Assembly (NCBI GenBank): GCA_902614085.1
Contig: CACMJS010000003.1
Span: 84,945-148,944 of the forward strand
Direction: 5' to 3'
Source: an uncultured Alphaproteobacteria bacterium
GTDB taxonomy: Bacteria > Pseudomonadota > Alphaproteobacteria > HIMB59 > GCA-002718135
Length of the DNA: 64,000 bases
Shown: piece after piece, positions 1 to 64,000 of the stretch
Numbering within the stretch: the first letter of the stretch is position 1
How the letters are laid out: the number at the start of each line of letters is the position of its first letter
The notes under the pieces: model-generated
Databases searched by the model: none
What the model was told of the DNA's origin: nothing
Seen by the model: only the letters and a program-made list of their open reading frames with translations
Made by a program: the position numbers and the translations under genes

Positions 1-296
1 ATCAAGGATATGTAAATAAGTTTGGTATTAAAAGAGCTCAAAAACTTCATAAAGAACTACTAAATAATTTCTTTCCTGACTATACTTTTATTTTTAAAAT
101 TAATCCAAAAGAAATAATCAAAAGATTAAAACAAAGAAAAGTTAAAAACAAATATGATAAATCTAACTTACTATTTCATCAAAAAGTAATTCAGGGATAT
201 AAAAAAATAGCAAATCCAAAAAGATATATAACTTTAGATGCTTCTTTATCTAGAGATATAATTCATAAAAATATTATTGAAAAATTAAAGTTGTAA
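1..296 (+). CDS. tmk: thymidylate kinase, C-terminal fragment (5' end lies outside the window)
   Basis: The frame is open from the window edge to TAA at 294-296. The translation (...HQKVIQGYKKIANPKRYITLDASLSRDIIHKNIIEKLKL) looks like a Tmk C-terminus. The gene sits directly upstream of holB, as in the conserved tmk-holB-metG arrangement. Confidence 0.7.
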   Translation, partial: QGYVNKFGIKRAQKLHKELLNNFFPDYTFIFKINPKEIIKRLKQRKVKNKYDKSNLLFHQKVIQGYKKIANPKRYITLDASLSRDIIHKNIIEKLKL

Positions 297-299
297 TTA

Positions 300-1283
300 A
301 TGATTGAATTAATAGGTTTTGAAAAAGAGTATAATGATCTTCTTAACAGATACGAATCAAATAATCTTCCAAATTCAATTTTAATTCATGGATTGAATGG
401 TATAGGTAAAAGAACTTTTCTTAACAAATTAGTTAAAAATATTTTAAATATAGAATTTAAAGATAATAATTTGGATCATCATTTAAATTTATTTAAAAAT
501 AATACACATCCAAATATAAAAATAATTGAAAAAGAAATTGATAGCAAAACTGGAAAAATTAAAACTAATATAACTATTGATCAAATTAGAAGATTAAAAA
601 CATTTTTAAATTCAACATCAATAATTCAAAATTCTTCAAAAATTGTTATCATTGATTCTGCTGATTATTTGAATATTAGTTCTGCAAATAGTATGCTTAA
701 GATTCTAGAAGAACCAAAAGAAAATACCTATATTTTTTTAATATCAAACCAGATTTCATTACTTCTGCCAACAATTAGATCAAGATGTTTAAAAATTAAA
801 TTTAATACTCATAATTTAACAAATTTTACTAATATAATTAAAGATAATATTGATGGAATATCTAATGAAGAAATAAATTTTTACTTTGAATTAACGTATG
901 GATCACCAGGAACCACTATTTTATATTATAATAATGATTTCTTGGATATTTTCCAATTATCAATTAAATGTCTTTTATCAAATGATCTAGATGATGATAA
1001 AATAAACTTATCTAATATTTTATCAAAACTTACTAATGATGAATTCAATAATTATTTATCAATGCTTAAATTTATTCTAATTGTTGCTAATAAGCTAAAA
1101 GTAAACAGAGATGATAAAAGCTTGATTAATATACCAAATTATTTAGATCTAGAGTCTTTATCTACAAATCTTACCAAAAAAAATCTTATTGATAGATTTG
1201 ATTATTTAACTAATAACCAAAAAGAATTATTTAGTTTAAATCTTGATAAAAAAGTATTTATATTAAATTTTTTAACTCAATAA
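300..1283 (+). CDS. holB: DNA polymerase III subunit delta'
   Basis: AAA+ clamp-loader features are present: a degenerate P-loop GLNGIGKRT, the SRC motif (TIRSRCLKIKF), and synteny between tmk and metG. Confidence 0.85.
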   Translation: MIELIGFEKEYNDLLNRYESNNLPNSILIHGLNGIGKRTFLNKLVKNILNIEFKDNNLDHHLNLFKNNTHPNIKIIEKEIDSKTGKIKTNITIDQIRRLKTFLNSTSIIQNSSKIVIIDSADYLNISSANSMLKILEEPKENTYIFLISNQISLLLPTIRSRCLKIKFNTHNLTNFTNIIKDNIDGISNEEINFYFELTYGSPGTTILYYNNDFLDIFQLSIKCLLSNDLDDDKINLSNILSKLTNDEFNNYLSMLKFILIVANKLKVNRDDKSLINIPNYLDLESLSTNLTKKNLIDRFDYLTNNQKELFSLNLDKKVFILNFLTQ

Positions 1284-1284
1284 A

Positions 1285-2805
1285 ATGAATTTTTATATAA
1301 CTACTCCAATTTACTACACTAATGATATTCCTCATATAGGTCATGCTTATACAAGTATAGCCTGCGATATTATTGCGCGATATAATAAATTATTAGGAAA
1401 TAATGTATTCTTTTTAACAGGTACAGACGAACATGGGCAAAAGGTAGAAAAAGCTGCTATTAATTCAAATTTAAAACCAAAAGAATTCGTCGATAAACTT
1501 TCAGTTAATTTTATTAATTTAATACCTTTTTTAGGATGTGAAATTGATGATTTTATAAGAACTACTGAAGAAAGACACATTAAAGCTGCACAAGAACTTT
1601 GGAAACAATTAGAAAAAAATAATCAAATATATCTTTCAAATTATGAAGGTTGGTACTCAGTTAGAGATGAAGCATTTTATTTAGAAAATGAATTAAAAAA
1701 GATTGATGGTAAATATGTTACGGATAATGGATCACCTGTAGAGTGGGTCAAGGAGGAAAGTTATTTTTTTAAACTTTCAGAATGGCAGAATAAGTTAATC
1801 GATTATTATGAAAAAAATCCAGAATCAATCTTACCAAAAACAAGATATAATGAAGTATTAAGTTTTATTAAAGGTGGATTAAAAGATCTTTCTATCTCAA
1901 GAACAACTTTTAACTGGGGAGTTCCCGTACCCAATAATTCGAAGCATGTTATGTATGTTTGGATTGATGCATTATGTAACTACTTAACTGCAATTGGTTA
2001 TCCAGATATAAATAATAAAAATTATAAACAATTTTGGCCTGCAACACACATTGTGGGGAAAGACATATTAAGATTTCATGCAGTGTATTGGCCAGCTTTC
2101 TTAATGGCTGCAGGCATCGAACCTCCTAAAAGAATATTTGCTCACGGATGGTGGACAAATGAAGGACAAAAAATTTCTAAATCACTTGGCAATGTTATTG
2201 ATCCTTATGAAATAATTGATGAGTATGGTTTGGATCAAATAAGATTTTTTTTATTTAGAGAAGTACCCTTCGGAAATGATGGAGATTTTTCAAAAAAAGC
2301 TATCGCAAATAGAATTAATGCTGATTTATCAAATAATTTTGGTAACTTAGTTCAAAGGATTTCATCATTTGCTGTGAAAAATAATGATTCTATACTAAAG
2401 CCAGCAGAAAATTTAACTAAAGAAGATCAGGATTTAATTAATATTCTTCAGAATAAATTTGATGAATATTGTAAATTTATGAATAATCAACAAATTGATA
2501 GAGCAATTAAGTCTGTCTTGGAGTTAATATCTGCCGGTAATGCATATGTTGACACTCAAGCACCATGGACACTGAAAAAAACAAATAAAATTAGAATGGA
2601 AGAAGTTTTATATATTGTCACAAATATAATTATTAAATCAGCTATTATGTTCTATCCAATAATCCCAACTAGTTCTAAGAAAATTCTTAGTATTTTTAAC
2701 TATAATATCGACAATAATAAATTTAACAGTTTCACTAAACTAATAAATCAAAATATAAAAATAAATAATCCAGAACCAATATTTCCAAGAATATTGAATG
2801 ATTGA
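1285..2805 (+). CDS. metG: methionine--tRNA ligase
   Basis: Class I aaRS HIGH motif (PHIGHAYT), KMSKS variant (KISKSLGN), and the typical MetRS N-terminus FYITTPIYYTN. Confidence 0.95.
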   Translation: MNFYITTPIYYTNDIPHIGHAYTSIACDIIARYNKLLGNNVFFLTGTDEHGQKVEKAAINSNLKPKEFVDKLSVNFINLIPFLGCEIDDFIRTTEERHIKAAQELWKQLEKNNQIYLSNYEGWYSVRDEAFYLENELKKIDGKYVTDNGSPVEWVKEESYFFKLSEWQNKLIDYYEKNPESILPKTRYNEVLSFIKGGLKDLSISRTTFNWGVPVPNNSKHVMYVWIDALCNYLTAIGYPDINNKNYKQFWPATHIVGKDILRFHAVYWPAFLMAAGIEPPKRIFAHGWWTNEGQKISKSLGNVIDPYEIIDEYGLDQIRFFLFREVPFGNDGDFSKKAIANRINADLSNNFGNLVQRISSFAVKNNDSILKPAENLTKEDQDLINILQNKFDEYCKFMNNQQIDRAIKSVLELISAGNAYVDTQAPWTLKKTNKIRMEEVLYIVTNIIIKSAIMFYPIIPTSSKKILSIFNYNIDNNKFNSFTKLINQNIKINNPEPIFPRILND

Positions 2806-3580
2806 TTCACATTGTCATTTAAATTATAAAAAATTATCAGAAAATTTTGAAAGTATCATTAATAATTCCAAAAAAAATAATATCAGCTCAATATTATCAA
2901 TTAATACCAAACCTGAAGATTTCCAGGATCATTTAAATTTAATAAAAAATTATAATTCTATTTATCTCTCATATGGACTTCATCCAAGTGATGTTCAATC
3001 AATGAATCAAATTGAATTACAAAACTTTGATCAATACTGTAATAACGAAAAAGTAATAGGAATAGGCGAAACAGGAATTGACTTGTATCATAATGATCAA
3101 TTTCTCAAAGAACAAACACAAGTATTTGAAATCCATATTGAAGCTTCAATAAAGCATTCATTACCAATTATTATTCATCAAAGAAATTCTGAAAAAGAAA
3201 TTGTAGATATTTTAAAAAATTATAAATCAAATAATTTAAAACTAATTTTTCATTGTTTCACCGGTTCAAATCAGCTATTAAATTTTTGTTTAGAGAATAA
3301 CTACTACATTTCTATTTCTGGAATAATAACGTTTAAAAATGCATCAAATTTAAGAGATATAATTAAGGATGCTCCTTTAGATTCTATACTTATAGAAACT
3401 GATAGCCCTTTTTTAGCACCTGAACCAATGAGAGGTAAAGTTAATGAGCCATCTTTTGTAAAATACACAGCTGAATATTTGGCAAAATTCTTTAATTTAC
3501 CCTTAGAAGAATTCGAAAAAATTACTGATAATAATTTTTTTAATTTGTTTACGAAAGCTAAAAGAGATAATTATCTGTAA
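2798..3580 (+). CDS. TatD-family metal-dependent hydrolase/DNase
   Basis: N-terminal IDSHCHL metal-binding motif, GETGIDLY and IETDSPFLAP motifs. Overlaps the metG stop by 8 nt. Confidence 0.85.
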   Translation: MIDSHCHLNYKKLSENFESIINNSKKNNISSILSINTKPEDFQDHLNLIKNYNSIYLSYGLHPSDVQSMNQIELQNFDQYCNNEKVIGIGETGIDLYHNDQFLKEQTQVFEIHIEASIKHSLPIIIHQRNSEKEIVDILKNYKSNNLKLIFHCFTGSNQLLNFCLENNYYISISGIITFKNASNLRDIIKDAPLDSILIETDSPFLAPEPMRGKVNEPSFVKYTAEYLAKFFNLPLEEFEKITDNNFFNLFTKAKRDNYL

Positions 3581-4332
3581 TGAAAATAACAATTTTAGGC
3601 TGTGGAGGATCTTTTGGATCACCTTTAGCATGGAATAGACATGGTAATATTGATCTTAATAATAAAAGAAATTTTAGAACAAGATCATCTGTATTAATTG
3701 AATATAAAAATACAAATATTCTAATTGATACTAGTCCAGACCTTAGACAACAACTTTATAGTGCTAAATGTACAAATATTGATGCAGTACTTTATACTCA
3801 TATTCATTCTGATCATACATCAGGTGTGCCAGATATGAGAGCAATGTCTTTAATAAATAAAAAAATTATCCCTGCATATATGCCTAAAGAAATGATTCCT
3901 GAGATGGAAACAAATTATAAATATATTTTTAAAGGAGAAAAAGATTATTTACCATTTATGGAAATTAAAGAATTAGATTCTAGTATAAATTTTCAAAATA
4001 TAAATATTGAAACATTTAAACATAATCACGGTTCAATTGATGTTCAAACATATAAGATTGGAAATTTTGCTTATTCTACAGATTTAAAAAAATTTTATAA
4101 TAAAGATATTGATAAATTAAAAAATCTAGATTTATGGATAGTTGGTTTATTAAGACAAGATACTCATCCCGCTCATGCTGGATTTGATCAAATAATGGAT
4201 TTCATTTCATATATTAAACCTAAACAAACTATTTTTACTCATATGACAGCCTTATTAGATGAAAAAGAATTAATAAAAAAGTGCCCACCAAATGTAAAAC
4301 CTGGATATGATGGAATGTTTATTGATTTATGA
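3580..4332 (+). CDS. MBL-fold metallo-hydrolase
   Basis: HxHxDH motif (YTHIHSDHTSG). The ATG overlaps the tatD stop (TAATG). This is the usual gene after tatD in alphaproteobacteria. Confidence 0.8.
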   Translation: MKITILGCGGSFGSPLAWNRHGNIDLNNKRNFRTRSSVLIEYKNTNILIDTSPDLRQQLYSAKCTNIDAVLYTHIHSDHTSGVPDMRAMSLINKKIIPAYMPKEMIPEMETNYKYIFKGEKDYLPFMEIKELDSSINFQNINIETFKHNHGSIDVQTYKIGNFAYSTDLKKFYNKDIDKLKNLDLWIVGLLRQDTHPAHAGFDQIMDFISYIKPKQTIFTHMTALLDEKELIKKCPPNVKPGYDGMFIDL

Positions 4333-5264
4333 AATCAGAATCTATTGGTTTCATAGGTGTAGGAAACGTTGGTTCAAACCTTGCAAATAATTTATTAAAA
4401 TCAAATAATAATGTTTTTGTGTATGATAAAAATAATCAATCTTATTCAAGATTAAAAAATCTAAAAAACAAACCTTGTAAAACCTTAAAAGAATTAACTG
4501 AAAAGAGCGATATTATAATAACCTGTTTACCTTCACCAAAAGCGGTAAGCAAAGTTTTAAAAACTATATTAAAATATTTAACTAAAAAACATATCTGGAT
4601 TGAGATGAGTACTACAGATAAAAACGATATGATAAGTTTATCCAAAAAAGTAACTAGTAAAGGTGGAAAAGTATTAGAATGTCCTATTACCGGAGGAGAA
4701 CATAGAGCTAAATCAGGTAATATATCTATTTTAGCTGCTGGCAAAAAATCAACTTTCAAAAAATGTTTCCCAATTTTATCTTTGCTTGGTCATAAAATTT
4801 TATATTGTGGAAAAATTGGAAATGCCTCAATATTAAAAGTGATTACAAATTATTTAGCATCATTACATTTAGTGGGTTTAGGTGAGGCTTTGAGTGTTGC
4901 AAAAAAAAATAAAATTGATTTAGGTTTAACGTATAAAGCTATAAAAATAAGCTCTGGAAATAGTTTTGTTAATGAAACTGAAACTAAGGTTATACTTGGA
5001 GGCAGTTATGATGTTGGATTTACAATGGATCTAGTCAATAAAGATATAAATCTTTTTAATAAACTTGGAAAAAATATTAAATTAGAACTGGGAAATTATC
5101 TAAGTAAAAAATTTAAACTTGGTATGAAAAATTTAGGTGAAAGATCATTTAGTACTAGTATTATTAAATTAATTGAAAAAGATGCAAAAATTAAATTAAG
5201 AGCAAAAAATTTCCCAAAACAATTAATTGATAAACAAAAAAAACAAAAAGGTGTAGAAGTATAA
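4329..5264 (+). CDS. NAD(P)-dependent beta-hydroxyacid dehydrogenase family oxidoreductase (3-hydroxyisobutyrate dehydrogenase-like)
   Basis: N-terminal Rossmann motif IGFIGVGNVGSNLA; length and central GG..RA region are typical of the 6PGDH-NAD-binding/HIBADH family. Confidence 0.7.
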   Translation: MKSESIGFIGVGNVGSNLANNLLKSNNNVFVYDKNNQSYSRLKNLKNKPCKTLKELTEKSDIIITCLPSPKAVSKVLKTILKYLTKKHIWIEMSTTDKNDMISLSKKVTSKGGKVLECPITGGEHRAKSGNISILAAGKKSTFKKCFPILSLLGHKILYCGKIGNASILKVITNYLASLHLVGLGEALSVAKKNKIDLGLTYKAIKISSGNSFVNETETKVILGGSYDVGFTMDLVNKDINLFNKLGKNIKLELGNYLSKKFKLGMKNLGERSFSTSIIKLIEKDAKIKLRAKNFPKQLIDKQKKQKGVEV

Positions 5265-5265
5265 T

Positions 5266-6219
5266 ATGTCAGATAAAAAATTATTACCTGCTGATTTAGA
5301 TCCAAGAAATCCAAGTTATGCTTACAAAAATAAATATAATGAACATGTTGAGAATACTGATCAATTCAATAACTATGTAAAGTCTTCTGAAGTTAAAAAA
5401 ATTTTTTCTGGAATGTTATGGGGAGAAGGTCCGGCTTATATTCCTCATTTAGATACATTAGTCTGGAGCGATATACCAAATAACAGGATGCTAAAGTTAT
5501 CAAATGATATAGTATCTGAATATAAAAATCCCTCCAACTATTGTAATGGAAATACTATTGATAAAGAAGAGAATGTAATTTCTTGTTCACATGGAGGAAG
5601 ATGTATCTATAAAACTAATGATAATTTAGAAGTGGAAGTCTTAGTTGATAATTATAATGGTAAGAAACTTAACTCGCCAAATGACCTATTTGTTAAATCG
5701 GATGATACAATTTGGTTTACAGATCCACCTTATGGTATTCTATCAGATTATGAGGGATATCCTGGCGAGCAAGAATATGGTGGTTGTAATGTGTTTTCTT
5801 TTGATCCTAAACTAAATACTTTAAAAGTTATGATTGATGATCTTGATAGACCAAATGGAATTGCCATTTCTCCAGACGAAAAAAAATTATATGTTGCAGA
5901 TACTGGAGAAAATATCAAACATTTGTATGTTTATGATATGATTAACGGATTACCAATTAACAGAAAATTAATTTATGATTTTAAACCCTTTTTCTCTGAT
6001 GGTTTTAGATGTGATAAAGATGGTAATGTTTGGACAAGTGCAGGAAAAGCAATTAAATGTTTTAATCCTCAAAACGAATTAATTGGGCAACTTATAATCC
6101 CTGAATTAGTATCAAATTTAGAATTTGGAGGAGTTGAAGGAAATATCTTGTACATAACAGCTACAACTAGTTTATATTCAATTGAATTAAATCAACAAGG
6201 CGCCAGATTTTATGAATAA
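5266..6219 (+). CDS. SMP-30/gluconolactonase/LRE-family protein
   Basis: Motifs typical of the six-bladed propeller lactonase family: GEGPAY, NSPNDL, FTDPPYG, RPNGIA, DGFRCD. Confidence 0.75.
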   Translation: MSDKKLLPADLDPRNPSYAYKNKYNEHVENTDQFNNYVKSSEVKKIFSGMLWGEGPAYIPHLDTLVWSDIPNNRMLKLSNDIVSEYKNPSNYCNGNTIDKEENVISCSHGGRCIYKTNDNLEVEVLVDNYNGKKLNSPNDLFVKSDDTIWFTDPPYGILSDYEGYPGEQEYGGCNVFSFDPKLNTLKVMIDDLDRPNGIAISPDEKKLYVADTGENIKHLYVYDMINGLPINRKLIYDFKPFFSDGFRCDKDGNVWTSAGKAIKCFNPQNELIGQLIIPELVSNLEFGGVEGNILYITATTSLYSIELNQQGARFYE

Positions 6220-6547
6220 ACCTTTATCTTCAGGAAAATGTGAACCATGCAATGGGAACACTCCTAAATTAGATTATCAAGAAATTAGTAAATTTTTATC
6301 TGAACTTAATGAATGGTCAGTCAATGACAATCAAGAAATGATTTTCAAAAAATTTAAATTTAGTAATTTTAAAAAAGCTATATCATTTGCAAATGAAGTA
6401 GGAGAAGTAGCAGAAAAAGAAGGTCATCATCCTGATATTTCAATAGGATGGGGTTATTGTTTAGTTATGGTCCATACTCACGCAATAGAGGGATTATCAG
6501 TTAATGATTTTATATTAGCTTCCAAAATTGATTTAATTAAAAGTTAA
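6212..6547 (+). CDS. phhB: 4a-hydroxytetrahydrobiopterin (pterin-4-alpha-carbinolamine) dehydratase
   Basis: About 110 aa with the signature EGHHPD and W..V..H motifs of PCD/DCoH. Confidence 0.8.
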   Translation: MNKPLSSGKCEPCNGNTPKLDYQEISKFLSELNEWSVNDNQEMIFKKFKFSNFKKAISFANEVGEVAEKEGHHPDISIGWGYCLVMVHTHAIEGLSVNDFILASKIDLIKS

Positions 6548-6551
6548 TTTA

Positions 6552-7928
6552 ATGAAAAAAAAAATTTTTATTTGCGGTATTAGTACTGAATGTTGCTCTT
6601 ATTCAACATTAATACAAAATAAAAAAGATTTTGAAGTTTTAAGTGGAAAAAAACTTTTAAAATATATAAATTTTCCATATTCCAAACATAATAATATAAC
6701 ATTTATACCAAATAAATTTTATAGAAGTTTACCTGGCGGGCCTGTAGATAAAAAATTTTTTATAAAAACAATTAACAATATTACAAATGATTTAATAAAA
6801 TCAAAACCTATTGATGGTATTTTTCTAATCATGCATGGTGCTATGTATGTCAAAGGTATTAGTGATCCCGAAGGTTTTTTTATCAAAAAAATTCGCTCTA
6901 AAGTATCTAAAAACTGTAAAATATCATTATCTTATGATCTTCATGGGCAGATGACTGATACAATTATAAAAAATATCGATTATTTTGCAGCATATAAAAC
7001 AGCCCCACATATTGACGTTAAGCAAACTTATTCAAGGTCATTGAAAATGTTAATAGACGGAATATTAAAAAATAAAAAAAATCATATTATTTGGGAAAAA
7101 ATACCAGTTTTAGTTTCAGGCGAAATGTCATCTACAATAGTTGAGCCATGTAAAAAAATTTATAAAAATCTTAATATTTTTAATAAATTGAATGGGATTA
7201 ATGATTGTAATTTACTTATAGGATATGTTTGGGCTGATACTAAGAGGGCAACAGCTTCTGCAATTGTAAATTGTTCAGATGTTAATATCGGCAAAAGAAT
7301 TTGTAAGAAAATAGCACTAAGTTATTGGAATAATAGGTTTAATTTAGTTTATGATATGAAATCTTATAAGTTAAATAAGATTTTTCATGCAGTTAATAAA
7401 AAAAGATTTACAATTTTAGCCGATAGCGGAGACAATCCAACAGCTGGAGGAGTAGGTAATAGAATTGATGTATTAGAGCACGTATTTAAAAACAAGATAG
7501 AGAACACTCTATTTGCAGGAATTTATAATGAAGAAATTTTTAGAGAGTTAAAAAATAAAAAAAATAAAATTGTCATAAAAGATAATATCTCAAAAAAGAA
7601 AATTTCTATTTCAATTGATAAATTTTATCTAAAAAATGATAATGCGATTGTAATCTCAAATAATAATACAGTAATTTTTACTAAATACAGAAAACCCTTT
7701 CATTATCTGAGTGATTTTAGGGAATTAAATATAAATTTAAAAAAATATAAAATATTGATTGTAAAATCAGGATATCTTTCGCCAGAACTAAAAAAACTTA
7801 AAGCTGATAATTTTATGATTTTAACAGATGGATTTGTAACCCAAGATTTTAAAAGAATTAAAAATTTATTTAGGGAAAAACCAATTTATCCTTTCCAAAA
7901 AAATTTTAGATACAATATAGCTATTTAA
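6552..7928 (+). CDS. M81-family (MlrC-like) metallopeptidase
   Basis: Size and general pattern (N-terminal I.I.GI..E....S, HGAM, DLHG, YKTAPHID) resemble MlrC/DUF1485 proteins as I remember them. Confidence 0.55.
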   Translation: MKKKIFICGISTECCSYSTLIQNKKDFEVLSGKKLLKYINFPYSKHNNITFIPNKFYRSLPGGPVDKKFFIKTINNITNDLIKSKPIDGIFLIMHGAMYVKGISDPEGFFIKKIRSKVSKNCKISLSYDLHGQMTDTIIKNIDYFAAYKTAPHIDVKQTYSRSLKMLIDGILKNKKNHIIWEKIPVLVSGEMSSTIVEPCKKIYKNLNIFNKLNGINDCNLLIGYVWADTKRATASAIVNCSDVNIGKRICKKIALSYWNNRFNLVYDMKSYKLNKIFHAVNKKRFTILADSGDNPTAGGVGNRIDVLEHVFKNKIENTLFAGIYNEEIFRELKNKKNKIVIKDNISKKKISISIDKFYLKNDNAIVISNNNTVIFTKYRKPFHYLSDFRELNINLKKYKILIVKSGYLSPELKKLKADNFMILTDGFVTQDFKRIKNLFREKPIYPFQKNFRYNIAI

Positions 7929-9320
7929 TTAAGTACCACAAAAAGTTTCAAATACTTTTTCACTTTCAAGAGGCGGGGTAATATATTTTTTATTTTCTAT
8001 TTTCTCATAAGGATTTTTTAGTAATTTTTCGAATTCATATAATTGACTGTAATTATTGCTGTACACTTCATTAATTATTTCTTCAATAATATGATTCCTA
8101 GGTATAATTTGAGGATTAACATTTTTAAATTTTCTTATTTTATTATTTTTATATTTTTCTTCCCAATTTTTAAAAATCTTTTTATCAAGAGTATTATTTT
8201 CTAAATCTAAAAATGTATTTGTATAATCAAGTTTATAAATATGCATCAAATCTAAAAATTCTTTAACAATTTCTTCGTTATTATTATTATTAGTATCTAA
8301 ATTTAATTTCATAGACATCATATTTAACCAAGATTGATCAAACAATTTTTTATATTTATTTAATATATCTTCGATTTTTTTAATTGCTGCTTTTTCATTT
8401 GTATCAATTAAATGAAGAAAAGTTTCAGCAAATCTTGCTAAATTCCACAACGTTATTTTTGATTGATTTTCAAAAGAATATCTTCCCATTTTATCAATTG
8501 AGCTAAAAACTTTTTTTGGATTATATTCATCCAAATATGCTGCTGGACCATAATCTATAGTTTCACCAGATAAAGACATATTATCGGTATTCATAACACC
8601 ATGAATAAAGCCAACTCTCATCCAATCTACGACTAGATTAATTTGTAAATCACAGATTGTCTCATAAAATTTTAAATATTTATCATTATAATTTTCTATA
8701 TCAGGATAAAGTCTTGAAATTGTATAAGATATAAAGTTTTGAAATTCCTCTCTATTTTTTAAAAGACTTCCAAATTGAAAAGTTCCCACTCTAATATGCG
8801 ATTTTGCAACTCTAATTAAAACTGCGCCAGGTTCTAATCTATCACGTAATACATTTTCACCTGTAGTAATAACCGCAAGTGCTCTAGTTGATCGTATACC
8901 AAGATTATGCATAGCTTCACTCAATATATATTCCCTTATCATTGGACCTAATGCAGCTTTTCCGTCTCCATTTCTAGAGTAGGGTGTCTGTCCTGATCCT
9001 TTTAACTGTATATCTACCCTTTGTTTATCATTAGTAATATGTTCACCAATAATTACAGCTCTGCCATCACCTAAAATTGTAAAATTTCCAAATTGATGTC
9101 CAGCATAAGCCTGAGAAAAGTAATTTTTATTTAATTTATTTTTTCCCAAAAGAATATTACACTTCTCATCATCATCATATTTACTAAAATCTAAATTTAA
9201 GTCCCTTGCAAGATCACTATTAAACAAAACTAATTTTTTATTATTAAAATTTTCAGGATTAACTTTACTATAAAAAATACTAGGTAGTTTCGTATAACTA
9301 TCTTGAAAATTCCAAACCAT
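7929..9320 (-). CDS. selO: protein adenylyltransferase SelO (YdiU family)
   Basis: Diagnostic motifs YAGHQFGNFTILGDGRA, LKGSGQTPYSR and HGVMNTDNMS. Confidence 0.9.
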   Translation of the reverse strand: MVWNFQDSYTKLPSIFYSKVNPENFNNKKLVLFNSDLARDLNLDFSKYDDDEKCNILLGKNKLNKNYFSQAYAGHQFGNFTILGDGRAVIIGEHITNDKQRVDIQLKGSGQTPYSRNGDGKAALGPMIREYILSEAMHNLGIRSTRALAVITTGENVLRDRLEPGAVLIRVAKSHIRVGTFQFGSLLKNREEFQNFISYTISRLYPDIENYNDKYLKFYETICDLQINLVVDWMRVGFIHGVMNTDNMSLSGETIDYGPAAYLDEYNPKKVFSSIDKMGRYSFENQSKITLWNLARFAETFLHLIDTNEKAAIKKIEDILNKYKKLFDQSWLNMMSMKLNLDTNNNNNEEIVKEFLDLMHIYKLDYTNTFLDLENNTLDKKIFKNWEEKYKNNKIRKFKNVNPQIIPRNHIIEEIINEVYSNNYSQLYEFEKLLKNPYEKIENKKYITPPLESEKVFETFCGT

Positions 9321-9390
9321 ATTGAATAAATATATATAAATTTTTTAAATTTAACATCTACAACTTTAGTATATAAGTATTAAGTCAGTA

Positions 9391-10173
9391 ATGAATACCA
9401 TAATTGATATAGTTAATAAGTCAAAACATCCAATAGATAGCGATGAATATATACATTATTGCAATGATGAAATTAAAAAAAATTCTATACTAATATTAAA
9501 TGATTTTTTAACAAATGACTGCTTAAGTGAATTAATTACTGAAGCACATGGATTACAAGATCAAGCTTTCTATTGTTCTCAAAATCATACTATCTTACTT
9601 AATAAACAAGATAAATTAAGTGACTTGAATGATCCTTTAAATAGAGAGGTTGTTAGTGATAAAGGTTGTGTCCCTCATGATCTGTTAAATCAGCAATCAA
9701 AATTAAATATTTTATATCAATCAAATATTTTTAAAAATTTTTTAAAAGGTGTCTTAAATTTAAAAGATATTTATCCATACAGTGATACCTTATCTTCCAT
9801 AAATTATAATTATTATCAAAAATCACAACAGCTAGGATGGCATTTTGATAATGCATCATTTGCTATCACTTTAATGATACAATCATCAGATAAAGGTGGT
9901 GAATTTCAATATGTTAGTAAAGGTAGAAATTTTTCTGAAAACTATATCGATAAATCGTATATTAAAGATATTTTAGATAGAAAAATTTTACCACAAAAAG
10001 CAGATGTTGATGCCGGTACTCTTATATTATTTTATGGTAGAAATTATTTGCATCGAGTAACACCAGTGGAGTCAGAAAAACCAAGAATATTAGTAACACT
10101 AAATTATAATGAAGAGGAGGGGACGATGCTCTCAGAAAATGCAAGATTAACATTTTTTGGTAGAATTAACTAA
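9391..10173 (+). CDS. Fe(II)/2-oxoglutarate-dependent oxygenase-like protein
   Basis: HxD...H facial-triad pattern (WHFDNA ... YLHRVTPV) in a jelly-roll-sized C-terminal half. Substrate unknown. Confidence 0.5.
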   Translation: MNTIIDIVNKSKHPIDSDEYIHYCNDEIKKNSILILNDFLTNDCLSELITEAHGLQDQAFYCSQNHTILLNKQDKLSDLNDPLNREVVSDKGCVPHDLLNQQSKLNILYQSNIFKNFLKGVLNLKDIYPYSDTLSSINYNYYQKSQQLGWHFDNASFAITLMIQSSDKGGEFQYVSKGRNFSENYIDKSYIKDILDRKILPQKADVDAGTLILFYGRNYLHRVTPVESEKPRILVTLNYNEEEGTMLSENARLTFFGRIN

Positions 10174-10964
10174 TTGTGATTAAAAAAAAATAATTGTTTT
10201 CCATTTACTCGATAATTATTAATTAATTTTTTTGCTTCTTCTGATGTAATCCAATCAATATATTTTTTAGCTTCTTTAATATTTAAATTATCATTTAACT
10301 TTTTGTTTACTAAAATTATTCCATATTGATTAAATAATGGTGGTAAATTTTCACAGACAATTTGTAAATTTTCTTTTTTATTGAAAGCTATCCAAGTACT
10401 ACGATCACTGAGAGTGTAAGCTTTTTTTTGATTGGCTATTAACAATGTAGATCCCATTCCCTGACCTACACTGAGATACCAATTTTCTTTAAATGGTATA
10501 TTTATATTTGATAATTCCCAAAGCTCTTTCTCCTTTTTGTGTGTTCCACTCTCATCACCTCTTGATACAAATAATAATTTTGATTTTTTAATTTCAATCA
10601 TTTTATTTTCAATTGAAGAACATGTTTCGTTATCTTTTTTTGGTCCTATCAAGACAAAATCATTATACATCAAATCATATCTTAGCGCGCCATATCCATT
10701 ATTCATAAATTCTAGCTCTGATTTTTTATGATGAACTAATAAAATTTCTACATTTCCATCCATTGCAACTTTAATTGCTTGACCTGTTCCAAGAGATAAT
10801 GCTCTCACTTTTATTTTAAATTTTTTTTCAAATTCTTTGTTAATATATTCTAATAAACCTGTATCGTGTGTAGAAGTTGTGCTTGCTATGGTTATATGTT
10901 TATCATTAGCTAGAGTATTCTTAATCAAGAATATTAAAATAAATATAAGTAAAACTCTAATCAT
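10170..10964 (-). CDS. periplasmic substrate-binding protein, tungstate/oxyanion (TupA-like) type
   Basis: Signal peptide, then ITIASTTSTHDTGLLEYI and SRGDESGTH motifs typical of the TupA/PBP-like 2 family. No adjacent permease or ATPase. Confidence 0.6.
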   Translation of the reverse strand: MIRVLLIFILIFLIKNTLANDKHITIASTTSTHDTGLLEYINKEFEKKFKIKVRALSLGTGQAIKVAMDGNVEILLVHHKKSELEFMNNGYGALRYDLMYNDFVLIGPKKDNETCSSIENKMIEIKKSKLLFVSRGDESGTHKKEKELWELSNINIPFKENWYLSVGQGMGSTLLIANQKKAYTLSDRSTWIAFNKKENLQIVCENLPPLFNQYGIILVNKKLNDNLNIKEAKKYIDWITSEEAKKLINNYRVNGKQLFFFNHN

Positions 10965-11024
10965 AAAACTTGATACATCTTATAATACTTACTAAATATA
11001 TTTATATATTTTGAAAGGATAGTT

Positions 11025-11210
11025 ATGAAAATTATTAAAGTTTTAGAAAAAACTGAATTAGTAATAGTCGATTTAGAGGTAAATTTAGGTAAAGAAAAAA
11101 GAAATGGTTTAACATTATGTGTTAAATATAATGGTGATTATTATCCATTAAATACTGCACATGATGGAAGGCCAATTTTAATGAATAAAGATAATATAAT
11201 TAAAAATTAA
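11025..11210 (+). CDS. hypothetical small protein (61 aa)
   Basis: ORF with an AAAGGA Shine-Dalgarno-like sequence 6 nt upstream. No recognisable motif. Confidence 0.35.
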   Translation: MKIIKVLEKTELVIVDLEVNLGKEKRNGLTLCVKYNGDYYPLNTAHDGRPILMNKDNIIKN

Positions 11211-11547
11211 AATTTAATTTTTTAATTATAAACATAAAAATAGCATAAGCTATTGCAGTGCTAATTATTGAAACTATCAGAGAGAAAACAAAGTTTTGTT
11301 TAAATTTTAAAAGTATTGGTAAAACAATAAAAAATACTATTGAAGGTACAGTCATAACAATTGTACTATAAGAGAGGTCTATAACTTTTTGATAGTCTTT
11401 TGTATCCCAATACAACCAAACAAATGCCAATAGTGAAGTTAATGGTAAAGAAACAATAATTGCAGCAGTCCAAGTATATTTTTTAGCTATTTCTGAAACA
11501 GCAACAATTATAATTGCACTGATTAGTGTCTTAAGAATTATGTACAT
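11200..11547 (-). CDS. small integral membrane protein (about 4 TM, DUF3147-like)
   Basis: Four hydrophobic segments. Overlaps the end of the upstream DMT gene, suggesting co-transcription. Confidence 0.5.
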   Translation of the reverse strand: MYIILKTLISAIIIVAVSEIAKKYTWTAAIIVSLPLTSLLAFVWLYWDTKDYQKVIDLSYSTIVMTVPSIVFFIVLPILLKFKQNFVFSLIVSIISTAIAYAIFMFIIKKLNFNF

Positions 11548-12406
11548 TTTTACTCACATTGGTTCGAGTTGCTATATAAACACCAAAAGTACAAATTAAC
11601 AACCCTATAATATCTATTAATAATAATTTTTCATCTAATACAAACCAGGCCATTACAGCTGTAGTTGGAGGTACTAGAAAGAAGAGGCTTGATGTTTTAG
11701 AAGCTGTTCCATTTTTTATCAAGTACATTAGAATTGCGTAAGCTCCAAAGGATACCATAATTATTTGCCAAGAAATTGATAAAATAAAACGTGTATCAAA
11801 ATTAATAAATGATATTTCAAAAAAAAGTGAAATTATAAATAAAAATATTCCAGCACTTAATGCTTGATAAAAATTATTAACTGAAAGACTGATTTCATGA
11901 GTAAATTTTTTTTGCCAAATAGTAGCTGAAGTTGCTCCTAAAAGCGCAACAATAGAAGCAATAACACCTATTATCGGGATTTCTGTTCCAATATCATAAC
12001 CTATAACTAATATAGTACCTAAAAAACCAAAAAATATTCCTATCCATTGCGTAACAGTAACTTTTTCTTTTAAAATAGGTCCACTTAAAATATTTGTTAA
12101 AATAGGTTGGAGGCATACAATTAACGCAGATAATGTTGCAGTAAGTCCCATAGAATAAGAAAAAAATACTCCACCTAAATAAAATCCATGAAAAAGAATT
12201 CCAGTAATCATAGCTTGAAAGATTAAATTTCGATTTATTCTTATTCTTTCCTTAAAAATAATAGAAAAAATTAAAAAAAATGCACTTACAATACAAAACC
12301 TAAAACATAGTGCTGCAAAAGGGCTTGCTGATTGCACAATAAATTGACCACTTATAAAAGCACTACTCCAAAAAAAGATAAATAGATATGAAAGATATAG
12401 GTTCAT
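11531..12406 (-). CDS. DMT-superfamily (EamA-like) transporter
   Basis: About 10 TM segments with two EamA-type halves; size about 290 aa. Confidence 0.75.
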   Translation of the reverse strand: MNLYLSYLFIFFWSSAFISGQFIVQSASPFAALCFRFCIVSAFFLIFSIIFKERIRINRNLIFQAMITGILFHGFYLGGVFFSYSMGLTATLSALIVCLQPILTNILSGPILKEKVTVTQWIGIFFGFLGTILVIGYDIGTEIPIIGVIASIVALLGATSATIWQKKFTHEISLSVNNFYQALSAGIFLFIISLFFEISFINFDTRFILSISWQIIMVSFGAYAILMYLIKNGTASKTSSLFFLVPPTTAVMAWFVLDEKLLLIDIIGLLICTFGVYIATRTNVSKNVHNS

Positions 12407-12466
12407 TATAAATAATAATTCTATTCTTTATTTATAAATGTTATGAAAATTTATTCATAGAATAAA

Positions 12467-12868
12467 ATGCTTAGCAATAAAATCAATTTTTTTTGTCCAA
12501 ATTGTAGTTCAGATAAATATATTGGTAAAACTACTATAGGAAAAAACTATAAAGATGAACCATATAAAAATGTAACATCTGAAATACAATGCGCTAAGTG
12601 TTTTATGGATATTCCATCAATTATTTCAGAAAATATTTCTCCTGATAAGCAAAATGAAATGTCCAAACTTTGGAATGAAATATATAAACCATCACATAAA
12701 GAAAATGCTGCACAATGTTCAAAATGTTTTAGGTATTATTGGGAAATAGAAAAATATTTATCTGAAAATAATATTTCTGCAAAAGATATTTTCTATCAAA
12801 CTTATAATCCTAAAAAATCAATTGGAGATTTAATTTGTAAGATTTGTGATCCATCATCTTTTAAATAA
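12467..12868 (+). CDS. hypothetical Cys-rich protein with four CxxC pairs (two predicted zinc ribbons)
   Basis: CPNC, CAKC, CSKC and CKIC pairs spaced through a 133-aa soluble protein. Confidence 0.5.
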   Translation: MLSNKINFFCPNCSSDKYIGKTTIGKNYKDEPYKNVTSEIQCAKCFMDIPSIISENISPDKQNEMSKLWNEIYKPSHKENAAQCSKCFRYYWEIEKYLSENNISAKDIFYQTYNPKKSIGDLICKICDPSSFK

Positions 12869-12873
12869 AATTA

Positions 12874-13728
12874 ATGTTAGCATATATTCTTAATATATCA
12901 GGTTGGCTGTTATTACCTTTCATGGATGGTATTGCAAAATATCTATCTTCAGAAATACATTTCATACAAGTTGTTTGGGGTAGATATTTTTTTATGCTTT
13001 TAGTCAGTTTTCCACTAGCATTTATATTTTTTAGAAAAGAAATTAGTTTTCCTAAAACAATTTCAGTACAGCTATTTAGAAGTTTTTTTTTATTTTTATC
13101 TACCGTTTTTTTCTTTTATGCAATTTCAGTTATAACTTTAGCAGAAGCTTTAACACTTGCATTTATCTCTCCAATAATAGTGACAATATTATCAATTTTT
13201 TATTTAAAAGAAAAAGTTGGAATTCATCGATGGACTGCAGTTTTGATTGGGTTTTTTGGTGTTATGATCATTATAAGACCAGGTTTTATAGAAATTAATT
13301 TCGCATCTTTTGCAGCTATTGCAGCAGGAATTTCATACGCTTTTTACATAATTTATACTCGAAAATTATCTTTTACAGATAGTGCTGTTGTTACTTTGCT
13401 TTTTACAGGTATCGTAGGTTGTATTTTTATATCTCTTATTGTTCCTTTTTACTGGATAAATTTAGATTTAAGACAATTATTATTACTTATCTCATTAGCT
13501 TCAATTGGAACTTTAGGACATTTTTTAATAATTCTTTCTTTAAGGCTTGGAGAAGCTTCTAAACTAGCTCCTTTGGGTTATTTTGAGATCTCCACAAATA
13601 TACTTGTTGGATATGCCTTCTTCGGTGATTTGCCTGATATTTGGATTTATTTAGGATTATCTTTGATTGTTTTTAGCGGTATTTATATTTTTATTAGAGA
13701 AAGAAGAGAGATTAAAAAAACTAATTAG
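12874..13728 (+). CDS. DMT-superfamily (EamA-like) transporter
   Basis: About 10 TM segments, including the conserved-type segment LKEKVGIHRWTAVLIGFFGVMIIIRPG. Confidence 0.8.
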   Translation: MLAYILNISGWLLLPFMDGIAKYLSSEIHFIQVVWGRYFFMLLVSFPLAFIFFRKEISFPKTISVQLFRSFFLFLSTVFFFYAISVITLAEALTLAFISPIIVTILSIFYLKEKVGIHRWTAVLIGFFGVMIIIRPGFIEINFASFAAIAAGISYAFYIIYTRKLSFTDSAVVTLLFTGIVGCIFISLIVPFYWINLDLRQLLLLISLASIGTLGHFLIILSLRLGEASKLAPLGYFEISTNILVGYAFFGDLPDIWIYLGLSLIVFSGIYIFIRERREIKKTN

Positions 13729-14575
13729 TTTTTCTAGTTGTTTGATAAATAAATATTGTAACAGATCCAAGCAGTAGGGCTCCCCCTATAATTGTATTTA
13801 GAGGAGGAATTTCATTTATAACAAACCAAACCCAAGCAGTACCTAAAACACTTTCTAATAAAAATATTAGAGCTACTTCATGTGCTGGAGCAAATTTAGG
13901 AGAAATTGTTAAAATCATAAATGGAATAGGAAGTATTAATAAGCACATTATAAAAAGAAATAAAATTTGATCATTATTTAAATTAAAATTAATTCCAAAA
14001 GGTAGAGCGTAAAGAGCTGATATTAAACATCCTAATAAACATGCAGGTACCAAATCTTTATTTTTAAATAATCTAACAAGAACCATACTAAAACCCATTC
14101 CTATTGCTACAATTAGAGCCATAATATCTCCGTATAAACCTGTACTTGTAAAGCTTCCTATTCCAATTATTATCATTGCAAGCATAGCAATTAAAATCAC
14201 TATCCATGTAAAAAGACTAGGTATTTCTTTAAGTATAAAAACTGAAAATAATGCAGCAAAAATAGGAGCTGATGCAATTAGAACTAATGTATTAGCTACA
14301 GCAGTATTTTGAATTGAATATACAAAACAAATATGAGTTATAGCATAGAGAATAGCGTAGATTATCCCTGGCACACCAATTAGATAAAATGATTTAAGAA
14401 AAGATCTTTTGTAAGTATAAATGAGAAAAATTAGTATCGTGACAATTGGTAAAGCGCTTCTATAAAATATTAAACTAAAATCATCTAAATTTACTAATCT
14501 AATAAATAAACTATCAGGGCTAAGTATTAAAACCCCTACAAATGATAGTATAAGCCCCTTATTTCTTGTTTTCAT
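13721..14575 (-). CDS. DMT-superfamily (EamA-like) transporter
   Basis: About 10 TM segments with a two-repeat architecture. Converges on and overlaps the 3' end of the previous DMT gene. Confidence 0.75.
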   Translation of the reverse strand: MKTRNKGLILSFVGVLILSPDSLFIRLVNLDDFSLIFYRSALPIVTILIFLIYTYKRSFLKSFYLIGVPGIIYAILYAITHICFVYSIQNTAVANTLVLIASAPIFAALFSVFILKEIPSLFTWIVILIAMLAMIIIGIGSFTSTGLYGDIMALIVAIGMGFSMVLVRLFKNKDLVPACLLGCLISALYALPFGINFNLNNDQILFLFIMCLLILPIPFMILTISPKFAPAHEVALIFLLESVLGTAWVWFVINEIPPLNTIIGGALLLGSVTIFIYQTTRKTN

Positions 14576-14643
14576 AAATATTTGAAAATAAATAGATTAT
14601 TAATATATCTATCAGTATCGTTCTTTAATTCACACTTGTTTTT

Positions 14644-15051
14644 ATGAAAAAATTACTTTTTTTATGTTTTATTTTTTTATCACTAAATACTCACGCCTTA
14701 GATTCAAATAAATTAATAAACCTCGATGATTTAAAAATACTTTTTGATCTTCAAAAGAATGATTGGAACGAAAATGTTCTTTTTCTCATAAAAAAGAATT
14801 CATTTTCTAAAGTAGATAATGACTCAGATGTATTTTATTTAAAATCAATATTTAATGATGGCGAAATAATTACAATGCCAATTTTTTCTAAGGATACTGT
14901 TGAAAAAATTATATTTGAATATATTTTTTTAGATTATAATAAAAAAAATTTAAAAATTATAAATAATCATTTTAATTCGTTTAAAAATTTTTGTTTTGAA
15001 TATCTCTATAATGAAAAGTCTATACAAGTAGTTATTACTAAATGTAATTAA
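14644..15051 (+). CDS. hypothetical secreted protein
   Basis: N-terminal signal peptide MKKLLFLCFIFLSLNTHA. No recognisable domain. Confidence 0.45.
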   Translation: MKKLLFLCFIFLSLNTHALDSNKLINLDDLKILFDLQKNDWNENVLFLIKKNSFSKVDNDSDVFYLKSIFNDGEIITMPIFSKDTVEKIIFEYIFLDYNKKNLKIINNHFNSFKNFCFEYLYNEKSIQVVITKCN

Positions 15052-15956
15052 TTAAAAACCATTGATGTAGCTTTAAAAATTAAACTATGTCTTTTAGCTA
15101 ATTCTAATTTATCATTTGAATATCCACCACCTATTACTGTCGCAACAGGAATTGATTTATTTTTAAAAAATTCTAACACTGTAATATCTCTTTTTAATAA
15201 TCCTTCAGTTGTTATTTTTAAATTTCCTAATTTATCATTCTCATGAATATCAACTCCAGTATCAAAAATTACTAAATCAGGATTAAAATTTTTTATACAA
15301 CTATTAAGAGTTTGATATAATATTTCTAAATATTCATTATCTTCTAAATTATCTTCTAATTCAACATCCATGTCACTTATTGATTTTCTAAATGGAAAAT
15401 TATTTTTACAATGAATAGAACATGTAAAAATTTTATCATTATCTTTAAGGATTGAGGCTGTACCATCTCCTTGATGCACATCAGTGTCAAAAATTAATAT
15501 TTTTTTTACTTGATGGGTTCTTATTAAATGTAATGAAGCATAAGCCAAATCGTTAAAAACACAGTATCCTGAACCAAAATCTCTATGACTATGGTGAGTT
15601 CCACCTGCTAAATGATTTGCTATACCATTCGTAATTGCTTCTTTGCATGTTAATAGAGTTCCATTAACTGCTAAAAAGGAGCGATTAGAAAGTGTTTCTG
15701 ACCATTTAAAACCCAATCTTCTTATTTCTTTATCGGACAAAGTACCATTTTTAATTTTTAATACGTAATCTAAATCATGACATATAGAAACTTCATCAAC
15801 ACTTGATTTTTGAGGACTTAGAATTTTTGCACGATGATAAAAATCTGAAGTTTTTAATTCATTATATAAATCTGAAAACTTACTGGCAGTAAATTTATGA
15901 TTTTCAGGCAGAGGAATGTCATAATCTTCGTGTGTTACCCAACTGATTTTTTTCAT
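15048..15956 (-). CDS. histone deacetylase-family (arginase-fold) deacetylase/amidohydrolase
   Basis: Motifs GGTHHSHRDFGSGYCVFND, DTDVHQGDG and GGGY are characteristic of the HDAC/AcuC/APAH family. Confidence 0.85.
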   Translation of the reverse strand: MKKISWVTHEDYDIPLPENHKFTASKFSDLYNELKTSDFYHRAKILSPQKSSVDEVSICHDLDYVLKIKNGTLSDKEIRRLGFKWSETLSNRSFLAVNGTLLTCKEAITNGIANHLAGGTHHSHRDFGSGYCVFNDLAYASLHLIRTHQVKKILIFDTDVHQGDGTASILKDNDKIFTCSIHCKNNFPFRKSISDMDVELEDNLEDNEYLEILYQTLNSCIKNFNPDLVIFDTGVDIHENDKLGNLKITTEGLLKRDITVLEFFKNKSIPVATVIGGGYSNDKLELAKRHSLIFKATSMVFN

Positions 15957-16188
15957 AAATTTGCCTCTTTTTAACTCAATTTATGCCTAAATTAATTTGT
16001 ACATAGTTTATGTGGCACTAATCTACCAATATATATTTAGTGAGTAAATGTATTCTATCCATAAAGAATTAGTGTCACAACCAATATGGAATTTGTTTTA
16101 ATATTTGATTTATTAATTATTTGTTTAATTGGTTTTTTTATTGTCAATTTTTATTGAATTAATAATCAATTTAAATAATATTTTAAGA

Positions 16189-16968
16189 ATGAAAGATTTT
16201 TATGATCTAAATGGCTATTTTTCACCATTAAAAATTTATAATGCAAAAGAAGCAAATTTTTTTAGAAATAAATTAGAAGACTCAGAAAAAAAATTAGGTA
16301 AACTTCATTATATTGTGAAAACTTATACAATAATGAAATGGGTGTATAAAATAGCAACTAATAAAATATTGCTTGATTTTGTTGAAGAAATAATTGGTAA
16401 AAATATATTATTATATAATGCAACTTTTATAATAAAAGAACCAAACACTAAAACACACGTAAGTTGGCATCAAGATCTTACCTATTGGGGCTTTGATAAT
16501 AATGAAAAACAAGTAAGTGCATGGTTAGCTTTATCCAAAGCTAATGATCAAAGTGGTTGTATGAAAATGATTCCAGGTTCCCATAAAAATGGATTTTTTG
16601 AACATCATTCAACTGAAGATAAAAATAATGTTTTATCTAGAGGTCAAACTGTAAAAGATATTGATATAAATAAAGCAGTATCATGTCCGTTAGAACCTGG
16701 TGAAGTTTCCTTTCATCATGGTCTAACATTACACGCATCTCAACCTAATTCTAGCAATGACAGAAGAATAGGATTAAATTTTCAATTTATTTCTACTGAT
16801 ATGAAACAACTAAAAAGCAAAAATGATAGCGCTATTTGTGTAAGAGGAGAAGATAAGTATAAAAATTTTAAGACAGATCAAGTAGCTAAAAATGACTTTG
16901 ATCATGAAGCTTATCAACATCTTTTAATATTAAATAATCATTATAATGAAACAATAAGAAAAAATTAA
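16189..16968 (+). CDS. phytanoyl-CoA dioxygenase (PhyH)-family Fe(II)/2OG oxygenase
   Basis: WHQD (HxD) and a distal HHGLTLHAS His; PhyH-like length. I chose the ATG at 16189 rather than the TTG at 16129, whose 20 extra codons are hydrophobic filler in an intergenic region. Confidence 0.7.
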   Translation: MKDFYDLNGYFSPLKIYNAKEANFFRNKLEDSEKKLGKLHYIVKTYTIMKWVYKIATNKILLDFVEEIIGKNILLYNATFIIKEPNTKTHVSWHQDLTYWGFDNNEKQVSAWLALSKANDQSGCMKMIPGSHKNGFFEHHSTEDKNNVLSRGQTVKDIDINKAVSCPLEPGEVSFHHGLTLHASQPNSSNDRRIGLNFQFISTDMKQLKSKNDSAICVRGEDKYKNFKTDQVAKNDFDHEAYQHLLILNNHYNETIRKN

Positions 16969-17030
16969 TATTTATTTATTAGAATCTGAAATAAGAGATC
17001 TAAAAATTAACTTCTATTTAATCAAATCAT

Positions 17031-17942
17031 ATGAATGTTTTATCTGGAATTAGTATCGGATTTATTGGTTACACGATATTTGTCATTTTAGATACAATAA
17101 TTAAAAAATACCTAGTTAATGAATATTCTGTTTTTCAAATAAATTTTTATATTTGTCTTTTTAGTTTTATACCAACACTATTAACTCTTTATTTTCTAAA
17201 CAAATGGAGCTCACTAAAAAATGATATTATTCATATACAGCTTCTTAGAGGATTATTTGGATTAATTTCAGGGGCTTTAGTAGTTTATTCATTTAGAGAA
17301 CATGCATTTAGTGAAATTTACCCAATATTATTTAGTGCTCCATTAATGATAACAATGTTATCCCATTTTTTTTTAGAAGAAAAAGTTGGTATTAGAAGAT
17401 GGTCAGCGGTAACAGTTGGATTTATTGGTGTATTAATAGTTAGTAGACCTGGCACTATTCATTTTTCATTAAGTCTATTTGGTTTATTTTTTTCCGCATT
17501 ACTAATGGCAATTAATATTACTTTAGTAAGAAAGTATTCAAATAATCAATCATCAATAGCATTTACTTTTTATGCTTTTTTATCTGCAACTATTTTAAAT
17601 GGATTACTTAGTTTTAATAGCCACATCGCATTATCTTTTAATGATCTAATGATACTTGTTTTTTGTGGTATTATTTGTGGAATAGGGGGTAATTGTTTAA
17701 CAATCGCCTCAAAATTTTTAGAGTCTAGTGTTTTTGCTCCTATTCAATATACACAACTAATTTCTGGAGCAATTTTAGGTTATTTATTTTTTGCTGATAT
17801 TCCAGATATTTATGAAATTATAGGATCATTAATTATTGTTGGTAGTGGAATTTATATAATAATTAGAGAAACAAAAATAGGGGTTAGGCCATATATTAAA
17901 CAAGATTCAAGATTTCGTGACCAATTTAATAGAGGTCACTAA
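17031..17942 (+). CDS. DMT-superfamily (EamA-like) transporter
   Basis: About 10 TM segments, including LEEKVGIRRWSAVTVGFIGVLIVSRPG. Confidence 0.8.
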   Translation: MNVLSGISIGFIGYTIFVILDTIIKKYLVNEYSVFQINFYICLFSFIPTLLTLYFLNKWSSLKNDIIHIQLLRGLFGLISGALVVYSFREHAFSEIYPILFSAPLMITMLSHFFLEEKVGIRRWSAVTVGFIGVLIVSRPGTIHFSLSLFGLFFSALLMAINITLVRKYSNNQSSIAFTFYAFLSATILNGLLSFNSHIALSFNDLMILVFCGIICGIGGNCLTIASKFLESSVFAPIQYTQLISGAILGYLFFADIPDIYEIIGSLIIVGSGIYIIIRETKIGVRPYIKQDSRFRDQFNRGH

Positions 17943-17997
17943 ATTAATAATTATAAATCAAAACTTTGTGATAATATTTTAATAGCATAAAATTATT

Positions 17998-19185
17998 ATG
18001 AAAAATTTATTAAATAATAAAAATCCAATAACTTTACTAATTTTATCATCAATAGCCATGCCTATCGCTTTTAGTACTTGGATGGTTTTATTAAATAATT
18101 TCTCAGTTGAAAGAGCAAGTTTCACTGGAGTTGAAATTGGAATACTTCAAAGTATAAGAGAGATACCTGGCTTCCTAGCATTTACTATTATTTTTTTATT
18201 GTTCTATTTTAAAGAGCAATATTTTGCTATTTTTTCTTTAGCCTTAACTGGTTTTGGTGTTGCAATTACAGGTTTCTTACCAACTGTTTATGGTTTGTAT
18301 TTTACAACAATTATTATGAGTACTGGCTTTCATTATTGTGAAACGGCCAAAAATTCTTTGAGTTTACAATGGCTTTCAAAAGAAGAAGCTCCACCAGTTC
18401 TAGGAAAATTAATAGCTGTTAGCTCAATTACGTCTTTATTTTTGTATTGTATAATTTGGAGTTTATTAGAAATCTTTAATTTAGATTATAAGTATATATT
18501 TTTAATTGCAGGATTAATTTGTATTCTTATTTCCATACACCTTTTTATATCCTTTCCTTTTTTTGAAATCAAAAATAAACAACATAAAAAAATAATTCTA
18601 AAAAAAGAATATTCTCTTTACTATATCTTAATTTTTTTATCAGGTGCTAGAAGACAAATTTTTGTAGTTTTTGCAGCATTTTTAATGGTAGAAAAATTTG
18701 GATATTCAGCATCGCAAGTTACTTTATTATTTTTAGTTAATTATATTTTTAATTGGTTTTTTGCAGAACGTATTGGAAAGTTAATAAATATATTTGGTGA
18801 GAAAAAATGTCTTATATTTGAATATATTGGACTCGTTATAGTTTTTACATCTTATGCATTCGTTACTAATGCTTATGTTGCAGCAGGTTTATATATTATT
18901 GATCATATGTTTTTTGCATTAGCTATTGCAATTAATACATATTTTCAAAAAATTGCTGATCCAAAAGATATTGCAAGTACTGCAGGTGTTTCATTTACTA
19001 TCAATCATATAGCTGCAGTATTTATCCCAGTACTTTTAGGATTTGTTTGGATTAATTCTCATTCAATAGTTTTTTTAATTGGATCTTTGTTTGCTCTATT
19101 ATCTTTAATCGCTTCATTTTTTTTACCTAATAATTTATCAAAGATTATTTTAGATGAAAGTAATTTAAAAAAAGTAAGAGTATAA
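17998..19185 (+). CDS. MFS-type transporter
   Basis: About 12 TM segments in two six-helix halves separated by a basic loop (KNKQHKKIILKK). Confidence 0.6.
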   Translation: MKNLLNNKNPITLLILSSIAMPIAFSTWMVLLNNFSVERASFTGVEIGILQSIREIPGFLAFTIIFLLFYFKEQYFAIFSLALTGFGVAITGFLPTVYGLYFTTIIMSTGFHYCETAKNSLSLQWLSKEEAPPVLGKLIAVSSITSLFLYCIIWSLLEIFNLDYKYIFLIAGLICILISIHLFISFPFFEIKNKQHKKIILKKEYSLYYILIFLSGARRQIFVVFAAFLMVEKFGYSASQVTLLFLVNYIFNWFFAERIGKLINIFGEKKCLIFEYIGLVIVFTSYAFVTNAYVAAGLYIIDHMFFALAIAINTYFQKIADPKDIASTAGVSFTINHIAAVFIPVLLGFVWINSHSIVFLIGSLFALLSLIASFFLPNNLSKIILDESNLKKVRV

Positions 19186-19186
19186 T

Positions 19187-19606
19187 TTACGCACCTATAT
19201 AACTAAGAATTATTTTTCTTTTGTATTTACTGTACCTGTGTTCAATTAGATATATTCCCTGCCACATCCCTAATTTCATTTCTTTATTGTTTATAGGAAT
19301 TGTTAATGAGGTTTGAGTAAGCATAGATTTTATGTGAGCAGGCATATCATCATCTCCTTCATAACCGTGTTTATATAATGAAGAATCTTCAGGAACAATT
19401 CTTTGAAAAAAAGAATTAATATCATCTAATACATCAGGGCTAGCATTTTCCATTATTGTTAATGAAGCAGAAGTATGTTCTATAAATAAATTTAGCTGAC
19501 CTTTAATTATATTATTTTTTAGAATCCAATCATGAACATTATTTGTAATTTCATACATTCCCTGTCCATTATTAGAAATTATCAATTCATCTTGTAGATT
19601 TAACAT
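19187..19606 (-). CDS. yjbQ: YjbQ/UPF0047-family protein (secondary thiamine-phosphate synthase)
   Basis: Family signatures HTSASLTI.EN, DDMPAHIK and G.WQGIYL.EHR. Confidence 0.85.
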   Translation of the reverse strand: MLNLQDELIISNNGQGMYEITNNVHDWILKNNIIKGQLNLFIEHTSASLTIMENASPDVLDDINSFFQRIVPEDSSLYKHGYEGDDDMPAHIKSMLTQTSLTIPINNKEMKLGMWQGIYLIEHRYSKYKRKIILSYIGA

Positions 19607-19797
19607 TTTCTAATCTTAAAATGAAGTCGTGGCACCTACAAGGAGAATTATAATGAAAATTAATGTTATGAAAAAAAGAACTATTCTTTTGATAAGTGCC
19701 ACAATTTTTAAAATATAATCAAATTTTGTTTTAATAGAGATATAAATAAGGAAAAATTGTGTTATGATTATCCTAATTCTTTAGCTAGGAATATTAT

Positions 19798-20688
19798 TTG
19801 TTAAACAATAATCAATTTGCAATTTTTTTAATTATTATATCAATTATTTTTGGTACTCTTATGGGTACATTTATAAAATTAGCTCAAGAAGAATTAAATG
19901 TATTTACAACTGGTTTTTTACGTTTTTTCTTTGGATTTTTAATCATCACCCCTTATATTCTAAAAACAAAATTTGAAGTATTTAGGACAAAAAATTTAAA
20001 AATTCATATTTTACGGTCAGCACTAAACTTACCTGCAATGCTACTTGGTTTTGCAGCTTTAGCTATGCTTCCATTAGAGAAAATGACAGCCATTCATTTT
20101 ATAGTTCCTATCATTGTTACAATCTTAGCTGTGATATTTTTAAAAGAAAAAATCTATTTATATAGGTCAATTGCATTAGTGATGGGTTTTCTAGGAATGT
20201 TAATAATATTGCGACCTGGTATTATAGATATTTCTATTGGAATATATATGGCGCTTATTTCATCGCTAATTTGGTCAGTAGTTATAATTTTAACTAAAAA
20301 AGTATCTAAGGATGATAGTGCTATAACAATATTATCACACCAGTATGTTTATATGAGTCTTTTTTCATTTCCATTAGTTATATATTTTTGGGATCAGCCA
20401 AGCTTAAAAACAATTATTTTTATATTATGTGCTGCAATGTCAGGAACTATATTACATATTGCATTAAATCATGCATATAAATTAGTTGATGTAACTTTGA
20501 CTCAACCTTATTCATTTTTAGGATTAGTAGTTTCATCAATAATTGGATATTTTGTCTTTAGTGATAAACCTGATTTTTATACCTGGTTAGGCGCCTCTGT
20601 AATTTTTTGTGGTGTGCTTCTAATTTCTTACAGAGAACTTCAATTAAATAAAGAAATTACAAGAAAGAGATTAAATATTAATTCATAA
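19798..20688 (+). CDS. DMT-superfamily (EamA-like) transporter
   Basis: About 10 TM segments, including LKEKIYLYRSIALVMGFLGMLIILRPG. A TTG start is needed to retain TM1, so the start is uncertain. Confidence 0.75.
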   Translation: MLNNNQFAIFLIIISIIFGTLMGTFIKLAQEELNVFTTGFLRFFFGFLIITPYILKTKFEVFRTKNLKIHILRSALNLPAMLLGFAALAMLPLEKMTAIHFIVPIIVTILAVIFLKEKIYLYRSIALVMGFLGMLIILRPGIIDISIGIYMALISSLIWSVVIILTKKVSKDDSAITILSHQYVYMSLFSFPLVIYFWDQPSLKTIIFILCAAMSGTILHIALNHAYKLVDVTLTQPYSFLGLVVSSIIGYFVFSDKPDFYTWLGASVIFCGVLLISYRELQLNKEITRKRLNINS

Positions 20689-20730
20689 TATTAATATTTA
20701 ACATCGTTAGATTATGTGTATTATTAGTAA

Positions 20731-21978
20731 ATGCAAAATAATTATTTTTATAAATGGATAGATAGTAATAAAGATGATGAAATAAATAGTTTCAAAGAAT
20801 GTATCGATTCATATATTTATTTTAAGAAAGATGCTTTTTATAAAACTAACAAATTAATTAAAAAAAAACCAGAATTTAATGCTCCAAAATTATTAAAAAT
20901 AGTTTTATTGCTTTTTTCTAGAGATGTACAAAAAATTTCATTAGCTAGAGAAACATTCAAATCAATTTCCATTGATGAAGTAAATGATTATTTTCATCAA
21001 TATTTAGAGATAGTAAATCTCTGGATTAAAAATGATTTAAAAAATTTATTAAATAAATTGGAATTAATTATAAAAGATAATCCCAAAGATATTTTTGCAA
21101 TCAGATTATTTCATTTTAATAATATTTTCTTGGGTATTGATAGTAAATTTTTAAATAAACATGATGAAATACTAAGTAAGTGGTCTGAAAATGATCAGCA
21201 TTATAATTTACTATTAGGGATGACCAGCTATGCTTTTGAAGAAAATAATATAATTGATAAAGCTAAGCTTTTAGCTTTAAATTCACTAAAACAATCATCA
21301 AATGATTTATGGAGTTGGCATGCCCTTTTGCATGTACACGATAATGAGAATAACAACTCAATTAACAACAATGATAATTTTAATAAAATTAATTGGTCAA
21401 TCTACGGGCCAATAAAAAGACATATATGGTGGCACCAATCATTAATATTATTCTACAATCAAGAATATGAGAAAAGTTTAAAACTATTTGATAATTATTT
21501 CTCTTCTTCAGAAATTTTTTATTTAGATTTTTGTAATGCTTGTTCTTTTTTATTAAGACTTCATTACAAAGGAGTGGATGTTAAAGTAAGAATGGATAAA
21601 TTAAAAGATTATGCTGAATATTTTAAAAAACAACACATACTTCCATTCATTGATTATCATCTTATTTTTTATTACTTATACTATAATGACCAAGATTATT
21701 TTCAGCAACTTGAAGAGAGAATGGAAGAAAATTATTTAGAAAATTCTTTTAAAGAAAATTATATTAATTATTTAAAGCCAATCATTCACAGTATGAAAAC
21801 AAATGAATTATTAAACGAAAATATAATTAAATCACAATTTAAATACCTTGGAGGTAGTTTTGCTCAACGAGAACTTATTTTTTTAAGTTTAATCCAAAAT
21901 ACAAAATATGAAAAAAATAAATCAGATTTAATATCAGAATATAATGATTATAAATCAGTATCAAAATTATATGTATAA
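20731..21978 (+). CDS. hypothetical all-helical repeat protein (TPR-like, possibly TTC38-like)
   Basis: 415 aa, helix-rich and repeat-like. First gene of a translationally coupled trio. The family assignment is a guess. Confidence 0.35.
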   Translation: MQNNYFYKWIDSNKDDEINSFKECIDSYIYFKKDAFYKTNKLIKKKPEFNAPKLLKIVLLLFSRDVQKISLARETFKSISIDEVNDYFHQYLEIVNLWIKNDLKNLLNKLELIIKDNPKDIFAIRLFHFNNIFLGIDSKFLNKHDEILSKWSENDQHYNLLLGMTSYAFEENNIIDKAKLLALNSLKQSSNDLWSWHALLHVHDNENNNSINNNDNFNKINWSIYGPIKRHIWWHQSLILFYNQEYEKSLKLFDNYFSSSEIFYLDFCNACSFLLRLHYKGVDVKVRMDKLKDYAEYFKKQHILPFIDYHLIFYYLYYNDQDYFQQLEERMEENYLENSFKENYINYLKPIIHSMKTNELLNENIIKSQFKYLGGSFAQRELIFLSLIQNTKYEKNKSDLISEYNDYKSVSKLYV

Positions 21979-23785
21979 CTCTAAATTGTTGGAAGAAAAA
22001 TTTATAAAAAATTCAAATAATAATTTTACCTTATTAAAAGATAATCTTTTTTTTCGAAATATAACTTTTCAAAATTTTCAAATTTTAAAGATGATATCAT
22101 TTTTGGTAAGAGACAAAAATTGGAATAACTATGATCCTAAAATTCTAAATTATGAAGAGAACTTTGATACATCCTTAGAATATATATTCGATTTAGAATA
22201 TGGTGTAGATGAAATTCTTAAAACAAGAAATGTTATATTATTTTCTGATAATTCAATCACTCTATCCTCTGAAGGAGAATTTTTAACTGATTTTTGGACT
22301 AATAGAATAGGTTTTAATTTATTAATTCCATTACAAAATCATGTTGGCTCAAACATCATTGTAACAAAAGGGAATGATTTAAAAGAGGAAAAAAAATTTC
22401 CAGAAAACATAAAACCTGACCAACCATTTTTTAAATTTAAAAACCTTGCTTATACTTTAGGCGATAGTTTGTTGGTTAATATTAATTTTGAGGGTATTTT
22501 ATTTGAAATGGAGGATCAAAGAAACTGGGGTGATGCTTCTTACAAAATATATAGTGGTTCTTTATTAAATCCTTTTCCATATCTAGAAAAAGGAGGGTCT
22601 AATTTCTTTCAAACTATTAAAATAGATGTAGTAAATAAAAAACAAATATCTTTCCCGTCTAAGAATATTGTAAAAATTGATCATACCACTCCTTATAAAT
22701 TTCCTAAAATTGGTATAAAAATTGATTCTTTAATTATTCCTGATGATAATTTAATAAATAACTTTGATTATTATTACTATCTTATTGATTTTACTGAAGA
22801 TTTTACAAATGTAACTTCAAGATTTCAGAACAAAGTATTCCTTGTATCTTTGGTTGATCATACTAATGATCCTGATGATGAGTTAAAAAAAATTTACAAT
22901 TTTGTAACTGAAAATACTATTAATTTAGATAAAATTTTAATTTGTCCAAAAATATATTTGAATAGTTTTCAACCAGCTGGTGAATGGCCTAAAGCTCCAG
23001 AATTAAATGAATACTATAAAATTGCGAAAAAGATATTTTCTAATAGTGAAATTGTTTCTGGAATGGTCACTAATTTTACAGAATTAAATAGAAAAAGACC
23101 AAAAATGTTTTATGATTTGGTTAGTTTTTCCTTCACTCCAATTGTTCATGATTCTAGTGATTTTGGTGTATTAAATACACCTGAAACTATACCTTATATA
23201 CTTAAAACTCTAAAAAATTTTTCTAATAGTACCAATGTTCATATTGGTCCAATTTCTATTGGTATGCATTTCAATCCGTATGGTGAAAGTCTTGTAAGTA
23301 ATAAAAACAAAATAAGATTAGAAATGGCTGATAGCGATCCAAGGCATGATCAATTATTTTCACTAACTTGGACACTGGCAATTTTTATTCAATCAATAAA
23401 TAAAGAATCAAAATTTTTTACTTTTAATTCTATTTATGGGCATCATGGAATATTAAATAAAGATAATACCAAAAGACCATTGTATCATTTAAATAATTTT
23501 CTTATTTCATTAACAAATTCAGAAATTTTTAAATTTAATCCAGTTAACGAAGTGTATGGATTAAAAATCGTACTAAATGATAAAAAGTATTATTTATTTG
23601 TTAATTCCTCAAAACAAAAAAAGGAAATTATTATTCCTGAAATAAATTTTAGTAATCAATATAAGCTTAATTTAAACAATTATACTGATATTTTTAATAA
23701 TGATTTTTCTTTTTTTAACTTTAAAAATGATACAAGTCCATATACGTTCGAGCCCTTAGAAATTAAATTTATAGAAGATAAATGA
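21971..23785 (+). CDS. hypothetical protein (about 604 aa), unknown function
   Basis: Long clean ORF. ATG 21971 overlaps the upstream stop (ATGTATAA); an alternative ATG lies at 21944. I recognise no motif. Confidence 0.5.
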   Translation: MYNSKLLEEKFIKNSNNNFTLLKDNLFFRNITFQNFQILKMISFLVRDKNWNNYDPKILNYEENFDTSLEYIFDLEYGVDEILKTRNVILFSDNSITLSSEGEFLTDFWTNRIGFNLLIPLQNHVGSNIIVTKGNDLKEEKKFPENIKPDQPFFKFKNLAYTLGDSLLVNINFEGILFEMEDQRNWGDASYKIYSGSLLNPFPYLEKGGSNFFQTIKIDVVNKKQISFPSKNIVKIDHTTPYKFPKIGIKIDSLIIPDDNLINNFDYYYYLIDFTEDFTNVTSRFQNKVFLVSLVDHTNDPDDELKKIYNFVTENTINLDKILICPKIYLNSFQPAGEWPKAPELNEYYKIAKKIFSNSEIVSGMVTNFTELNRKRPKMFYDLVSFSFTPIVHDSSDFGVLNTPETIPYILKTLKNFSNSTNVHIGPISIGMHFNPYGESLVSNKNKIRLEMADSDPRHDQLFSLTWTLAIFIQSINKESKFFTFNSIYGHHGILNKDNTKRPLYHLNNFLISLTNSEIFKFNPVNEVYGLKIVLNDKKYYLFVNSSKQKKEIIIPEINFSNQYKLNLNNYTDIFNNDFSFFNFKNDTSPYTFEPLEIKFIEDK

Positions 23786-24804
23786 AAAAATTAAAAGGAG
23801 CATTAATTGGTTGTGGTTTCTTTGCTGAAAATCATATTTTAGCTTGGAAAGAATTAAAAAATATTGAAATAATATGTGTTTGTGATTTAGATATTAAAAA
23901 AGCTAATAAATTTAAATCTAAATTTAACATTTTACATTCTTATTCATCGACAGAGTTAATGTTAAAAAAACATAAAATAGATTTTGTTGATGTTGTAACA
24001 ACAATGGAGACACATTTAAATATTGGTAAAATTTTATCTAAGTATAAAATTCCAACTTCTATACAAAAACCATTTGCTGAAAATTTATCAAATGCAAAAA
24101 AAATTGTTTCTTTATATAAAAAAAATAAAACACCACTTATGGTACATGAGAATTTTAGATGGCAAAGCCCTCTATTAAAATTAAAAGAAATTATAAATAA
24201 TGAGAACTTAACTAAACCTCATTATGCCAAAATATCTTTTAGACATGCTAATCCAGTTGGATACACCAATCAAACATATTTATATGATTTAAAAGAGTAT
24301 TTAACCTTAGACGTGGGAATCCATTTGTTTGATTTAAGCAGATTTTTTATGGGAGAAGCAAAAAGTATTTATACGGTAAATCAAAATACAAATAATAAAT
24401 TTAAAGGTGAAACAGATTTTATATCCCTAATAAGAAATAAAAATAAAAGCATTACCATTGTTGATGCATCTATTTCTTCAATAAAAAAACCAGATAGATT
24501 TGCTCAAACACTAATTAATTTAGAATTCTCTAACGGCTCAATTGATTTGGACTATAATTATAAAATTACTCTTCACAAAAATAATATGAGGAAGATTTAT
24601 GATGGAAAACCAAAGAAATATAAATGGATTTCAAAGCCTTGGGATCAAATTCAAGAAAGTGTGATCAATACGCACAAACATTTCATTGATTCATTAATAA
24701 ATAATATTGAACATGACACCAGCGGTGAAGATAACATAAAGAGTTTATCATTAGTCTTCAATTCATATAAATCTGATAAGCTAAGAAAAGAAATTAAAAT
24801 TTAA
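23782..24804 (+). CDS. Gfo/Idh/MocA-family NAD(P)-dependent oxidoreductase
   Basis: N-terminal Rossmann motif GALIGCGFFAENH and EKP-type motif (QKPFA). ATGA overlap with the upstream gene. Confidence 0.75.
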   Translation: MKKLKGALIGCGFFAENHILAWKELKNIEIICVCDLDIKKANKFKSKFNILHSYSSTELMLKKHKIDFVDVVTTMETHLNIGKILSKYKIPTSIQKPFAENLSNAKKIVSLYKKNKTPLMVHENFRWQSPLLKLKEIINNENLTKPHYAKISFRHANPVGYTNQTYLYDLKEYLTLDVGIHLFDLSRFFMGEAKSIYTVNQNTNNKFKGETDFISLIRNKNKSITIVDASISSIKKPDRFAQTLINLEFSNGSIDLDYNYKITLHKNNMRKIYDGKPKKYKWISKPWDQIQESVINTHKHFIDSLINNIEHDTSGEDNIKSLSLVFNSYKSDKLRKEIKI

Positions 24805-24818
24805 TTATTTATTTAATT

Positions 24819-27431
24819 TTAAATTGTAAATTTAGATATTTCATCTCTAATTAATTTACTTAAGAGACTGTAACCAAGTACATTCATGTGTAATGGATCT
24901 TCTGAATAAAATTTTTCAAATCCAGCATCAAGCATAGGAGAGCAAAGATCAATATAACGCCATTGACTAAAATTCTCAATTTTGTTTTTTATCCGTTGAT
25001 TTGCTTCTAAAATTGTATTTAAATAATTATTCCTGAATACACTTGGTTTTATGGATACAAAAAAACATAACGTATGAGGTAATTTTTCATTAACCTCTGA
25101 AGCAAATAATAAAAATTCATTTTCTAAATCTTCAGCACTCATTCCACTACCTATATCATTATCACCTGCATAAAAAATCATCTTGTCAGGATTATTTGGG
25201 ACTACTATTCTGTTAAAATAGGTGCGACATGACACTAATGTGGAACCACCAAATCCTAAATTTAATAAACTATCAAATGACAAATCAGTTTTTGCATTTT
25301 CCCAATCTCTAAATGTTGAACTTCCAAATAAGACTATTTTGTTATTTTTATATTGATCTGAATGTAATTTAATTTCTAATTCTCTCACGTCTGCTTCAAA
25401 TTCTTCTTCAATAGGGCTAACTAAATTTAAATTACTAACTACATATTCATTATTAATTTTATTTTTTAAAGCAGATTTTGCTAATTCAATTGCTTCTTCA
25501 ACATATGTTCTAAAAGTTTTTCTATATTTAGATAAAAAATTTTCTAACTCTTTTTTATTTTTCATATCATTTACAAAATCTTTTATTTTTATTGGTTTTT
25601 TAATAACTGCGGAATAAATTGTATCAGAAATTGAATAATCAAAATTGGCTAATGCAATAGGAACAAGAAGAGGCTCTGGTTTTAATTGGTCTGCTAATAA
25701 AAATGCACCTGGTTTTAATGGGCCTGGGGAATTTGGAGTTAAATTATCTTCAGTTTCAGAAGTACCTTCTGGCGCTATAACTAAAGGTCTGTTTTGATCA
25801 AAAATATTTTGAGTTTCGATAAATAATTTACTTTTTCTCTTCTTTTTTTGTTCTTGATTTTCATTTAAATAATCTGATTCTGGTGTATGGACGAAAATAT
25901 AATCTAAATTCTCATAATAATTATATCTCCAGAATTCTGTATTTCTAGAATATCGAGCAATTCTTTGACCACCATCACCATATTTTGGGAATAAGATTTT
26001 TGCACTTATAAAGTGACTATCTATACTAAATTGATGTCCATTAGCTAAACCATTTTCTTCAATGCTTGCCAAATGATTATAAAAAAATATGTTTGTAGGT
26101 TCGTCAGGTAAATTTTCCATACCTTTAATAACATAAGGTACTTGATCAAAAGCTTTTATAAAATCTGAATTTGTTAATTTTTGTAATGCTTGTTTATTTA
26201 TTGAATCATATGAAGTTGCTACTCTGTTGTATATTTTATTTAGTTGTTTGAAAAATCTATTTTTTCTTTCTATACCACTCAAAGCATCAATCATTAAACT
26301 AGCTATAGATTTTTCATCATCATTACCTGTTATAATTAAATCATAAATTGTATCGAATGCTAAAGAATGAGTTAAATGATTTTCTAATAAATGAGGTATT
26401 GTATAAAGTTTTGAATTACTTGGTATTGTTGCAGAATTATCATTTAATAAATATTGAAAAAACTCTTTTTCATTTTTAGCTGGATATGTCGTTAAGCCTG
26501 TTGAACTTTGAATATAACGACCTAACTGCCATAATTGTCTTTTAAAGAATTTGATTGCCAATTCTGCATTGGTTTTAATTAAATTGTCAATAAACTCATT
26601 TGAAAATTTTAATATCGTTGTATCTCTTGTTGCTTTTAATGAGTAGGGCGATTCAATTTCATGAAATCCTGAAGATAAGGATAATGCTACTCCTGGTCTA
26701 GCTATTGATCTTGAATTGTTTTCTAATTGATCATCTTTTAAATTTGTAAAAGATGCCTCAACCTTACCTTTTAACAAAATATTTATTCCATCTGATTTAG
26801 TGCCTTCTAACGCTATGTATTCACCCGCTGAAAATAACCTAACGTTTGCATAGCTTATTAATTCCTCGAGATCGTTATCATCAAGAAAAGCTAAAAATGC
26901 AGAATTTTTAATTCTTTTTGTATTTATAATATCTCCACTAGTTTTAACACCTTCTGCTATATTAATATTTTTTTGTTTGATAGGTTTTTTTAAATTGCGA
27001 GATGACCTTATTAAATTAATTGATTCAAATAATAAAAAAGAATAGAAAAAACTAGCATAGTCAGGATCTACTTCTTCTAATTCTTTTAATTTTTCAATTT
27101 TGATAGAAATATATTCTGAATTACCTTTAATAAATATATCCGACATATATCTACTAGGTGCATTTAAGCCTGAAATTCCAAGAGGTGATCCTTCATTTTG
27201 TAATGTTGCTAACTTATAAAAAACATTATTATGATATTTTACGTATTCCGCTTCACCTTTTAAAAGAATAAAAATTTGATCTGCAATACCATGCTGTTCT
27301 GCAATTTTAATGTCTTCATTACTTTTATGTAATTCTGCACCAGAATTTATTAAATCTTCAGTATTTTTTTTCGGAGACAAAGAAAAACCTTTATCTACAA
27401 GTATTAAAGATATTTTTTCACTTAAATTCAT
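24819..27431 (-). CDS. multidomain protein: 2x cyclic-nucleotide-binding-like domains + PlsC-type acyltransferase + SGNH/GDSL hydrolase
   Basis: Two beta-roll CNB-like modules at about aa 45-135 and 175-300. Acyltransferase motifs NHLASIE (H453..E458), APEGT (aa 553-557) and VPIAL. SGNH blocks GSS (703-705), GFGGS, GDND (756-759) and DPLH (845-848). Confidence 0.7.
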   Translation of the reverse strand: MNLSEKISLILVDKGFSLSPKKNTEDLINSGAELHKSNEDIKIAEQHGIADQIFILLKGEAEYVKYHNNVFYKLATLQNEGSPLGISGLNAPSRYMSDIFIKGNSEYISIKIEKLKELEEVDPDYASFFYSFLLFESINLIRSSRNLKKPIKQKNINIAEGVKTSGDIINTKRIKNSAFLAFLDDNDLEELISYANVRLFSAGEYIALEGTKSDGINILLKGKVEASFTNLKDDQLENNSRSIARPGVALSLSSGFHEIESPYSLKATRDTTILKFSNEFIDNLIKTNAELAIKFFKRQLWQLGRYIQSSTGLTTYPAKNEKEFFQYLLNDNSATIPSNSKLYTIPHLLENHLTHSLAFDTIYDLIITGNDDEKSIASLMIDALSGIERKNRFFKQLNKIYNRVATSYDSINKQALQKLTNSDFIKAFDQVPYVIKGMENLPDEPTNIFFYNHLASIEENGLANGHQFSIDSHFISAKILFPKYGDGGQRIARYSRNTEFWRYNYYENLDYIFVHTPESDYLNENQEQKKKRKSKLFIETQNIFDQNRPLVIAPEGTSETEDNLTPNSPGPLKPGAFLLADQLKPEPLLVPIALANFDYSISDTIYSAVIKKPIKIKDFVNDMKNKKELENFLSKYRKTFRTYVEEAIELAKSALKNKINNEYVVSNLNLVSPIEEEFEADVRELEIKLHSDQYKNNKIVLFGSSTFRDWENAKTDLSFDSLLNLGFGGSTLVSCRTYFNRIVVPNNPDKMIFYAGDNDIGSGMSAEDLENEFLLFASEVNEKLPHTLCFFVSIKPSVFRNNYLNTILEANQRIKNKIENFSQWRYIDLCSPMLDAGFEKFYSEDPLHMNVLGYSLLSKLIRDEISKFTI

Positions 27432-27479
27432 TAATTATCTAGCTTAATAAATTTCCCTTTTTATTTAAAGAGAAAAATA

Positions 27480-28184
27480 TTATCTTCTTATAATTGACTT
27501 AAAAATATTAATAAAAGATAACAGTATTATTTTTAACCTAAATATACTTACAATTGATTGAGCTAAATATGTCAATGCAGCAGCTCTTAAAACAGATTTA
27601 CATTGATACATATTCTCTTTAGGAACATATCTTTTGAGTATTGGTAAAGCTCTCTTAAAACTTGCATCAAATTCTACAGGAAGAGTAATCAAATGGATTA
27701 AAACATTTGTAGATAAACAGCCCATTATTATTATAGCGGCAATAAGAGTGATAAATGGACTTTTAGTGAAGGCAAAAATTGAAGGTAGTCCTATAATTAA
27801 TAAAAATGAACCAATTCGCTGAAAGATCATTGTTTTTTCAATTAATGATTGTCTAAGTATAAGTGGCTTATATTTTTCTTTATCTTGAATTGCATGACCA
27901 ATTTCGTGAGCAACAACGGCGATGCTTGTTATACTTTTTTTATCAAGTTTATCTGTAGCTATGTGTATTTTTTTATCTTTAGGATTGTAATGATCTAATT
28001 GCTGAATAGGATTAATTGATACATTGGTAATTTCTTCTTCTTCAAGAATTTTTTTTCCAAGTTCTCTTCCGGTAAAGGGCATTTCAGGTAAAATTTTATT
28101 ATATTTTTTTAAAATATAATTTACCCATAAACTTGGTAGAAACATTACAATAAATGGTAAAAAATAGTAAAATAACTTAATCAC
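27480..28184 (-). CDS. membrane zinc metallopeptidase (Zn_peptidase_2/YpfJ-like family)
   Basis: HExxH motif VAHEIGHAIQD flanked by TM helices. N-terminal pattern and length fit the 'putative neutral zinc metallopeptidase' family. Confidence 0.75.
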   Translation of the reverse strand: MIKLFYYFLPFIVMFLPSLWVNYILKKYNKILPEMPFTGRELGKKILEEEEITNVSINPIQQLDHYNPKDKKIHIATDKLDKKSITSIAVVAHEIGHAIQDKEKYKPLILRQSLIEKTMIFQRIGSFLLIIGLPSIFAFTKSPFITLIAAIIIMGCLSTNVLIHLITLPVEFDASFKRALPILKRYVPKENMYQCKSVLRAAALTYLAQSIVSIFRLKIILLSFINIFKSIIRR

Positions 28185-28267
28185 AATATAAAAATAGGAA
28201 TAATATTATTAAAAATCAATTTTATTTAAACTGGTATTATTATCAATAATTAATTATTGCTTAAAAA

Positions 28268-29458
28268 GTGAAATCTAAATTTGAAAGAATTAATAGACTC
28301 CCGCCATATATATTTGGGGAGATAAATTCATTAAAAATGAAACTGAGAACAGAAGGTAGGGATATTATTGATTTTGGTATGGGTAATCCTGATATGCCAA
28401 CACCTATTCACATAAGACAGAAACTGAAAGAAGTTATAGATAAGCCGGGTGTTGGACGTTATTCAGTTTCTAAAGGCATTAATGGATTAAGAAAAGCACA
28501 AGCTAAATATTATAAAAAACGATTTAATGTTGATTTAAATCCATCAAGTGAAATTATAGTAACAATTGGTTCAAAGGAAGGTTTAGCAAATTTAGCACAA
28601 GCTATAACTTCAAGAGGAGATAGAATATTATGTCCTGATCCATCATATCCTGTTCATCCATATGGTTTTATGATTGCCGGTGCTAAACTAACACCTTTGC
28701 AAACATTTTTTAATGGACAGTTCGATCAAAATAAATTTTTATTAAATATAGTTAATAATTTAAAAAAATATTCTTCAATAAAAGTTATTATCGTTTCTTT
28801 TCCCTCAAATCCAACAGCTCAGATAGTTGATTTAGATTTTTATAAAGAATTAGTAAAAATTGCAAAAAAATATCAAGTTTATATTCTATCTGATTTAGCT
28901 TATTCTGAAATTTACTTTGGTAATAATCCACCTCCATCAATATTAGAAGTTAATGGGGCTAAGAACATAGCTGTTGAATTTACGACTTTATCTAAAACTT
29001 ATGCAATGGCAGGATGGAGAATAGGTTTTGCTGTTGGAAACAAAACTTTAATTGAAGCATTAACAAAAATTAAATCTTATGTAGACTATGGCGCTTTTAC
29101 TCCTGTGCAAGTAGCAGCCACTGCTGCTTTAAATGGATCTCAAAGATGTGTAGAAGAAATAAGGGAGACTTATAAAAAAAGAAGAGATGTTTTAATTGAA
29201 TCTTTTGAAAGGGCTGGTTGGGATAAAATTCCAGAGCCTGAAGCATCAATGTTTGTATGGGCTCCTTTACCAAAAAAATATAAAAAAATGGGTTCTATGA
29301 AGTTTGCCAAAAATTTAATGATAAATGCCGACGTTGCAGTAGCTCCTGGTTTAGCTTTTGGAAAAGGAGGGGAGGGATTTGTTCGTATTGGTCTAGTAGA
29401 AAATACTCAAAGAATAAGACAAGCAGCTAAAAATATTAAAAGATATTTTAATAATTAA
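28268..29458 (+). CDS. class I pyridoxal-phosphate-dependent aminotransferase (AlaC/AspC-like)
   Basis: N-terminus F.RINRLPPYIF, PSNPT, and the PLP-lysine region LSKTYAMAGWRIGF. GTG start. Confidence 0.85.
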   Translation: MKSKFERINRLPPYIFGEINSLKMKLRTEGRDIIDFGMGNPDMPTPIHIRQKLKEVIDKPGVGRYSVSKGINGLRKAQAKYYKKRFNVDLNPSSEIIVTIGSKEGLANLAQAITSRGDRILCPDPSYPVHPYGFMIAGAKLTPLQTFFNGQFDQNKFLLNIVNNLKKYSSIKVIIVSFPSNPTAQIVDLDFYKELVKIAKKYQVYILSDLAYSEIYFGNNPPPSILEVNGAKNIAVEFTTLSKTYAMAGWRIGFAVGNKTLIEALTKIKSYVDYGAFTPVQVAATAALNGSQRCVEEIRETYKKRRDVLIESFERAGWDKIPEPEASMFVWAPLPKKYKKMGSMKFAKNLMINADVAVAPGLAFGKGGEGFVRIGLVENTQRIRQAAKNIKRYFNN

Positions 29459-29460
29459 TA

Positions 29461-30438
29461 TTAAATTGATAAAATCTTAATATAATGTGATAATTTTTCA
29501 CCTGCATCCCAGGCATCGCTTAGACTTTTTCCTAGAACCCAGTCTCCACTTAAAAATAATTTGTTATCCTTAGAATTAATCCAATTTTTTTTTGAAATAC
29601 TATTATAACTGACTTTTGTTTGCGCAAATAGCCATCTGTGTGATTTAATAAAACTTATCTCATTTTTTATACCAAATGTTTTTTCAAATATTGATTGAGC
29701 ATATTTTTCTAGATCAGATTTATCAATGCTAATATTGTTATTTGTATATTCAGAACTCATATTTAATACCCAACAATCATGAGATAATTCATTAAATTTG
29801 ATATTTTGATTCATAAAGAAACTAATATCTTTATGAAGATTTAATCCTGCTTTAATATTTATGTTGTTAATATCTTTATAACTTAACATTACAGTATGTA
29901 TTGGATCATAAGATGGTTCGCTAACAATCTGAGTAAAATCAATCAAATCTTTTGAAAGTTCTTTTGATTGTAAATACGGTATACAAATTAACACATAATC
30001 AAAATCTTTAAACTCTTCCTTTTCAGAAAATAGTGAGAAGAGATCATTACTATTTTTTGAAATTTTAATTATTTTTGAATTTAAATAACTTTTTACTTTA
30101 ATATTATCAAAAATAGACTTTGGAATAGAATTCATTCCATTTTGACCAATAATAATTTTTTTTCTAGTTTTTTTATTTTTTAAATAATTTGTTGCAAAAT
30201 CTATTTCTATTACTTGTCCCAAATTATATCTACTTATTACTTCATTTAATTGATTTACAGAATGATTTGTCGATAGATAATGTGCACCATGATCAAAAAG
30301 GTAATTATCATGCTTTCTAGTAGATACTCTTCCTCCTGGTCTCCATGATTTATCAAAAATTGTAATATTATGTTCTTGAAGATTATATGCAAGAGACAAA
30401 CCAGTCATCCCAGCTCCAATTATTGCAATATTTTTCAC
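29461..30438 (-). CDS. NAD(P)/FAD-dependent oxidoreductase (amine-oxidase/renalase-like)
   Basis: N-terminal dinucleotide fold IAIIGAGMTGLSLAYNL...DKSWRPGGR and a C-terminal GDW motif. Confidence 0.7.
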   Translation of the reverse strand: MKNIAIIGAGMTGLSLAYNLQEHNITIFDKSWRPGGRVSTRKHDNYLFDHGAHYLSTNHSVNQLNEVISRYNLGQVIEIDFATNYLKNKKTRKKIIIGQNGMNSIPKSIFDNIKVKSYLNSKIIKISKNSNDLFSLFSEKEEFKDFDYVLICIPYLQSKELSKDLIDFTQIVSEPSYDPIHTVMLSYKDINNINIKAGLNLHKDISFFMNQNIKFNELSHDCWVLNMSSEYTNNNISIDKSDLEKYAQSIFEKTFGIKNEISFIKSHRWLFAQTKVSYNSISKKNWINSKDNKLFLSGDWVLGKSLSDAWDAGEKLSHYIKILSI

Positions 30439-30439
30439 A

Positions 30440-30643
30440 TTAATTAATATTAATTATTTGAAAATTTTTTTTTCTTGAAGATTTAATTTTTTTTAAACCA
30501 AATTTACTGCATATATTTGTGTATCTCTGTTTTGCTGGTAAGTTAATTGTTTTAAAATGTATATTATCGTGACCGAACATCATTTTCTGACCATTAATTT
30601 CATATAATTTTTTATAAATACTAGATTTTCTTCTGATAACCAT
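30440..30643 (-). CDS. hypothetical small basic protein (67 aa)
   Basis: The ORF ends 1 nt before the oxidoreductase start and begins 3 nt after a 27-codon ORF. No motif recognised. Confidence 0.35.
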   Translation of the reverse strand: MVIRRKSSIYKKLYEINGQKMMFGHDNIHFKTINLPAKQRYTNICSKFGLKKIKSSRKKNFQIININ

Positions 30644-30646
30644 GAT

Positions 30647-30730
30647 TTAATAAAAAAAATATATAGTTAAATTTAAAGCAGCAAAGATAAACACTATCGC
30701 AATAGCTGCGTATAAATTTCTCTTGTTCAT
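30647..30730 (-). CDS. candidate 27-aa single-TM micropeptide (MNKRNLYAAIAIVFIFAALNLTIYFFY)
   Basis: I translated this by hand; it is too short for the ORF track. It has a basic N-terminus and a hydrophobic helix, and its stop lies 3 nt before the next ATG. Confidence 0.25.
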   Translation of the reverse strand: MNKRNLYAAIAIVFIFAALNLTIYFFY

Positions 30731-30774
30731 AAGTATTTATAGTTAAAATTATACTTAAAAGTCAAGACACTAAT

Positions 30775-31632
30775 TTAATTTAACATTAATGACTTTAAAA
30801 AATCTAAGTTTTCAATTAATCGCCTTAATTCTTCTGGATCTAATCCTTTTAAATTTTCTTTAAATAAATTTTGATAGTCTAAAGTATCAATACGATCCGT
30901 ATATATTTCTTTTAAAGAAATTGTATTTGAATTATCATAATCATAATTCCCAATTATTATTTTTGATAATGCAGGAAATATTAGTGATGTAGTTGTATAA
31001 GTTGCAAATCCTATGTCTCTGTCTTCGTCTTGTCTTTTGTCAATAAAGGTAAAATAAATAGCTATTCTTGCTGCACGTGTTAATTCTGCTACAGATAATT
31101 CATCATCTTGTGATACATCTAAAAATGAAAAAGTTTCATTAATACAATTTGCGGGATTACTATCATTATTACAAGTTTCTATTAATTGTGAATTCATTAA
31201 ATTAATTATTTCACCATAAATAATTTGAAAGACACTTGGTATTGATTCACATTTTTCATAAACGGAATAATCTGCTGAATTTAAAAAAGAATAATCTATA
31301 CCGTCCCAACCATCAGGAGCAGTAACTTCAAGTAAATTATCACCATCTTTTTTTAAAAAATAATAATAACTTCCATCTAATTCTCCCCATTTATAAGCTG
31401 ACCAATCTTGTACCTTTGATGTTTTAGACACATTAAAGCCAACATATGTCTCGTCAATCCACATACTTGTATTATTTGATATTATAAAAACTTGATATTC
31501 TGCGTCACAATCATCACTCCAAATACCTTGCATATCTTTTGGAAAATTATCTTCAAATATTAATTCTGCATTCAGGTGAAATGGTAATAATAAAAAAATA
31601 CTAAAAATTAATTTTACTAAATTATTCTTCAT
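30775..31632 (-). CDS. secreted protein with two C-terminal EF-hand-like Ca2+-binding loops
   Basis: Signal peptide MKNNLVKLIFSIFLLLPFHLNA. EF-hand loops DVSQDDELSVAE and DYDNSNTISLKE. Confidence 0.55.
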   Translation of the reverse strand: MKNNLVKLIFSIFLLLPFHLNAELIFEDNFPKDMQGIWSDDCDAEYQVFIISNNTSMWIDETYVGFNVSKTSKVQDWSAYKWGELDGSYYYFLKKDGDNLLEVTAPDGWDGIDYSFLNSADYSVYEKCESIPSVFQIIYGEIINLMNSQLIETCNNDSNPANCINETFSFLDVSQDDELSVAELTRAARIAIYFTFIDKRQDEDRDIGFATYTTTSLIFPALSKIIIGNYDYDNSNTISLKEIYTDRIDTLDYQNLFKENLKGLDPEELRRLIENLDFLKSLMLN

Positions 31633-32131
31633 AAGGCATAACTCTTATTACATCTCCGTAAATAATTACAACTCTTTGCCCATTTGGAAGAGCATTATCA
31701 TCTCCTTGTACAAAAGCTTTTTCTTGATCATTTTGGCAATTAGAAGTGTTATTACCACATTCATCAATATTCACTATATATTGGAAGCCATCATGATTGC
31801 CAATTTTAGCTTGAATTACTGAGCCCATAGCAGCTCCTCCAATAGTACCATATACTATCGCAATATCTTGACATTTAGTTCCTAATATTTCTTCTTCTCC
31901 ACATATTTGAGATGCTAAAAGACCTCCTATCATTGCTCCAGCAGTTGCTCCAATCCAATCACTTTCACCTTCAATCTTTACTGGAAGAGAGGTTTTGATT
32001 GTTCCATATTCAATATTAGTTACTTTTTGTGCATCAGATTTTTTTACTTTGTTTGGAGATGTAGTATTACAAGAGATTAGTGCAAAACTAATTATAAGGG
32101 GAATTACCAATAATTTTACTAATTTGGTCAT
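31622..32131 (-). CDS. lipoprotein with a glycine-zipper segment
   Basis: Lipobox FALISC after the signal peptide. Glycine-zipper stretches GATAGAMIGGLLA and GTIGGAAMG. Overlaps the downstream EF-hand gene by 11 nt. Confidence 0.6.
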   Translation of the reverse strand: MTKLVKLLVIPLIISFALISCNTTSPNKVKKSDAQKVTNIEYGTIKTSLPVKIEGESDWIGATAGAMIGGLLASQICGEEEILGTKCQDIAIVYGTIGGAAMGSVIQAKIGNHDGFQYIVNIDECGNNTSNCQNDQEKAFVQGDDNALPNGQRVVIIYGDVIRVMPYEE

Positions 32132-32227
32132 TAATTTATAACTTATTATAGTTAAAAATTGTCTAAAATAAGCAATTAATTTTAATAAATCATATAAATT
32201 TTCTAATAACTTACTATTTAAATATTG

Positions 32228-33706
32228 ATGAAAAGTTTATTTTTAATTCTTGGAAATCAATTATTCCCACATAAACATCTCAGTAAATATAAAGACTCAA
32301 ATATTTTTATGTGTGAAAGTTTTGATCTTTGTACCTTTCAAAAACATCATAAATTAAAACTCATTCTTTTTCTGTCCTCAATGAGATCTTATGCTGATGA
32401 ATTAAAAAAAAATAAATTTAAAGTAAATTATATTGATTTAAATAAAGATTTTAAAATATCCTACGAAAAAAAATTAGAAAATTTTATAAAAAAAAATAAA
32501 TTCGAAGAATTAATTTCTTTTGAAATTGAAGATAAATTTTTTGAAAAAAAAATAATCACCTTATGTAAAAAAAATAAAATTAAATTAACTTTTATTCAAT
32601 CACCCATGTTTTTAAATTCAAGAGATGAATTTAAAAATTATTTAAGTAAAACAAAAAAACCTTTTATGGCAAATTTTTATAAAATTGCCCGTGCAAAAAC
32701 AAATATTTTGATGGAAAATAATAAGCCCAAAGGTGGGAAATGGAGTTTTGATGAAGATAACAGAAAAAAACTCCCTAAAGATATTAAAATACCAGAAATG
32801 ATTACTGCAAAAGAAACAAAGCATACAAAAGTTTTAAAACAAGAAATAAATAAAATTTTTAAAAACCACCCAGGCAAAGTTGACAATTTTTGGCTTCCCA
32901 CAACTTATGATGATGCTGTTAAGTGGTTAGATTATTTTATTATTAAAAAATTTAATTTATTTGGAGATTATGAAGATGCAGTTGATACTAATAATAATTT
33001 TTTATTTCATAGTGTCCTAAGTCCCATGATTAATTTAGGTTTATTGACACCAGAACTAATAATTGAGAGAATAAGAAAAGTTGAAAATAAAATTAAAATT
33101 AATTCTTATGAAGGTTATATTAGGCAAATTATTGGATGGAGAGAATTCATTAGGGGCATTTACCAAAATTATGATCAACAATTAGAAGAAAATAATTTCT
33201 TTCAACATAAAAATTCTCTTACTAAAAAATGGTATGATGGTACAACGGGATTAGATCCTTTAGATCACTCAATTAAAAATGCTCAAAAATATGGGTACAC
33301 CCATCATATTGAGAGATTAATGGTTTTATGTAACATTATGAACTTATGTGAAATTAGGCCCAATGAAGTTTATAATTGGTTCATGGAAATGTTTGTAGAT
33401 AGTTCTGATTGGGTAATGTCACCTAATGTTTATGGTATGGGATTGTTTAGTGATGGAGGTATATTTAGTACCAAACCTTATATTTGTGGTTCTAGTTATT
33501 TTATGAAAATGATGAATTTTAAAAGAGGTAATTGGAATGATATTATGGATGGTTTGTATTGGCGTTTTATTAATAAAAATAGAAAATTTTTTCAATCCAA
33601 TCCACGTTTAAATATGATGGTTAATATATATGATAAAATGAATATAGAGAGGAAAAATCATATAATAAAAAAAGCAAATAAGTTTATTCGTGATAATACT
33701 AATTAA
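32228..33706 (+). CDS. cryptochrome/photolyase-family protein (photolyase-related, FeS-BCP/(6-4) photolyase-like clade)
   Basis: N-terminus LFLILGNQLF, then GWREFIRG, HHIERLM and SPNVYGMGLFSDGG...KPYI, typical of the 'deoxyribodipyrimidine photolyase-related protein' family. ATG at 32228, one codon after the TTG at 32225. Confidence 0.8.
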   Translation: MKSLFLILGNQLFPHKHLSKYKDSNIFMCESFDLCTFQKHHKLKLILFLSSMRSYADELKKNKFKVNYIDLNKDFKISYEKKLENFIKKNKFEELISFEIEDKFFEKKIITLCKKNKIKLTFIQSPMFLNSRDEFKNYLSKTKKPFMANFYKIARAKTNILMENNKPKGGKWSFDEDNRKKLPKDIKIPEMITAKETKHTKVLKQEINKIFKNHPGKVDNFWLPTTYDDAVKWLDYFIIKKFNLFGDYEDAVDTNNNFLFHSVLSPMINLGLLTPELIIERIRKVENKIKINSYEGYIRQIIGWREFIRGIYQNYDQQLEENNFFQHKNSLTKKWYDGTTGLDPLDHSIKNAQKYGYTHHIERLMVLCNIMNLCEIRPNEVYNWFMEMFVDSSDWVMSPNVYGMGLFSDGGIFSTKPYICGSSYFMKMMNFKRGNWNDIMDGLYWRFINKNRKFFQSNPRLNMMVNIYDKMNIERKNHIIKKANKFIRDNTN

Positions 33707-34083
33707 TGGATAAATTCGATGTTGTTGCAGCAATAATAATAAAACACGATAAATTTTTTATTGCACAAAGAAATAGAAATAAACATATGGGATTAAGTTG
33801 GGAATTCCCGGGTGGAAAAGTGGAAAAAGGTGAAACTTTTGAAATCGCACTCAAAAGAGAAATAAAAGAAGAACTCAATATAGAAATAAATGTTAAAAAT
33901 AAATTAGGTGAAGAAAATTATCAAGATGACAAAATAAATGTGAAATTGCATTATTTTATATGCTCTCATGCTAAGGGTGAAATTATTTTGAATGAACACG
34001 AGAATTCTGCTTGGGTTACAAAAAAAGATTTTAAAAATTATAATTTTGCTGAAGGAGATAGTGACATTATAAACTTATTATAA
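33706..34083 (+). CDS. mutT: NUDIX hydrolase (MutT-like nucleoside triphosphate pyrophosphohydrolase)
   Basis: Nudix box GGKVEKGETFEIALKREIKEELNI. ATG overlaps the upstream stop (TAATG). Confidence 0.8.
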   Translation: MDKFDVVAAIIIKHDKFFIAQRNRNKHMGLSWEFPGGKVEKGETFEIALKREIKEELNIEINVKNKLGEENYQDDKINVKLHYFICSHAKGEIILNEHENSAWVTKKDFKNYNFAEGDSDIINLL

Positions 34084-34179
34084 TTCTAATTTTAAAAACC
34101 TTTAAAACCTTAATTTTTCTACTTTTTTTTTCAAAAATTTTATTTTCTTTTATTTTAGTGATAAAGACCAACATCATTT

Positions 34180-34887
34180 ATGAAAGTTGATAAAGATCAA
34201 ATATCCGCATGGGGTGTTCATGCCTTCACTGGATCAGGAGCTATACTTGGTTTTCTTGCCTTAATATCAATATTAAATAATGATCAGGTTGGTAGTTTTT
34301 TATGGCTTGGTATGGCCTTACTTGTAGATGGAGTTGATGGTACTTTAGCCAGGAAAGTTGGTGTTGAGGAAAAAGCCCCAAATCTAGATGGAATTATTTT
34401 AGATTCCATTATTGATTATCTAAATTACGTTATCAATCCAGCTCTAATGATTTACTGGTTTCAAATGGTACCATCAGGTTTTGAAATGATTATGCCTGCT
34501 CTTATATTTGGAGTTTCTTTGTATACTTTTATCAACGTTAATATGAAAACGGATGATTATTATTTCCAAGGATTTCCTGCACTCTGGAATGTTGTGGTTT
34601 TATATTTCTTTATATTAAATACAAATGAATGGATAAACCTAATGGCTATAATTATATTATCAATATTGACATTTGTTCCATGGAAATTTGTTCATCCACT
34701 AAGAGTAAAATCATTTAGAAATTTAACGATTTTTTTTACTGTAGTTTGGGCAGCAACAACACTACGATTAGTGACAAAATCAGAAATAAACTTAATTATA
34801 AATGACACAATTGTTCTTTTAATATGGTTAATTTGTACTGGCTATTTTATTTATATTTGTTTTCTTAGATCGATTAAAGACTATTAA
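34180..34887 (+). CDS. pcs: phosphatidylcholine synthase (CDP-alcohol phosphatidyltransferase family)
   Basis: AWGVHAFTGSGAILGFLAL...FLWLGMALLVDGVDGTLAR...LDSIIDYLNYV closely follows the Pcs pattern, including the DG(x2)AR...D(x3)D motif. Confidence 0.8.
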   Translation: MKVDKDQISAWGVHAFTGSGAILGFLALISILNNDQVGSFLWLGMALLVDGVDGTLARKVGVEEKAPNLDGIILDSIIDYLNYVINPALMIYWFQMVPSGFEMIMPALIFGVSLYTFINVNMKTDDYYFQGFPALWNVVVLYFFILNTNEWINLMAIIILSILTFVPWKFVHPLRVKSFRNLTIFFTVVWAATTLRLVTKSEINLIINDTIVLLIWLICTGYFIYICFLRSIKDY

Positions 34888-34989
34888 AAACTTAAGTAAT
34901 TCAATATTATTTTGTATATGCAAAAAATGCATATCAACTAAGTATGAAATTCATTTTTAAAAAGAAATAAATTTTATTATTAAAATTTC

Positions 34990-35043
34990 ATCGTTCATTT
35001 TGAATAATTCAAAACGGAAGTAAACGAAAGTTGAAGGAACGCA
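34990..35043 (+). promoter_or_regulatory. glutamine riboswitch-like aptamer (glnA RNA motif), copy 1
   Basis: AUCGUUCA ... CGGAAGUA ... GAAAGUUGAAGGAACGC. P1 forms as CGUUC (34992-96) paired with GAACG (35037-41). Internal hairpins are UUUUGAA/UUCAAAA and AAC/GUU. Confidence 0.75.
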
Positions 35044-35056
35044 TGCAAGTTATTAA

Positions 35057-35109
35057 ATCGTTCAATCTGTATTAACAGATCGGAAGTAGGCTAAAGCTGA
35101 AGGAACGCG
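35057..35109 (+). promoter_or_regulatory. glutamine riboswitch-like aptamer (glnA RNA motif), copy 2
   Basis: AUCGUUCA ... CGGAAGUAGG ... UAAAGCUGAAGGAACGC. P1 forms as CGUUC (35059-63) paired with GAACG (35103-07). The hairpins AUCUGU/ACAGAU and GGC/GCU covary relative to copy 1. Confidence 0.75.
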
Positions 35110-35126
35110 GATCTTATTATTAATTT

Positions 35127-35178
35127 CCATAGCTAAGCATGAATTATAACGGATAAGAAAGGTTTGTTATAACTATGG
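35127..35178 (+). promoter_or_regulatory. imperfect hairpin between the aptamers and the operon (candidate expression platform)
   Basis: CCAUAG (35127-32) pairs with CUAUGG (35173-78), and UUAUAAC (35144-50) pairs with GUUAUAA (35166-72). The loop carries the purine tract AAGAAAGG, and the 3' arm contains AUG 35175. Confidence 0.4.
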
Positions 35179-35237
35179 TTAAAAAGTTAGATAATAAAAA
35201 ATTATTCTATTCAAATCTCATGAGGTTTACTCATTGA
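35175..35237 (+). CDS. candidate 20-codon upstream ORF (MVKKLDNKKLFYSNLMRFTH)
   Basis: Hand translation. AAAGG lies 12 nt upstream. Its TGA stop (35235-37) overlaps the ATG of the ATP-grasp gene (TGATG). Confidence 0.3.
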   Translation: MVKKLDNKKLFYSNLMRFTH

Positions 35238-36643
35238 TGTTTAATGAAATGTATCAATCTGAGTCAGTTATAAGAAATCATTATAACAATATTAATGATT
35301 GGTTGGATCAAATGACTTCAAAAGTTATTCTTGAAAAGAACGCTGAAGCTGAATCTCATTTTAGAAATATTGGAATTACATTTTCTACAAATAACGAAAC
35401 TGCAAGAGAAAGAATTATTCCGTTTGATTTAATTCCAAGGATATTTACTTATACAGAATGGTTAAGGCTAGAAAGAGGAGTAATCCAAAGAGCTAAAGCA
35501 CTTAATGCGTTTCTTGCTGATATTTATAATCAAGGTGAAATAATAAAAGCCAGTATAATTCCTAAAGAAATTATTTACAAAAAAAAATCTTTTGAACCTT
35601 CAATGTTTGGTTTTTCACCTCCTAGAGACATTTATAGTCCTATAATTGGTATTGATTTAGTTAGAACAGGCCCAAACGAGTATTTTGTTTTGGAAGATAA
35701 TTGTCGAACGCCAAGTGGTGTTTCCTACATGCTAGAAAATAGAGAAATAATGATGCGAATGTTTCCTGATCTATTTCATAACAATAGAGTAACGCCAATA
35801 GATGATTATCCTACAAGACTTTTACAAACTTTGATGAGCTTGGCTCCTATTAAATGCGAAAATCCAGAACCCGTATGCGTATTACTTACACCTGGTCCAT
35901 TGAATAGTGCTTATTACGAACATAGTTTTTTATCAGATCAAATGGGTATTGAAATGGTTGAATCAACCGATCTATTTGTCGAAGGTAAATACCTTTATAT
36001 GAAAACAGTAGATGGCCCAAAGAGAGTAGATGTTGTTTATAGAAGAATAGATGATGATTTTTTAGATCCTCTATGTTTTAATCCTCAATCTGTAATTGGC
36101 ATTCCAGGAATTATGGATGTTTATAGAACCGGAGGTGTCAATATTTGTTCAGCTCCTGGAGCAGGTATAGCCGATGATAAAGCAATTTATATATATGTAC
36201 CTGAGATGATTAAATTTTATCTAGGTGAACAACCAATCTTAGACAACGTTGAAACATGGAATTGTGAAAAGGAACAAGAATTAAAATACGTTTTAGATAA
36301 TATAAATGAACTTGTCGTAAAAGAGGTTGATGGATCTGGAGGATATGGAATGTTAATAGGTCCAAAATCTTCAAAATCTTCTATTGAAGAATTTAAAAAT
36401 AAACTCTCAACAAATCCAAAAGGATATATAGCACAACCTTTACTTGATCTTTCGTTTTCACCAACACTCATCAAAAATCAAGTTGAAGGAAGAAGAGTAG
36501 ATTTAAGACCATTTTGTTTAATAGGGGAACATGCTCAATTAAGTTCTGGAGGCCTAACAAGAGTAGCAATGAATGAAGGTTCGTTTGTCGTCAATTCTAG
36601 CCAAGGAGGCGGTGTTAAAGACACATGGGTTTTAGCTGAATGA
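35237..36643 (+). CDS. circularly permuted type-2 ATP-grasp protein
   Basis: About 470 aa with a pattern typical of the CP_ATPgrasp_2/DUF404-407 family (IPFDLIPRI, VLEDNCRTPSGVSYMLENR, YRRIDDDFLDP, NAPG.GIADDKA, VVKEVDGSGGYGM). GAGG lies 11 nt upstream of the ATG. Confidence 0.8.
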   Translation: MFNEMYQSESVIRNHYNNINDWLDQMTSKVILEKNAEAESHFRNIGITFSTNNETARERIIPFDLIPRIFTYTEWLRLERGVIQRAKALNAFLADIYNQGEIIKASIIPKEIIYKKKSFEPSMFGFSPPRDIYSPIIGIDLVRTGPNEYFVLEDNCRTPSGVSYMLENREIMMRMFPDLFHNNRVTPIDDYPTRLLQTLMSLAPIKCENPEPVCVLLTPGPLNSAYYEHSFLSDQMGIEMVESTDLFVEGKYLYMKTVDGPKRVDVVYRRIDDDFLDPLCFNPQSVIGIPGIMDVYRTGGVNICSAPGAGIADDKAIYIYVPEMIKFYLGEQPILDNVETWNCEKEQELKYVLDNINELVVKEVDGSGGYGMLIGPKSSKSSIEEFKNKLSTNPKGYIAQPLLDLSFSPTLIKNQVEGRRVDLRPFCLIGEHAQLSSGGLTRVAMNEGSFVVNSSQGGGVKDTWVLAE

Positions 36644-36652
36644 GGTATAAAA

Positions 36653-37588
36653 ATGTTAAGTAGAACAGCAGAATATCTATATTGGATAAGTCGTTATATG
36701 GAAAGAGCCGAAACAACTGCGAGGCTTTTGGACGTTGGTTATAGAATGTCTCTTTTCCCAAATCCTAGTGGTTATAATAATGAATGGGAATCAGTGTTAT
36801 CTGCTGCCGGAGCAATAGAAGGATATAAAAATAAATATAATACAATTGAACAAAGAAATGTTGAAGATTATCTATTTTTCGATGAAAGTAATCCTTCTTC
36901 TGTCTATAATTGTATTCTTAATGCTCGAAATAACGCATTAGTAGTTAGAACTTCCTTCACCCCTGAGTCTTGGTTAGCAATTAATAAAACTTATCAAGAG
37001 ATATTAAACTTAAAAGAAAAAAAATTTACTAAATCTGATTTACCTGACCTTACTGAATGGACCATAGAGCAAGTAAACTTATTTAGAGGATCGTTAAGTT
37101 CTTTGCTTAGAAATGATGGTTATAATTTTCTTTTTCTTGGATTATTTATTGAGAGGGCAGATAACTCAGCAAGATTATTAGATGTAAAGTACTTTGTTTT
37201 ATTACCTAAACCTCAATATGTAGGCGGTAATATTGATAATATGCAATGGAGTATATTGTTACGTTCTTTATCATCATTTAGAGCTTTTCGATGGGCATAC
37301 GATGGCAATATTACCGCAACTAAAATTGCTGATTTTTTAGTTTTAAATAATAACTGCCCTAGATCTTTAAGTTTTTGTATTCAGAATATTGTTAAACATT
37401 TAAATAATCTAACATGTAGTCCAGAAAAAGTTGGAAGAATTTATAATAATTTAAAAGATCTAAATTCTAAAATTCAAGAAGAAAAAATAGAAACAATTGT
37501 TGAATATGGTCTTCATCAATTCGTAACACAATTTATTAGAAAAATATCTAGTGTTGATAATGAAATACATAAGGAGTTTTTTAATTAA
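36653..37588 (+). CDS. alpha-E domain protein (DUF403 family)
   Basis: N-terminus MLSRTAEYLYWISRYMERAE and an internal repeat GLFIERADNSARLLDV, characteristic of alpha-E proteins that partner with cpATP-grasp enzymes. Confidence 0.8.
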   Translation: MLSRTAEYLYWISRYMERAETTARLLDVGYRMSLFPNPSGYNNEWESVLSAAGAIEGYKNKYNTIEQRNVEDYLFFDESNPSSVYNCILNARNNALVVRTSFTPESWLAINKTYQEILNLKEKKFTKSDLPDLTEWTIEQVNLFRGSLSSLLRNDGYNFLFLGLFIERADNSARLLDVKYFVLLPKPQYVGGNIDNMQWSILLRSLSSFRAFRWAYDGNITATKIADFLVLNNNCPRSLSFCIQNIVKHLNNLTCSPEKVGRIYNNLKDLNSKIQEEKIETIVEYGLHQFVTQFIRKISSVDNEIHKEFFN

Positions 37589-37589
37589 T

Positions 37590-38429
37590 ATGGAACTTAT
37601 CATTGAACACACAACTAAGTATGAATATAAAAATCCAGTTTCAGGATTAATTCAAACCACTAAATTACATCCCTCAGAATACAATGGTCTAAAAATTCTA
37701 GAATGGAATGTACATAATGATTCTGCAAAAAAATCAAAAATTTATCAGGATGGTGAGGCTAATAATATTCAAAGTTTTACAAATAAAAACAAGGTTAAAA
37801 AAATACAATTTACAGTTCTTGGAAAAGTAGAGACATTTGATACAAAAGGAATTTATCAGAGTGCTTCTGATAAAATCGACCCATTAGTTTACTTAAGAGA
37901 ATCAAATTTAACAAAAGCAAATGCTGATATAAAAAATTTAGCTATTGAAGCTAAAAATGGTTTTAATGAAAATGAAAATTTAGAAACATCTCATAATCTT
38001 ATGAATTTAGTAGCTGATAAAATTGAATACAAGCCATTAACTACAAATAATCAAACAACAGCAATTGAAGCATTTATACAGAAAAAAGGAGTCTGCCAGG
38101 ACCAAGCACATATTATGATTGCTGCTGCAAAAACTCTAGGAATTCCTGCTAGATACGTAAATGGTTATATGCACAACAATTCTCATTCTTCAGAATTTCA
38201 ATCTACACATGCGTGGGCTGAATTTTATATAAATGATTTAGGCTGGGTGGGATTTGACCCCACAAACAAGTGCAGTCCTGATGAAAGATATGTACGTGTT
38301 TCTTGTGGGCTTGATGCAAGTTATGCATCACCTATTAAAGGTGTTTTTTATGGAAATATTAATAATGATTCTTTGATAGAAAACCTAGATATTCATGTAC
38401 AAACATTGGAAAATAATTCTCAACAATAA
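37590..38429 (+). CDS. transglutaminase-like cysteine peptidase-fold protein
   Basis: Catalytic-core pattern GVCQDQAHIMIAAAKTLGIPARYVNGY ... HAWAEFY ... GWVGFDPTN (Cys-His-Asp). I chose ATG 37590 with AAGGAG 14 nt upstream rather than the overlapping upstream start at 37551. Confidence 0.85.
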   Translation: MELIIEHTTKYEYKNPVSGLIQTTKLHPSEYNGLKILEWNVHNDSAKKSKIYQDGEANNIQSFTNKNKVKKIQFTVLGKVETFDTKGIYQSASDKIDPLVYLRESNLTKANADIKNLAIEAKNGFNENENLETSHNLMNLVADKIEYKPLTTNNQTTAIEAFIQKKGVCQDQAHIMIAAAKTLGIPARYVNGYMHNNSHSSEFQSTHAWAEFYINDLGWVGFDPTNKCSPDERYVRVSCGLDASYASPIKGVFYGNINNDSLIENLDIHVQTLENNSQQ

Positions 38430-38484
38430 TTTGTTTGAAATATTTTCTTAACTTACTAGTATTATTTTAAAAAAAGGAGGAAAT

Positions 38485-38847
38485 ATGTTTCAAAATAAAA
38501 AACAACTTCAGTATTTATGGATTTTTAAACCTGAACTTAAAGATATTGCAAAAAGAATTGCAGAAGATCATACAAAATGGATGAAGGAAACACATACAAA
38601 GGAAGGTGATAAAGCACTCCTAATGTTAAATTGGTCTATAGGCCCTGAATTTAAAGATGGAAATAAAACAGGCAATATGTCTCTAATCTTAACAGAGGTT
38701 TATGAAAATCAAGCAGGAATAGATGATCATTTTGAGCAAGCACAAAACAATGGTGCAACTTTTAGAGATGATTTTAATGATTTTGAAAGCAAATGTGAAA
38801 ATTCAGTAAAAATTAATAGTTCGGATATTATCCATTCAATGTGGTAA
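38485..38847 (+). CDS. hypothetical protein (120 aa), possibly dimeric alpha/beta-barrel-like
   Basis: Strong SD (AAAGGAGG) 5 nt upstream. No firm motif; the fold guess is weak. Confidence 0.45.
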   Translation: MFQNKKQLQYLWIFKPELKDIAKRIAEDHTKWMKETHTKEGDKALLMLNWSIGPEFKDGNKTGNMSLILTEVYENQAGIDDHFEQAQNNGATFRDDFNDFESKCENSVKINSSDIIHSMW

Positions 38848-38958
38848 ATAATATTTTCAAACTTTAATTTATTTTTAAATAGATTTAAATAATCTTATTG
38901 TAATATTCAAGCTACATATCTAAGTTAGATACAATATTTAATTGAATTTATAGCTATT

Positions 38959-39354
38959 ATGGAAATTGAAAAAATTTTTAAAAATTTAATTTTAGCAGAC
39001 TTTATTGTTATAATTTTAATGGTTATATCATCTATGTATCAACCGTCTGAAATTGCCAATCTTTATGAAAATTTAAATGATGGATTATTATCTAATTTTG
39101 AAAATTTTACCCGAATAGTATCGATTAGTTTATTTTTTTTATATCTATTAACTTTGAATCTACTTTATCGATTTATTTCTTATGGAAAATCACTGTATTT
39201 ATTTTTAGTAGTAGCTGGCATAGTTCTAAATTATTTTAGTGGTTCTGTTATTTATACTGCCTTTAGTGGTATGCTTGATCAAATTGGTGGATTAATTAGT
39301 GGAGCAATTTTGATTCTTTTATATTTTTCTCCAATTAAAGATAATTTTAAATAA
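38959..39354 (+). CDS. hypothetical membrane protein (about 4 TM)
   Basis: Four hydrophobic segments. Confidence 0.45.
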   Translation: MEIEKIFKNLILADFIVIILMVISSMYQPSEIANLYENLNDGLLSNFENFTRIVSISLFFLYLLTLNLLYRFISYGKSLYLFLVVAGIVLNYFSGSVIYTAFSGMLDQIGGLISGAILILLYFSPIKDNFK

Positions 39355-39472
39355 AAAATAACTTAGTTTTCTGCAATGAAATCAATATTTATGTATTTTT
39401 TATTAAAATTTAGTTAAAATATATAAATAGGTACGGTCAAAACCCTTGTAAAAAAAAGACCATAAATTTGTT

Positions 39473-39865
39473 ATGGTAAGAACATTAGCTAAATTTATAA
39501 TTGGGTTATTAAGCTTATGGGCAGTAGTATTTATAATTGCAGAGATTATGGGTGTAACTATATATTTTCCTTTCACTATAGTTGAAAAACAAGAAATACC
39601 ATATCATAGAATTACTTCAGTCAGATTAGCTGTCTTTCTTACTTTTGCTTACTTTGGATTTAGATATCTTTTTCTTCAATCAGATAAACTTTATCCTATT
39701 CAGTTTTTAGAAATTTATATTAAATCATTTACAATTTGTTGTTTATTTGTTTTTTATACTAGTCAAGTTGAATTTAGAGAATACTATTTTGTTTTTTTCT
39801 TGTTTATAGTTTCATTAATTTTACATTTTGCATCAAGAAAAAAGATAAGAAGTTATTTTAATTAA
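39473..39865 (+). CDS. hypothetical membrane protein (about 4 TM)
   Basis: Four hydrophobic segments. Confidence 0.45.
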   Translation: MVRTLAKFIIGLLSLWAVVFIIAEIMGVTIYFPFTIVEKQEIPYHRITSVRLAVFLTFAYFGFRYLFLQSDKLYPIQFLEIYIKSFTICCLFVFYTSQVEFREYYFVFFLFIVSLILHFASRKKIRSYFN

Positions 39866-39867
39866 AA

Positions 39868-39889
39868 CAAGCGGCTATTACACCGCTTG
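39868..39889. terminator. GC-rich hairpin between convergent genes (likely bidirectional terminator)
   Basis: CAAGCGG-CTATTACA-CCGCTTG forms a 7-bp stem in an otherwise AT-rich spacer. A T-run follows on the minus strand (TTTTAATT). Confidence 0.55.
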
Positions 39890-39899
39890 CAAATTTATA

Positions 39900-40331
39900 T
39901 TAATAAGCCTCAAACATCGTTCTAAGGATAATTAAAATAAGTCCAACTAATGGAAACATAACTCCTCTAATGTTAGGGGTAATGCCGTAGTTATTTACAA
40001 GATTAAAATATCTAACAACAGAGCTAATTAAAGCTATTGCCATAAGCATAAACAAAAATGAATACCAGAATTTATATTGTACTACATTTTCTTCATAGGT
40101 GTTTCCAGTAACATCAAATGTTAACAATATAGACATTAATAACATTGTTAAAAAAACTGCACCTAAAGGACCTCTAAATACCAATTTTGGTTCCTCATTA
40201 GAAAATCCTAATTCATTAAAAAATTTGTCATTAAAATAAAACTGATAAATAATAAATAAATTAAAAAGCATGAATAAAACATGGAATGTAAACGCCATTG
40301 TACCACCAGCTTCAAGAATATATTCAGCCAT
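39900..40331 (-). CDS. hypothetical membrane protein (about 4 TM)
   Basis: Hydrophobic segments. I chose the ATG at 40331, preceded by AAGGAG, over the upstream ATG at 40361. Confidence 0.45.
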   Translation of the reverse strand: MAEYILEAGGTMAFTFHVLFMLFNLFIIYQFYFNDKFFNELGFSNEEPKLVFRGPLGAVFLTMLLMSILLTFDVTGNTYEENVVQYKFWYSFLFMLMAIALISSVVRYFNLVNNYGITPNIRGVMFPLVGLILIILRTMFEAY

Positions 40332-40405
40332 AAAAGTCTCCTTTATAAAAATAATTATCAAATTATTAATGATTCTTTATAAAAAAATTATTAAAGTAAT
40401 TTAAA

Positions 40406-41260
40406 ATGAAAAATATATTAGTTACAGGTGGTTCGGGTAAAGCGGGAAGGGCAACAATAAATTTACTATTAAAAAATAACTATAATGTGTTTAATGTAGA
40501 TTTAGCTAATCATTCAGAATTGGATGTCCCTTTTTCAAAAGTTAATTTAGAAAATTTTGGCGATGCAATGGAGTCTGTATCTGAAATAGATGATCGTATT
40601 AATGGAATTGATGCAATTATTCATCAAGCAGCTATTCCTGCTCCAGGTTTAGAAACCAATCATAAAACTTTTAGAATGAATACTCTAAGTACTTACAATA
40701 TTTTTCAGGCAGCTAAAGTTTTAAAAATTAATAATATTGTATGGGCTTCAAGTGAAACTGTTCTTGGCTTACCTTTTGACACATATCCGCCATATGTCCC
40801 AGTTGATGAAGAATATTATCCTCGTCCTGAATCTAGCTATTCCTTATCAAAGGTAATGGGTGAAGAAATGGCTAGACAATATTGCAGGAGAAATCCTGAA
40901 ATGAAAATATTTGGACTTCGCTACTCAAATATAATGGAAGAGAAAGATTACAAACAATTTCAATCATTCCAAAAAGATCCATTTTTAAGAAAATGGAATT
41001 TTTGGGGATATATTGACGCTAGAGATGTAGCTCAAGCTTGTTTATTAGCAATGGAAAGTAAATTAAAAGGTGCTGAGAATTTTATTATAGCTGCAGATGA
41101 TACTGTTATGGAAGAAGATAATAAATCTCTTCTTGATAAAGTATTTCCAAATATTCAAATTAAAGGTGAAGTTGGAAAAAATAAAACATTGCTAAGTAAT
41201 GATAAAGCTAAAAAAATTTTAGGATTTAAACCAAAATATTCTTGGAAAAATATTAATTAA
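40406..41260 (+). CDS. NAD-dependent epimerase/dehydratase (extended SDR) family protein
   Basis: N-terminus ILVTGGSGKAGRA, with an SS...YSLSK catalytic Tyr-Lys region. Confidence 0.75.
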   Translation: MKNILVTGGSGKAGRATINLLLKNNYNVFNVDLANHSELDVPFSKVNLENFGDAMESVSEIDDRINGIDAIIHQAAIPAPGLETNHKTFRMNTLSTYNIFQAAKVLKINNIVWASSETVLGLPFDTYPPYVPVDEEYYPRPESSYSLSKVMGEEMARQYCRRNPEMKIFGLRYSNIMEEKDYKQFQSFQKDPFLRKWNFWGYIDARDVAQACLLAMESKLKGAENFIIAADDTVMEEDNKSLLDKVFPNIQIKGEVGKNKTLLSNDKAKKILGFKPKYSWKNIN

Positions 41261-42219
41261 ATTTCCAAACTCATTAAACCATTTTTGTCAAAACTAATTG
41301 GAATTGGATTTGATATTTCTCCAATAAAATTACCTTTTTGATCATCATGCAAAAAAGCCATAAAGAAAAATTTATTATCTTTTTCAATAACTCTACCTGC
41401 ATAAAGTTCTATTTCAGAACTTGATGTAAAGTAGGGGCCTGGTGCCAGATTCCATGGGCCTTCAAATTTATCTGCAATTAAATAATGCGTTCCTCGCTTA
41501 TTCGGCCCATTATAATTTTTTTTGAATTCATTAGACCAGTCTTCTGGATGATTGCAAAATAAACAATACCATTTATTTTTAACTTTAAATATTTGAGGAA
41601 CTTCTAACTGACTAAATAATCCTCCAAATAAAGGTTGAATAGATTTCCATTCATAAAGGTTATTTGACTCAGCCATTCCAATTACCCCACACTGATAAGG
41701 ATCATTATGGATTGATGCTCTAGCTGTGTATGCCATTATAAATTTATTTTCATAAGGATGCTTCATTACCCATGGATCACGCATAGCACGATCTTTCCAA
41801 TAATTATCACTCTCTAACTCTTGGTAAATATTTTTATCTAAATCGAGAGCTAATCCATTTCCATATCTATTAAAAGAATAGGGTGTGCCACCTACTGCAT
41901 GACCAATTCTTTGTTTACTGCCATTTTCCTTTTTATTTCTACCTGTATAAAAGTAGTGCCAGTTATTTTTATTTTTAATTATTGATCCTGTCCAAGTTGT
42001 ATAATCATCAAAATTTTCATTTTTAGAAGGAGTAAAAACTGTACCATGATATTCCCAATTAATTAAATCTTTTGAGGTAGCTAATCCATGAGTAACATTA
42101 TTATGCCTTAGATCAGGATCTTTTAGAGATTTATCAGCTTGAAGAAAATAACAATACCAAATCTCATTATCATTACTTATCCAAAAATCCCAAAGCCATT
42201 TTTCTTTATGTTTTATCAA
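41257..42219 (-). CDS. five-bladed beta-propeller glycoside hydrolase-like protein (clan GH-J, GH32/GH68-like)
   Basis: N-terminal WLWDFW (nucleophile-Asp block), TWTGS, RDPWV (RDP motif) and LEVPQ (acid/base Glu block). No signal peptide. Confidence 0.55.
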   Translation of the reverse strand: MIKHKEKWLWDFWISNDNEIWYCYFLQADKSLKDPDLRHNNVTHGLATSKDLINWEYHGTVFTPSKNENFDDYTTWTGSIIKNKNNWHYFYTGRNKKENGSKQRIGHAVGGTPYSFNRYGNGLALDLDKNIYQELESDNYWKDRAMRDPWVMKHPYENKFIMAYTARASIHNDPYQCGVIGMAESNNLYEWKSIQPLFGGLFSQLEVPQIFKVKNKWYCLFCNHPEDWSNEFKKNYNGPNKRGTHYLIADKFEGPWNLAPGPYFTSSSEIELYAGRVIEKDNKFFFMAFLHDDQKGNFIGEISNPIPISFDKNGLMSLEI

Positions 42220-42220
42220 T

Positions 42221-43846
42221 TTAATTAAAAGAGATTTCTGCTAAAGAAGCAGTATCTTCCAAGTATAAATATAATTTATTATTGTAATAAATCATATCTC
42301 TTATTCTTTCACCAATATCTAATTTTTTTACAATATTAAAATTATTTTCCTTATTATTATAATTATATTCAAAAAAATATAGAGAATGGGCTTTTAAAGA
42401 TGCTACAACATATTGATTCTCATTATTTAATCCAATAATTTGTGAAATACCAATTGATGGATTGAAATATTTTAATGGTTCTATAAATCCATGTTCAGAA
42501 TGTGATTTATGTAGTGGATATTTTTCATATTTATTTTTATTTTCAGGAGCATTTTTACCTCCATAATGTTCTCCATAAGATGAAATGGCCCAACCAAAAT
42601 TTTGTACGGAATTATAATCAAGTTTTATCACATTAATCTCATCCCCACCTTGTGGTCCATGTTCTGCCTCTAAAAGAAAATTTTCATCCTCATTATAAAA
42701 AAGACCTTGGGGATTTCTATGACCCATACTGATAACTTCATAATCATTATTTTTCTTATTAATTTTCAGAACCTTACCAAAAATACTATTTTCACTCTGT
42801 GCTCGATAGCGACTTCTAAAATCACCTATGGAAAATAATACTATTTCATTATTTAAATTAATAATTCTACCACCAGATTGATGAGCATTGTATTCATCAT
42901 CTATATTATCATATTCATTTACACATTCTTCAGATGTAAACAAAGTTGTAAAATGAATATAAACATAATTCATTTTTCCTGAGAGCAAACTAGTATTCCA
43001 ACAATTTTCTTTAACTTCTTTTGTATAGGAGACGTAAATATCTCCATCAAATATTTCCACATCTTTTATTGAATACCAACCTCCTTTTAACCATGAGTAT
43101 TTTGGATCATCGAAGTGTCTTGATTTTTTAAATTGAGTAACATCAATAAAATTATTAAGATTATTTTGAATCTGTTTAAGAGATATTCCAAATTTTGGTT
43201 TATTTAATGGTTTTTTTGAGTAACCAATAATACCACTAGATGAAACTAGAATGAGATTATCTTTATGAATATCTAAATAACCACTTCCAGGAGTTGTATT
43301 CGTTATTCCATACAGCAAAGTATCTCCAATCGGAGTATAAAATTTTACACTTAAATTATCATCGTAAATATTAAAACGTCCATCGTAACCATAATTTAAA
43401 TCTTTTCTTTGTTCTTTAAACATCATATCAAATTCAGAGGGGTCTATTTTTTTGAAAATTTGATTAAAAGTTATTTGATTTTGTTCTAATTTTTTTAAAT
43501 TATTATTAAGATTATTATTTAAATTATTAAATGCATTAACAAATATTTGCTTATCTCCACTTATAAATATTTTTTCTTTATTAATCTTTTGTATATTTTC
43601 CTCTAGATCATTTATATTTTTTTCATCTACTTGAATTGTAGCAGTTAATTTTTGTCTATTTATATTTTCTAATTCTTCAATTTTCTTTTCTAAATTTCCA
43701 ATATTTTTAAATGGCACTATATAGTCAAAAGTAAATTCTCTAAGATTTTTTCCAAAATTATTTGTAACAAAAGAAAAATCTAATAATAAATTTAGTGAAA
43801 GAACGAATATTAAAATAATAATGGATATATTTTTAAAATTAAACAT
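42221..43846 (-). CDS. membrane-anchored glucose/sorbosone dehydrogenase (GSDH, PQQ-dependent-type) beta-propeller protein, paralog B
   Basis: SMGHRNPQGL, EAEHGPQGGDEINVI and NFGWA motifs. N-terminal TM helix followed by a coiled-coil-like segment. I chose ATG 43846 (TAG-A-ATG junction with paralog A) over 43909. Confidence 0.7.
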   Translation of the reverse strand: MFNFKNISIIILIFVLSLNLLLDFSFVTNNFGKNLREFTFDYIVPFKNIGNLEKKIEELENINRQKLTATIQVDEKNINDLEENIQKINKEKIFISGDKQIFVNAFNNLNNNLNNNLKKLEQNQITFNQIFKKIDPSEFDMMFKEQRKDLNYGYDGRFNIYDDNLSVKFYTPIGDTLLYGITNTTPGSGYLDIHKDNLILVSSSGIIGYSKKPLNKPKFGISLKQIQNNLNNFIDVTQFKKSRHFDDPKYSWLKGGWYSIKDVEIFDGDIYVSYTKEVKENCWNTSLLSGKMNYVYIHFTTLFTSEECVNEYDNIDDEYNAHQSGGRIINLNNEIVLFSIGDFRSRYRAQSENSIFGKVLKINKKNNDYEVISMGHRNPQGLFYNEDENFLLEAEHGPQGGDEINVIKLDYNSVQNFGWAISSYGEHYGGKNAPENKNKYEKYPLHKSHSEHGFIEPLKYFNPSIGISQIIGLNNENQYVVASLKAHSLYFFEYNYNNKENNFNIVKKLDIGERIRDMIYYNNKLYLYLEDTASLAEISFN

Positions 43847-43847
43847 T

Positions 43848-45395
43848 CTAGTTAATAGATACTTCTGCGATAGATGCCGTATCTTCCAAATATAAGTATA
43901 ATTTTTCATTATAATAAATCATATCTCTTATTCTTTCACCAATATGAACTCTTTCAATTTTTATATTATCACTATTACCATTGCTCACTTTATTTGGAGT
44001 TGTGATTTTTTCATCATTGTAGTCATATTCAAATAAATAGAGAGATTCATCCTTCATTGATGCTACTACGTAACTATTATTTTTATCTAAACCAACTATT
44101 TGAGAAATGCCAATAGATGGATTAAAGTAAATGAGAGGTTCAATAAATTTATATTCAGAGTGAGATTTATGTAGTGGGTATTTTACATACTTTTTTTTGT
44201 TATAGGGTGCATTTTTTCCTCCATAATGCTCTCCATATGAAGATATAGCCCATCCATAATTAGGTATTTTATTATTATTTAATTCAATTAAATTTATTTC
44301 ATCACCACCTTCAGGACCATGCTCCGCCTCTAAGAGGAAATTATTTTTTTTATTGTAATATAATCCTTGAGGGTTTCTATGCCCCATACTTACAACTTTG
44401 TAATCTTTTGTTGTTTTATTAATTTCAATTATTTTACTAAATATACTATCTTCTTTTTGCGCTCTAAATCTACTTCTAAAATCACCAGTAGAAAAAAATA
44501 GATTTTGATCATCTACATTAATTATTCTTCCTCCAGATTGATGTGCATTAAACTCACCGTCAATGTTATCATAAAAATGAACACATTCATCTGACGTGAA
44601 AAGATTTTCAAAAATAATAAGCTTTAAATTCATTTTTCCATGTAATAAACTTGTATTCCAGCAATTTTCTTTCACTTCTCTTGTATAAGATACGTAAATT
44701 TGATCTTTATAAATATTTACATCTTTAATTGAGAACCAACCACCTTCTAACCAATCAAAATCATGTATTCTTGATTTTTTAAACTGTTCTTTACCTATGA
44801 ATTTACTAATATTTGTTTTAATTTGTTTAAAATATAAATCATTTGTATTATTTTTAATTTGGTTAGAATAAGCTAATACACCACTTGCTGAAATTAAAAT
44901 TAAATTATTATTATATGTTTCTAAATATCCACTTGCTGGGAATTGATTAGCTATACCATATAATAATATATTTTTTTGAGGGCTATAGATTCTTGTCTTG
45001 ATTTTACTATTTGAAAAACTGTGCTCAGCATTAATTGCATATTCTAAATGCTTATTATTTTTTTTGATATCCAAATCAAATTCGTAAGGATCAAATTGCT
45101 CAAGTATCTTTGCTAATATTTGAGAGTGATATGCAGTTTCATTACTATCATCATATAAATCCTTGAATCCTTTCTCAAATAATTCTTTTTGTGCTTCAAA
45201 TTTATTACGTTCTTTTTTGAGATCTTTTATTTGAGTTTTTAAGTTTGTAGTATTTTTATGAAATAAAATATACTTATGTACAAATTCATTTAAATTATTG
45301 TTAATTTGCTTATTTATATACGTGAAATCAAATAAAAAATTGAATGAAAGAAAAGCAAATATCAGAAATACAATAAAATTTCTAAAAATTTTCAT
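43848..45395 (-). CDS. membrane-anchored glucose/sorbosone dehydrogenase (GSDH, PQQ-dependent-type) beta-propeller protein, paralog A
   Basis: SMGHRNPQGL, EAEHGPEGGDEINLI and NYGWA motifs. N-terminal TM helix and coiled-coil-like segment. Long identical peptide blocks are shared with paralog B. Confidence 0.7.
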   Translation of the reverse strand: MKIFRNFIVFLIFAFLSFNFLFDFTYINKQINNNLNEFVHKYILFHKNTTNLKTQIKDLKKERNKFEAQKELFEKGFKDLYDDSNETAYHSQILAKILEQFDPYEFDLDIKKNNKHLEYAINAEHSFSNSKIKTRIYSPQKNILLYGIANQFPASGYLETYNNNLILISASGVLAYSNQIKNNTNDLYFKQIKTNISKFIGKEQFKKSRIHDFDWLEGGWFSIKDVNIYKDQIYVSYTREVKENCWNTSLLHGKMNLKLIIFENLFTSDECVHFYDNIDGEFNAHQSGGRIINVDDQNLFFSTGDFRSRFRAQKEDSIFSKIIEINKTTKDYKVVSMGHRNPQGLYYNKKNNFLLEAEHGPEGGDEINLIELNNNKIPNYGWAISSYGEHYGGKNAPYNKKKYVKYPLHKSHSEYKFIEPLIYFNPSIGISQIVGLDKNNSYVVASMKDESLYLFEYDYNDEKITTPNKVSNGNSDNIKIERVHIGERIRDMIYYNEKLYLYLEDTASIAEVSIN

Positions 45396-45437
45396 TAAAA
45401 AAAAATTATCAAAAAAGAAAAATAATTACAATATGTT

Positions 45438-46361
45438 TTAGTATTTAACTTTGTTTTTTAATTTTTTTGAATAAAGATAATTTGATATATTTTGTGAGCT
45501 AATCTTAGCCATTCTCAATCTTGTTTCAAAAGTAGCACTTCCATTATGAGGGGATAACAAAACATTATTTAACTTTAAAAATTTACTATTAATTTTTGGC
45601 TCCATTCCAAACACATCCAATGCAGCACCACTTATTAAATTTTTATTCAAAGCATCTAATAAATGAACTTCATTAATTACAGATCCTCTTGAAACATTTA
45701 CTATTATGGAGGAGGGTTTCATTAGTTTTAATATACTATTGTTTATTAAGTGTCTTGTCTCACTTCCACCAATACAAGTAATAACCATTACATCAATTAA
45801 ACTAGCCATATCTTTTAAATTTTTAAAATATTTAAAATTCAAATTTTTATTATTTGGGCCATAATAAACAATTTTCATAGAAAGTGATTTTACTCGTTTA
45901 GAAAATGCCTTACCTATCTCACCCATACCTACTATTCCTACTGTTTTGTTAGTAAGACTAGTTGTCAAATCAAAAGGTTTGTTATTCCATTTTTTTTTCA
46001 AAATAAAATCATGAGCTTGATTTATTTTTCTTGATAAAGCTATCATGAGGCCAAGTGCTAAATCAGCAACATCATTAGTAAGAACTTTAGGTGTATTTGT
46101 TATAACTATTTTATTATTTTTACAATAATTCAGATCTACACCATCATACCCAACACCAAATACTGAAACTATTTTTAGATTTTTAAATTTTTTAAGAAAT
46201 TTTTTATTAGTTTTAAAACCACCAGTGACAACAATTCCTTGATATTTGCTAAAATCAATTTTGCTCTTTAATTGCCATAAGCAATCAACAATAAAATTTT
46301 TTTTATAAACAGGTATAAAATCTTTGATAAGAATATCAGTAATTAAAATATTTAATTTCAT
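45438..46361 (-). CDS. D-isomer-specific 2-hydroxyacid dehydrogenase (glyoxylate/hydroxypyruvate reductase-like)
   Basis: NAD-binding motif VGIVGMGEIGKAF. Catalytic RG..I/E/H pattern (NVSRGSVINE...SPHNGSAT). Confidence 0.8.
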   Translation of the reverse strand: MKLNILITDILIKDFIPVYKKNFIVDCLWQLKSKIDFSKYQGIVVTGGFKTNKKFLKKFKNLKIVSVFGVGYDGVDLNYCKNNKIVITNTPKVLTNDVADLALGLMIALSRKINQAHDFILKKKWNNKPFDLTTSLTNKTVGIVGMGEIGKAFSKRVKSLSMKIVYYGPNNKNLNFKYFKNLKDMASLIDVMVITCIGGSETRHLINNSILKLMKPSSIIVNVSRGSVINEVHLLDALNKNLISGAALDVFGMEPKINSKFLKLNNVLLSPHNGSATFETRLRMAKISSQNISNYLYSKKLKNKVKY

Positions 46362-46373
46362 ATAAGAAATAAA

Positions 46374-47402
46374 TTAATCTTTACTTGAAGTAGCCCAAAG
46401 ATTAATTTTTTCTTCTCTTGCATATTTATCTATCTCTTTTAATTCCGATTTACTAAAATATAAATTATTTTGACTATCCAGACATTCATCTAATTGCTTC
46501 ACAGTTCTTGCTCCAATTAAAGCAGATGTCATAGTTTCGTGACGTAACACCCATGATAAAGCCATTTGTGGTAAAGATTGACCTCTTTTTTTTGCTATTT
46601 TTGTCAATTCTTTAATTTTCACTAAGTAGCTTTTAGTAATCATTTTTTTATCAAGAGATGAATTATCTGAAATTCTAGATACTTTAGGAATAGTTTTCAA
46701 ATATTTTCCAGATAGCATACCCTGAGCTAATGGAGAAAAAGCAATACAACCAATACCTAATTTTTTGAGTGTATCTAAAAGATCTTTTTCAATCCATCTA
46801 TTCAGCATTGAGTAAGATGGCTGATGTATTAAACAATTAATTCCTCTTTGTTTTAAAAGTTTATTAATTATTATTGTTTGTTTAGAACTATATGAAGAAA
46901 TTCCCACGTACAGTGCTTTTCCTTGATTAACAGCTTGTGCCAATGCATCGGCAGTTTCTTCTAATGGAGTTAAGGGATCAAAGCGATGAGAATAGAAAAT
47001 GTCAACATATTCTATCTTCATTCTTTTTAAGCTTTGATCAAGACTTGCTGTCAAATATTTTTTTGAACCCCATTCGCCATAAGGTCCATCCCACATATGA
47101 TAACCAGCTTTACTTGATATGATCATTTCATCTCTATATTTTTTAAAATCAGAATTCATAACTTTACCAAAATTTTCTTCTGCAGATCCAGCAGGTGGGC
47201 CGTAATTATTTGCGAGATCAAAATGTGTAATACCTCTGTCAAAAGCTCTAAAGAGCATCTTCTTTGCTTCTTTTGTCATAGATTTTTTCCCACCAAAATT
47301 ATGCCAAAGACCTAAGGTAATAGGGGGTAGCAAAAGACCGCTTTTGCCAGATCTTCTGTATTCTAATTTTTTATATCTTTTATTATTTGCTTTATAGGCC
47401 AT
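46374..47402 (-). CDS. aldo/keto reductase (YghZ/L-glyceraldehyde-3-phosphate reductase-like)
   Basis: N-terminus YRRSGKSGLLLPPITLGLWHNFG, FDLANNYG, and AKR length. Confidence 0.8.
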   Translation of the reverse strand: MAYKANNKRYKKLEYRRSGKSGLLLPPITLGLWHNFGGKKSMTKEAKKMLFRAFDRGITHFDLANNYGPPAGSAEENFGKVMNSDFKKYRDEMIISSKAGYHMWDGPYGEWGSKKYLTASLDQSLKRMKIEYVDIFYSHRFDPLTPLEETADALAQAVNQGKALYVGISSYSSKQTIIINKLLKQRGINCLIHQPSYSMLNRWIEKDLLDTLKKLGIGCIAFSPLAQGMLSGKYLKTIPKVSRISDNSSLDKKMITKSYLVKIKELTKIAKKRGQSLPQMALSWVLRHETMTSALIGARTVKQLDECLDSQNNLYFSKSELKEIDKYAREEKINLWATSSKD

Positions 47403-47474
47403 TAATACTTTTTAAGTATATTTAGCTTTTACATCAAGTAATTATTTAAACTTAAATAATATAAAAACTTTTAA

Positions 47475-49250
47475 TTAATTTTGTTGTTTTTGTTTATTCC
47501 ACATTAATGCGTATAATCCATCTTTACTTAGTAGGCTTGAATGATCTCCTTCTTCAACAATATTTCCTTTATCTATAACAATTATTTTATCTGCATTTGA
47601 CACAGTTGAGAGTCTATGAGCTATAATTAATGTGGTTTTACCTTGAGATATTTTGTTTAAATTTTTATTTATTTCTTTTTCTGTATTAGTGTCTAATGCT
47701 GATGTTGCTTCATCAAAAAAGAGGATTGATGGATTTTTTAAAACAGCTCTTGCTATGGCAACTCTTTGTTTTTCTCCTCCAGATAATTTAAGACCTCTCT
47801 CACCCACAATAGTATTGTATTTATCAGGAATACTTTCAATAAAATCATGGATACCAGCAATTTTTGCTGCATTTATTACATCTTCTTCACTTGAGTTTAT
47901 TAAACCATAAGAAATATTATAAAAAATTGTGTCATTGAATAAAACTGTATCCTGGGGGACGACACCTATCATTTGTCTTAATGAGTTTTGTTTGTATTTT
48001 TTTATATTTTTCTTATTAATTAATATTTCTCCACTATCTGGATCATAAAAACGAAACAATAATTTACTTATTGTTGATTTCCCTGCACCAGTTGGTCCAA
48101 CTATCGCTAAAGATTTACCTTCTGGTATACTAAAGGATATATTTTTGATAATTGTTCTTTTATTTTCATATCCAAAAAAAATATTTTTAAAAATTATTTC
48201 TGCATTATTGTTATTTAAATGTTCACTTCCACTATCATCAATATTATTTTTTTCTTTTAAAAGATTAAACATATTTTCCATATCAACTAACGATTGTCTT
48301 ATTTCGCGATAAATAGTTCCTAGAAAATTTAATGGCTGATAGAGTTGAAGCATATAAGCATTTATAACTACAAAACCGCCAACAGTTATAGTTTTATTCT
48401 GAATTCCAAATACTGTTAAAACAAGCATAAGAGTTATTCCACTCATTATTACAAATGTTTGGCTAATATTTAAAAGAGATAAGGATGTTCTGTTCTTGTT
48501 TGCTGCGTTTTCATATTTTTCTAGTGACTCATCTAATCTTTTAAACTCATGATTTTCGTTATTAAAATATTTAACAGTTTCAAAATTAAGAAGACTATCA
48601 ATCATTTTAGTACTTGCAGCATTATCTGCTAAATTCATATCTTTTCTAAATTGCAATCTCCATTGAGTAATTGTAAATGTTAAAATAACATAGATAGAAA
48701 TAGTAATAAAAGTTATGATTGCGTATTCAAATCCGTATAAGGTAAGTAAAATAAATATAACAAGAACTAGCTCAATAAATGTTGGAACTACATTAAATAG
48801 AACATAGCGTAATAAAAAATCTATTCCTTTTGTCCCCCTATCAATAAATCTATTAAGACCTCCAGTCTGTCTTGAAAGATGAAAATCTAAAGACAAAAAA
48901 TGTAAATGTTTGAAAACTTTTAGACTTACTCTTCTAATAGCATTTTGAGATACTTTAGAAAAAAGAGCGTCTCTGATTTCATTAAAAGCAAATGAAGCTA
49001 TTCTTACAATTCCATAAGATATAATAATAGCAATCGGAACATATAATAATAAATTTATACCACTACTTAAATCATTAAGTGAATCAACAGCATTTCCAAG
49101 GATTAAAGGTGTATAAACGCTAGCTACTTTTGCTAATATCATACTCAACCCAGCTAAAACCACTCTTATTCTAAGATCTTTTCTGCTTTTGGGCCATAAA
49201 TAAGGGAGTAATAATTTTGATGTACTAAAGAAAGTAGAATCTTTTTTCAT
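47475..49250 (-). CDS. ABC exporter, fused permease/ATPase, Atm1/HMT1-type
   Basis: N-terminus LLPYLWPK...RIRV, six TM helices, Walker A GPTGAGKST, signature LSGGEKQR and Walker B ILFFDEATS. Confidence 0.85.
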   Translation of the reverse strand: MKKDSTFFSTSKLLLPYLWPKSRKDLRIRVVLAGLSMILAKVASVYTPLILGNAVDSLNDLSSGINLLLYVPIAIIISYGIVRIASFAFNEIRDALFSKVSQNAIRRVSLKVFKHLHFLSLDFHLSRQTGGLNRFIDRGTKGIDFLLRYVLFNVVPTFIELVLVIFILLTLYGFEYAIITFITISIYVILTFTITQWRLQFRKDMNLADNAASTKMIDSLLNFETVKYFNNENHEFKRLDESLEKYENAANKNRTSLSLLNISQTFVIMSGITLMLVLTVFGIQNKTITVGGFVVINAYMLQLYQPLNFLGTIYREIRQSLVDMENMFNLLKEKNNIDDSGSEHLNNNNAEIIFKNIFFGYENKRTIIKNISFSIPEGKSLAIVGPTGAGKSTISKLLFRFYDPDSGEILINKKNIKKYKQNSLRQMIGVVPQDTVLFNDTIFYNISYGLINSSEEDVINAAKIAGIHDFIESIPDKYNTIVGERGLKLSGGEKQRVAIARAVLKNPSILFFDEATSALDTNTEKEINKNLNKISQGKTTLIIAHRLSTVSNADKIIVIDKGNIVEEGDHSSLLSKDGLYALMWNKQKQQN

Positions 49251-49423
49251 ATCATATTTTTAAAATTAAAAAATTATCCTTATAAAAATTGATTAAATAA
49301 GTCTTGTAAAATTTATACATAGTTCACATTAATCAATAATTAGCAATGTTTGTAATATTTTAAAGTAAATGTTGCTTTCTGTATTTGATAATATTTTTAT
49401 ATAATAATATATAATATTAATAA

Positions 49424-49603
49424 ATGACTGACTTACAATGGTATGCCTATCTTGGAGGATTTGTAGCATTCGCAATCGGATGTTACGTATATTATCTCTC
49501 TAGAAATAAAAATTTAGATGATCAACAAGTTAAAAATAGAAAAAGAGTTATGAATTTTTTTTTAATTATAGCTTTGGTTTGTGTTGGTTATTCGTGGCTG
49601 TAA
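49424..49603 (+). CDS. candidate small two-TM membrane protein (59 aa)
   Basis: Hand-translated ORF MTDLQWYAYLGGFVAFAIGCYVYYLSRNK...NFFLIIALVCVGYSWL. It has two hydrophobic helices and falls just under the ORF-track cutoff. Confidence 0.35.
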   Translation: MTDLQWYAYLGGFVAFAIGCYVYYLSRNKNLDDQQVKNRKRVMNFFLIIALVCVGYSWL

Positions 49604-49619
49604 ACTTAAGAGATAAAAT

Positions 49620-51107
49620 TTGAAATATTATCTTGCAATTGATGCTGGGACTTCAGTAATAAAGACTGTAATTTTTAATACAAATTTCAAACAAATAAAT
49701 TCTCATAGTGTAAAAAATCCAGTCGTAACTGATAAATTTGGTAAATCTGAAATTGAAATGGAAAAATTTTGGCTTCTTACAGCAAAGTGTATTAAACTTT
49801 TAATAAAAAAATCTAAAATTCAGTCACAATCAATTGTTGGTTTAGGCATAACTGGAAATATGGTCGGATTTTGGTCTATCAATAATATAAATAAACCAGT
49901 AAGAAATGCAATTTTGTGGAATGACACAAGAAGCCAAAAAGTTTTCACTAATAAAAAAATATTTGATCAAATTTATAAAATTACAGGCTCTATCGCGCAA
50001 TATGGGTGCACTATACCTATTCTTAAGTGGATGACTAAATTTGAAAAAGAAAATTTAAAAAAAATTAAATATATATTAACTTGTAAAGATTGGTTAAGAT
50101 TTAAATTAACAGGGAATATAAATAATGATGAAACAGAAGTTTCAGTATATCCAGGAGATATAAAAAATAAAAAATTATCAAAAAAAATTTTCAAAATTTT
50201 TAATTTAAGTACTAAATATTTTAAATTGTTCCCAGAAATAAAAAAATCAAATCAATTAGGTGGATACATTACTAAAAGTGCATCAAAATTAACTAATTTA
50301 AAAATTGGTACACCTGTTATTATAGGATGTGGTGACGTAATAGCTTCCATTTTAGGAGCTGGAGGAATTAATAATAACAAAAAAATCAGTATAATTGGAA
50401 CTACATGTCATAATATTATAGTTAAAAATAATTCAAAAATATCTAAAGACGGCTCAGGGTTATTTTTTGCTTCATTAAATGATACATGGTTAGAGACTAA
50501 AATAAACGTTGCAGGAACAACTAATATTGATTGGGTTATTGATAATTTTTATAAAAATTCTAAAAAGTATTCCGATAAAATTAACATAATTAAGAATTTT
50601 GAAAAAAAATATTTAACTTTTAATTATCCAGAAAACTCATTGGTATTTCTTCCTTATATAAATTATGGAGGATCTATATCACCATTTGTAAATTTAAATT
50701 CTAAAGCTGAAATTTTTGGAATTTTACCTCATCATAATAATTTTGATATTATGACTGCTTGTTATGAAGGTTTAGCATTATCTATTAAAGATTGTTATGC
50801 GAATAAAATTAAAACTAAAGACAGTCTTTATCTAGCAGGAGGTGCATCAAAAAGCAAAGTTTTACCTCAACTAATTTCAAATGCTTTAAATACTAAAGTT
50901 AAAATTTTAAATAATTCCGAACTAGGTGCATTAGGCATTTCATATCTAATTCATAGTTATTTACATAAAAAAGATTTAAAAAATTTAATTAACGATCATC
51001 AAAATATTGGTCATATTTACACACCTCAAAGAAAACATTCCAAATATCTTAACAATAAATATCAAAAATATAAAAAATTAAGAGAGTCATTGAATAATAT
51101 ATGGTGA
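49620..51107 (+). CDS. FGGY-family carbohydrate kinase
   Basis: N-terminus YYLAIDAGTSVIKTVIF, WND.R, and C-terminal GGASKS. TTG start. Confidence 0.8.
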   Translation: MKYYLAIDAGTSVIKTVIFNTNFKQINSHSVKNPVVTDKFGKSEIEMEKFWLLTAKCIKLLIKKSKIQSQSIVGLGITGNMVGFWSINNINKPVRNAILWNDTRSQKVFTNKKIFDQIYKITGSIAQYGCTIPILKWMTKFEKENLKKIKYILTCKDWLRFKLTGNINNDETEVSVYPGDIKNKKLSKKIFKIFNLSTKYFKLFPEIKKSNQLGGYITKSASKLTNLKIGTPVIIGCGDVIASILGAGGINNNKKISIIGTTCHNIIVKNNSKISKDGSGLFFASLNDTWLETKINVAGTTNIDWVIDNFYKNSKKYSDKINIIKNFEKKYLTFNYPENSLVFLPYINYGGSISPFVNLNSKAEIFGILPHHNNFDIMTACYEGLALSIKDCYANKIKTKDSLYLAGGASKSKVLPQLISNALNTKVKILNNSELGALGISYLIHSYLHKKDLKNLINDHQNIGHIYTPQRKHSKYLNNKYQKYKKLRESLNNIW

Positions 51108-51178
51108 AAGTCTCAAATTTAGTAGATAATATTAGAATATTTATATTAAAATATTAATCATAAATTAAGTGAGGAAAA

Positions 51179-52450
51179 ATGAATAAAATATTACTATTTT
51201 TTATTACAATTCTATTTTCTATGAATGCTTATGCTGTAACAAATGTTACTTTTTGGCATATGGAAGGTGTTCCGCATAGAGTAGATAGAATTCAAACATT
51301 AATAGATGAGTTTAATTCTGCAAATCCAGATATTAATGTAACACAAGAAGTTCAAAACTGGGGTGAAATTTATGCTAAAGCTCCTGCATCAGTGGCTGCT
51401 GGAACTGCACCAGAAATATTAGTTGGTATTCCAGATTTTACACCTATACTCGCTGATATGGGTGCAGCACAACCTGTTGAGGATTTTGTTGCAGAGTTAG
51501 ATTCAAAATATGGTTTTTACCAAAAGGCACTCGATCAATATACTTATAATGGTCATACTTGGGCTGTTCCTTTATGGAACATGGGTTTATCACTATGGTA
51601 CAGAAAAAGTGATTTTGAAGCTGCTGGAATTGAGCCACCAAAAACTTGGTCTGATTTAAAGAAAGCTGCAAAAGCTTTAACTAAAGATGGTGTTTATGGA
51701 ATAGGTCTTCCTGGCAATAAGCAACTTTATACCGATCAAACAATCTATAGTTTCATGGTTAATTCAGGTGCAGAAGAAATTTATAATTCTGATGGTACTT
51801 TGAGATTTGATAATCCTCAAACTGTAGCAGCATATGATGTTTATAAAGAACTATATCAATATTCAGCTCCTGATGCAGCAAACTGGACTTGGGGTGAAGC
51901 CGAAGCATGTTTTGCAAGTAAAGGTTGTGCAATGATATTACAGTTTACTGTTATCTCTACATATGACTCACAAGCTGGTGGAGATGCAAGCGACTTGGGT
52001 GTTATCCAAATCCCTTATGCAAATGGTAAGGCTCATAGAGCTGGAACTGTATCATATGTTAATTCTGCAATGATTATGACAGATGATGAAGCAAAAATGG
52101 AAGCTTCTAAAAAGTTTTTAAGTTTCTTAATGGAACCTGGAAACTATGGAAGATTTATTAACATGGAACCAGGATTATTTTTACCAATAACTGAAGCTGG
52201 AAGTAAAGATTCAACTTATTGGGACGATCCAGTTGTTGTAAAATATAAATCACAAGTAGAAACAATGTTAGACAATTCAACTAGAGGAAGTCTATTTGGT
52301 TTTACGAATGGTAATACTTTTACAAGCATATCATCTATATCAGCTCAGAATTTATTAGCTCAAACTCTTCAACTAACTTTAATCGATGGCAAAAGTGCAA
52401 AAGATGCAGTCAGTGAAGGAATGGAAATAATGACTGAAGCTATTGAATAA
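51179..52450 (+). CDS. ABC transporter substrate-binding protein (family 1, carbohydrate-type)
   Basis: Signal peptide, about 420 aa, and an SBP_bac_1-like pattern (FWHMEG..., W.VPLW...LWYRK). The composition is noticeably less K/N-rich than the neighbouring genes. Confidence 0.8.
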   Translation: MNKILLFFITILFSMNAYAVTNVTFWHMEGVPHRVDRIQTLIDEFNSANPDINVTQEVQNWGEIYAKAPASVAAGTAPEILVGIPDFTPILADMGAAQPVEDFVAELDSKYGFYQKALDQYTYNGHTWAVPLWNMGLSLWYRKSDFEAAGIEPPKTWSDLKKAAKALTKDGVYGIGLPGNKQLYTDQTIYSFMVNSGAEEIYNSDGTLRFDNPQTVAAYDVYKELYQYSAPDAANWTWGEAEACFASKGCAMILQFTVISTYDSQAGGDASDLGVIQIPYANGKAHRAGTVSYVNSAMIMTDDEAKMEASKKFLSFLMEPGNYGRFINMEPGLFLPITEAGSKDSTYWDDPVVVKYKSQVETMLDNSTRGSLFGFTNGNTFTSISSISAQNLLAQTLQLTLIDGKSAKDAVSEGMEIMTEAIE

Positions 52451-52463
52451 CTTATAACATTTT

Positions 52464-52486
52464 CAGCACCTCTGTTAGAGGTGCTG
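52464..52486 (+). terminator. GC-rich stem-loop between the binding-protein and permease genes (attenuator or partial terminator)
   Basis: CAGCACCTC-TGTTA-GAGGTGCTG forms a 9-bp perfect stem, followed by TCATTTCT. Confidence 0.55.
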
Positions 52487-52494
52487 TCATTTCT

Positions 52495-53367
52495 GTGAAA
52501 AAAAATAATATTGAAGGTTGGTTGTTTGTATCTCCATTAGTTATTTGGATATCACTTATTATTTTAGTTCCAATTTACATAGCATTTGAATTAAGCTTAT
52601 TTAACGTTAAGATTATTGGTACATCAGGAAAATTCGTAGGTATTGATAACTACATAAAATTATTTGGTAAATCAAAATTTGTAAATGCCTCATTAAATAG
52701 CTTTTATTGGATAATTGGAAATGCAATCTGCCAAACATTTTTTGCTTTTACTATTGCGTTAACTATTAATTATAAATTTCCTGGTAAAAAAATTATGGCT
52801 AACTGGATTATTTTGTCGTTTATTATTCCAACAGTAGTTGTTGTTGTAATTTGGAAATTAATGTTGAGTAGTAGTAGCGGTGTAATAAATTCAGTTTTAA
52901 TTGATATTGGATTATTAAATGAAGCAACGGGTTTCTTTAGTTCTCCTAATAAAGCTTTTATAAGTTTAGTTCTAATAAACTCATGGCGTTGGAGTCCTTT
53001 TTTGGCATTAATTATTCTATCTGGGCTTAATTCAATAAATAGAGAAATGTATGATGCATCTAAAGTTGATGGTGCAAATTTTTTTCAACAATTTCTTTTC
53101 ATCACATTTCCGAATCTTAAAAGTGTTCTTTTTGTCTTAGGTCTAGTTGGTACATTATTATCATTTAATATATTTGACATTATATGGTTAATCACAAAAG
53201 GTGGGCCATCAAGTGCTACAACTACATTACCATTATTAATTTATGAAACAGCGTTTACTAAATTTAGAATTAGTCAAGCTGCGACCTTGTCAATAGTTAC
53301 TAGTTTTTTGTTATTACTATTTTCAATAATATTTATCAAATCTATGGCGCCAAAAGAAGATGATTAA
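52495..53367 (+). CDS. ABC transporter permease (carbohydrate-type, MalF/UgpA-like)
   Basis: Six TM helices and an EAA-like loop (YDASKVDGANFFQQFLFITFP). GTG start. Confidence 0.8.
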   Translation: MKKNNIEGWLFVSPLVIWISLIILVPIYIAFELSLFNVKIIGTSGKFVGIDNYIKLFGKSKFVNASLNSFYWIIGNAICQTFFAFTIALTINYKFPGKKIMANWIILSFIIPTVVVVVIWKLMLSSSSGVINSVLIDIGLLNEATGFFSSPNKAFISLVLINSWRWSPFLALIILSGLNSINREMYDASKVDGANFFQQFLFITFPNLKSVLFVLGLVGTLLSFNIFDIIWLITKGGPSSATTTLPLLIYETAFTKFRISQAATLSIVTSFLLLLFSIIFIKSMAPKEDD

Positions 53368-54190
53368 AGAAAATAATATCAAACTTATATTTTTAAGTTT
53401 ATCTTTATTGTTAATTATACTTATTTTTTTCTTTCCTTTTTTTTGGATAATCACATCATCTTTTAAAAGTCCTGAAGAAATTATTTCTACATCTACAACT
53501 ATTATTCCCAGATCTTTTACTTTAGAACATTATAATAAAATATTATTTAACTCAGATTTTTTTATATATTTAAAAAACAGTTTAATAGTTTCATTTTCCT
53601 CTATGATAATTTCTATCATTCTATCTGTATCGGCCGCTTACGGCTTACATAAACTTAAATTTTATGGAAATAAATTTGTAGAATATTCGCTTTTAGTAAC
53701 CTATGCTTTCCCGGGAGTCATTTTATTAGTTCCTATTTATTTATTATTTGCAAAAGTAAATTTACTTAATAGCTACTTTGCATTGATTATTGTTAATGTT
53801 TTATTTGCCACTCCATTTGCTGTTTGGATGTTAAAAGCTTTTTTTAAGTTAATTCCTAATGAAATAGAAGAGGCAGCATATATTGATGGAGCATCAAGAT
53901 ATGTTGTAATCTCAAGAATTATTGTTCCCTTAGCTGCTCCAGGTATAGCAAGTGTAGCAATTTTTTGCTTTATTATTTCTTGGACAGAATATCTTTTTGC
54001 ATCAATATTAATAAGCGGTGATGACTTAAAAACCTTACCAGTTGGGTTAGCTGGAATTGTCGGACAATACCAAATTGATTGGGGTTTTTTATTATCAGGA
54101 GCTGTTCTAGCCAGTCTACCAGTAATATTATTATTTGTATTTATTGGAAAGTATTTTGTTTCTGGTTTGACAGAAGGTGCTGTAAAATAA
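53360..54190 (+). CDS. ABC transporter permease (carbohydrate-type, MalG/UgpE-like)
   Basis: Six TM helices and an EAA loop (EEAAYIDGASRYVVISRIIVPLA). Overlaps the upstream permease gene. Confidence 0.8.
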   Translation: MIKENNIKLIFLSLSLLLIILIFFFPFFWIITSSFKSPEEIISTSTTIIPRSFTLEHYNKILFNSDFFIYLKNSLIVSFSSMIISIILSVSAAYGLHKLKFYGNKFVEYSLLVTYAFPGVILLVPIYLLFAKVNLLNSYFALIIVNVLFATPFAVWMLKAFFKLIPNEIEEAAYIDGASRYVVISRIIVPLAAPGIASVAIFCFIISWTEYLFASILISGDDLKTLPVGLAGIVGQYQIDWGFLLSGAVLASLPVILLFVFIGKYFVSGLTEGAVK

Positions 54191-54213
54191 ATTAATATAT
54201 ATAATGAGGGAAT

Positions 54214-54387
54214 ATGACGGATAAAGATTTTAAAAATATTGAAGATATAAAAAGAATTTTAAAATATATTAAGAATGGTAAGCTTGATGTTAAATCATGG
54301 GATAATATTGATGAATTAAAAAATAGTTTCGAATTATTAATAGAAGAACATAAGGATTATATGGATCATATGAAACTTCATCATTAA
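54214..54387 (+). CDS. candidate small hypothetical protein (57 aa)
   Basis: Hand-translated ORF MTDKDFKNIEDIKRILKYIKNGKLDV... with GAGGG 3 nt upstream. It falls below the ORF-track cutoff. Confidence 0.3.
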   Translation: MTDKDFKNIEDIKRILKYIKNGKLDVKSWDNIDELKNSFELLIEEHKDYMDHMKLHH

Positions 54388-54413
54388 TATTATTAAATAA
54401 ACTAGGAGGTAAA

Positions 54414-54698
54414 ATGTCTGTAGCAAGAATAACAACAATTAATTTTAAATCTAAAGAAGATGCTGACGAATCTATTAAAGATTATTCAGAAAAAGCACCA
54501 TCTGAATTTCCAGAGGCTGAACAATTATTACAAATACGAGCAAGTGATACAACTGTTATGGCTATTTCTTTATATGCTGATAATGAAGCAATGGAACGTG
54601 CTTCAGCTGCTAGATCCAAAAGAATGAGTAATAATGAAAAAACATTTGATGTTGTTGATACAAAAACTGGTGAAGTAACATTAAATCATAAAAATTAA
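54414..54698 (+). CDS. hypothetical protein (94 aa)
   Basis: Strong SD (TAGGAGGT) 5 nt upstream. No firm motif. Confidence 0.5.
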   Translation: MSVARITTINFKSKEDADESIKDYSEKAPSEFPEAEQLLQIRASDTTVMAISLYADNEAMERASAARSKRMSNNEKTFDVVDTKTGEVTLNHKN

Positions 54699-54705
54699 AT
54701 TAGGA

Positions 54706-54782
54706 GTGCCCGTAGCTCAGTAGGATAGAGCATCAGATTCCTAATCTGGGGGCCGCATGTTCGAATCATGCCGGGCACGCCA
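54706..54782 (+). tRNA. tRNA-Arg (anticodon CCT)
   Basis: I folded the cloverleaf by hand. Acceptor stem GTGCCCG/CGGGCAC, D arm GCTC/GAGC, anticodon stem TCAGA/TCTGG with loop TTCCTAA, T arm GCATG-TTCGAAT-CATGC, discriminator G and an encoded CCA. Confidence 0.9.
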
Positions 54783-54785
54783 AAG

Positions 54786-55553
54786 ATGACATATAAATTC
54801 ACAAATGCAATTGTTAGAAAACCAAATAAGAGTATTCATAATGCATTAAGTTCTCAGTATTTACATCCAAGTTATGAAAAAATATTAGAGATACACAAAA
54901 ATTATATCACTTCCATTGAAGATGCAGGATTAGATACAATTTTATTAGAAAGTTTAGAACAATATCCTGATAGTATTTTTGTAGAAGATCCTGCACTCAT
55001 CTTTAAAAACAAAATTATTATATTAAATCCAAGTGATTTTTCACGAAATGGTGAAGCAAAAATAATTAAAAACGAAATAAGTAAATACTTTGAAAAAATA
55101 TTTATTGTCGAAAATGGCATCATAGAAGGTGGAGATATATTAAATATCAATAATCATTTTATTATAGGTTTATCAAATAGAACGGATAAACTAGGTGCGG
55201 AAAATCTATCTAATATACTAATCTCACTTGGCGCTACTGTTGAAGTATGTCAAACACCAAAAGATATTCTTCATTTTAAATCTGAATGCAGTTTATTAGA
55301 TGATGATTTAATTTTAGTAAGTAATAGAATGTCGAAATTAGATTACTTAAAAAAAAATTATAATTTAATTGAATTACCATTGGGTGAAGAAAATGCAGCA
55401 AACTGTATTAGAATTAACAATAAATTATTAATTCCAGATGGTTTCAATAGAACTGAGGAAATTTTATCGAAAAATTTTAATATTATTAAAATTAATATCG
55501 ATGAAATTTCAAAGGTTGATGCAGGTTTAAGTTGTATGAGTCTTAGATGGTAA
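54786..55553 (+). CDS. dimethylarginine dimethylaminohydrolase (DDAH)-like guanidino-group-modifying enzyme
   Basis: Pentein-fold family pattern with a C-terminal catalytic-Cys motif DAGLSCMSLRW and about 255 aa. I chose ATG 54786 because the upstream ATG at 54768 lies inside the tRNA T arm. Confidence 0.65.
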   Translation: MTYKFTNAIVRKPNKSIHNALSSQYLHPSYEKILEIHKNYITSIEDAGLDTILLESLEQYPDSIFVEDPALIFKNKIIILNPSDFSRNGEAKIIKNEISKYFEKIFIVENGIIEGGDILNINNHFIIGLSNRTDKLGAENLSNILISLGATVEVCQTPKDILHFKSECSLLDDDLILVSNRMSKLDYLKKNYNLIELPLGEENAANCIRINNKLLIPDGFNRTEEILSKNFNIIKINIDEISKVDAGLSCMSLRW

Positions 55554-56218
55554 AAATCTTTATTCACATATTAAGACTTAAAGAAATCCCTAAATTATAT
55601 TGGAGTTCTCCTTTTGAATATAATCTTAAACCAAAAAAAATAACAATTTTTTATTTAATTTTAGGACTTATTCTCTTTGGCATTGGTGAGGCATTATTAA
55701 TTACTGCAAATTTGGGCGTTTCACCTTGGTTTGTGCTACATCAGGGATTAGCATTTAAAACTGGTTACACAATAGGAATTACAACATTTTTTGTAAGTGT
55801 TGCAGTATTGTTACTTTGGTATCCACTAAAACAAAAACCAGGTATTGGAACAATATTAAATGCTATTTTAATTTCTGTGATTTTGGATCTTTCATTGATC
55901 TATCTTCCTTATCCAAAAGATTTCTTATTTCAATTTTTACAAGTATTAATTGGTATTTTCATAATAGGTATTGGAAGTGGTTTTTATTTAGCTGCAAATT
56001 TAGGACCTGGTCCAAGAGATGGATTGATGACTGGCTTAAATAAACAAACTAATTTTTCAATTTCATTTATTAGAACATTACTTGAACTATCTGCTGTGGG
56101 TATAGGATTTTTTTTAGGTGGAAAAGTAGGAATAGGAACATTGATATATGCAATAGGAATAGGTTTTTCAGTATCTTTAGGTTTGTTTTTTGTTGGTAAT
56201 ATTTATATGAAAAATTAA
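55547..56218 (+). CDS. YczE/YitT-like integral membrane protein
   Basis: Pattern GIGEALLITANLGVSPWFVLHQGL ... GPGPRDGLMTGL is typical of the YczE-type membrane protein family. ATGGTAA overlap with the upstream gene. Confidence 0.55.
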   Translation: MVKIFIHILRLKEIPKLYWSSPFEYNLKPKKITIFYLILGLILFGIGEALLITANLGVSPWFVLHQGLAFKTGYTIGITTFFVSVAVLLLWYPLKQKPGIGTILNAILISVILDLSLIYLPYPKDFLFQFLQVLIGIFIIGIGSGFYLAANLGPGPRDGLMTGLNKQTNFSISFIRTLLELSAVGIGFFLGGKVGIGTLIYAIGIGFSVSLGLFFVGNIYMKN

Positions 56219-56309
56219 ATTTCACTAGTTTATTAATAATTTTTAATCTTAAACCATTAAGTATTTTATTTTCTTAAATTTTGTTTTGATTATACTTAAT
56301 TAAACAATA

Positions 56310-57104
56310 ATGGACAAAATACTCCAAAGATCAAATGGAAAAATAGATATAGAATTATTAGATAATGATTTTTCAAAATTTTTTCAAAGTGGTTGTTGTA
56401 AAATTTTAAATCCAAATAATTATAATAAAAGTCAAGAATTAGTTTTAATTAACACTGCAGGAGGTATTACTTGTAATGACAATATTGAAATTAATGCTAC
56501 AATTCATAATTCTGAATTAAGTATTTGTACGCAAGCCGCAGAGAAGATTTATTCAGGAATAGGTGATCCTGCTAAAGTAGACATAAATATCAATTTAAAT
56601 AATTCAACTTTGTATTGGTTGCCCAAAGAATTAATTTTATTTGATAATTCAAAATTAAGAAGAAGTATAAATATTAATCTATCAAATAATTCTAATTTGT
56701 TTTTTTGTGAAACTACTATTTTTGGAAGAAAAGCAATGTATGAAAAAATTAAAAATATTTCTTTTTCTGATCAATGGAAAATTTTTAAAAATTCTACAAT
56801 AAAGCATTTTGAAGCAATTAATATAAAAGGATCAACGATTGATAATTTTAAAAACAATTACACTTTTTCTAATCAATCATCTTTATCAACAATTTTAATT
56901 TTTGGTGAAATTGTTCATCAACTTGAGTTTGAGTTAAGTAAAGTTATAAAAACCAAAGAAAATCATTATTGTGAAATGACAAAATTTGATAATAAGATTG
57001 TAATTAGGTGCTTAGCCGATGATAATTATGATTTAAAAAAAACACTAAATTTTATTATGAAAAATATAATAAATGATAAACTACCAAAAAGTTGGGATCT
57101 ATAA
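56310..57104 (+). CDS. ureD: urease accessory protein UreD
   Basis: The position directly upstream of ureA, the length, and the LINTAGGI motif. Confidence 0.8.
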   Translation: MDKILQRSNGKIDIELLDNDFSKFFQSGCCKILNPNNYNKSQELVLINTAGGITCNDNIEINATIHNSELSICTQAAEKIYSGIGDPAKVDININLNNSTLYWLPKELILFDNSKLRRSININLSNNSNLFFCETTIFGRKAMYEKIKNISFSDQWKIFKNSTIKHFEAINIKGSTIDNFKNNYTFSNQSSLSTILIFGEIVHQLEFELSKVIKTKENHYCEMTKFDNKIVIRCLADDNYDLKKTLNFIMKNIINDKLPKSWDL

Positions 57105-57407
57105 ATGAAATTAACACCAAGAGAAAAAGATAAGTTAATGGTCAGTATGGCAGCTAATGTTGCCAGAAAACGTTTAGAAAGAGGTGTTAAACTTAATTAC
57201 CCAGAAGCTATAGCTTTGATAACAGATTTTGTCATAGAAGGTGCAAGAGATGGAAAAATGGTGTCAGAATTGATGGAAACAGGTGCACACGTAGTAAAAA
57301 AAGAAGATTGTATGGATGGTATTCCAGACATGATACCTGAAGTACAGGTTGAAGCAACATTTCCAGATGGAACAAAATTAGTAACAGTACATAAACCAAT
57401 TAGATAA
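57105..57407 (+). CDS. ureA: urease subunit gamma
   Basis: [13 protein letters not shown]...[16 protein letters not shown] is a near-canonical UreA sequence. Confidence 0.95.
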
Positions 57408-57715
57408 TGAAACCTGGTGAAATAATAACAAAACAAAATAGTGACATTAATTTGAATGATAAAAGTCAATCAATCATCTTAAAAGTTTCAAATAGTGGAG
57501 ATCGACCAATACAAGTTGGTAGTCATTATCATTTTGCTGAAACAAATGAATATTTAAAATTTGATAGAGAAAAATCAAATGGTATGCGTTTAGATATACC
57601 ATCTGGTACAGCTGTTCGTTTCGAGCCTGGTCAATCAAAAGATGTAGAATTAATTCCAATAACGGGAAATAGAAAGATATTTGGTTTTAATAAGAAAGTT
57701 ATGGGTCAATTATAA
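57407..57715 (+). CDS. ureB: urease subunit beta
   Basis: MKPGEI...[20 protein letters not shown]...RFEPG is a canonical UreB sequence. Confidence 0.95.
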
Positions 57716-59421
57716 TGAAAAAAATAAAAAGAGAAGCTTATGCCGATATGTATGGACCAACAACTGGTGATAAAGTCAGACTTGCCGATACTGAACTCTT
57801 TATTGAGGTGGAAAAAGATTTAACAACATATGGTGAAGAAGTAAAATTTGGTGGAGGAAAAGTTATTCGAGATGGAATGGGTCAATCTCAAGTATCTCGC
57901 AAAGACGGCGCTGTTGATACAGTTATAACAAACGCTTTAATTGTAGATATAAATGGAATTTATAAAGCTGATATTGGTCTTAAAGATGGCTTAATTAATG
58001 AAATTGGTAAGGCTGGTAACCCAGACACACAACCAAACGTAAATATTATTATTGGACCTGGGACAGAAATAATTGCTGGTGAAGGTAAAATTATAACAGC
58101 TGGTGGATTTGATAGCCATATTCATTTTATTTGTCCTCAGCAAATAGACGATGCACTTCATTCTGGTATTACTACTATGTTGGGAGGTGGAACTGGTCCT
58201 GCACATGGTACTTTAGCTACTACAGTTACACCTGGACCATGGCATATAGAGAAAATGATACAATCAGCAGATGCTTTTTCTATGAACTTAGCTTTTGCAG
58301 GAAAAGGAAACGGTTCATTGCCTCAAGCACTTGAAGAACAAGTAATTGCTGGTGCAAGCTCACTAAAATTACATGAAGATTGGGGCACAACCCCAGCAGC
58401 AATAGATAATTGTTTAAATGTAGCTGATGATAATGACATTCAAGTAATGATTCATACAGATACATTAAATGAAAGTGGATTTGTCGAAAGTACAATTAAA
58501 GCAATTAATGGACGAACAATTCACGCTTTTCATACTGAAGGAGCTGGTGGGGGTCATGCACCGGATATAATTAAAGTATGCGGAGAACAATATATTATTC
58601 CGTCATCTACAAATCCAACAAGACCATACACAGTTAATACAGTTGAAGAGCATTTAGATATGTTAATGGTTTGCCATCACTTAGATAAATCAATACCTGA
58701 AGATGTTGCGTTTGCTGAAAGTCGTATTCGCAAAGAAACAATTGCTGCAGAAGATATATTGCATGACATGGGTGCTTTTTCAATTATTGCTTCTGATAGT
58801 CAAGCCATGGGCCGTGTTGGTGAAGTTATTATTAGAACATGGCAAACAGCACATAAAATGAAAGTTCAACGGGGACAATTAAAAGAAGAGCAAGGTGATA
58901 ATGACAATGTAAGAGTGAAAAGATATATTGCTAAATATACAATTAATCCTGCAATAGCTCATGGTATTTCTAATCATATTGGAAGTATCGAAAAAAATAA
59001 ACGTGCTGATATTGTTATTTGGGATACTGCTTTTTTTGGTGTTAAACCTGAAATGGTATTACAAGGAGGAAGTATTGCTTGTGCACAAATGGGTGATCCT
59101 AATGCATCTATACCAACACCACAACCAGTATACTCAAGACCAATGTTTTCTTCTTTTGGAAAATCATTAGAAAAATCTACTGTTACTTTTGTAAGTAAAG
59201 TTTCTTTAGATAAAAATTCATTTAAAAACTCTGGTGTAAGTAAATCTTTGTTACCAGTTAAGAATATTAGAAAAATTTCTAAAAAAGATATGATATTAAA
59301 TGATTATTGTCCAAAAATAGAAGTTAACCCAGAAACTTATGAGGTTTTAGCAGATGGTGAGTTAATTACTTGTGAACCAGCCAAAACACTACCTTTAGCT
59401 CAACGTTATTTTATGTATTAA
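57715..59421 (+). CDS. ureC: urease subunit alpha
   Basis: Active-site motifs [20 protein letters not shown] (carbamylated Lys), MVCHHLD and [15 protein letters not shown]. Confidence 0.97.
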
Positions 59422-59422
59422 A

Positions 59423-59869
59423 ATGCAAACTTCTTTAAAAATAATTCATCACAATCATAATAATAAGGATTTATTAGATGAAATCTCATTATCTTATGAA
59501 GAAAGATTTATTCGTAGAAAAAAACTTATAGCAAATAATGGTACTGAATTTTTAGTTAATCTTGAAGAAACCGTCAGTGTTGATGAAAATAATTTTTTTG
59601 AATTAGATAATGGTGATTTAATTAAAGTCATATCTAAAGAAGAAAATTTAATTGAAATAACGGGTGATAATTTAAAGCAAATCATATGGCATATAGGCAA
59701 TAGACATCTGCCATGTCAAATTGAAGAAAACAGAATTCTTATTCAAGATGATGCTGTAATTCTTGATATGGTTATAAAATTACAAGGAAATGTAAAAAAA
59801 GTTTTTGAAAAATTTAAACCTGAAGGTGGTGCTTATGGTTTGGGCAGAACGCATAGTCACAAGCATTAA
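59423..59869 (+). CDS. ureE: urease accessory protein UreE
   Basis: Position after ureC, the WHIGNRHLP motif, and a short His-containing tail (THSHKH). Confidence 0.85.
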   Translation: MQTSLKIIHHNHNNKDLLDEISLSYEERFIRRKKLIANNGTEFLVNLEETVSVDENNFFELDNGDLIKVISKEENLIEITGDNLKQIIWHIGNRHLPCQIEENRILIQDDAVILDMVIKLQGNVKKVFEKFKPEGGAYGLGRTHSHKH

Positions 59870-59870
59870 A

Positions 59871-60506
59871 ATGAAAAAATTTAAAGATCCTCATCAAATA
59901 TTACAAATATGGTTTTCATCTTCTTTTCCTATTGGTTCTTACGCATACTCTCATGGTTTAGAAGCGTTGATAGATGATAAAAAAATTAAAAATAAAAATG
60001 ATGTTAAAGAATTTTTAGATGCCCTTTTATTTTATGGAACATTAAGAAATGATTATATTTTTATGAAATCTATTTACAAAGGTGGGGAAGTTAATGAATT
60101 AATTTTAGCAAGTGCTGCATCCAAAGAAAGACAAATAGAAATGATAGATATGGGAAATTCTTTTCGTAAAATCATGAAAGATAGCTGGGAATTATTTCTA
60201 CCTGAAAATACATCGTTTATATATTGTTTGGCAAAAGCTGGATTATATTTTGATATTAAGTTTGATGATTTAATTAAGTTTTACTTACAGTCATTTATTT
60301 CTAATTTAATAAATGTATGTGTAAAACATATACCAATGTCGCAAAAAGATGGGCAAAGTCTTAATGTTATTTTTATTAATCAAATTCAAGAATTTTTAAC
60401 TCACTCAGATAAACTGACTCTCAATGATATCGGTACAACTTTTTTTATTGGTGATATTTTTGCAATTAAGCATGAAAACTTAGACTCAAGGATTTATTTA
60501 ACGTGA
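59871..60506 (+). CDS. ureF: urease accessory protein UreF
   Basis: The [15 protein letters not shown] motif. I chose ATG 59871, 1 nt after the ureE stop, rather than the overlapping start at 59805. Confidence 0.85.
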
Positions 60507-61114
60507 ATAATATAAATGGACCTTTAAAGGTTGGTATTGGTGGTGGAATAGGGACTGGTAAAACGAGCTTAACGGAAGCATTATGTCGTTATCTATCTAA
60601 AAAAGTTTCTATGGCAGTAATATCAAATGATATTTATACAACTGAAGATGCTGAATATTTAATGAAAGCACAAGTTCTACCTATAGAGAGAATTAAAGGT
60701 GTTGAAACTGGTGGATGTCCACATACAGCTATTAGGGAAGACTGTAGTATTAATTTACTTGCAGTAGATGAGATGAAAAAAAAATTTCCAGATTTAGAGT
60801 TAATCCTTATTGAATCAGGTGGTGATAATTTAGCGGCAACTTTTAGTCCAGAGTTAGTTGATTTAACAATTTATATGATTGATGTAGCTCAAGGTGCTGA
60901 CATACCTAGAAAAAAAGCACCAGCAATTAGAAAGTCTGATTTATTAGTAATTAATAAAGTTGATCTTGCTCCATATGTAAATGTTGATTTAGAGCAAATG
61001 AAAGAAGATGTTAATGAAGCCAGAAATGGTTTGCCATATATTTTTGGTGAAATGAAAAATAATGACGGAATTGAAAAAATTTCTGACTTCTTAATATCCC
61101 ATGGCGGATTATAG
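60503..61114 (+). CDS. ureG: urease accessory GTPase UreG
   Basis: P-loop [27 protein letters not shown] and NKVDLAP motifs. GTG start overlaps the ureF stop. Confidence 0.92.
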
Positions 61115-61372
61115 CTATACTACTTTTTGCAAAGAATACACTGTATCTGTACTATTAAATTTTGAATCAAATTCTTTAGATTTTGGGTCATCAAATAGAG
61201 CGTAAAATTTTTCTTCATCAGTAACATTACACATAATCATTACATGTCCATCTTTAACGAAAGCCATATCAAAAGCATCTGTATATTTAGCAATGTCATC
61301 TTTAAAAAAATTATATAATTCCATGTAATCTTCTTTAGTAAAAGATCCTTTGGATACAACACATAAATTCAT
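61115..61372 (-). CDS. hypothetical small protein (85 aa)
   Basis: Clean ORF converging on ureG with no spacer. No motif recognised. Confidence 0.4.
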   Translation of the reverse strand: MNLCVVSKGSFTKEDYMELYNFFKDDIAKYTDAFDMAFVKDGHVMIMCNVTDEEKFYALFDDPKSKEFDSKFNSTDTVYSLQKVV

Positions 61373-61383
61373 ATTTATCTCTT

Positions 61384-61422
61384 AAAAAAAATATCCTCAC
61401 CATTTTTCTTAATGGGAGGATA
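61384..61422 (-). terminator. rho-independent terminator (minus strand)
   Basis: The minus-strand RNA UAUCCUCCCAUU-AAGAAA-AAUGGUGAGGAUA forms 12 bp with one bulged A, followed by U8. Confidence 0.7.
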
Positions 61423-61536
61423 AATTTATACGTATCTCATTTTAGCTGCTTGTAAACCGCAATAGAGTCAAATCGTTTATTATTTAAATAATATTTAAAT
61501 ATTAAAATTCAATTACAATTAGAGAGTTAATAGTTA

Positions 61537-61941
61537 CTACTCATATTTTTCAGAATACAAATACGGTATTCCAATAACTAAAATAATATAGAAAACCATA
61601 AAGCCGGCAATAAGAGGTAATACTTCTCCAGCTGGTACTGTGCTAAACGGACCAATAACAAATCCGTAAATTACAAAAAGAATGTTTAAACCTACTAAAT
61701 AATAACCACCACTTCTTTTCATACTGTACAACATATAAATTGTGTAAGCGATTGCTAATTGAAAAACTATGCCCACAATAAAATCCAAAGTGGAAAGTTG
61801 AACATTAAAATCTCCTACAGGTGGTTGCACACCTTGACCTGAAAAATATCCATACGTAATTCGATAAGAGGTATCAATAAAATCAAGAGAGATAAGGATT
61901 AACATAATCCAATGTAGAGGTTTAAATAATCTTTCTTTCAT
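61537..61941 (-). CDS. hypothetical membrane protein (about 4 TM)
   Basis: Four hydrophobic segments. Lies 17 nt downstream of the bactofilin gene on the same strand. Confidence 0.5.
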   Translation of the reverse strand: MKERLFKPLHWIMLILISLDFIDTSYRITYGYFSGQGVQPPVGDFNVQLSTLDFIVGIVFQLAIAYTIYMLYSMKRSGGYYLVGLNILFVIYGFVIGPFSTVPAGEVLPLIAGFMVFYIILVIGIPYLYSEKYE

Positions 61942-61958
61942 GCTAACAAATATAATTA

Positions 61959-62408
61959 CTAATCTTTTTTAATTGCTTCTTGTAATGAAGTATTTTCTTC
62001 TGATGGTTTTGAGTCTTTTTTAATAGGCTGTATCTTATCAGATTTTTTTATATCACCACTGATTTGACCACCAAGCTTAATTTGTAAATTTTGATACTCA
62101 ATGTCACCAGAAGCAATTCCCTGCTCTTGGATTGTTAAGGTGCCAGAAGCTTTTATTTCACCGTCAAATTTTCCCCAGATGTCAGCATTATGTGTTTCTA
62201 TATTCCCTTTGCAATCTCCAGTAGCGCCAATAACTACATTATCAGTTTTCATAGTAATATCTGCTTCACCATCAATCTGAACTTCATCAGCTTTTTTAAT
62301 TTCACCATTAATTGTTACGCCGTGACCAATTACAACTTTTGCAGATCCCTTAGCAGGTCTAAATACATCAGTTGTTGAATTTGTATTATCGTCTTTTTTA
62401 TCAAACAT
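61959..62408 (-). CDS. bactofilin-family cytoskeletal protein
   Basis: Repetitive beta-helix pattern (VVIGHGVTINGEIKKADEVQIDGEADI...GKFDGEIKASGTLTIQEQGIASGDIEYQNLQIKLGGQISGDI) typical of the DUF583/bactofilin family, with disordered termini. Confidence 0.8.
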   Translation of the reverse strand: MFDKKDDNTNSTTDVFRPAKGSAKVVIGHGVTINGEIKKADEVQIDGEADITMKTDNVVIGATGDCKGNIETHNADIWGKFDGEIKASGTLTIQEQGIASGDIEYQNLQIKLGGQISGDIKKSDKIQPIKKDSKPSEENTSLQEAIKKD

Positions 62409-62517
62409 TATACCTCCCTATAGTTTTGTTAATGCAGGTAATCTACAACTGCTATAATTTTCTCAACTAATTAGCATATAAGTATTAATATTTGAAGATA
62501 TATGTAATTTTTACAGG

Positions 62518-63201
62518 TTATTTTTGATGATTTACAACATCAACAAGGATAGCAATCACCAAATTCAATATTGTAATTGAGCAAATTGAAATAAAGCTGA
62601 AAAAATAAATCCATGCCCACCAGTAAATTGCTTGCATTGGCAACATTACATTCTCCCAACTAGATAAAGTTAAAACTTGAAAAAGAGTGATTAGGGATAT
62701 TCCAAGATCGGCCCATCGTTCTGGATCATCTTCACCAAATAAAATTGATCCCATTGTTGCATAAATGTAAAGAATAATAAACAAAAGTAGACTAACAAAA
62801 AATACTCTTTTTATTGAAGCAAGAATAGCTTCTATAATTTTTTTTAATTCAGGGATAACAGATATCAATCGTAACACTCTAAAAATACGAAGAAGACGTA
62901 AAACTAAAAAACTAGAATTATTTGGAATTGGAATTAGTGAGATTGCTACAATGATTGTATCGAATACATTCCAGCCATCTTTTAGGAAATTTTTCTTTTT
63001 TTTTTCTCCAATAAAACGAATTAAAATTTCAATAACAAAAAAAACAGTGATTGCATAATCAAGTAAGTGAATAGTATTTAAAAATATAGGATCTAATTGA
63101 TATGTTGTGGCACCAATAAGAATAGCATTTAGTATAATAATAACTACGACAGAAAATTGAAAAATACGATTATCTTTTAATTTAGCAAAAAAATCTATCA
63201 T
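62518..63201 (-). CDS. voltage-gated ion channel, single-domain 6-TM BacNaV/NaChBac-like
   Basis: S4 with four Arg at every third position (LRLLRIFRVLRL). The pore region TLFQVLTLSSWENVMLP aligns with the BacNaV TLFQVMTLESWS region. S6 is NLVIAILVDVV. Confidence 0.8.
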   Translation of the reverse strand: MIDFFAKLKDNRIFQFSVVVIIILNAILIGATTYQLDPIFLNTIHLLDYAITVFFVIEILIRFIGEKKKKNFLKDGWNVFDTIIVAISLIPIPNNSSFLVLRLLRIFRVLRLISVIPELKKIIEAILASIKRVFFVSLLLFIILYIYATMGSILFGEDDPERWADLGISLITLFQVLTLSSWENVMLPMQAIYWWAWIYFFSFISICSITILNLVIAILVDVVNHQK

Positions 63202-63207
63202 ATTTAT

Positions 63208-64000
63208 TTAAATAGTTTTTAAGTTATCAATTTTTCTATCCATCACAAAAAACCACAAGGGAGGTAATAGTGCCATAATTAACATGATGGAGTAATTAGC
63301 AGGCATCTCTATTGCTTTTTCTTCTTGAGATAAAAGAGGGTAGGGCTTTGATGCGCTCTGATGATGTTCAGCATGAAGACCTAAATTAAATGTCGACCAA
63401 TTAGCAGAAATGTGACGACTATTCCAAGAATGTAAATCTGTAAATCTTTCGTACCTTCCATTTTCTTTTTTTCTTTCTAAACCATAATGTTGAATATAAT
63501 TTACTAACTCCAATAAGATTATGGATACAAAAGAATGAAAGATAATAAAAATTAAACCATTCATACCGGCAATTAAATAAGCACATACTAAAAATAAAAA
63601 TTCTAATACAAAATAATGAATCATTCTATTTTTGGAACTAAAAGTATTGAGATTTTTTCTATCAAGAATATTTTTTTCAATATTCCAAGATGAAATTACA
63701 CTATTGATTACACAGCGAATAAAATAAAAATAAAAATTTTCACCTCTTCTAGCTGTAGCAGGATCTTCTTTCGTAGCTACATTTAAATGATGACCATAAA
63801 TATGTTCTATACGAAAATGACCATAACAACATAAAACTAATAAAAATACTCCTATACCACGCATAAATTTATTTTTTCGGTGAATAAGTTCATGTGCAGT
63901 TGTAATACCGATAGAACCGCCAGACATACCTACAGCCGCTCCTAAAGCAGCAGCTGTTAACAAAGTAATACTAGAATTAGAAACAACGATTAAACCAAAT
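63208..64000 (-). CDS. alkB: alkane 1-monooxygenase (AlkB)/membrane fatty-acid-desaturase-family protein, N-terminus outside the window
   Basis: His boxes HELIHRK, EHIYGHH, NYIQHYGL and LHAEHH. The frame remains open to the window edge upstream of the TTG used by the ORF track. Confidence 0.8.
   Translation of the reverse strand, partial: FGLIVVSNSSITLLTAAALGAAVGMSGGSIGITTAHELIHRKNKFMRGIGVFLLVLCCYGHFRIEHIYGHHLNVATKEDPATARRGENFYFYFIRCVINSVISSWNIEKNILDRKNLNTFSSKNRMIHYFVLEFLFLVCAYLIAGMNGLIFIIFHSFVSIILLELVNYIQHYGLERKKENGRYERFTDLHSWNSRHISANWSTFNLGLHAEHHQSASKPYPLLSQEEKAIEMPANYSIMLIMALLPPLWFFVMDRKIDNLKTI

Follow-up and report, generated by a model that had tools for sequence, protein, structure and literature searches.

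A translationally coupled operon of three genes, conserved among SAR11-type marine alphaproteobacteria, lies on the + strand of the window, the 64,000-nucleotide stretch of DNA analyzed here. The locus is probably a conserved cytoplasmic sugar-oxidation operon that descended from the gene pair starting the oxidative D-apiose pathway; we infer its reactions and its substrate from the comparisons presented below. The features of the locus are as follows.

19798–20688, + strand: EamA/DMT transporter gene, outside the conserved unit (PF00892, E 3.6e-33)
20731–21978, + strand: first gene of the trio, encoding a TTC38-family all-helical (TPR-like) protein of 415 aa (open reading frame and profile homology)
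21971–21978, + strand: ATGTATAA start/stop overlap at the junction of the TTC38-like and ApnL-like genes (read directly)
21971–23785, + strand: gene for a divergent D-apionate-lactonase-family (ApnL-like) protein of 604 aa (NF049900 match)
23782–23785, + strand: ATGA start/stop overlap at the junction of the ApnL-like and Gfo genes (read directly)
23782–24804, + strand: gene for a putative ApsD-like Gfo/Idh/MocA NAD(P)-dependent dehydrogenase (Gfo) of 340 aa (PF01408 and PF22725)

The two overlaps by which the first-pass annotation had linked the three reading frames were confirmed in position and in letters. In ATGTATAA, the ATG of the ApnL-like gene (21971–21973) precedes the TAA of the TTC38-like gene (21976–21978), and in ATGA the Gfo start codon (23782–23784) overlies the ApnL-like TGA (23783–23785). 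An alternative start at 21944 would extend the ApnL-like protein to 613 residues; the start at 21971, which yields 604 residues, is favored because most close homologues are 604 residues long and the 8-nt overlap recurs in lineages L081, L084 and L091. The window has a GC content of ~25%, at which ~8.8% of random codons are expected to be stops, and from this composition we calculate a probability of ~1e-24 for a 604-codon open frame arising by chance. Homologues number in the hundreds for each of the three proteins. The three reading frames are real, with lengths far beyond chance, as had been proposed for the long central one. In DNA so rich in AT, a promoter scan was uninformative, with 51 sites where 52 were expected; no terminators were detected, and Rfam placed no regulatory RNA close to the operon.

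The order of the trio and its overlapping junctions are maintained in six low-GC marine lineages with unrelated flanks, which bears out the co-conservation that had been put forward for a neighborhood check. The junction between the TTC38-like and ApnL-like genes is an 8-nt overlap in the three lineages named above and a 14-nt overlap in L092, and that between the ApnL-like and Gfo genes is a 4-nt overlap in L084 and L091 and a 1-nt overlap in L081. Pairwise identities between lineages are 41–51% for the TTC38-like protein, 42–55% for the ApnL-like protein and 66–71% for Gfo. The ApnL-like and Gfo sequences of the SAR11-type loci each form a monophyletic clade. In three lineages (L081/L005, L092 and the P0077 contig), an RraA-like gene (PF03737) is coupled 3′ of the Gfo gene. 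Clusters built at 90% identity around proteins of the window contain 588 and 782 metagenomic sequences.

The transporter gene is located upstream on the same strand, as previously annotated, and is separated from the trio by 42 nt. Its proposed membership in the module is not borne out by the distribution of the gene, which stands beside the trio in L001 and L002 and is absent from L003 (88% identical) and from all divergent lineages (L081–L085, L091 and L092); the transporter was rejected as a conserved component of the pathway. It is also one of five EamA genes that the window carries within 9 kb.

The central protein had been described as lacking any recognizable motif, but it matches the NCBIfam model of the D-apionate lactonase ApnL (NF049900) over residues 33–563 with an E-value of 2.3e-93. 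The first two steps of the oxidative D-apiose pathway are reported to be performed by the D-apiose 1-dehydrogenase ApsD and the D-apionate lactonase ApnL (Carter et al. 2018, Nat Chem Biol 14:696, cited in PMC12994016). Existing annotations give the Pfam domains PF25837 and PF25838 (Apionate_lact_N and Apionate_lact_M) for protein P0001, which is 95% identical, and for the homologues in L081, L084, L091 and L092; our Pfam scan, run without models PF25837–PF25839, returned no match for the central protein, and a PDB sequence search returned no matching chain. A comparison of SAR11-type sequences with canonical sequences, annotated by JGI and UniRef as D-apionolactonase or D-apionate lactonase, revealed 47 invariant columns. 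These columns include the EMEDQRNW motif, and the invariant residues include E179, E181, D182, Q183, R184, N185, W186, D188, S190, K192 and Y194. The FEMEDQRNWGDASYK segment of the central protein is the invariant signature of the ApnL family.

Divergence from the canonical enzyme is nonetheless deep. The central protein and its homologues in L081 and L084 score 313.8, 316.5 and 326.5 bits on NF049900, all below the equivalog cutoff of 750 bits, and the true ApnL proteins of loci L059 and L007 exceed that cutoff with 954 and 867 bits. The SAR11-type ApnL-like clade retains 56 of the 76 near-invariant canonical columns, and polar residues conserved in true ApnL are replaced in it at H119, H133, H161, E292, D396 and R433. 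By these sequence measures, the central protein is best classified as a deeply divergent member of the ApnL family. The outcome named with the first annotation as refuting it, placement of the central protein in a well-characterized family by profile searches, was thus partly obtained; with scores of the SAR11 clade so far short of the equivalog cutoff, however, family membership does not by itself fix the substrate.

The assignment of the third protein to the Gfo/Idh/MocA family is upheld by its two domains, PF01408 (E 7.9e-17) and PF22725 (E 1.4e-10). Its best PDB match is 5uhw/5ui9 (E 4.7e-70), and the next PDB entry follows at 1.4e-13, ~56 orders of magnitude away. The Gfo protein that adjoins true ApnL in L059 also matches 5uhw, with 645 bits, and 5uhw is the orthologue of the ApnL-adjacent Gfo. 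We take 5uhw to be the D-apiose dehydrogenase ApsD, and the ApnL-adjacent Gfo is presumed to be the same enzyme. The window Gfo, which is 34–40% identical to the Gfo proteins of ApnL-family loci, would be a distant relative of ApsD. In ~45 of 75 non-SAR11 loci, the Gfo gene directly neighbors the ApnL-family gene, and 62 of the 91 near-invariant Gfo columns of the non-SAR11 loci are retained in the SAR11-type Gfo clade, with changes at E83, D158, R172, R199 and Q298. ApnO was considered as a Gfo paralogue that would render this assignment ambiguous and was rejected, as ApnO is a 275-residue P5CR-like protein that matches PDB entry 5t57.

The component of the trio that is truly uncharacterized is the 415-residue protein and not, as first annotated, the central one. 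It has no match in Pfam or among PDB sequences. An exhaustive profile search with this protein gathered 1591 relatives, one of which (P0221, E 2e-40) belongs to the same 90% cluster as zebrafish (Danio rerio) TTC38 (A3KPN8). An hhalign comparison with zebrafish TTC38 gave a probability of 99.7% and an E-value of 8.8e-26 over 372 columns at 26% identity. The homology, which marks the 415-residue protein as a full-length TTC38-family member, spans the bacterial and animal branches of the family, and the WSxHAxxH, HxxWHxAL and GGSxAQR motifs are common to both, although the window protein is shorter (415 versus ~440–470 residues). Conservation was measured against 114 relatives with a median identity of 21%. 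The family-wide polar residues D120, E171, D192, H197, H201, H231, H235 and D254 are all retained in the window protein, as are R276, R287, H310, S376, Q379 and R380 and the tryptophans W194 and W234. The AlphaFold2 model is an α-solenoid (pLDDT 87). The subclade that contains the window protein is tight and isolated, with profile scores that fall from 474 bits to ~200 bits outside it, and within the data examined, coupling to the ApnL-like/Gfo pair is limited to this subclade. A search for domain fusions of TTC38-like proteins that are informative on their role found none, and of 140 papers that mention TTC38, none names it in its title.

TPR proteins usually mediate protein–protein contacts, and the TTC38-like protein could be a non-catalytic TPR scaffold, chaperone or regulatory subunit for the ApnL-like enzyme, which would leave the operon with two chemical steps only. 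We regard this as a genuine possibility, though one we do not favor. Generic TPR superhelices are the sole matches of a fold search with the TTC38-like model, the gene overlaps the lactonase gene by 8 nt, and the two proteins evolve at similar rates that are unlike that of Gfo. Elsewhere, TTC38-like genes belong to unrelated operons with pterin-like, acyl-CoA dehydrogenase or di-iron oxygenase contexts, a diversity as compatible with a generic accessory role as with a catalytic role. The conserved polar set, including five His, three Asp/Glu and three Arg residues and a Ser-x-x-Gln-Arg element, is however odd for a scaffold at such low identity. The His pairs adopt i/i+4 spacing on successive predicted helices, which in the model suggests one binding site. 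Canonical ApnL operates without such a partner, as no TPR HMM match was obtained in 75 canonical loci. Finally, the listed targets of the hydroxamate panobinostat, a small-molecule metal chelator, include human TTC38 (10.1101/373845). These features weigh against a purely non-catalytic partner.

A second alternative is that the locus encodes the genuine start of the D-apiose pathway, with Gfo as ApsD and the central protein as ApnL, acting on D-apiose and D-apionolactone, and that the genes for ApnO, OiaK and OiaX/T/C lie at other sites of the genome. The apiose-pathway pair provides the closest characterized or solved relatives of both proteins; the same two families stand side by side as in canonical loci, the family-invariant ApnL residues and signature are kept, and the window Gfo is closest to the orthologue of the ApnL-adjacent Gfo. 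Identity to the canonical enzymes is, however, only ~27% for the lactonase and ~35% for the dehydrogenase, and the NF049900 score is below half of the cutoff in the three SAR11-type lineages tested (314 versus 750 bits for the window), a cutoff that true ApnL passes. The near-invariant canonical columns are changed at 20 of 76 positions in ApnL and 29 of 91 in Gfo, and a number of these positions are canonically His, Asp, Glu or Arg. The Gfo gene is located downstream here but upstream in most canonical loci.

The neighboring genes also differ. Canonical ApnL loci additionally hold ApnO (PDB 5t57), OiaK, OiaX and a sugar ABC transporter, and the partners that mark ApnL by genomic association (ApnO, OiaK, OiaX/T/C and a sugar ABC transporter) do not accompany the trio. 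A tblastn search of the 64-kb window found no homologue of ApnO, OiaK, OiaX, RraA or HpcH, and the called-gene tables of the other lineages' flanks contain no ApnO, OiaK or OiaX. Their place is taken by the TTC38-like protein and, in sister lineages, by the RraA-like protein. Literature searches found no link of SAR11 to ApnL or apiose. Apiose is mainly a sugar of plant and seagrass cell walls and is therefore expected to be scarce in the open ocean. On this balance, a true D-apiose pathway appears unlikely, and the proposed sugar-oxidation operon probably acts on a relative of D-apiose rather than on D-apiose itself, plausibly a pentose or tetrose that is branched or of furanose type.

The AlphaFold2 model of the ApnL-like protein (pLDDT 89.6) comprises a β-sandwich, a TIM barrel and a second β-sandwich. 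This three-domain layout resembles those of GH36, GH97 and GH30, Gfo/Idh/MocA enzymes include glycoside 3-dehydrogenases and NanOx, Gfo has weak NCBIfam matches to BT_2158/BT_2159, and 5UI9 served as the molecular-replacement model for the NanOx structure, but a glycoside-hydrolase-like central protein paired with a glycoside 3-dehydrogenase or NanOx-type redox-neutral Gfo, acting on a glycoside or anhydro-sugar rather than a free aldose, is very improbable, as the resemblance is confined to architecture (TM-scores 0.2–0.4, 8–11% identity), the central sequence is specifically of the ApnL family with its invariants intact, and among solved Gfo structures, 5uhw is by far the nearest to the window Gfo.

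In the sugar-oxidation pathway that we propose, Gfo would oxidize a small aldose at C1 with NAD(P)+ to yield an aldonolactone, which the ApnL-like protein would hydrolyze to the aldonate. The reaction class is extrapolated over ~27% identity, because canonical polar residues are replaced in both the ApnL-like protein and Gfo. The TTC38-family protein would be made in fixed proportion from the same mRNA. We infer that it may supply a third catalytic activity, probably with a bound metal or carboxylate, that acts on the acid or a precursor, or that it may associate with the lactonase in a complex. The RraA-like class II aldolase/decarboxylase coupled to the 3′ end in sister lineages suggests that the acid would be made into a 2-oxo acid, which would undergo cleavage or decarboxylation. 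The outline of a small sugar-oxidizing catabolic module, as first sketched for this locus, agrees with the proposed scheme.

Non-phosphorylative aldose pathways of the Dahms/Weimberg type employ an aldose dehydrogenase, a lactonase, an aldonate dehydratase and a 2-keto-3-deoxy-acid aldolase. The four-gene versions of the operon, in which the RraA-like gene is the fourth, match these pathways in number and kind of steps, by analogy only, if the TTC38-like protein is a dehydratase. They differ in that no known dehydratase family (IlvD/EDD or enolase superfamily) is present among the neighbors scanned, and in that the candidate aldolase is of the RraA/HMG-aldolase family and not the DHDPS family and is found only in sister lineages, being absent from the window. 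Among the window's open reading frames that were scanned, there was likewise no recognizable aldonate dehydratase (IlvD/EDD, MR_MLE) or aldolase. In a bolder and decidedly speculative extension, to which we attach little confidence, the TTC38 family would be an unrecognized group of enzymes that depend on a metal, have a TPR-like solenoid as their scaffold and here convert the aldonate to a 2-oxo acid by dehydration or isomerization. The four-gene versions would then constitute a complete non-phosphorylative route, not described before, by which a small and possibly branched sugar yields pyruvate and a C1–C3 fragment.

SAR11 is the ocean's most abundant heterotroph and has a small genome with few known sugar pathways, and a conserved and abundant sugar operon therefore bears on which dissolved sugars SAR11 consumes. 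To our knowledge, only one activity has been characterized in the ApnL family, and the scope known for the family would grow with a second clade that is deeply divergent and has other partners. Conservation of the TTC38 family extends from bacteria to humans, and the tight translational coupling of a TTC38-like protein to a dehydrogenase, a lactonase and a protein of an aldolase family provides a concrete, testable hypothesis for TTC38 chemistry. If the metal-enzyme reading is true, the TTC38-like protein would fill the only step without an assigned enzyme in a new sugar route in SAR11, and the operon would give a first biochemical entry point to human TTC38, an orphan protein.

The three genes of the trio are located on the + strand at the coordinates proposed in the first-pass annotation:

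20731–21978, + strand, TTC38-like ORF (415 aa)
21971–23785 (alternative start at 21944), + strand, ApnL-like ORF (604 aa, or 613 aa)
23782–24804, + strand, Gfo/Idh/MocA ORF (340 aa)

The two overlaps described there are also found on reading the sequence. The ATG at 21971 overlaps the end of the upstream gene (TAA, 21976–21978), and the ATG at 23782 shares bases with the TGA at 23783–23785. For the ApnL-like gene, the 604-aa start is better than the 613-aa start because most close homologues have 604 aa and lineages that are only 44–52% identical show the 8-nt overlap as well. Stop codons are frequent in the window due to its GC content of ~25%, and the chance probability of a 604-codon open frame is ~1e-24 by our calculation at this GC content. 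Single-cell genomes that are 88–95% identical (AG-892-A10 and others), along with matches named "Pelagibacteraceae bacterium", put the window in SAR11.

This operon is genuine and conserved. The gene order of the trio is retained, and its junctions overlap, in six lineages (window type, L001–L004; L081–L083 and L005; L084 and L085; L091; L092; and the P0077 contig), here called SAR11-type, with GC contents of 24–30% wherever the DNA was examined. Between lineages, the TTC38-like, ApnL-like and Gfo proteins are 41–51%, 42–55% and 66–71% identical, respectively, and the flanks of the trio are unrelated. The DMT transporter gene (19798–20688) that had been read as part of the module is present only in the closest relatives, L001 and L002, and is gone by L003. 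Its adjacency to the trio means little because five EamA genes lie within a 9-kb stretch of the window. This transporter-rich region (11531–20688) contains EamA/DMT genes at 11531–12406, 12874–13728, 13721–14575, 17031–17942 and 19798–20688 and an MFS gene at 17998–19185, with a PhyH dioxygenase, an HDAC-like amidohydrolase and a UPF0047 gene in between. In three lineages, the Gfo gene is coupled at its 3′ end to a gene for an RraA-like protein of 227–230 aa; the latter gene is absent from the 64-kb window. PF03737, the family of RraA-like proteins, includes HMG/CHA aldolases. Beside the L092 trio, the opposite strand (5192–7601, −) encodes an aldo-keto reductase, a PfkB-family sugar kinase and an RbsD/FucU mutarotase, which is a pentose/furanose-type context.

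The central protein, previously described as free of recognizable motifs, is a member of a known, little-studied family. Residues 33–563 match NF049900 (D-apionate lactonase ApnL; E = 2.3e-93), and its homologues carry the Pfam domains Apionate_lact_N and Apionate_lact_M. An alignment of SAR11-type sequences with proteins named D-apionolactonase or D-apionate lactonase by JGI and UniRef contains 47 invariant columns, including E179, E181, D182, Q183, R184, N185, W186, D188, S190, K192 and Y194; these residues are the segment singled out as memorable in the first-pass annotation. The NF049900 score of the window protein (314 bits; 314–327 bits in all three SAR11-type lineages tested) is far below the 750-bit equivalog cutoff, compared with ∼500–530 bits for an intermediate ApnL-family clade and 867 and 954 bits for true ApnL from Microvirga and Brucella, respectively. 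The SAR11-type ApnL-like clade is monophyletic and keeps 56 of the 76 columns that are near-invariant in other family members, with H119, H133, H161, E292, D396 and R433 replaced. In the AF2 model (pLDDT 89.6), a β-sandwich is followed by a TIM barrel and a second β-sandwich, resembling GH36, GH97 and GH30 at the level of architecture only (TM-scores of 0.2–0.4). A PDB sequence search returned no matching chain.

The 340-aa protein contains both the N- and C-terminal Gfo/Idh/MocA domains. The Gfo protein encoded next to ApnL is presumably the D-apiose dehydrogenase ApsD. The closest solved relative of the window Gfo is 5uhw/5ui9 (E = 4.7e-70; runner-up, 1.4e-13), and PMC7535918 describes 5UI9 as an oxidoreductase of Agrobacterium radiobacter. 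At L059, the Gfo gene directly upstream of a true ApnL gene scores 645 bits against 5uhw. The apionate pathway has another dehydrogenase, ApnO, which has a different, P5CR-like fold and matches PDB 5t57 (bioRxiv 2020.08.24.261826); in canonical loci it corresponds to a gene of its own (275 aa). The L059 match and the distinct fold and gene of ApnO make the ApnL-adjacent Gfo a candidate ApsD. The SAR11 Gfo is 34–40% identical to the Gfo proteins of ApnL-family loci and forms a monophyletic group with its SAR11-type relatives, which keep 62 of 91 near-invariant columns and have lost E83, D158, R172 and R199. In the best-supported reading of the two enzymes, the ApsD-like dehydrogenase would turn an aldose into a lactone, which the ApnL-like lactonase would hydrolyse open to the acid.

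The 415-aa protein has no match in Pfam, NCBIfam or PDB sequences. A word-indexed search finds only 84 relatives, each at least 42% identical, and an exhaustive profile search finds 1591, mostly of 440–470 aa and named solely "tetratricopeptide repeat protein". One of the latter (P0221; E = 2e-40) belongs to the same 90% cluster as zebrafish TTC38 (UniProt A3KPN8), and a profile comparison with zebrafish TTC38 gives 99.7% probability (E = 8.8e-26, 372 columns) with the motifs WSxHAxxH, HxxWHxAL and GGSxAQR aligned. Judged by this shared cluster and profile comparison, the protein is a full-length TTC38-family member. Among 114 relatives (median identity of 21%), P118, D120, G135, E171, D192, W194, H197, H201, W222, H231, W234, H235, D254, R276, R287, F306, H310, G374, G375, S376, Q379 and R380 are conserved in 84–100%, and all are retained in the window protein. 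The model (pLDDT 87) is an α-solenoid for which a fold search finds only generic TPR structures. The His pairs are spaced i/i+4 on successive predicted helices and may form one surface site. The listing of human TTC38 among targets of the hydroxamate panobinostat (10.1101/373845) fits a metal site but is only a hint.

TTC38-like genes outside the trio sit in catabolic operons unrelated to it. One is found with an acyl-CoA dehydrogenase gene and LysR (L086). On two unrelated higher-GC contigs (L087, 3338–7230; L088, 2219–5496), the gene follows a cluster of PTPS, a short-chain dehydrogenase (SDR) and Vut_1, a queuosine-precursor transporter family, which points to a pterin- or queuosine-related setting of this subclade. 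In Paracoccaceae (L093/L094, 4646–11525; at least 15 contigs), it lies inside an apparent oxygenase operon in the order FA_desaturase, Rieske ferredoxin, TTC38-like, ferredoxin reductase, Fe-ADH, esterase and Zn-ADH, where the Rieske ferredoxin end and the TTC38-like start have coordinate 6001 in common. For the TTC38-like protein, a catalytic or ligand-binding role is favoured by the conserved polar constellation and by its placement in catabolic operons. Its fold, and the equal rate at which it and the lactonase evolve, also allow a role as a partner subunit. The four-gene versions with the RraA-like protein resemble a non-phosphorylative aldose pathway; the dehydratase step alone is without an enzyme in them, and the TTC38-like protein alone is without a function. 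By this analogy the TTC38-like protein might match the vacant step, which we consider improbable. In Pfam scans of 46 further window ORFs, neither a dehydratase (IlvD/EDD or enolase superfamily) nor an aldolase turned up.

The same scans place a separate carbohydrate-related island at 40406–54190 and 4329–6219, with an epimerase, a GH32/GH43-like protein, two glucose/sorbosone dehydrogenase (GSDH) genes, a 2-hydroxyacid dehydrogenase, an aldo-keto reductase, an FGGY kinase and an SBP_bac_1 protein with two permeases; at 5266–6219, an SMP-30-type gluconolactonase adjoins a 3-hydroxyisobutyrate-dehydrogenase-like gene. An 870-aa fusion (24819–27431, −) combines a cyclic-nucleotide-binding domain, a PlsC-type acyltransferase region and a GDSL/SGNH hydrolase domain. 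The protein, whose architecture is unusual, shows 96% conservation across three SAR11 single-cell genomes. Two tandem glutamine riboswitch aptamers (34990–35111, +; 66 and 64 bits) sit 5′ of a circularly permuted ATP-grasp/Alpha-E/transglutaminase-like operon (35234–38429), not of glnA. A strong Rfam match to 5_ureB_sRNA (57867–58151, −; 127.6 bits), antisense within the urease α-subunit gene (57715–59421), probably stems from conservation of the coding sequence and not from a genuine sRNA of this organism.

Loci with true ApnL contain genes for an ApsD-like Gfo, ApnO, OiaK (NF042436), a RuBisCO-like OiaX (NF042437, 772 bits), an RbsB-like binding protein with ABC components and a GntR-type regulator. 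According to a JBC 2026 paper, ApnO-OiaK-OiaX are the genes of D-apionate degradation; the 64-kb window contains no homologue of these three. ApnL-family loci without a directly adjacent Gfo (L014, L023, L039, L046, L052, L054, L056, L060, L067, L072 and L074) tend to encode a homologue of HpcH/HpaI-type aldolases at a distance of a few kb and may represent another variant of the pathway. The low equivalog score of the ApnL-like protein, the polar residues replaced in both it and the Gfo, and the lack of the classical genes for the downstream steps argue against a function on D-apiose itself and for a substrate that would be related to it. An HMM search of 75 canonical or intermediate ApnL loci found no member of the TTC38-like clade. 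What is new here is a divergent ApnL-like clade with TTC38-like, and sometimes RraA-like, partners.

Follow-up and report, generated by a model that had tools for sequence, protein, structure and literature searches.

The glutamine-I (glnA RNA) aptamer class, its tandem form and its association with amt genes are already known. Tandem glutamine aptamers have been documented (PMC2864571), with 157 doublets on record (PMC9481103), and both the tandem occurrence and the association with amt have been reported from marine metagenomes, the latter being noted for unassigned marine reads already in 2010. A RefSeq-wide survey described the class as exclusive to cyanobacteria. For the copies in marine metagenomes, the organisms carrying them have been stated to be unknown. 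The only tested type-1 glutamine riboswitch is that of Synechocystis gifB, which is an ON switch (PMC6212724). According to the account of Ren et al. 2015 given in the same source, the C 3′ of P1 is drawn into a long-range G-C pair once the ligand is bound, and for gifB translational control has been proposed, in which this C and the next nucleotides belong to a helix that is melted by the ligand and the nucleotides after P1 mask the ribosome-binding site (PMC6212724). Other described systems bear on the present case as well: the tandem glycine riboswitch, in which two aptamers serve one expression platform; the glutamine-II/Downstream-peptide motif (RF01704), a glutamine element that in marine bacteria precedes short ORFs (17-100 codons); and the tandem glutamine aptamers of pelagiphages and cyanophages (PMC9004378, PMC5473149).

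The locus analyzed here, part of a 64-kb stretch of DNA (the window), resembles each of these systems and departs from each. It shares with the glutamine-I class (RF01739) the three-stem junction, all conserved cores, the C after P1 and scores far above the threshold, but its host, judging from its nearest relatives in sequence, appears to be a heterotrophic alphaproteobacterium of a HIMB59/AEGEAN-169-like lineage and not a cyanobacterium. The gifB tail masks the ribosome-binding site directly, whereas the two aptamer tails of the window are predicted to pair with a separate sequestor block; moreover, the window has two aptamers, and the controlled start codon would be that of an upstream ORF (uORF). 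Unlike the tandem glycine riboswitch, from which it differs in both fold and ligand, the window element has a linker that would pair with a 3′ block and not with a 5′ leader. In contrast to the glutamine-II motif, the aptamers are of type 1, and the short ORF leads a larger operon and encodes an unconserved peptide. In the literature searched, we found no report of the class in a HIMB59-like heterotroph, no report of a platform built of linker, block and start site with a coupled uORF, and no mention of the ATP-grasp/Alpha-E/transglutaminase operon among the published associations of the class. The features of the locus are listed in the table.

Table. Features of the tandem aptamer leader and the adjacent genes (coordinates are those of the window).
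Feature	Position	Strand	Remarks
CDP-alcohol phosphatidyltransferase-like ORF, upstream neighbour	stop at 34887		
Palindrome TATGCAAAAAATGCATA, candidate operator/promoter element	34917..34933		common to ATP-grasp and amt leaders
Aptamer 1, glutamine-I	34990..35045	+	RF01739, 66.0 bits, full length
Inter-aptamer linker CAUGCAAGUUAUUAAAU, 17 nt	35042..35058	+	35042-35053, proposed anti-sequestor strand
Aptamer 2, glutamine-I	35057..35111	+	RF01739, 64.2 bits, full length
AU-rich spacer, GGA start, UCC end	35108..35126	+	GGA 35109-11 can pair with UCC 35126-28
Invariant 16-nt block CCAUAGCUAAGCAUGA, proposed translation-start sequestor	35127..35142	+	
Stem-loop H, arms UUAUAACGGAU / GUUUGUUAUAA	35144..35172	+	SD-like AAGAAAG(G) in loop
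uORF, 20 codons, MVKKLDNKKLFYSNLMRFTH	35175..35237	+	stop TGA overlaps ATP-grasp ATG (TGATG)
Circularly permuted ATP-grasp protein, 468 aa, first operon gene	35237..36643	+	PF14403, 510 bits
Alpha-E domain protein	36653..37588	+	PF04168, 292 bits
Transglutaminase-like protein	37551..38429	+	PF01841 and PF08379; overlaps Alpha-E gene end

When the 64-kb window was compared to all Rfam models with cmscan at gathering thresholds, exactly two matches to RF01739 were obtained, both spanning model positions 1-53 of 53 and scoring almost twice the gathering score of 35 bits (E 2e-12 for copy 1 and 7e-12 for copy 2), which is far beyond chance. The preliminary description of this DNA had recognized the pair as glnA RNA, and the Rfam comparison bears this out. 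No non-canonical pairs were flagged in either alignment. P1 is formed by CGTTC (34992-96) and GAACG (35037-41) in copy 1 and by the same pentamers at 35059-63 and 35103-07 in copy 2; P2 by TTTTGAA (34998-35004) and TTCAAAA (35008-14) as opposed to ATCTGT (35065-70) and ACAGAT (35075-80); and P3 by AAC (35023-25) and GTT (35030-32) as opposed to GGC (35089-91) and GCT (35096-98). Each helix named beforehand is as had been described, with the coordinates that had been given. The core blocks AUCGUUCA, CGGAAGUA and GAAGGAACGC are free of substitutions in both copies and identical to the Rfam consensus, the linchpin C 3′ of P1 is at 35042 in aptamer 1 and at 35108 in aptamer 2, and the tail of aptamer 2 is GGA. 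The differences between the two copies, which had been read as compensatory, proved to be part of a far larger pattern. Across the collected loci, P2 is represented by 108 distinct sequences, 97 of which retain five or more consecutive pairs counted from the junction, several positions showing Watson-Crick pairs of three or more types, and P3 by 55 distinct sequences with GC/AU/GU variation at each pair; the three-helix junction of the glutamine-I class is thus supported by covariation. Both copies lie on the + strand of the 5′ leader, 126 nt before the first ATG of the operon. A glutamine-II (RF01704) match that overlaps aptamer 2 scored 16.8 bits (E 0.08), below the gathering score of 33. 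By all sequence features, then, this element is a tandem of glutamine-I aptamers, with L-glutamine as the ligand expected from class membership.

The non-coding gap of about 350 nt noted in the preliminary description is indeed present between the stop codon at 34887 and the ATP-grasp ATG at 35237. The closest solved structure for the ATP-grasp protein is 3N6X, a ‘putative glutathionylspermidine synthase’ (E 1e-174), and neither the three proteins of the operon nor the two small ORFs that follow are covered by an NCBIfam model. The operon had been portrayed as one without a characterized role in nitrogen metabolism. It is uncharacterized, as stated, but the nitrogen part of the statement needs to be amended given that, as related in PMC5666114 and PMC6376114, which cite Hervas 2008, an operon of this type, ATP-grasp/Alpha-E/transglutaminase(+Anbu), is induced under nitrogen limitation in Pseudomonas putida.

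A protein-level scan with one genome per species identified ATP-grasp orthologues with 86-99% identity in marine single-cell genomes labeled ‘uncultured Alphaproteobacteria’, including AG-337-I02, those with 73-77% identity in Pelagibacteraceae, and those with about 63% identity mainly in Rhodobacterales. Each of the 25 orthologues that reach 86% identity has tandem aptamers upstream, these 25 genome loci having been selected on the protein only; the leaders fall into four divergent subgroups, with an identical order of parts in all four. No aptamer was detected at the Pelagibacteraceae orthologue loci by a covariance-model scan of 145 kb with Rfam, nor at the Rhodobacterales loci by a strict pattern. 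The earlier mention of related Pelagibacterales genomes needs correcting. Pelagibacteraceae carry operon orthologues without the aptamer, and the closest genomes are related to AG-337-I02, a genus name in the order HIMB59/AEGEAN-169 (PMC8692485), a lineage whose placement within Pelagibacterales/SAR11 is disputed (PMC10308909).

The same arrangement also precedes other genes. A pattern consisting of the aptamer 3′ end and the block matched 95 metagenome contigs; where an ORF could be called downstream, 73 leaders are located before ammonium-transporter genes and 16 before the ATP-grasp gene. Pfam confirmed Ammonium_transp downstream of the cassette (328 bits), and three contigs carry two leaders each, about 2 kb apart, both before an amt gene. 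The inter-aptamer linker GC-AUGCA(A/G)AGUUAU is common to the amt and ATP-grasp leaders. As far as sequence comparison goes, the cassette is a portable unit of about 150 nt that appears to serve amt and ATP-grasp genes alike.

In every ATP-grasp leader, aptamer 2 is followed by the spacer, the block CCAUAGCUAAGCAUGA, stem-loop H and the short ORF, in this order. The block is identical in 24 of the 25 genome loci, the remaining one having a single A to G substitution in a predicted internal loop, and it occurs once in the window against 0.04 occurrences expected. Its invariance in the metagenome set proves nothing because the search pattern fixed the block, so that the linker and the genome loci are the sole unbiased data. 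The first part of the linker, CAUGC-A-AGUUAU (35042-35053), is complementary to AUAGCU-AA-GCAUG of the block (35129-35141); the resulting helix of 5 + 6 pairs with a small internal loop would enclose aptamer 2. All 11 pairs are kept in each of the 19 distinct linker-block combinations, among which there is no double compensatory change: paired sites change only from A to G opposite U, and all remaining variation in linker and block falls within the internal loop or the tail. The predicted duplex energies are −8.7 to −9.7 kcal/mol for linker and block (−8.7 in the window), −8.5 kcal/mol for the block with the uORF start of the window and −7.7 kcal/mol for the block with the amt SD, that is, the alternative duplexes of the block are nearly isoenergetic under the folding model.

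When the platform alone was folded, CCAUAG of the window block (35127-32) paired with CUAUGG at the uORF start (35173-78). Across the ATP-grasp leaders, the probability that the uORF AUG is paired was 0.86 in the native sequences, compared to 0.56 when the spacer end and the block were scrambled and 0.55 in 200 ordinary genes, and it dropped to 0.10 when the linker was included in the fold. In the amt leaders, a long helix forms between UUAAUUUCCAUAG, which comprises the spacer end and the 5′ half of the block, and the ribosome-binding region UAUGGAGGAUUAA, with a mean pairing probability of 0.74 over 45 distinct platforms; the SD region was paired with a probability of 0.78 in the native leaders, 0.63 after scrambling of the spacer end and block, and 0.53 in 200 ordinary genes. 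A simple duplex test on subgroups B-D gave block to uORF start complementarity not above background (p = 0.10, p-values here being optimistic because related leaders were treated as independent), and in these subgroups the pairing emerges in folding models only. A proxy in which aptamer-2 P1 was folded as locked or open gave no meaningful shift in start-site accessibility. Short pairing of GGA in the aptamer 2 tail with UCC could add to the open state and receives weak support from sequence comparison. It can form in 45 of the 49 distinct cassettes, is limited to 3-4 bp, and is disrupted by the AGA of subgroup D; a fourth pair partly co-varies (GGAU with AUCC, GGAA with UUCC), and the commonest form, GGAU with UUCC, is the one without it.

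Stem-loop H is predicted in every leader subgroup by per-sequence folding, with stems that differ in sequence and compensate, and with the SD-like motifs GAAAGG or GAAGGAG in the loops; the amt leaders have a homologous hairpin with entirely different, compensating stems. RNAalifold applied to a MAFFT alignment missed this hairpin because its arms are offset between subgroups. Several other pairings and start sites were considered and set aside. Pairing of GUUAU in the linker with (A/G)UAAC after the block would comprise only 5 bp, is unnested with CAUGC:GCAUG and is missing in several amt leaders, GUUAU:AUAGC inside the block being preferred over it. A simple anti-SD model, in which UUUCCAUAG pairs with the ribosome-binding region, applies to the amt leaders but generally not to the ATP-grasp leaders (the same p = 0.10); the enrichment of RUGGAG in the amt leaders reflects in part only a strong SD, as TGGAG is found in about half of the GGAG-containing start regions of background genes (0.067 against 0.134). 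An ATG inside the block (GC-AUG-A) opens frames of merely 2-8 codons that are unconserved and lack an SD, and was dismissed as the start of a leader peptide. Under nearest-neighbor folding, on which the mechanistic statements made here rest together with sequence comparison, the platform follows the classic scheme of three elements, an anti-sequestor, a sequestor and a ribosome-binding site.

The short ORF between the platform and the operon shows a peculiar mode of conservation. An ATG-initiated uORF of 16-29 codons is present in all 32 distinct ATP-grasp leaders, and in all 32 it stops within −10 to +8 nt of the main ATG; mononucleotide shuffling puts the chance of obtaining such an ORF at 5-11% per leader. 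The peptides are mutually unalignable between about 7 lineages and, accordingly, conservation extends to the frame and its end point but excludes the peptide. An SD ahead of the ATP-grasp ATG is missing in subgroups B-D, whereas in subgroup A there is a possible GAGG 11 nt before it. The spacing between the uORF AUG and an SD-like purine run is long, at 12-14 nt. Because the uORF stops on the ATP-grasp ATG and the main SD is missing in most sister lineages, these sequence features suggest that the operon is translated by coupling to the uORF.

We consider it probable that all these features are best explained by a tandem glutamine-I riboswitch with one translational platform, a switch made of linker, block and uORF, translational coupling, and repression by glutamine. 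Under this model, two aptamers 17 nt apart would drive a single translational expression platform. In the open state, the block would pair upstream with the linker, and the GGA tail with UCC, leaving the uORF start exposed; in the closed state, the block would pair downstream with the uORF start region. The riboswitch would thereby gate initiation at the uORF, and translation of the ATP-grasp operon would follow by coupling. Capture of the C 3′ of P1 by glutamine would melt the adjoining helix, releasing the block, closing the uORF start and repressing the operon. Control of the operon would accordingly be exerted at the level of translation, as the comparative and folding data suggest, and no intrinsic terminator was predicted in the leader.

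The 2022 survey (PMC9481103) filed glutamine doublets as ‘pseudo-cooperative’, that is, as two complete, independent riboswitches in series. For the present locus, such a configuration is very improbable. It calls for a platform of its own after each aptamer, yet the 17 nt between the P1 helices contain no SD, start codon or terminator, and the linker has its complement in the block that follows aptamer 2; in phage doublets, the linkers are shorter still. What is found is a single module of block, hairpin H and start site after aptamer 2, kept in 32 ATP-grasp and about 45 amt leaders. Given that the linker is devoid of platform parts and that the linker-block helix closes around aptamer 2, the design with two aptamers and one platform fits better. 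The coupling component of the model is open to a more substantial objection, namely that the uORF is incidental in AT-rich sequence or protects the leader from Rho termination or RNase, with control at the transcript level. The unconserved peptide, the chance frequency of such ORFs in shuffled leaders, the long spacing of the purine run and the possible GAGG of subgroup A all speak for this explanation. We nevertheless regard it as unlikely: the frame is kept in 32 of 32 leaders, across about 7 unalignable lineages and with its end within the same −10 to +8 nt, subgroups B-D have no SD that could serve the main ATG, and the leader is without a predicted intrinsic terminator. Finally, the aptamer fold could be genuine and the ligand in this lineage be other than L-glutamine. 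Variant ligand specificities occur in other riboswitch classes, and to our knowledge, ligand-binding data for the glutamine-I class come from cyanobacterial members only. This appears to be the least probable of the alternatives, since the three core blocks match the Rfam consensus in both copies and glutamine is a fitting signal for the genes concerned, which are amt and an operon type that responds to nitrogen.

The direction of the response is less certain than the architecture. In the window, the tails are C35042-AUGC, which pairs with GCAUG ending at 35141, and GGA, which pairs with UCC. Because both tails mask the sequestor and not the SD, an extra inversion is introduced relative to gifB, and we predict that glutamine switches the operon OFF; such polarity fits the targets because these are amt genes and an operon type induced by nitrogen limitation. 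We give repression by glutamine a slight preference, against which stand the ON precedent of the class and the proxy with locked or open aptamer-2 P1, which showed no signal. The identical architecture could also yield a glutamine-ON switch if binding to aptamer 1 melted a CAU:AUG extension of P1 and freed AUGC for the linker-block helix, and a 3-bp extension with a bulged C is possible in aptamer 1 (34989-91 with 35043-45). The gifB precedent, the sole tested type-1 member (PMC6212724), and the inference of Weinberg 2010 that, with both motifs, gene expression goes down when nitrogen is depleted argue for ON, as does the observation that Ca. P. ubique makes one of its Amt paralogues only when nitrogen is replete, the mRNA being unchanged (PMC3870248). 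However, the CAU 5′ flank is unconserved in subgroup D and most amt leaders; the linker-block helix begins with a pair made by the linchpin C 35042 itself, the capture of which should weaken this helix; and, in the sources on P. putida cited above, the operon type is induced rather than repressed under nitrogen limitation. On balance, we find the ON version rather doubtful.

Phage doublets illustrate the alternative arrangement. In viral contigs (IMG/VR), a scan selecting on neither linker nor block identified 119 tandem pairs, which resemble the window in that two type-1 aptamers are followed by one ribosome-binding site. Their linkers are only 6-11 nt long, compared to 17 nt in the window cassette, and they have neither the complementary block nor the uORF; instead, the SD is the direct pairing partner of the aptamer 2 tail, and the two strands clearly co-vary (CAUCU:AGAUG, CACCU:AGGGUG, CAAUCU:AGAUUG and CACUC:GAGUG). 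By analogy, this pairing matches the gifB logic and would be glutamine-ON. The block alone had a single match in viral contigs, located in an unrelated GC-rich coding region and attributable to chance.

The present findings assign a glutamine sensor to a marine lineage of streamlined heterotrophs and link glutamine status to the ATP-grasp/Alpha-E/transglutaminase operon, the biochemical role of which has been open since 2008-2009; a function of this operon in nitrogen scavenging becomes directly testable. They also suggest a testable design in which two aptamers are converted into one output through the linker-block helix, and a way in which the polarity could be inverted compared to the cyanobacterial and phage versions. 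A broader interpretation, possible although short of probable, is that marine alphaproteobacteria of the HIMB59/AEGEAN-169 type possess a small regulon in which the cassette of palindrome, aptamers and linker-block controls several amt paralogues and the Anbu-type operon as a two-input, single-output, glutamine-OFF device. In such a regulon, the 3′ tail of each aptamer would mask a different part of one sequestor, and the output of the ATP-grasp version would pass through the coupled leader ORF. If correct, this riboswitch class would have its first example of a glutamine-OFF design, and there would be independent evidence for the involvement of the Anbu-type amidoligase system in nitrogen scavenging.

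A further element shared by the two kinds of leaders is the palindrome TATGCAAAAAATGCATA, for which the sequence allows us to propose a role as a candidate operator or promoter element. Reading it as a sigma-54 site is not supported, judging from sequence, as the GC-to-GC spacing is 9 nt compared to the expected value of about 11. The palindrome occurs once in the window. Under a strict regular expression, some of the misses of which are ATGCG variants, it was found 73-74 nt before P1 of aptamer 1 in 28 of the 31 distinct ATP-grasp upstream regions and at the same position in 34 of the 60 other, mostly amt, upstream regions.

The tandem glutamine-I aptamers that precede the ATP-grasp operon are preceded in turn by a perfect palindrome, TATGC(A/G)-N5-TGCATA, of which the 64-kb window has a single copy. 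The spacing of this element is fixed, at 73–74 nt 5' of aptamer 1, in the window, in the ATP-grasp loci of genomes (L001–L024) and in many of the metagenome contigs (L081–L175), and the element is common to the leaders of the ATP-grasp and ammonium-transporter (amt) genes. The palindrome resembles a site bound by a dimeric regulator or, alternatively, a promoter element; in either case, transcriptional control would be added to that exerted by the riboswitch.

The riboswitch is absent from the Pelagibacteraceae orthologues of the ATP-grasp operon. A conserved near-palindrome, TGTCAATTTGGCA, lies approximately 60–75 nt 5' of the ATP-grasp ATG in L026, L028–L033, L036, L038, L039, L041 and L042, and L035 and L037, from the same family, carry a different inverted repeat, AATTGGCA-N10-TGCCAAATT. 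The presence of these inverted repeats in place of the riboswitch suggests that a protein regulator takes over its role in Pelagibacteraceae.

Among the metagenome contigs, L091 and L149 contain a tandem pair of amt genes, each with its own two-aptamer cassette, the copies being about 2 kb apart. L105 also has two copies, separated by 1.8 kb; the sequence that follows the first leads straight into Amt-like coding DNA, and the stem-loop and SD normally found there are missing. On the minus strand of contig L104, a copy of this cassette ending at 2621 (reverse-complement coordinates) precedes the gene for a 123-aa protein that has no match in Pfam; the regulon may therefore include further members.

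Tandem glutamine aptamers were also detected on 119 viral contigs from IMG/VR (L177–L295), with linkers of 6–11 nt; earlier surveys had reported no more than a few glutamine riboswitches in phages. The viral doublets share an A/T-rich box, TAAATA(T/A)..., directly 5', and a co-varying hairpin between the tail of aptamer 2 and the SD, and the downstream ORFs start with MTKYQ..., MTMWTRYC... or MNRFDH....

The ATP-grasp protein of the window (35237–36643) matches PDB 3N6X very closely and over its full length (E 1e-174), so that the family has a solved structure but no assigned reaction; this structural-genomics entry is named 'putative glutathionylspermidine synthase'. Because the gene for Anbu (proteasome beta-like) is absent here, the window operon comprises just the three core genes of the 'Anbu operon'. 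The three small ORFs that follow have no match in Pfam, nor do the first two, which were scanned against it, in NCBIfam.

Features of the window outside the cassette and the three-gene operon
Feature	Position	Strand	Location or source
Perfect palindrome	34917-34933		upstream of riboswitch cassette
Small ORF, 120 aa	38485-38847	+	3' of transglutaminase gene
Small ORF, 131 aa	38959-39354	+	3' of transglutaminase gene
Small ORF, 130 aa	39473-39865	+	3' of transglutaminase gene
UreD	56310-57104		urease cluster
Urease alpha-subunit gene	57715-59421	+	urease cluster
RF02514 '5' ureB sRNA' match	57867-58151	-	Rfam, 127.6 bits
UreG	60503-61114		urease cluster

The RF02514 match lies antisense within the urease alpha-subunit gene; the conserved urease coding sequence, rather than an sRNA gene, probably accounts for it. 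This family has been reported from a Pelagibacterales MAG (PMC12379486).

Follow-up and report, generated by a model that had tools for sequence, protein, structure and literature searches.

The question raised by this locus is how two glutamine aptamers could control an operon from which they are separated by a small upstream open reading frame (uORF). The window, that is, the whole stretch of 64,000 nucleotides that was analysed, holds a leader module (34990-35237) placed upstream of a three-gene operon of a SAR11-type alphaproteobacterium (Table 1). We consider it probable that this leader is a translational tandem glutamine riboswitch gating a relay uORF, which is itself coupled to the operon. 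A first-pass annotation of this DNA had proposed the hairpin and uORF region as an expression platform, and the comparisons reported here support that proposal.

Table 1. Features of the leader and of the operon, in window coordinates.
Feature	Coordinates	Strand	Basis
Glutamine riboswitch aptamer 1 (type 1, glnA RNA)	34990..35045	+	Rfam RF01739, 66.0 bits
Linker-1 element CAUGCAAGUUAU, proposed anti-sequestor strand	35042..35053	+	Near-invariance in tandem leaders and block complementarity
Glutamine riboswitch aptamer 2	35057..35111	+	Rfam RF01739, 64.2 bits
Invariant block CCAUAGCUAAGCAUGA, 16 nt, proposed sequestor (anti-RBS / anti-start) strand	35127..35142	+	Conservation
Hairpin H, 11-bp stem (35144-54 with 35162-72), 7-nt loop AAGAAAG	35144..35172	+	RNAfold
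SD-like GAAAGG for the uORF (hairpin H loop and first 3′ stem base)	35157..35162	+	Conserved position
CUAUGG, outer-stem 3′ arm holding the uORF AUG	35173..35178	+	Complementary to CCAUAG 35127-32
uORF MVKKLDNKKLFYSNLMRFTH, 20 codons + UGA, proposed relay ORF	35175..35237	+	ORF listing; ORF kept in 35/35 leaders
Weak local hairpin enclosing GAGG, uORF stop and main AUG	35213..35242	+	RNAfold −6.8 kcal/mol, z = −1.3
Circularly permuted ATP-grasp type 2 gene (operon gene 1)	35237..36643	+	Pfam PF14403, 510 bits
Alpha-E domain gene	36653..37588	+	Pfam PF04168, 292 bits; own GAGG 8 nt upstream
Transglutaminase-like gene, start putative	37551..38429	+	Pfam PF01841 and PF08379

Both aptamers matched the RF01739 model (gathering score 35) over its full length, positions 1-53 of 53. 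The core nucleotides CGUUC...CGGAAGUA...GAAGGAACGC, as well as the junction G and the 3′ linchpin C, were all kept in the cmscan alignments of the two aptamers; for the roles of G23 and C60 we follow PMC11477058, where the type-1 aptamer structure of Ren et al. 2015 is summarised. By these full-length matches both aptamers are glutamine riboswitches of type 1, for which glutamine sensing is predicted, and the tandem seen upstream of the hairpin in the first-pass annotation is confirmed by Rfam. Gathering-level RF01739 matches were also found in 11 related loci. The type-1 class was reported as exclusive to cyanobacteria (PMC6212724), whereas the host here is an alphaproteobacterium. Identity with the glutamine-II / Downstream-peptide motif was rejected: RF01704 is not among the four gathering-threshold Rfam matches in the window, and the uORF peptide is not conserved.

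Downstream of aptamer 2, the arms and the purine-rich loop of the imperfect hairpin were all found where they had been described: CCATAG (35127-32) with CTATGG (35173-78), TTATAAC (35144-50) with GTTATAA (35166-72), and the purine tract AAGAAAGG at 35155-62. RNAfold of 35112-35245 reproduced this two-tier fold, with an MFE of −23 kcal/mol and a z-score of −2.2, matched by 2 of 200 shuffles. The burial of AUG 35175 in the 3′ arm of the hairpin is likewise borne out by the complementarity of CUAUGG and CCAUAG and by the predicted fold; an alternative register pairs UAUG of CUAUGG with CAUG of the block. As verified on the sequence, AUG 35175 opens a 20-codon ORF whose stop, TGA 35235-37, overlaps the main ATG 35237 in a UGAUG junction. 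The latter is the real start of the ATP-grasp gene, and not the in-frame TTG 35234, as the N-terminus MFNEMYQ is kept from residue 1 in all orthologues. The SD-like motif of the uORF is weak (GAAAGG), lies partly in the stem of hairpin H, and stands 10-13 nt from the AUG in most sequence groups. Taken alone, a 20-codon ORF in such a 22%-GC sequence is not significant (shuffle P ~0.08-0.14). The significance of the uORF comes from its conservation across lineages, and not from the ORF of the window.

Thirty-five orthologous tandem-aptamer leaders, falling into six sequence groups (A to F) with an ATP-grasp identity of 85-99%, were compared. An ATG-started uORF of 16-25 codons, beginning just 3′ of the hairpin, was present in 35/35, and relative to the ATP-grasp AUG its stop always fell in the range −8 to +7 nt. 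The frame and stop do not drift freely in relatives, which is what would have spoken against the uORF. A comparable ORF was found in only 2 of 16 riboswitch-less orthologous leaders, both from one lineage, and the single-aptamer variant of the operon (L234) showed no long uORF. In 34 of the 35 tandem leaders the uORF AUG is preceded by GAAAGG or GAAGGAG at a distance of 6-13 nt, the exception being the only leader of group F (L239), where GAAAGG lies ~24 nt upstream. The chance of finding such an ORF was 0.10-0.31 per leader, and the product over five to six saturated lineages was ~1e-4 to 2e-5. Over 13 leaders, the uORF frame was free of internal stops, while the two alternative frames had 37 and 29. 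The exact stop-start overlap, in contrast, belongs to group A (UGAUG or UAAUG); in the other groups the stop either precedes the main AUG by 2-6 nt or lies 8 nt into the main ORF. An ORF was also kept through local changes. A frameshift near the 3′ end in L014 still leaves the stop 8 nt into the gene, group D carries a 3-nt indel, and in L240 and L328, where the group-E frame has a stop at codon 4, a 25-codon uORF is kept by means of another AUG and another frame, ending in UAA-AU-AUG.

What is kept is not the peptide. Within group A, where the length is constant at 20 codons, variable sites of the uORF were distributed 7/7/7 over the three codon positions, with 7 synonymous and 16 non-synonymous changes, while the ATP-grasp gene of the same leaders gave 4/3/65, with 77 synonymous and 6 non-synonymous changes. 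Between groups, uORF interiors were at shuffle-level identity (0.49-0.66), compared to 0.74-0.93 for the leader and 0.77-0.95 for the gene. Because the uORF is kept in all leaders despite random-level interiors and evenly spread changes, and because one lineage has swapped its frame and AUG, we conclude from this comparison that selection acts on the open reading frame, not on the peptide. We infer that the uORF is translated and that it is coupled to the operon. Leader-peptide sensing of glutamine with transcription attenuation was rejected, as regulatory Gln codons are lacking (none in the uORFs of groups A-D, a single Q only in L237 and L239) and no terminator-like site was found in 34800-35400.

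Linker-1 opens at the base that aligns with aptamer 1's linchpin C. It is almost invariant across all tandem leaders, those of ATP-grasp and of amtB alike, and is complementary to the block through CAUGC:GCAUG and GUUAU:AUAGC. This duplex was predicted at −10.6 kcal/mol (RNAduplex, z = −3.2), and 0.75% of block shuffles did as well. The block itself, of which bases 1-6 form the 5′ arm of the outer stem (CCAUAG), is identical in 5 of the 6 groups of ATP-grasp leaders, save one A-to-G loop change in L014 and L325; in group F it is replaced and only GCAUGA is retained. It is complementary to the 5′ end of the uORF, AUG included, in groups A to E, by way of CCAUAG:CUAUGG in group A, CAUG:UAUG plus AAAUCCA:UGGAUUU in groups B and C, and CAU:AUG, CUA:UAG and CCAU:AUGG in groups D and E. 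The z-scores of these block:uORF duplexes were modest (−0.1 to −2.2). The CCAUAG:CUAUGG outer stem proposed initially is present in the window, but its register is specific to group A, and the general feature is the complementarity of the block to the uORF 5′ end: the outer stem is one register of the block sequestor. The inner hairpin behaves differently. A check of its conservation, as advised in the first-pass annotation, showed a hairpin at this position in 22 of the 22 leaders examined, with stem sequences that are unrelated between ATP-grasp and amtB contexts. Compensatory or wobble changes distinguish the groups (G.U/G.U in A, A-U/G-C in B, A-U/A-U in D), and wobble-compatible changes occur within group A in L001 and L011. 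Hairpin H is a constant scaffold, not a switching element.

The same aptamers, linker, block and hairpin were found upstream of amtB in 13 metagenome loci (Pfam Ammonium_transp, 323 bits), with an identical block and without the uORF. There, the partner of the block is [A/G]UGGAG(G/U/A) together with the spacer as far as the AUG. The duplex of AUUAAUUUCCAU(A) and (U)AUGGAGGAUUAAU(G), at −9 to −11.5 kcal/mol, takes in the SD, the spacer and the start codon. As the same platform seems to drive amtB directly, this comparison shows the uORF to be, by all appearances, an adaptor added to a portable module.

RNAalifold on a MAFFT alignment of 16 ATP-grasp leaders returned only a 5-bp mini-hairpin within the block (CAU-A-GC-UAA-GC-AUG), with no covariation; this consensus fold is uninformative, because MAFFT sets hairpin H's 3′ arm one column off from group to group. 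Compensatory double changes supporting either switching helix are absent as a result of the invariance of linker and block. A GGA(A):UCC hairpin 3′ of aptamer 2, present in most leaders and in some MFEs, was rejected as the anti-sequestor: group D has CAGA or CAGU, and this hairpin is auxiliary at most. Scans of viral contigs for the block and for the aptamer-linker junction yielded chance matches only, none adjoining an aptamer.

From conservation, complementarity and thermodynamic prediction, a two-state switching step can be proposed. In the OFF state, the block would act as a sequestor, paired with the initiation region that lies immediately 3′ of hairpin H; in the ON state, it would pair instead with the inter-aptamer linker (35042-53), the anti-sequestor. 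Capture of the linchpin cytosines upon glutamine binding would shift the balance between the two. When the P1 helices were enforced, the linker-1:block pairing appeared spontaneously in the MFE of L093, L103 and L015. Blocking the positions aligned to the linchpin C, which were assigned by alignment and not by a solved structure, costs ~3 kcal/mol and flips L015 to the fold pairing block and uORF start. For the window, three states were predicted within 2.1 kcal/mol of each other, and the probability that AUG 35175-77 is unpaired was predicted to fall from 0.22-0.29 to 0.02-0.06 once the aligned positions were blocked. Re-pairing of the block with the inter-aptamer linker is therefore a plausible communication route, on these folding models, from the aptamers to the platform. 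As for polarity, we lean slightly towards glutamine freeing the block and thereby switching translation OFF, as expected if the linchpin and tail logic of the cyanobacterial switch (PMC6212724, PMC11477058) applies. Physiology does not help to assign it. Two riboswitch-associated Amt paralogues of Pelagibacter respond oppositely, one being produced exclusively when N is limiting and the other exclusively when N is replete (PMC3870248), so that either polarity is biologically plausible. Besides, the intergenic regions of the Pelagibacter Amt genes measure 146 and 125 nt (PMC2704228), which leaves too little room for the tandem module.

The full proposal reads as follows. The two type-1 aptamers would sense glutamine, and the block, hairpin H and the ribosome-binding region would form a portable expression platform. 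The initiation region that is sequestered would be the SD and AUG of the gene itself in amtB, and those of the uORF in the ATP-grasp/Alpha-E/transglutaminase operon. Here the uORF would bridge the ~60 nt between platform and operon, terminating on or beside the ATP-grasp AUG, and the ribosomes admitted by the riboswitch would be handed on to the operon by termination-reinitiation, by unfolding of the start region, or both, whatever peptide is made. A more elaborate version, in which linker and aptamer-2 tail jointly clamp the single 16-nt anti-RBS block as a two-input gate, within a portable module that stands before unrelated genes and uses the uORF as a peptide-agnostic bicistronic adaptor, is tentative.

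The GAGG that had been noted inside the uORF as the SD of the main gene is present in the window (35222-25), where its probability of being unpaired is ~0 in ensemble folds, but only group A has it, 11 nt upstream of the main AUG; groups B-F have no main-gene SD. Opening the −15 to +12 region around the ATP-grasp AUG costs on average 6.7 kcal/mol in tandem leaders and 7.6 kcal/mol in riboswitch-less orthologues, and the idea of a special masking of the main RBS was dropped, since this start is no more structured than in the latter. Among those riboswitch-less orthologues, the main SD is absent and the uORF is absent in 14 of 16, which implies that SD-less independent initiation at the ATP-grasp AUG is possible in this clade.

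It had been remarked from the outset that such a mechanism is not known as the one described for glutamine riboswitches, and we agree. The closest precedent belongs to another riboswitch class, the B12 riboswitch of M. tuberculosis ppe2 with its uPPE2 relay, where dependence of main-gene expression on uORF translation, through termination-reinitiation, was shown experimentally (Kipkorir et al., NAR 2024, PMC11260477). In both systems the uORF is short and its initiation region is masked by a translational platform, a masking that is predicted in ours, and the relay is proven by experiment in ppe2 whereas ours comes from comparative genomics alone. The downstream gene is without an SD in ppe2, as in our groups B-F, but group A has GAGG; stop and start overlap as AUGA there and as UGAUG here. 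Tandem glutamine aptamers in an AT-rich SAR11 genome replace the single B12 aptamer of a GC-rich actinobacterium, and the platform described here also seems to drive another gene, amtB, directly. The riboswitch-uORF-operon relay, until now demonstrated for that actinobacterial B12 switch alone, would thereby reach another class of riboswitch and another phylum, which suggests that relay uORFs are a general way to attach a portable riboswitch to an arbitrary gene. If the more elaborate version given above is true, this would be the first natural riboswitch module seen both with and without a relay uORF, the relay being used where the start of the target gene cannot itself enter the platform, to carry the decision over ~60 nt.

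Expression platforms of glutamine riboswitches are barely characterised, the sole proposal concerning the single-aptamer gifB leader of Synechocystis, and that more elaborate version, if correct, would give the tandem kind its first expression-platform mechanism. The two leaders share the RF01739 family, translational control, and a 3′ tail from the linchpin C as communicating element (PMC6212724). The proposal for gifB is an ON switch in which this tail itself base-pairs with the RBS of the gene under control (Klähn et al., NAR 2018, PMC6212724), whereas here, with two aptamers, linker and tail would pair with an intermediate block which itself pairs with the RBS, that of the uORF, hence one extra inversion. 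The Downstream-peptide motif, or glutamine-II, is also a glutamine RNA of marine bacteria placed directly 5′ of a very short ORF, of 17-100 codons (Weinberg et al. 2010, PMC2864571; Huang et al. 2019, PMC6698751), but these ORFs encode conserved, synonymous-biased regulated products of the DUF4278/IF17-like type, while ours has an unconserved peptide and abuts a large operon. In the iraD leader, as cited in PMC11260477 (Park et al. 2017), a regulator likewise acts on the RBS of a leader ORF that is short and has a stop overlapping the target start, but this regulator is the protein CsrA rather than a metabolite-sensing RNA. Tandem glycine riboswitches, as cited in PMC2864571, likewise place two homologous aptamers for the same amino acid before one platform; the glycine aptamers dock on each other, whereas here linker and aptamer-2 tail are proposed to hold one anti-RBS block.

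The PII/NtrBC network for nitrogen sensing is missing from SAR11, whose way of gauging nitrogen status is an open question (PMC3870248). A module gating both amtB and the ATP-grasp/Alpha-E/transglutaminase operon offers a concrete, testable post-transcriptional route, and would link this uncharacterised operon to nitrogen status. The comparison also defines the linker, invariant block, scaffold hairpin and relay uORF with coordinates for mutagenesis.

Synthetic leader cistrons of the “bicistronic design” type, used as insulators without a regulator, have an ORF whose stop overlaps the gene start and which contains a second SD, and group A resembles them in having this SD inside the leader ORF. 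The positive coupling that we favour is not the only use to which such a frame might be put. The best surviving alternative, which we regard as unlikely, is that uORF translation mainly protects the leader and operon mRNA from Rho termination or RNase, the output being polarity or stability. It accounts for the same comparative facts, an open frame being selected and the peptide not; the Mycobacterium study needed an experiment to exclude it (PMC11260477), and the main start seems able to initiate without SD or uORF in riboswitch-less orthologues. Protection does not, however, require the stop to fall within the narrow −8 to +7 nt interval in every leader in spite of varying lengths and frame changes, and the unprotected gap is very short for Rho loading, in a sequence so C-poor (11-29% GC) as to make a poor rut site.

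Less likely still, the uORF could be a functionless by-product of RNA constraints, control being exerted by long-range pairing of the block with the true start or by transcription. A single ORF of this kind does arise with a chance of 0.1-0.3 in AT-rich sequence, block pairing constrains its first codons (AUGAUAG..., CUAUGG) and so fixes an AUG, and the SD spacing is long. A fixed AUG leaves unexplained, though, a 16-25-codon open frame across six saturated groups, zero in-frame against 66 out-of-frame stops, the frame rescue in L240 and L328, and a stop that always abuts the main AUG; no terminator was found, nor any consistent complementarity between block and main start region in the leaders compared. 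We find it very improbable that uORF translation is inhibitory, occluding or bypassing the main start so that the relay inverts the riboswitch output. Inhibitory uORFs are known in bacterial riboswitch leaders, as with the metE uORF of M. tuberculosis (PMC11260477), and the main start may initiate on its own, but positive coupling has just this geometry, with stop and start overlapping or close together, an occluding uORF need not end precisely at the main AUG, and groups B-F have no main-gene SD.

Weakest of all, and in our opinion hardly credible, is a functional micropeptide as first cistron, be it an ATP-grasp/transglutaminase substrate or precursor or a small membrane peptide: ATP-grasp enzymes do modify small peptides in some RiPP systems, the uORF peptides are hydrophobic and aromatic-rich, and ..KFGF.. 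is common to groups B and C, but the purifying selection on amino acids expected of a conserved micropeptide or RiPP precursor was not seen in the codon-position and substitution counts above, the peptides are unalignable between groups, frames differ inside one group (L236 versus L240 and L328), the amino-acid composition is that expected from AT-rich codons, the shared KFGF codons coincide with the block-pairing UGGAUUU segment, and such an ORF is missing from riboswitch-less orthologous operons outside a single lineage.

Other short frames were set aside. The 3-codon mini-ORF AUGGAGGAUUAAUG of some amtB leaders is not conserved in others, and its AUG belongs to the SD-pairing segment. The block's own AUG (35139) was rejected as a start, having no SD, lying within the invariant structured element, and being followed by a stop after 2-5 codons in other groups. 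In group B and L001 this AUG shares the frame of the uORF.

The elements described by the first-pass annotation around the start of the ATP-grasp gene were all located in the sequence, with both pairs of hairpin arms complementary as proposed (see table). RNAfold of 35112-35245 recovered the two-tier hairpin (z-score −2.2), with an inner stem of 11 bp (35144-54 with 35162-72) and the loop AAGAAAG. Genes for a circularly permuted ATP-grasp type 2 protein, an Alpha-E domain protein and a transglutaminase-like protein lie 3′ of the leader. No intrinsic terminator was present in the leader region, so that control must be post-transcriptional. As members of RF01739 the aptamers are ordinary, and the novelty is in the expression platform.

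Elements of the leader and other matches in the window
Feature	Window position	Observation
Perfect inverted repeat	34916-34934	ATATGCA-AAAAA-TGCATAT, ~55 nt upstream of aptamer 1
Glutamine aptamer 1, RF01739	34990-35045	Rfam full-length match, 66 bits (gathering score 35)
Linker between aptamers	35042-35053	Proposed anti-sequestor
Glutamine aptamer 2, RF01739	35057-35111	Rfam full-length match, 64 bits (gathering score 35)
Block	35127-35142	Invariant 16 nt, proposed sequestor
Outer arms	35127-32, 35173-78	CCATAG with CTATGG
Hairpin H, inner arms	35144-50, 35166-72	TTATAAC with GTTATAA
Purine tract	35155-62	AAGAAAGG
uORF	35175-35237	20 codons, MVKKLDNKKLFYSNLMRFTH; stop TGA (35235-37) overlaps ATG 35237
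GAGG	35222-25	
5_ureB_sRNA (Rfam)	57867-58151, − strand	127.6 bits

The inverted repeat upstream of aptamer 1 may serve the same leader as operator or promoter. The same palindrome (TATATGCATTTTTTGCATATC) occurs in leader L238, and TTGCATA half-sites in leaders L236, L237 and L239.

Single-cell genomes labelled as uncultured Alphaproteobacteria or Pelagibacteraceae contained relatives of the ATP-grasp protein at 85-99% identity, and other Pelagibacteraceae contained relatives at 73-77%. Tandem aptamers were present in 35 leaders (25 species-representative genomes and 10 metagenome contigs found via protein clusters), which divide by sequence into six groups (A to F), with the window in group A. 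A single glutamine aptamer was found in one contig (L234, 79% identity), and no riboswitch in 16 orthologous leaders, where protein identity was 77% or less. Overall, 25 of the 42 Pelagibacterales-type genome loci examined carried glutamine riboswitches, which were also found before amtB in marine metagenomes. Marine metagenomic and tandem copies, some before ammonium transporters, had been noted earlier (PMC2864571), and the class has been reported to occur exclusively in cyanobacteria (Klähn et al. 2018, PMC6212724); its presence in an alphaproteobacterium is new. Among the riboswitch-less Pelagibacteraceae orthologues, L026-L042 and L031-L033 have in common a motif, TGTCAATTTGGCAA(A/T)NGCAT, upstream of the ATP-grasp ATG by ~60-70 nt (~1430-1445 in locus numbering). 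In L035 and L037 it occurs twice, in inverted orientation (CTAAATTGGCA...TGCCAAATTGAC), and it may be a protein-binding site in place of the riboswitch.

The proposal that the hairpin and uORF form the platform had been made conditional on conservation of the uORF in relatives. An ATG-initiated uORF of 16-25 codons was found in 35 of 35 tandem leaders, starting just 3′ of the hairpin and stopping close to the ATP-grasp AUG. Its stop overlaps that AUG (UGAUG or UAAUG) in group A, is separated from it by 2 nt in groups B and D, lies 4-6 nt upstream of it in groups C and E, and is placed 8 nt inside the gene in leaders L014 and L239. The conserved uORF platform thus held; register, overlap and the main Shine-Dalgarno (SD) sequence turned out to be group-specific, and the hairpin a probable scaffold. 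A comparable ORF was present in only 2 of the 16 riboswitch-less leaders, both of one lineage, and the chance of such a uORF in a shuffle test was 0.10-0.31 per leader. Between groups, uORF interiors were 0.49-0.66 identical, versus a shuffle baseline of 0.51-0.61; the upstream leader was 0.74-0.93 and the gene 0.77-0.95 identical. Because uORF interiors are at shuffle-level identity, the groups are close to independent samples. The joint chance probability over groups is ~1×10−4 to 2×10−5. In 13 representative leaders, internal stops numbered 0 in the uORF frame, and 37 and 29 in the other two.

The peptide itself is not maintained. Variable sites in the group A uORF were spread 7/7/7 over the codon positions (7 synonymous and 16 non-synonymous alleles), compared to 4/3/65 over codons 1-200 of the ATP-grasp gene (77 synonymous, 6 non-synonymous), and uORF length within the group nevertheless stayed at exactly 20 codons despite the substitutions. 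Peptides could not be aligned between groups. In two leaders, L240 and L328, the group-E frame has a stop at codon 4, and a second AUG, located 5 nt upstream and out of frame with it, opens a 25-codon uORF ending UAA-AU-AUG. A late frameshift in L014 still leaves the stop beside the main AUG, and a 3-nt indel occurs in group D. Such a pattern points to selection that keeps the gap translatable and does not act on a product. Gln codons were absent or incidental in the uORFs, and an amino-acid-sensing leader peptide was therefore rejected.

Hairpin H was present in 22 of the 22 leaders examined, with stems unrelated between amtB and ATP-grasp contexts and with compensatory or wobble changes within ATP-grasp groups. 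For these reasons it appears to be a structural scaffold that brings the block next to its 3′ partner. For every one of groups A-E, complementarity to the block was found at the uORF 5′ end, in differing register. In group A, CCAUAG of the block can pair with CUAUGG, the outer stem of the first-pass annotation, or alternatively CAUG with UAUG; in groups B and C, CAUG pairs with UAUG and AAAUCCA with UGGAUUU, the latter falling on codons 6-8, which explains the KFGF common to both groups; in groups D and E, the pairings CAU:AUG, CUA:UAG and CCAU:AUGG explain the conserved AUGAUAG(G/A)AUGG. Duplex z-scores were modest (−0.1 to −2.2), so that the case for this pairing rests mainly on its recurrence. 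An SD-like GAAAGG or GAAGGAG lies in the hairpin loop, 6-13 nt from the uORF AUG, in 34 of 35 ATP-grasp leaders, and in the group-F leader L239 an SD-like motif is placed ~24 nt upstream. The ATP-grasp gene's own GAGG was seen in group A only. L239 (415-551; protein identity 88%, cluster of 50 members) has both aptamers and a 24-codon uORF; in place of the invariant block it has ...CAUAACAAAGACAUUUUCUAAACUCGGCAUGA, where GCAUGA is all that is left of the block, and GUGGGAUGG at the start of the uORF pairs with UCAUCUCAC close to its 3′ end. An analogous helix exists in group E (AUAGGAUGG with CCAUCCUAU), with one compensatory change in L240 (AUGAUAGGGUGA with UCAUCCUAUCAU).

A metagenome scan with the invariant 15-mer that follows aptamer 2 recovered 13 further loci of the same layout (two aptamers, linker, block, hairpin), all upstream of ammonium transporters (Pfam Ammonium_transp, 323 bits for locus L093). 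The linker, GCAUGCAA(A)GUUAUUAAAU, and the block, UUUCCAUAGCUAAGCAUGA, are common to both contexts, and the hairpin is at the same place. No uORF was found in these 13 loci. The block pairs there with the gene's own initiation region, e.g. AUUAAUUUCCAU with AUGGAGGAUUAAU, across SD, spacer and AUG (−9 to −11.5 kcal/mol). In all nine distinct amtB leaders, (A/G)U stands immediately 5′ of GGAG; it is not needed by the SD, but is needed for pairing to CCAU(A). One riboswitch module is thus seen both with and without a putative relay uORF, which is new. The metagenome contigs with this module (L083, L093, L101, L103, L114, L123, L124, L145, L156, L184, L195 and L198) carry ammonium-transporter genes with signal peptides behind it, and L184 has two successive amt genes, each preceded by its own tandem switch. 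The hairpin loops directly after the block (e.g. L093 3866-3888, L114, L195, L184) mostly contain an SD-like RGGU (UAUGGU, GAGGUGA, CAGGUGG, UAAGGUU), the real GGAGG being downstream; these could be 30S standby sites, or decoys pairing with CCAU of the block. In the single-aptamer contig L234 (259-365, 54 bits), GACGGAACGC replaces GAAGGAACGC, CUCUUUCU after the aptamer is complementary to GAAAGAAG directly before the main AUG, and the leader has only a 5-codon mini-ORF. L234 appears to be a case of direct SD control without relay uORF.

Communication between aptamers and platform may go through the linker, whose first position was matched to the aptamer 1 linchpin C (by alignment, not by solved structure). 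It complements the block in two segments (CAUGC 35042-46 with GCAUG 35137-41; GUUAU 35049-53 with AUAGC 35129-33), with an RNAduplex energy of −10.6 kcal/mol (z = −3.2; 0.75% of block shuffles as good). With P1 alone constrained, the minimum free energy folds of two amtB leaders and one group-B leader form linker:block, with aptamer 2 enclosed and the RBS unobstructed. Barring the two linchpin-aligned cytosines from pairing costs ~3 kcal/mol and flips the group-B leader to the block:uORF-start fold. In the window, three states lie within 2.1 kcal/mol (−42.7, −42.0 and −40.6), and predicted accessibility of AUG 35175-77 drops from 0.22-0.29 to 0.02-0.06. Variants compatible with the pairing were seen in group D (GCGUGC, giving a G.U pair) and as internal-loop changes in L083, L156 and L014. 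No double compensatory change was found among the leaders compared, because linker and block are essentially invariant. The block (35127-35143) also self-folds into a 5-bp mini-hairpin, CAU-A-GC / UAA / GC-AUG, the sole structure RNAalifold finds in the leader alignment, with one natural variant, a changed loop base (UAG, L014); the block might in this way take up a third state, sequestered by itself.

Pairing of linker with block would leave the initiation region free. Glutamine binding draws the C into a G-C linchpin pair and opens up a short helix joined to P1, which in gifB frees the RBS (PMC6212724, PMC11477058). By analogy, linchpin capture would here release the block to close off the initiation region, and we lean slightly towards such an OFF switch. 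The opposite could also hold if the bound-state junction stabilises the linker:block helix. Physiology does not decide, because the Amt paralogues of Pelagibacter respond oppositely, one being made only under nitrogen limitation and a second only when nitrogen is replete (PMC3870248).

In every case the uORF occupies the full stretch from the platform to the ATP-grasp AUG, ending on or beside it, a placement that has the geometry of translational coupling. Ribosomes admitted at the uORF would reach the operon start by such coupling, and we consider this relay as a whole probable. Around the main start, structure is no greater than in riboswitch-less orthologues, which manage without SD or uORF; a variant still in play is that uORF translation shields the transcript from Rho or RNases. 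A functionless ORF, a micropeptide or an inhibitory uORF are less likely. A relay of the same kind has been dissected experimentally at the B12 riboswitch of M. tuberculosis ppe2, whereas the present one is proposed from sequence comparison. There the platform controls uPPE2, and PPE2 has no SD and an AUGA overlap; when the stop was shifted or uORF initiation was knocked out, expression and B12 sensing were lost, through termination-reinitiation (PMC11260477). CsrA-iraD is of the same kind, with a protein as regulator. The kind of mechanism is thus already known; what appears new is that a glutamine riboswitch is followed by a conserved, peptide-agnostic uORF as putative relay.

Elsewhere in the window, Rfam reported 5_ureB_sRNA, a model antisense to the Helicobacter ureB coding sequence. 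This match is most likely due to similarity with the coding sequence of ureB, not to an sRNA.
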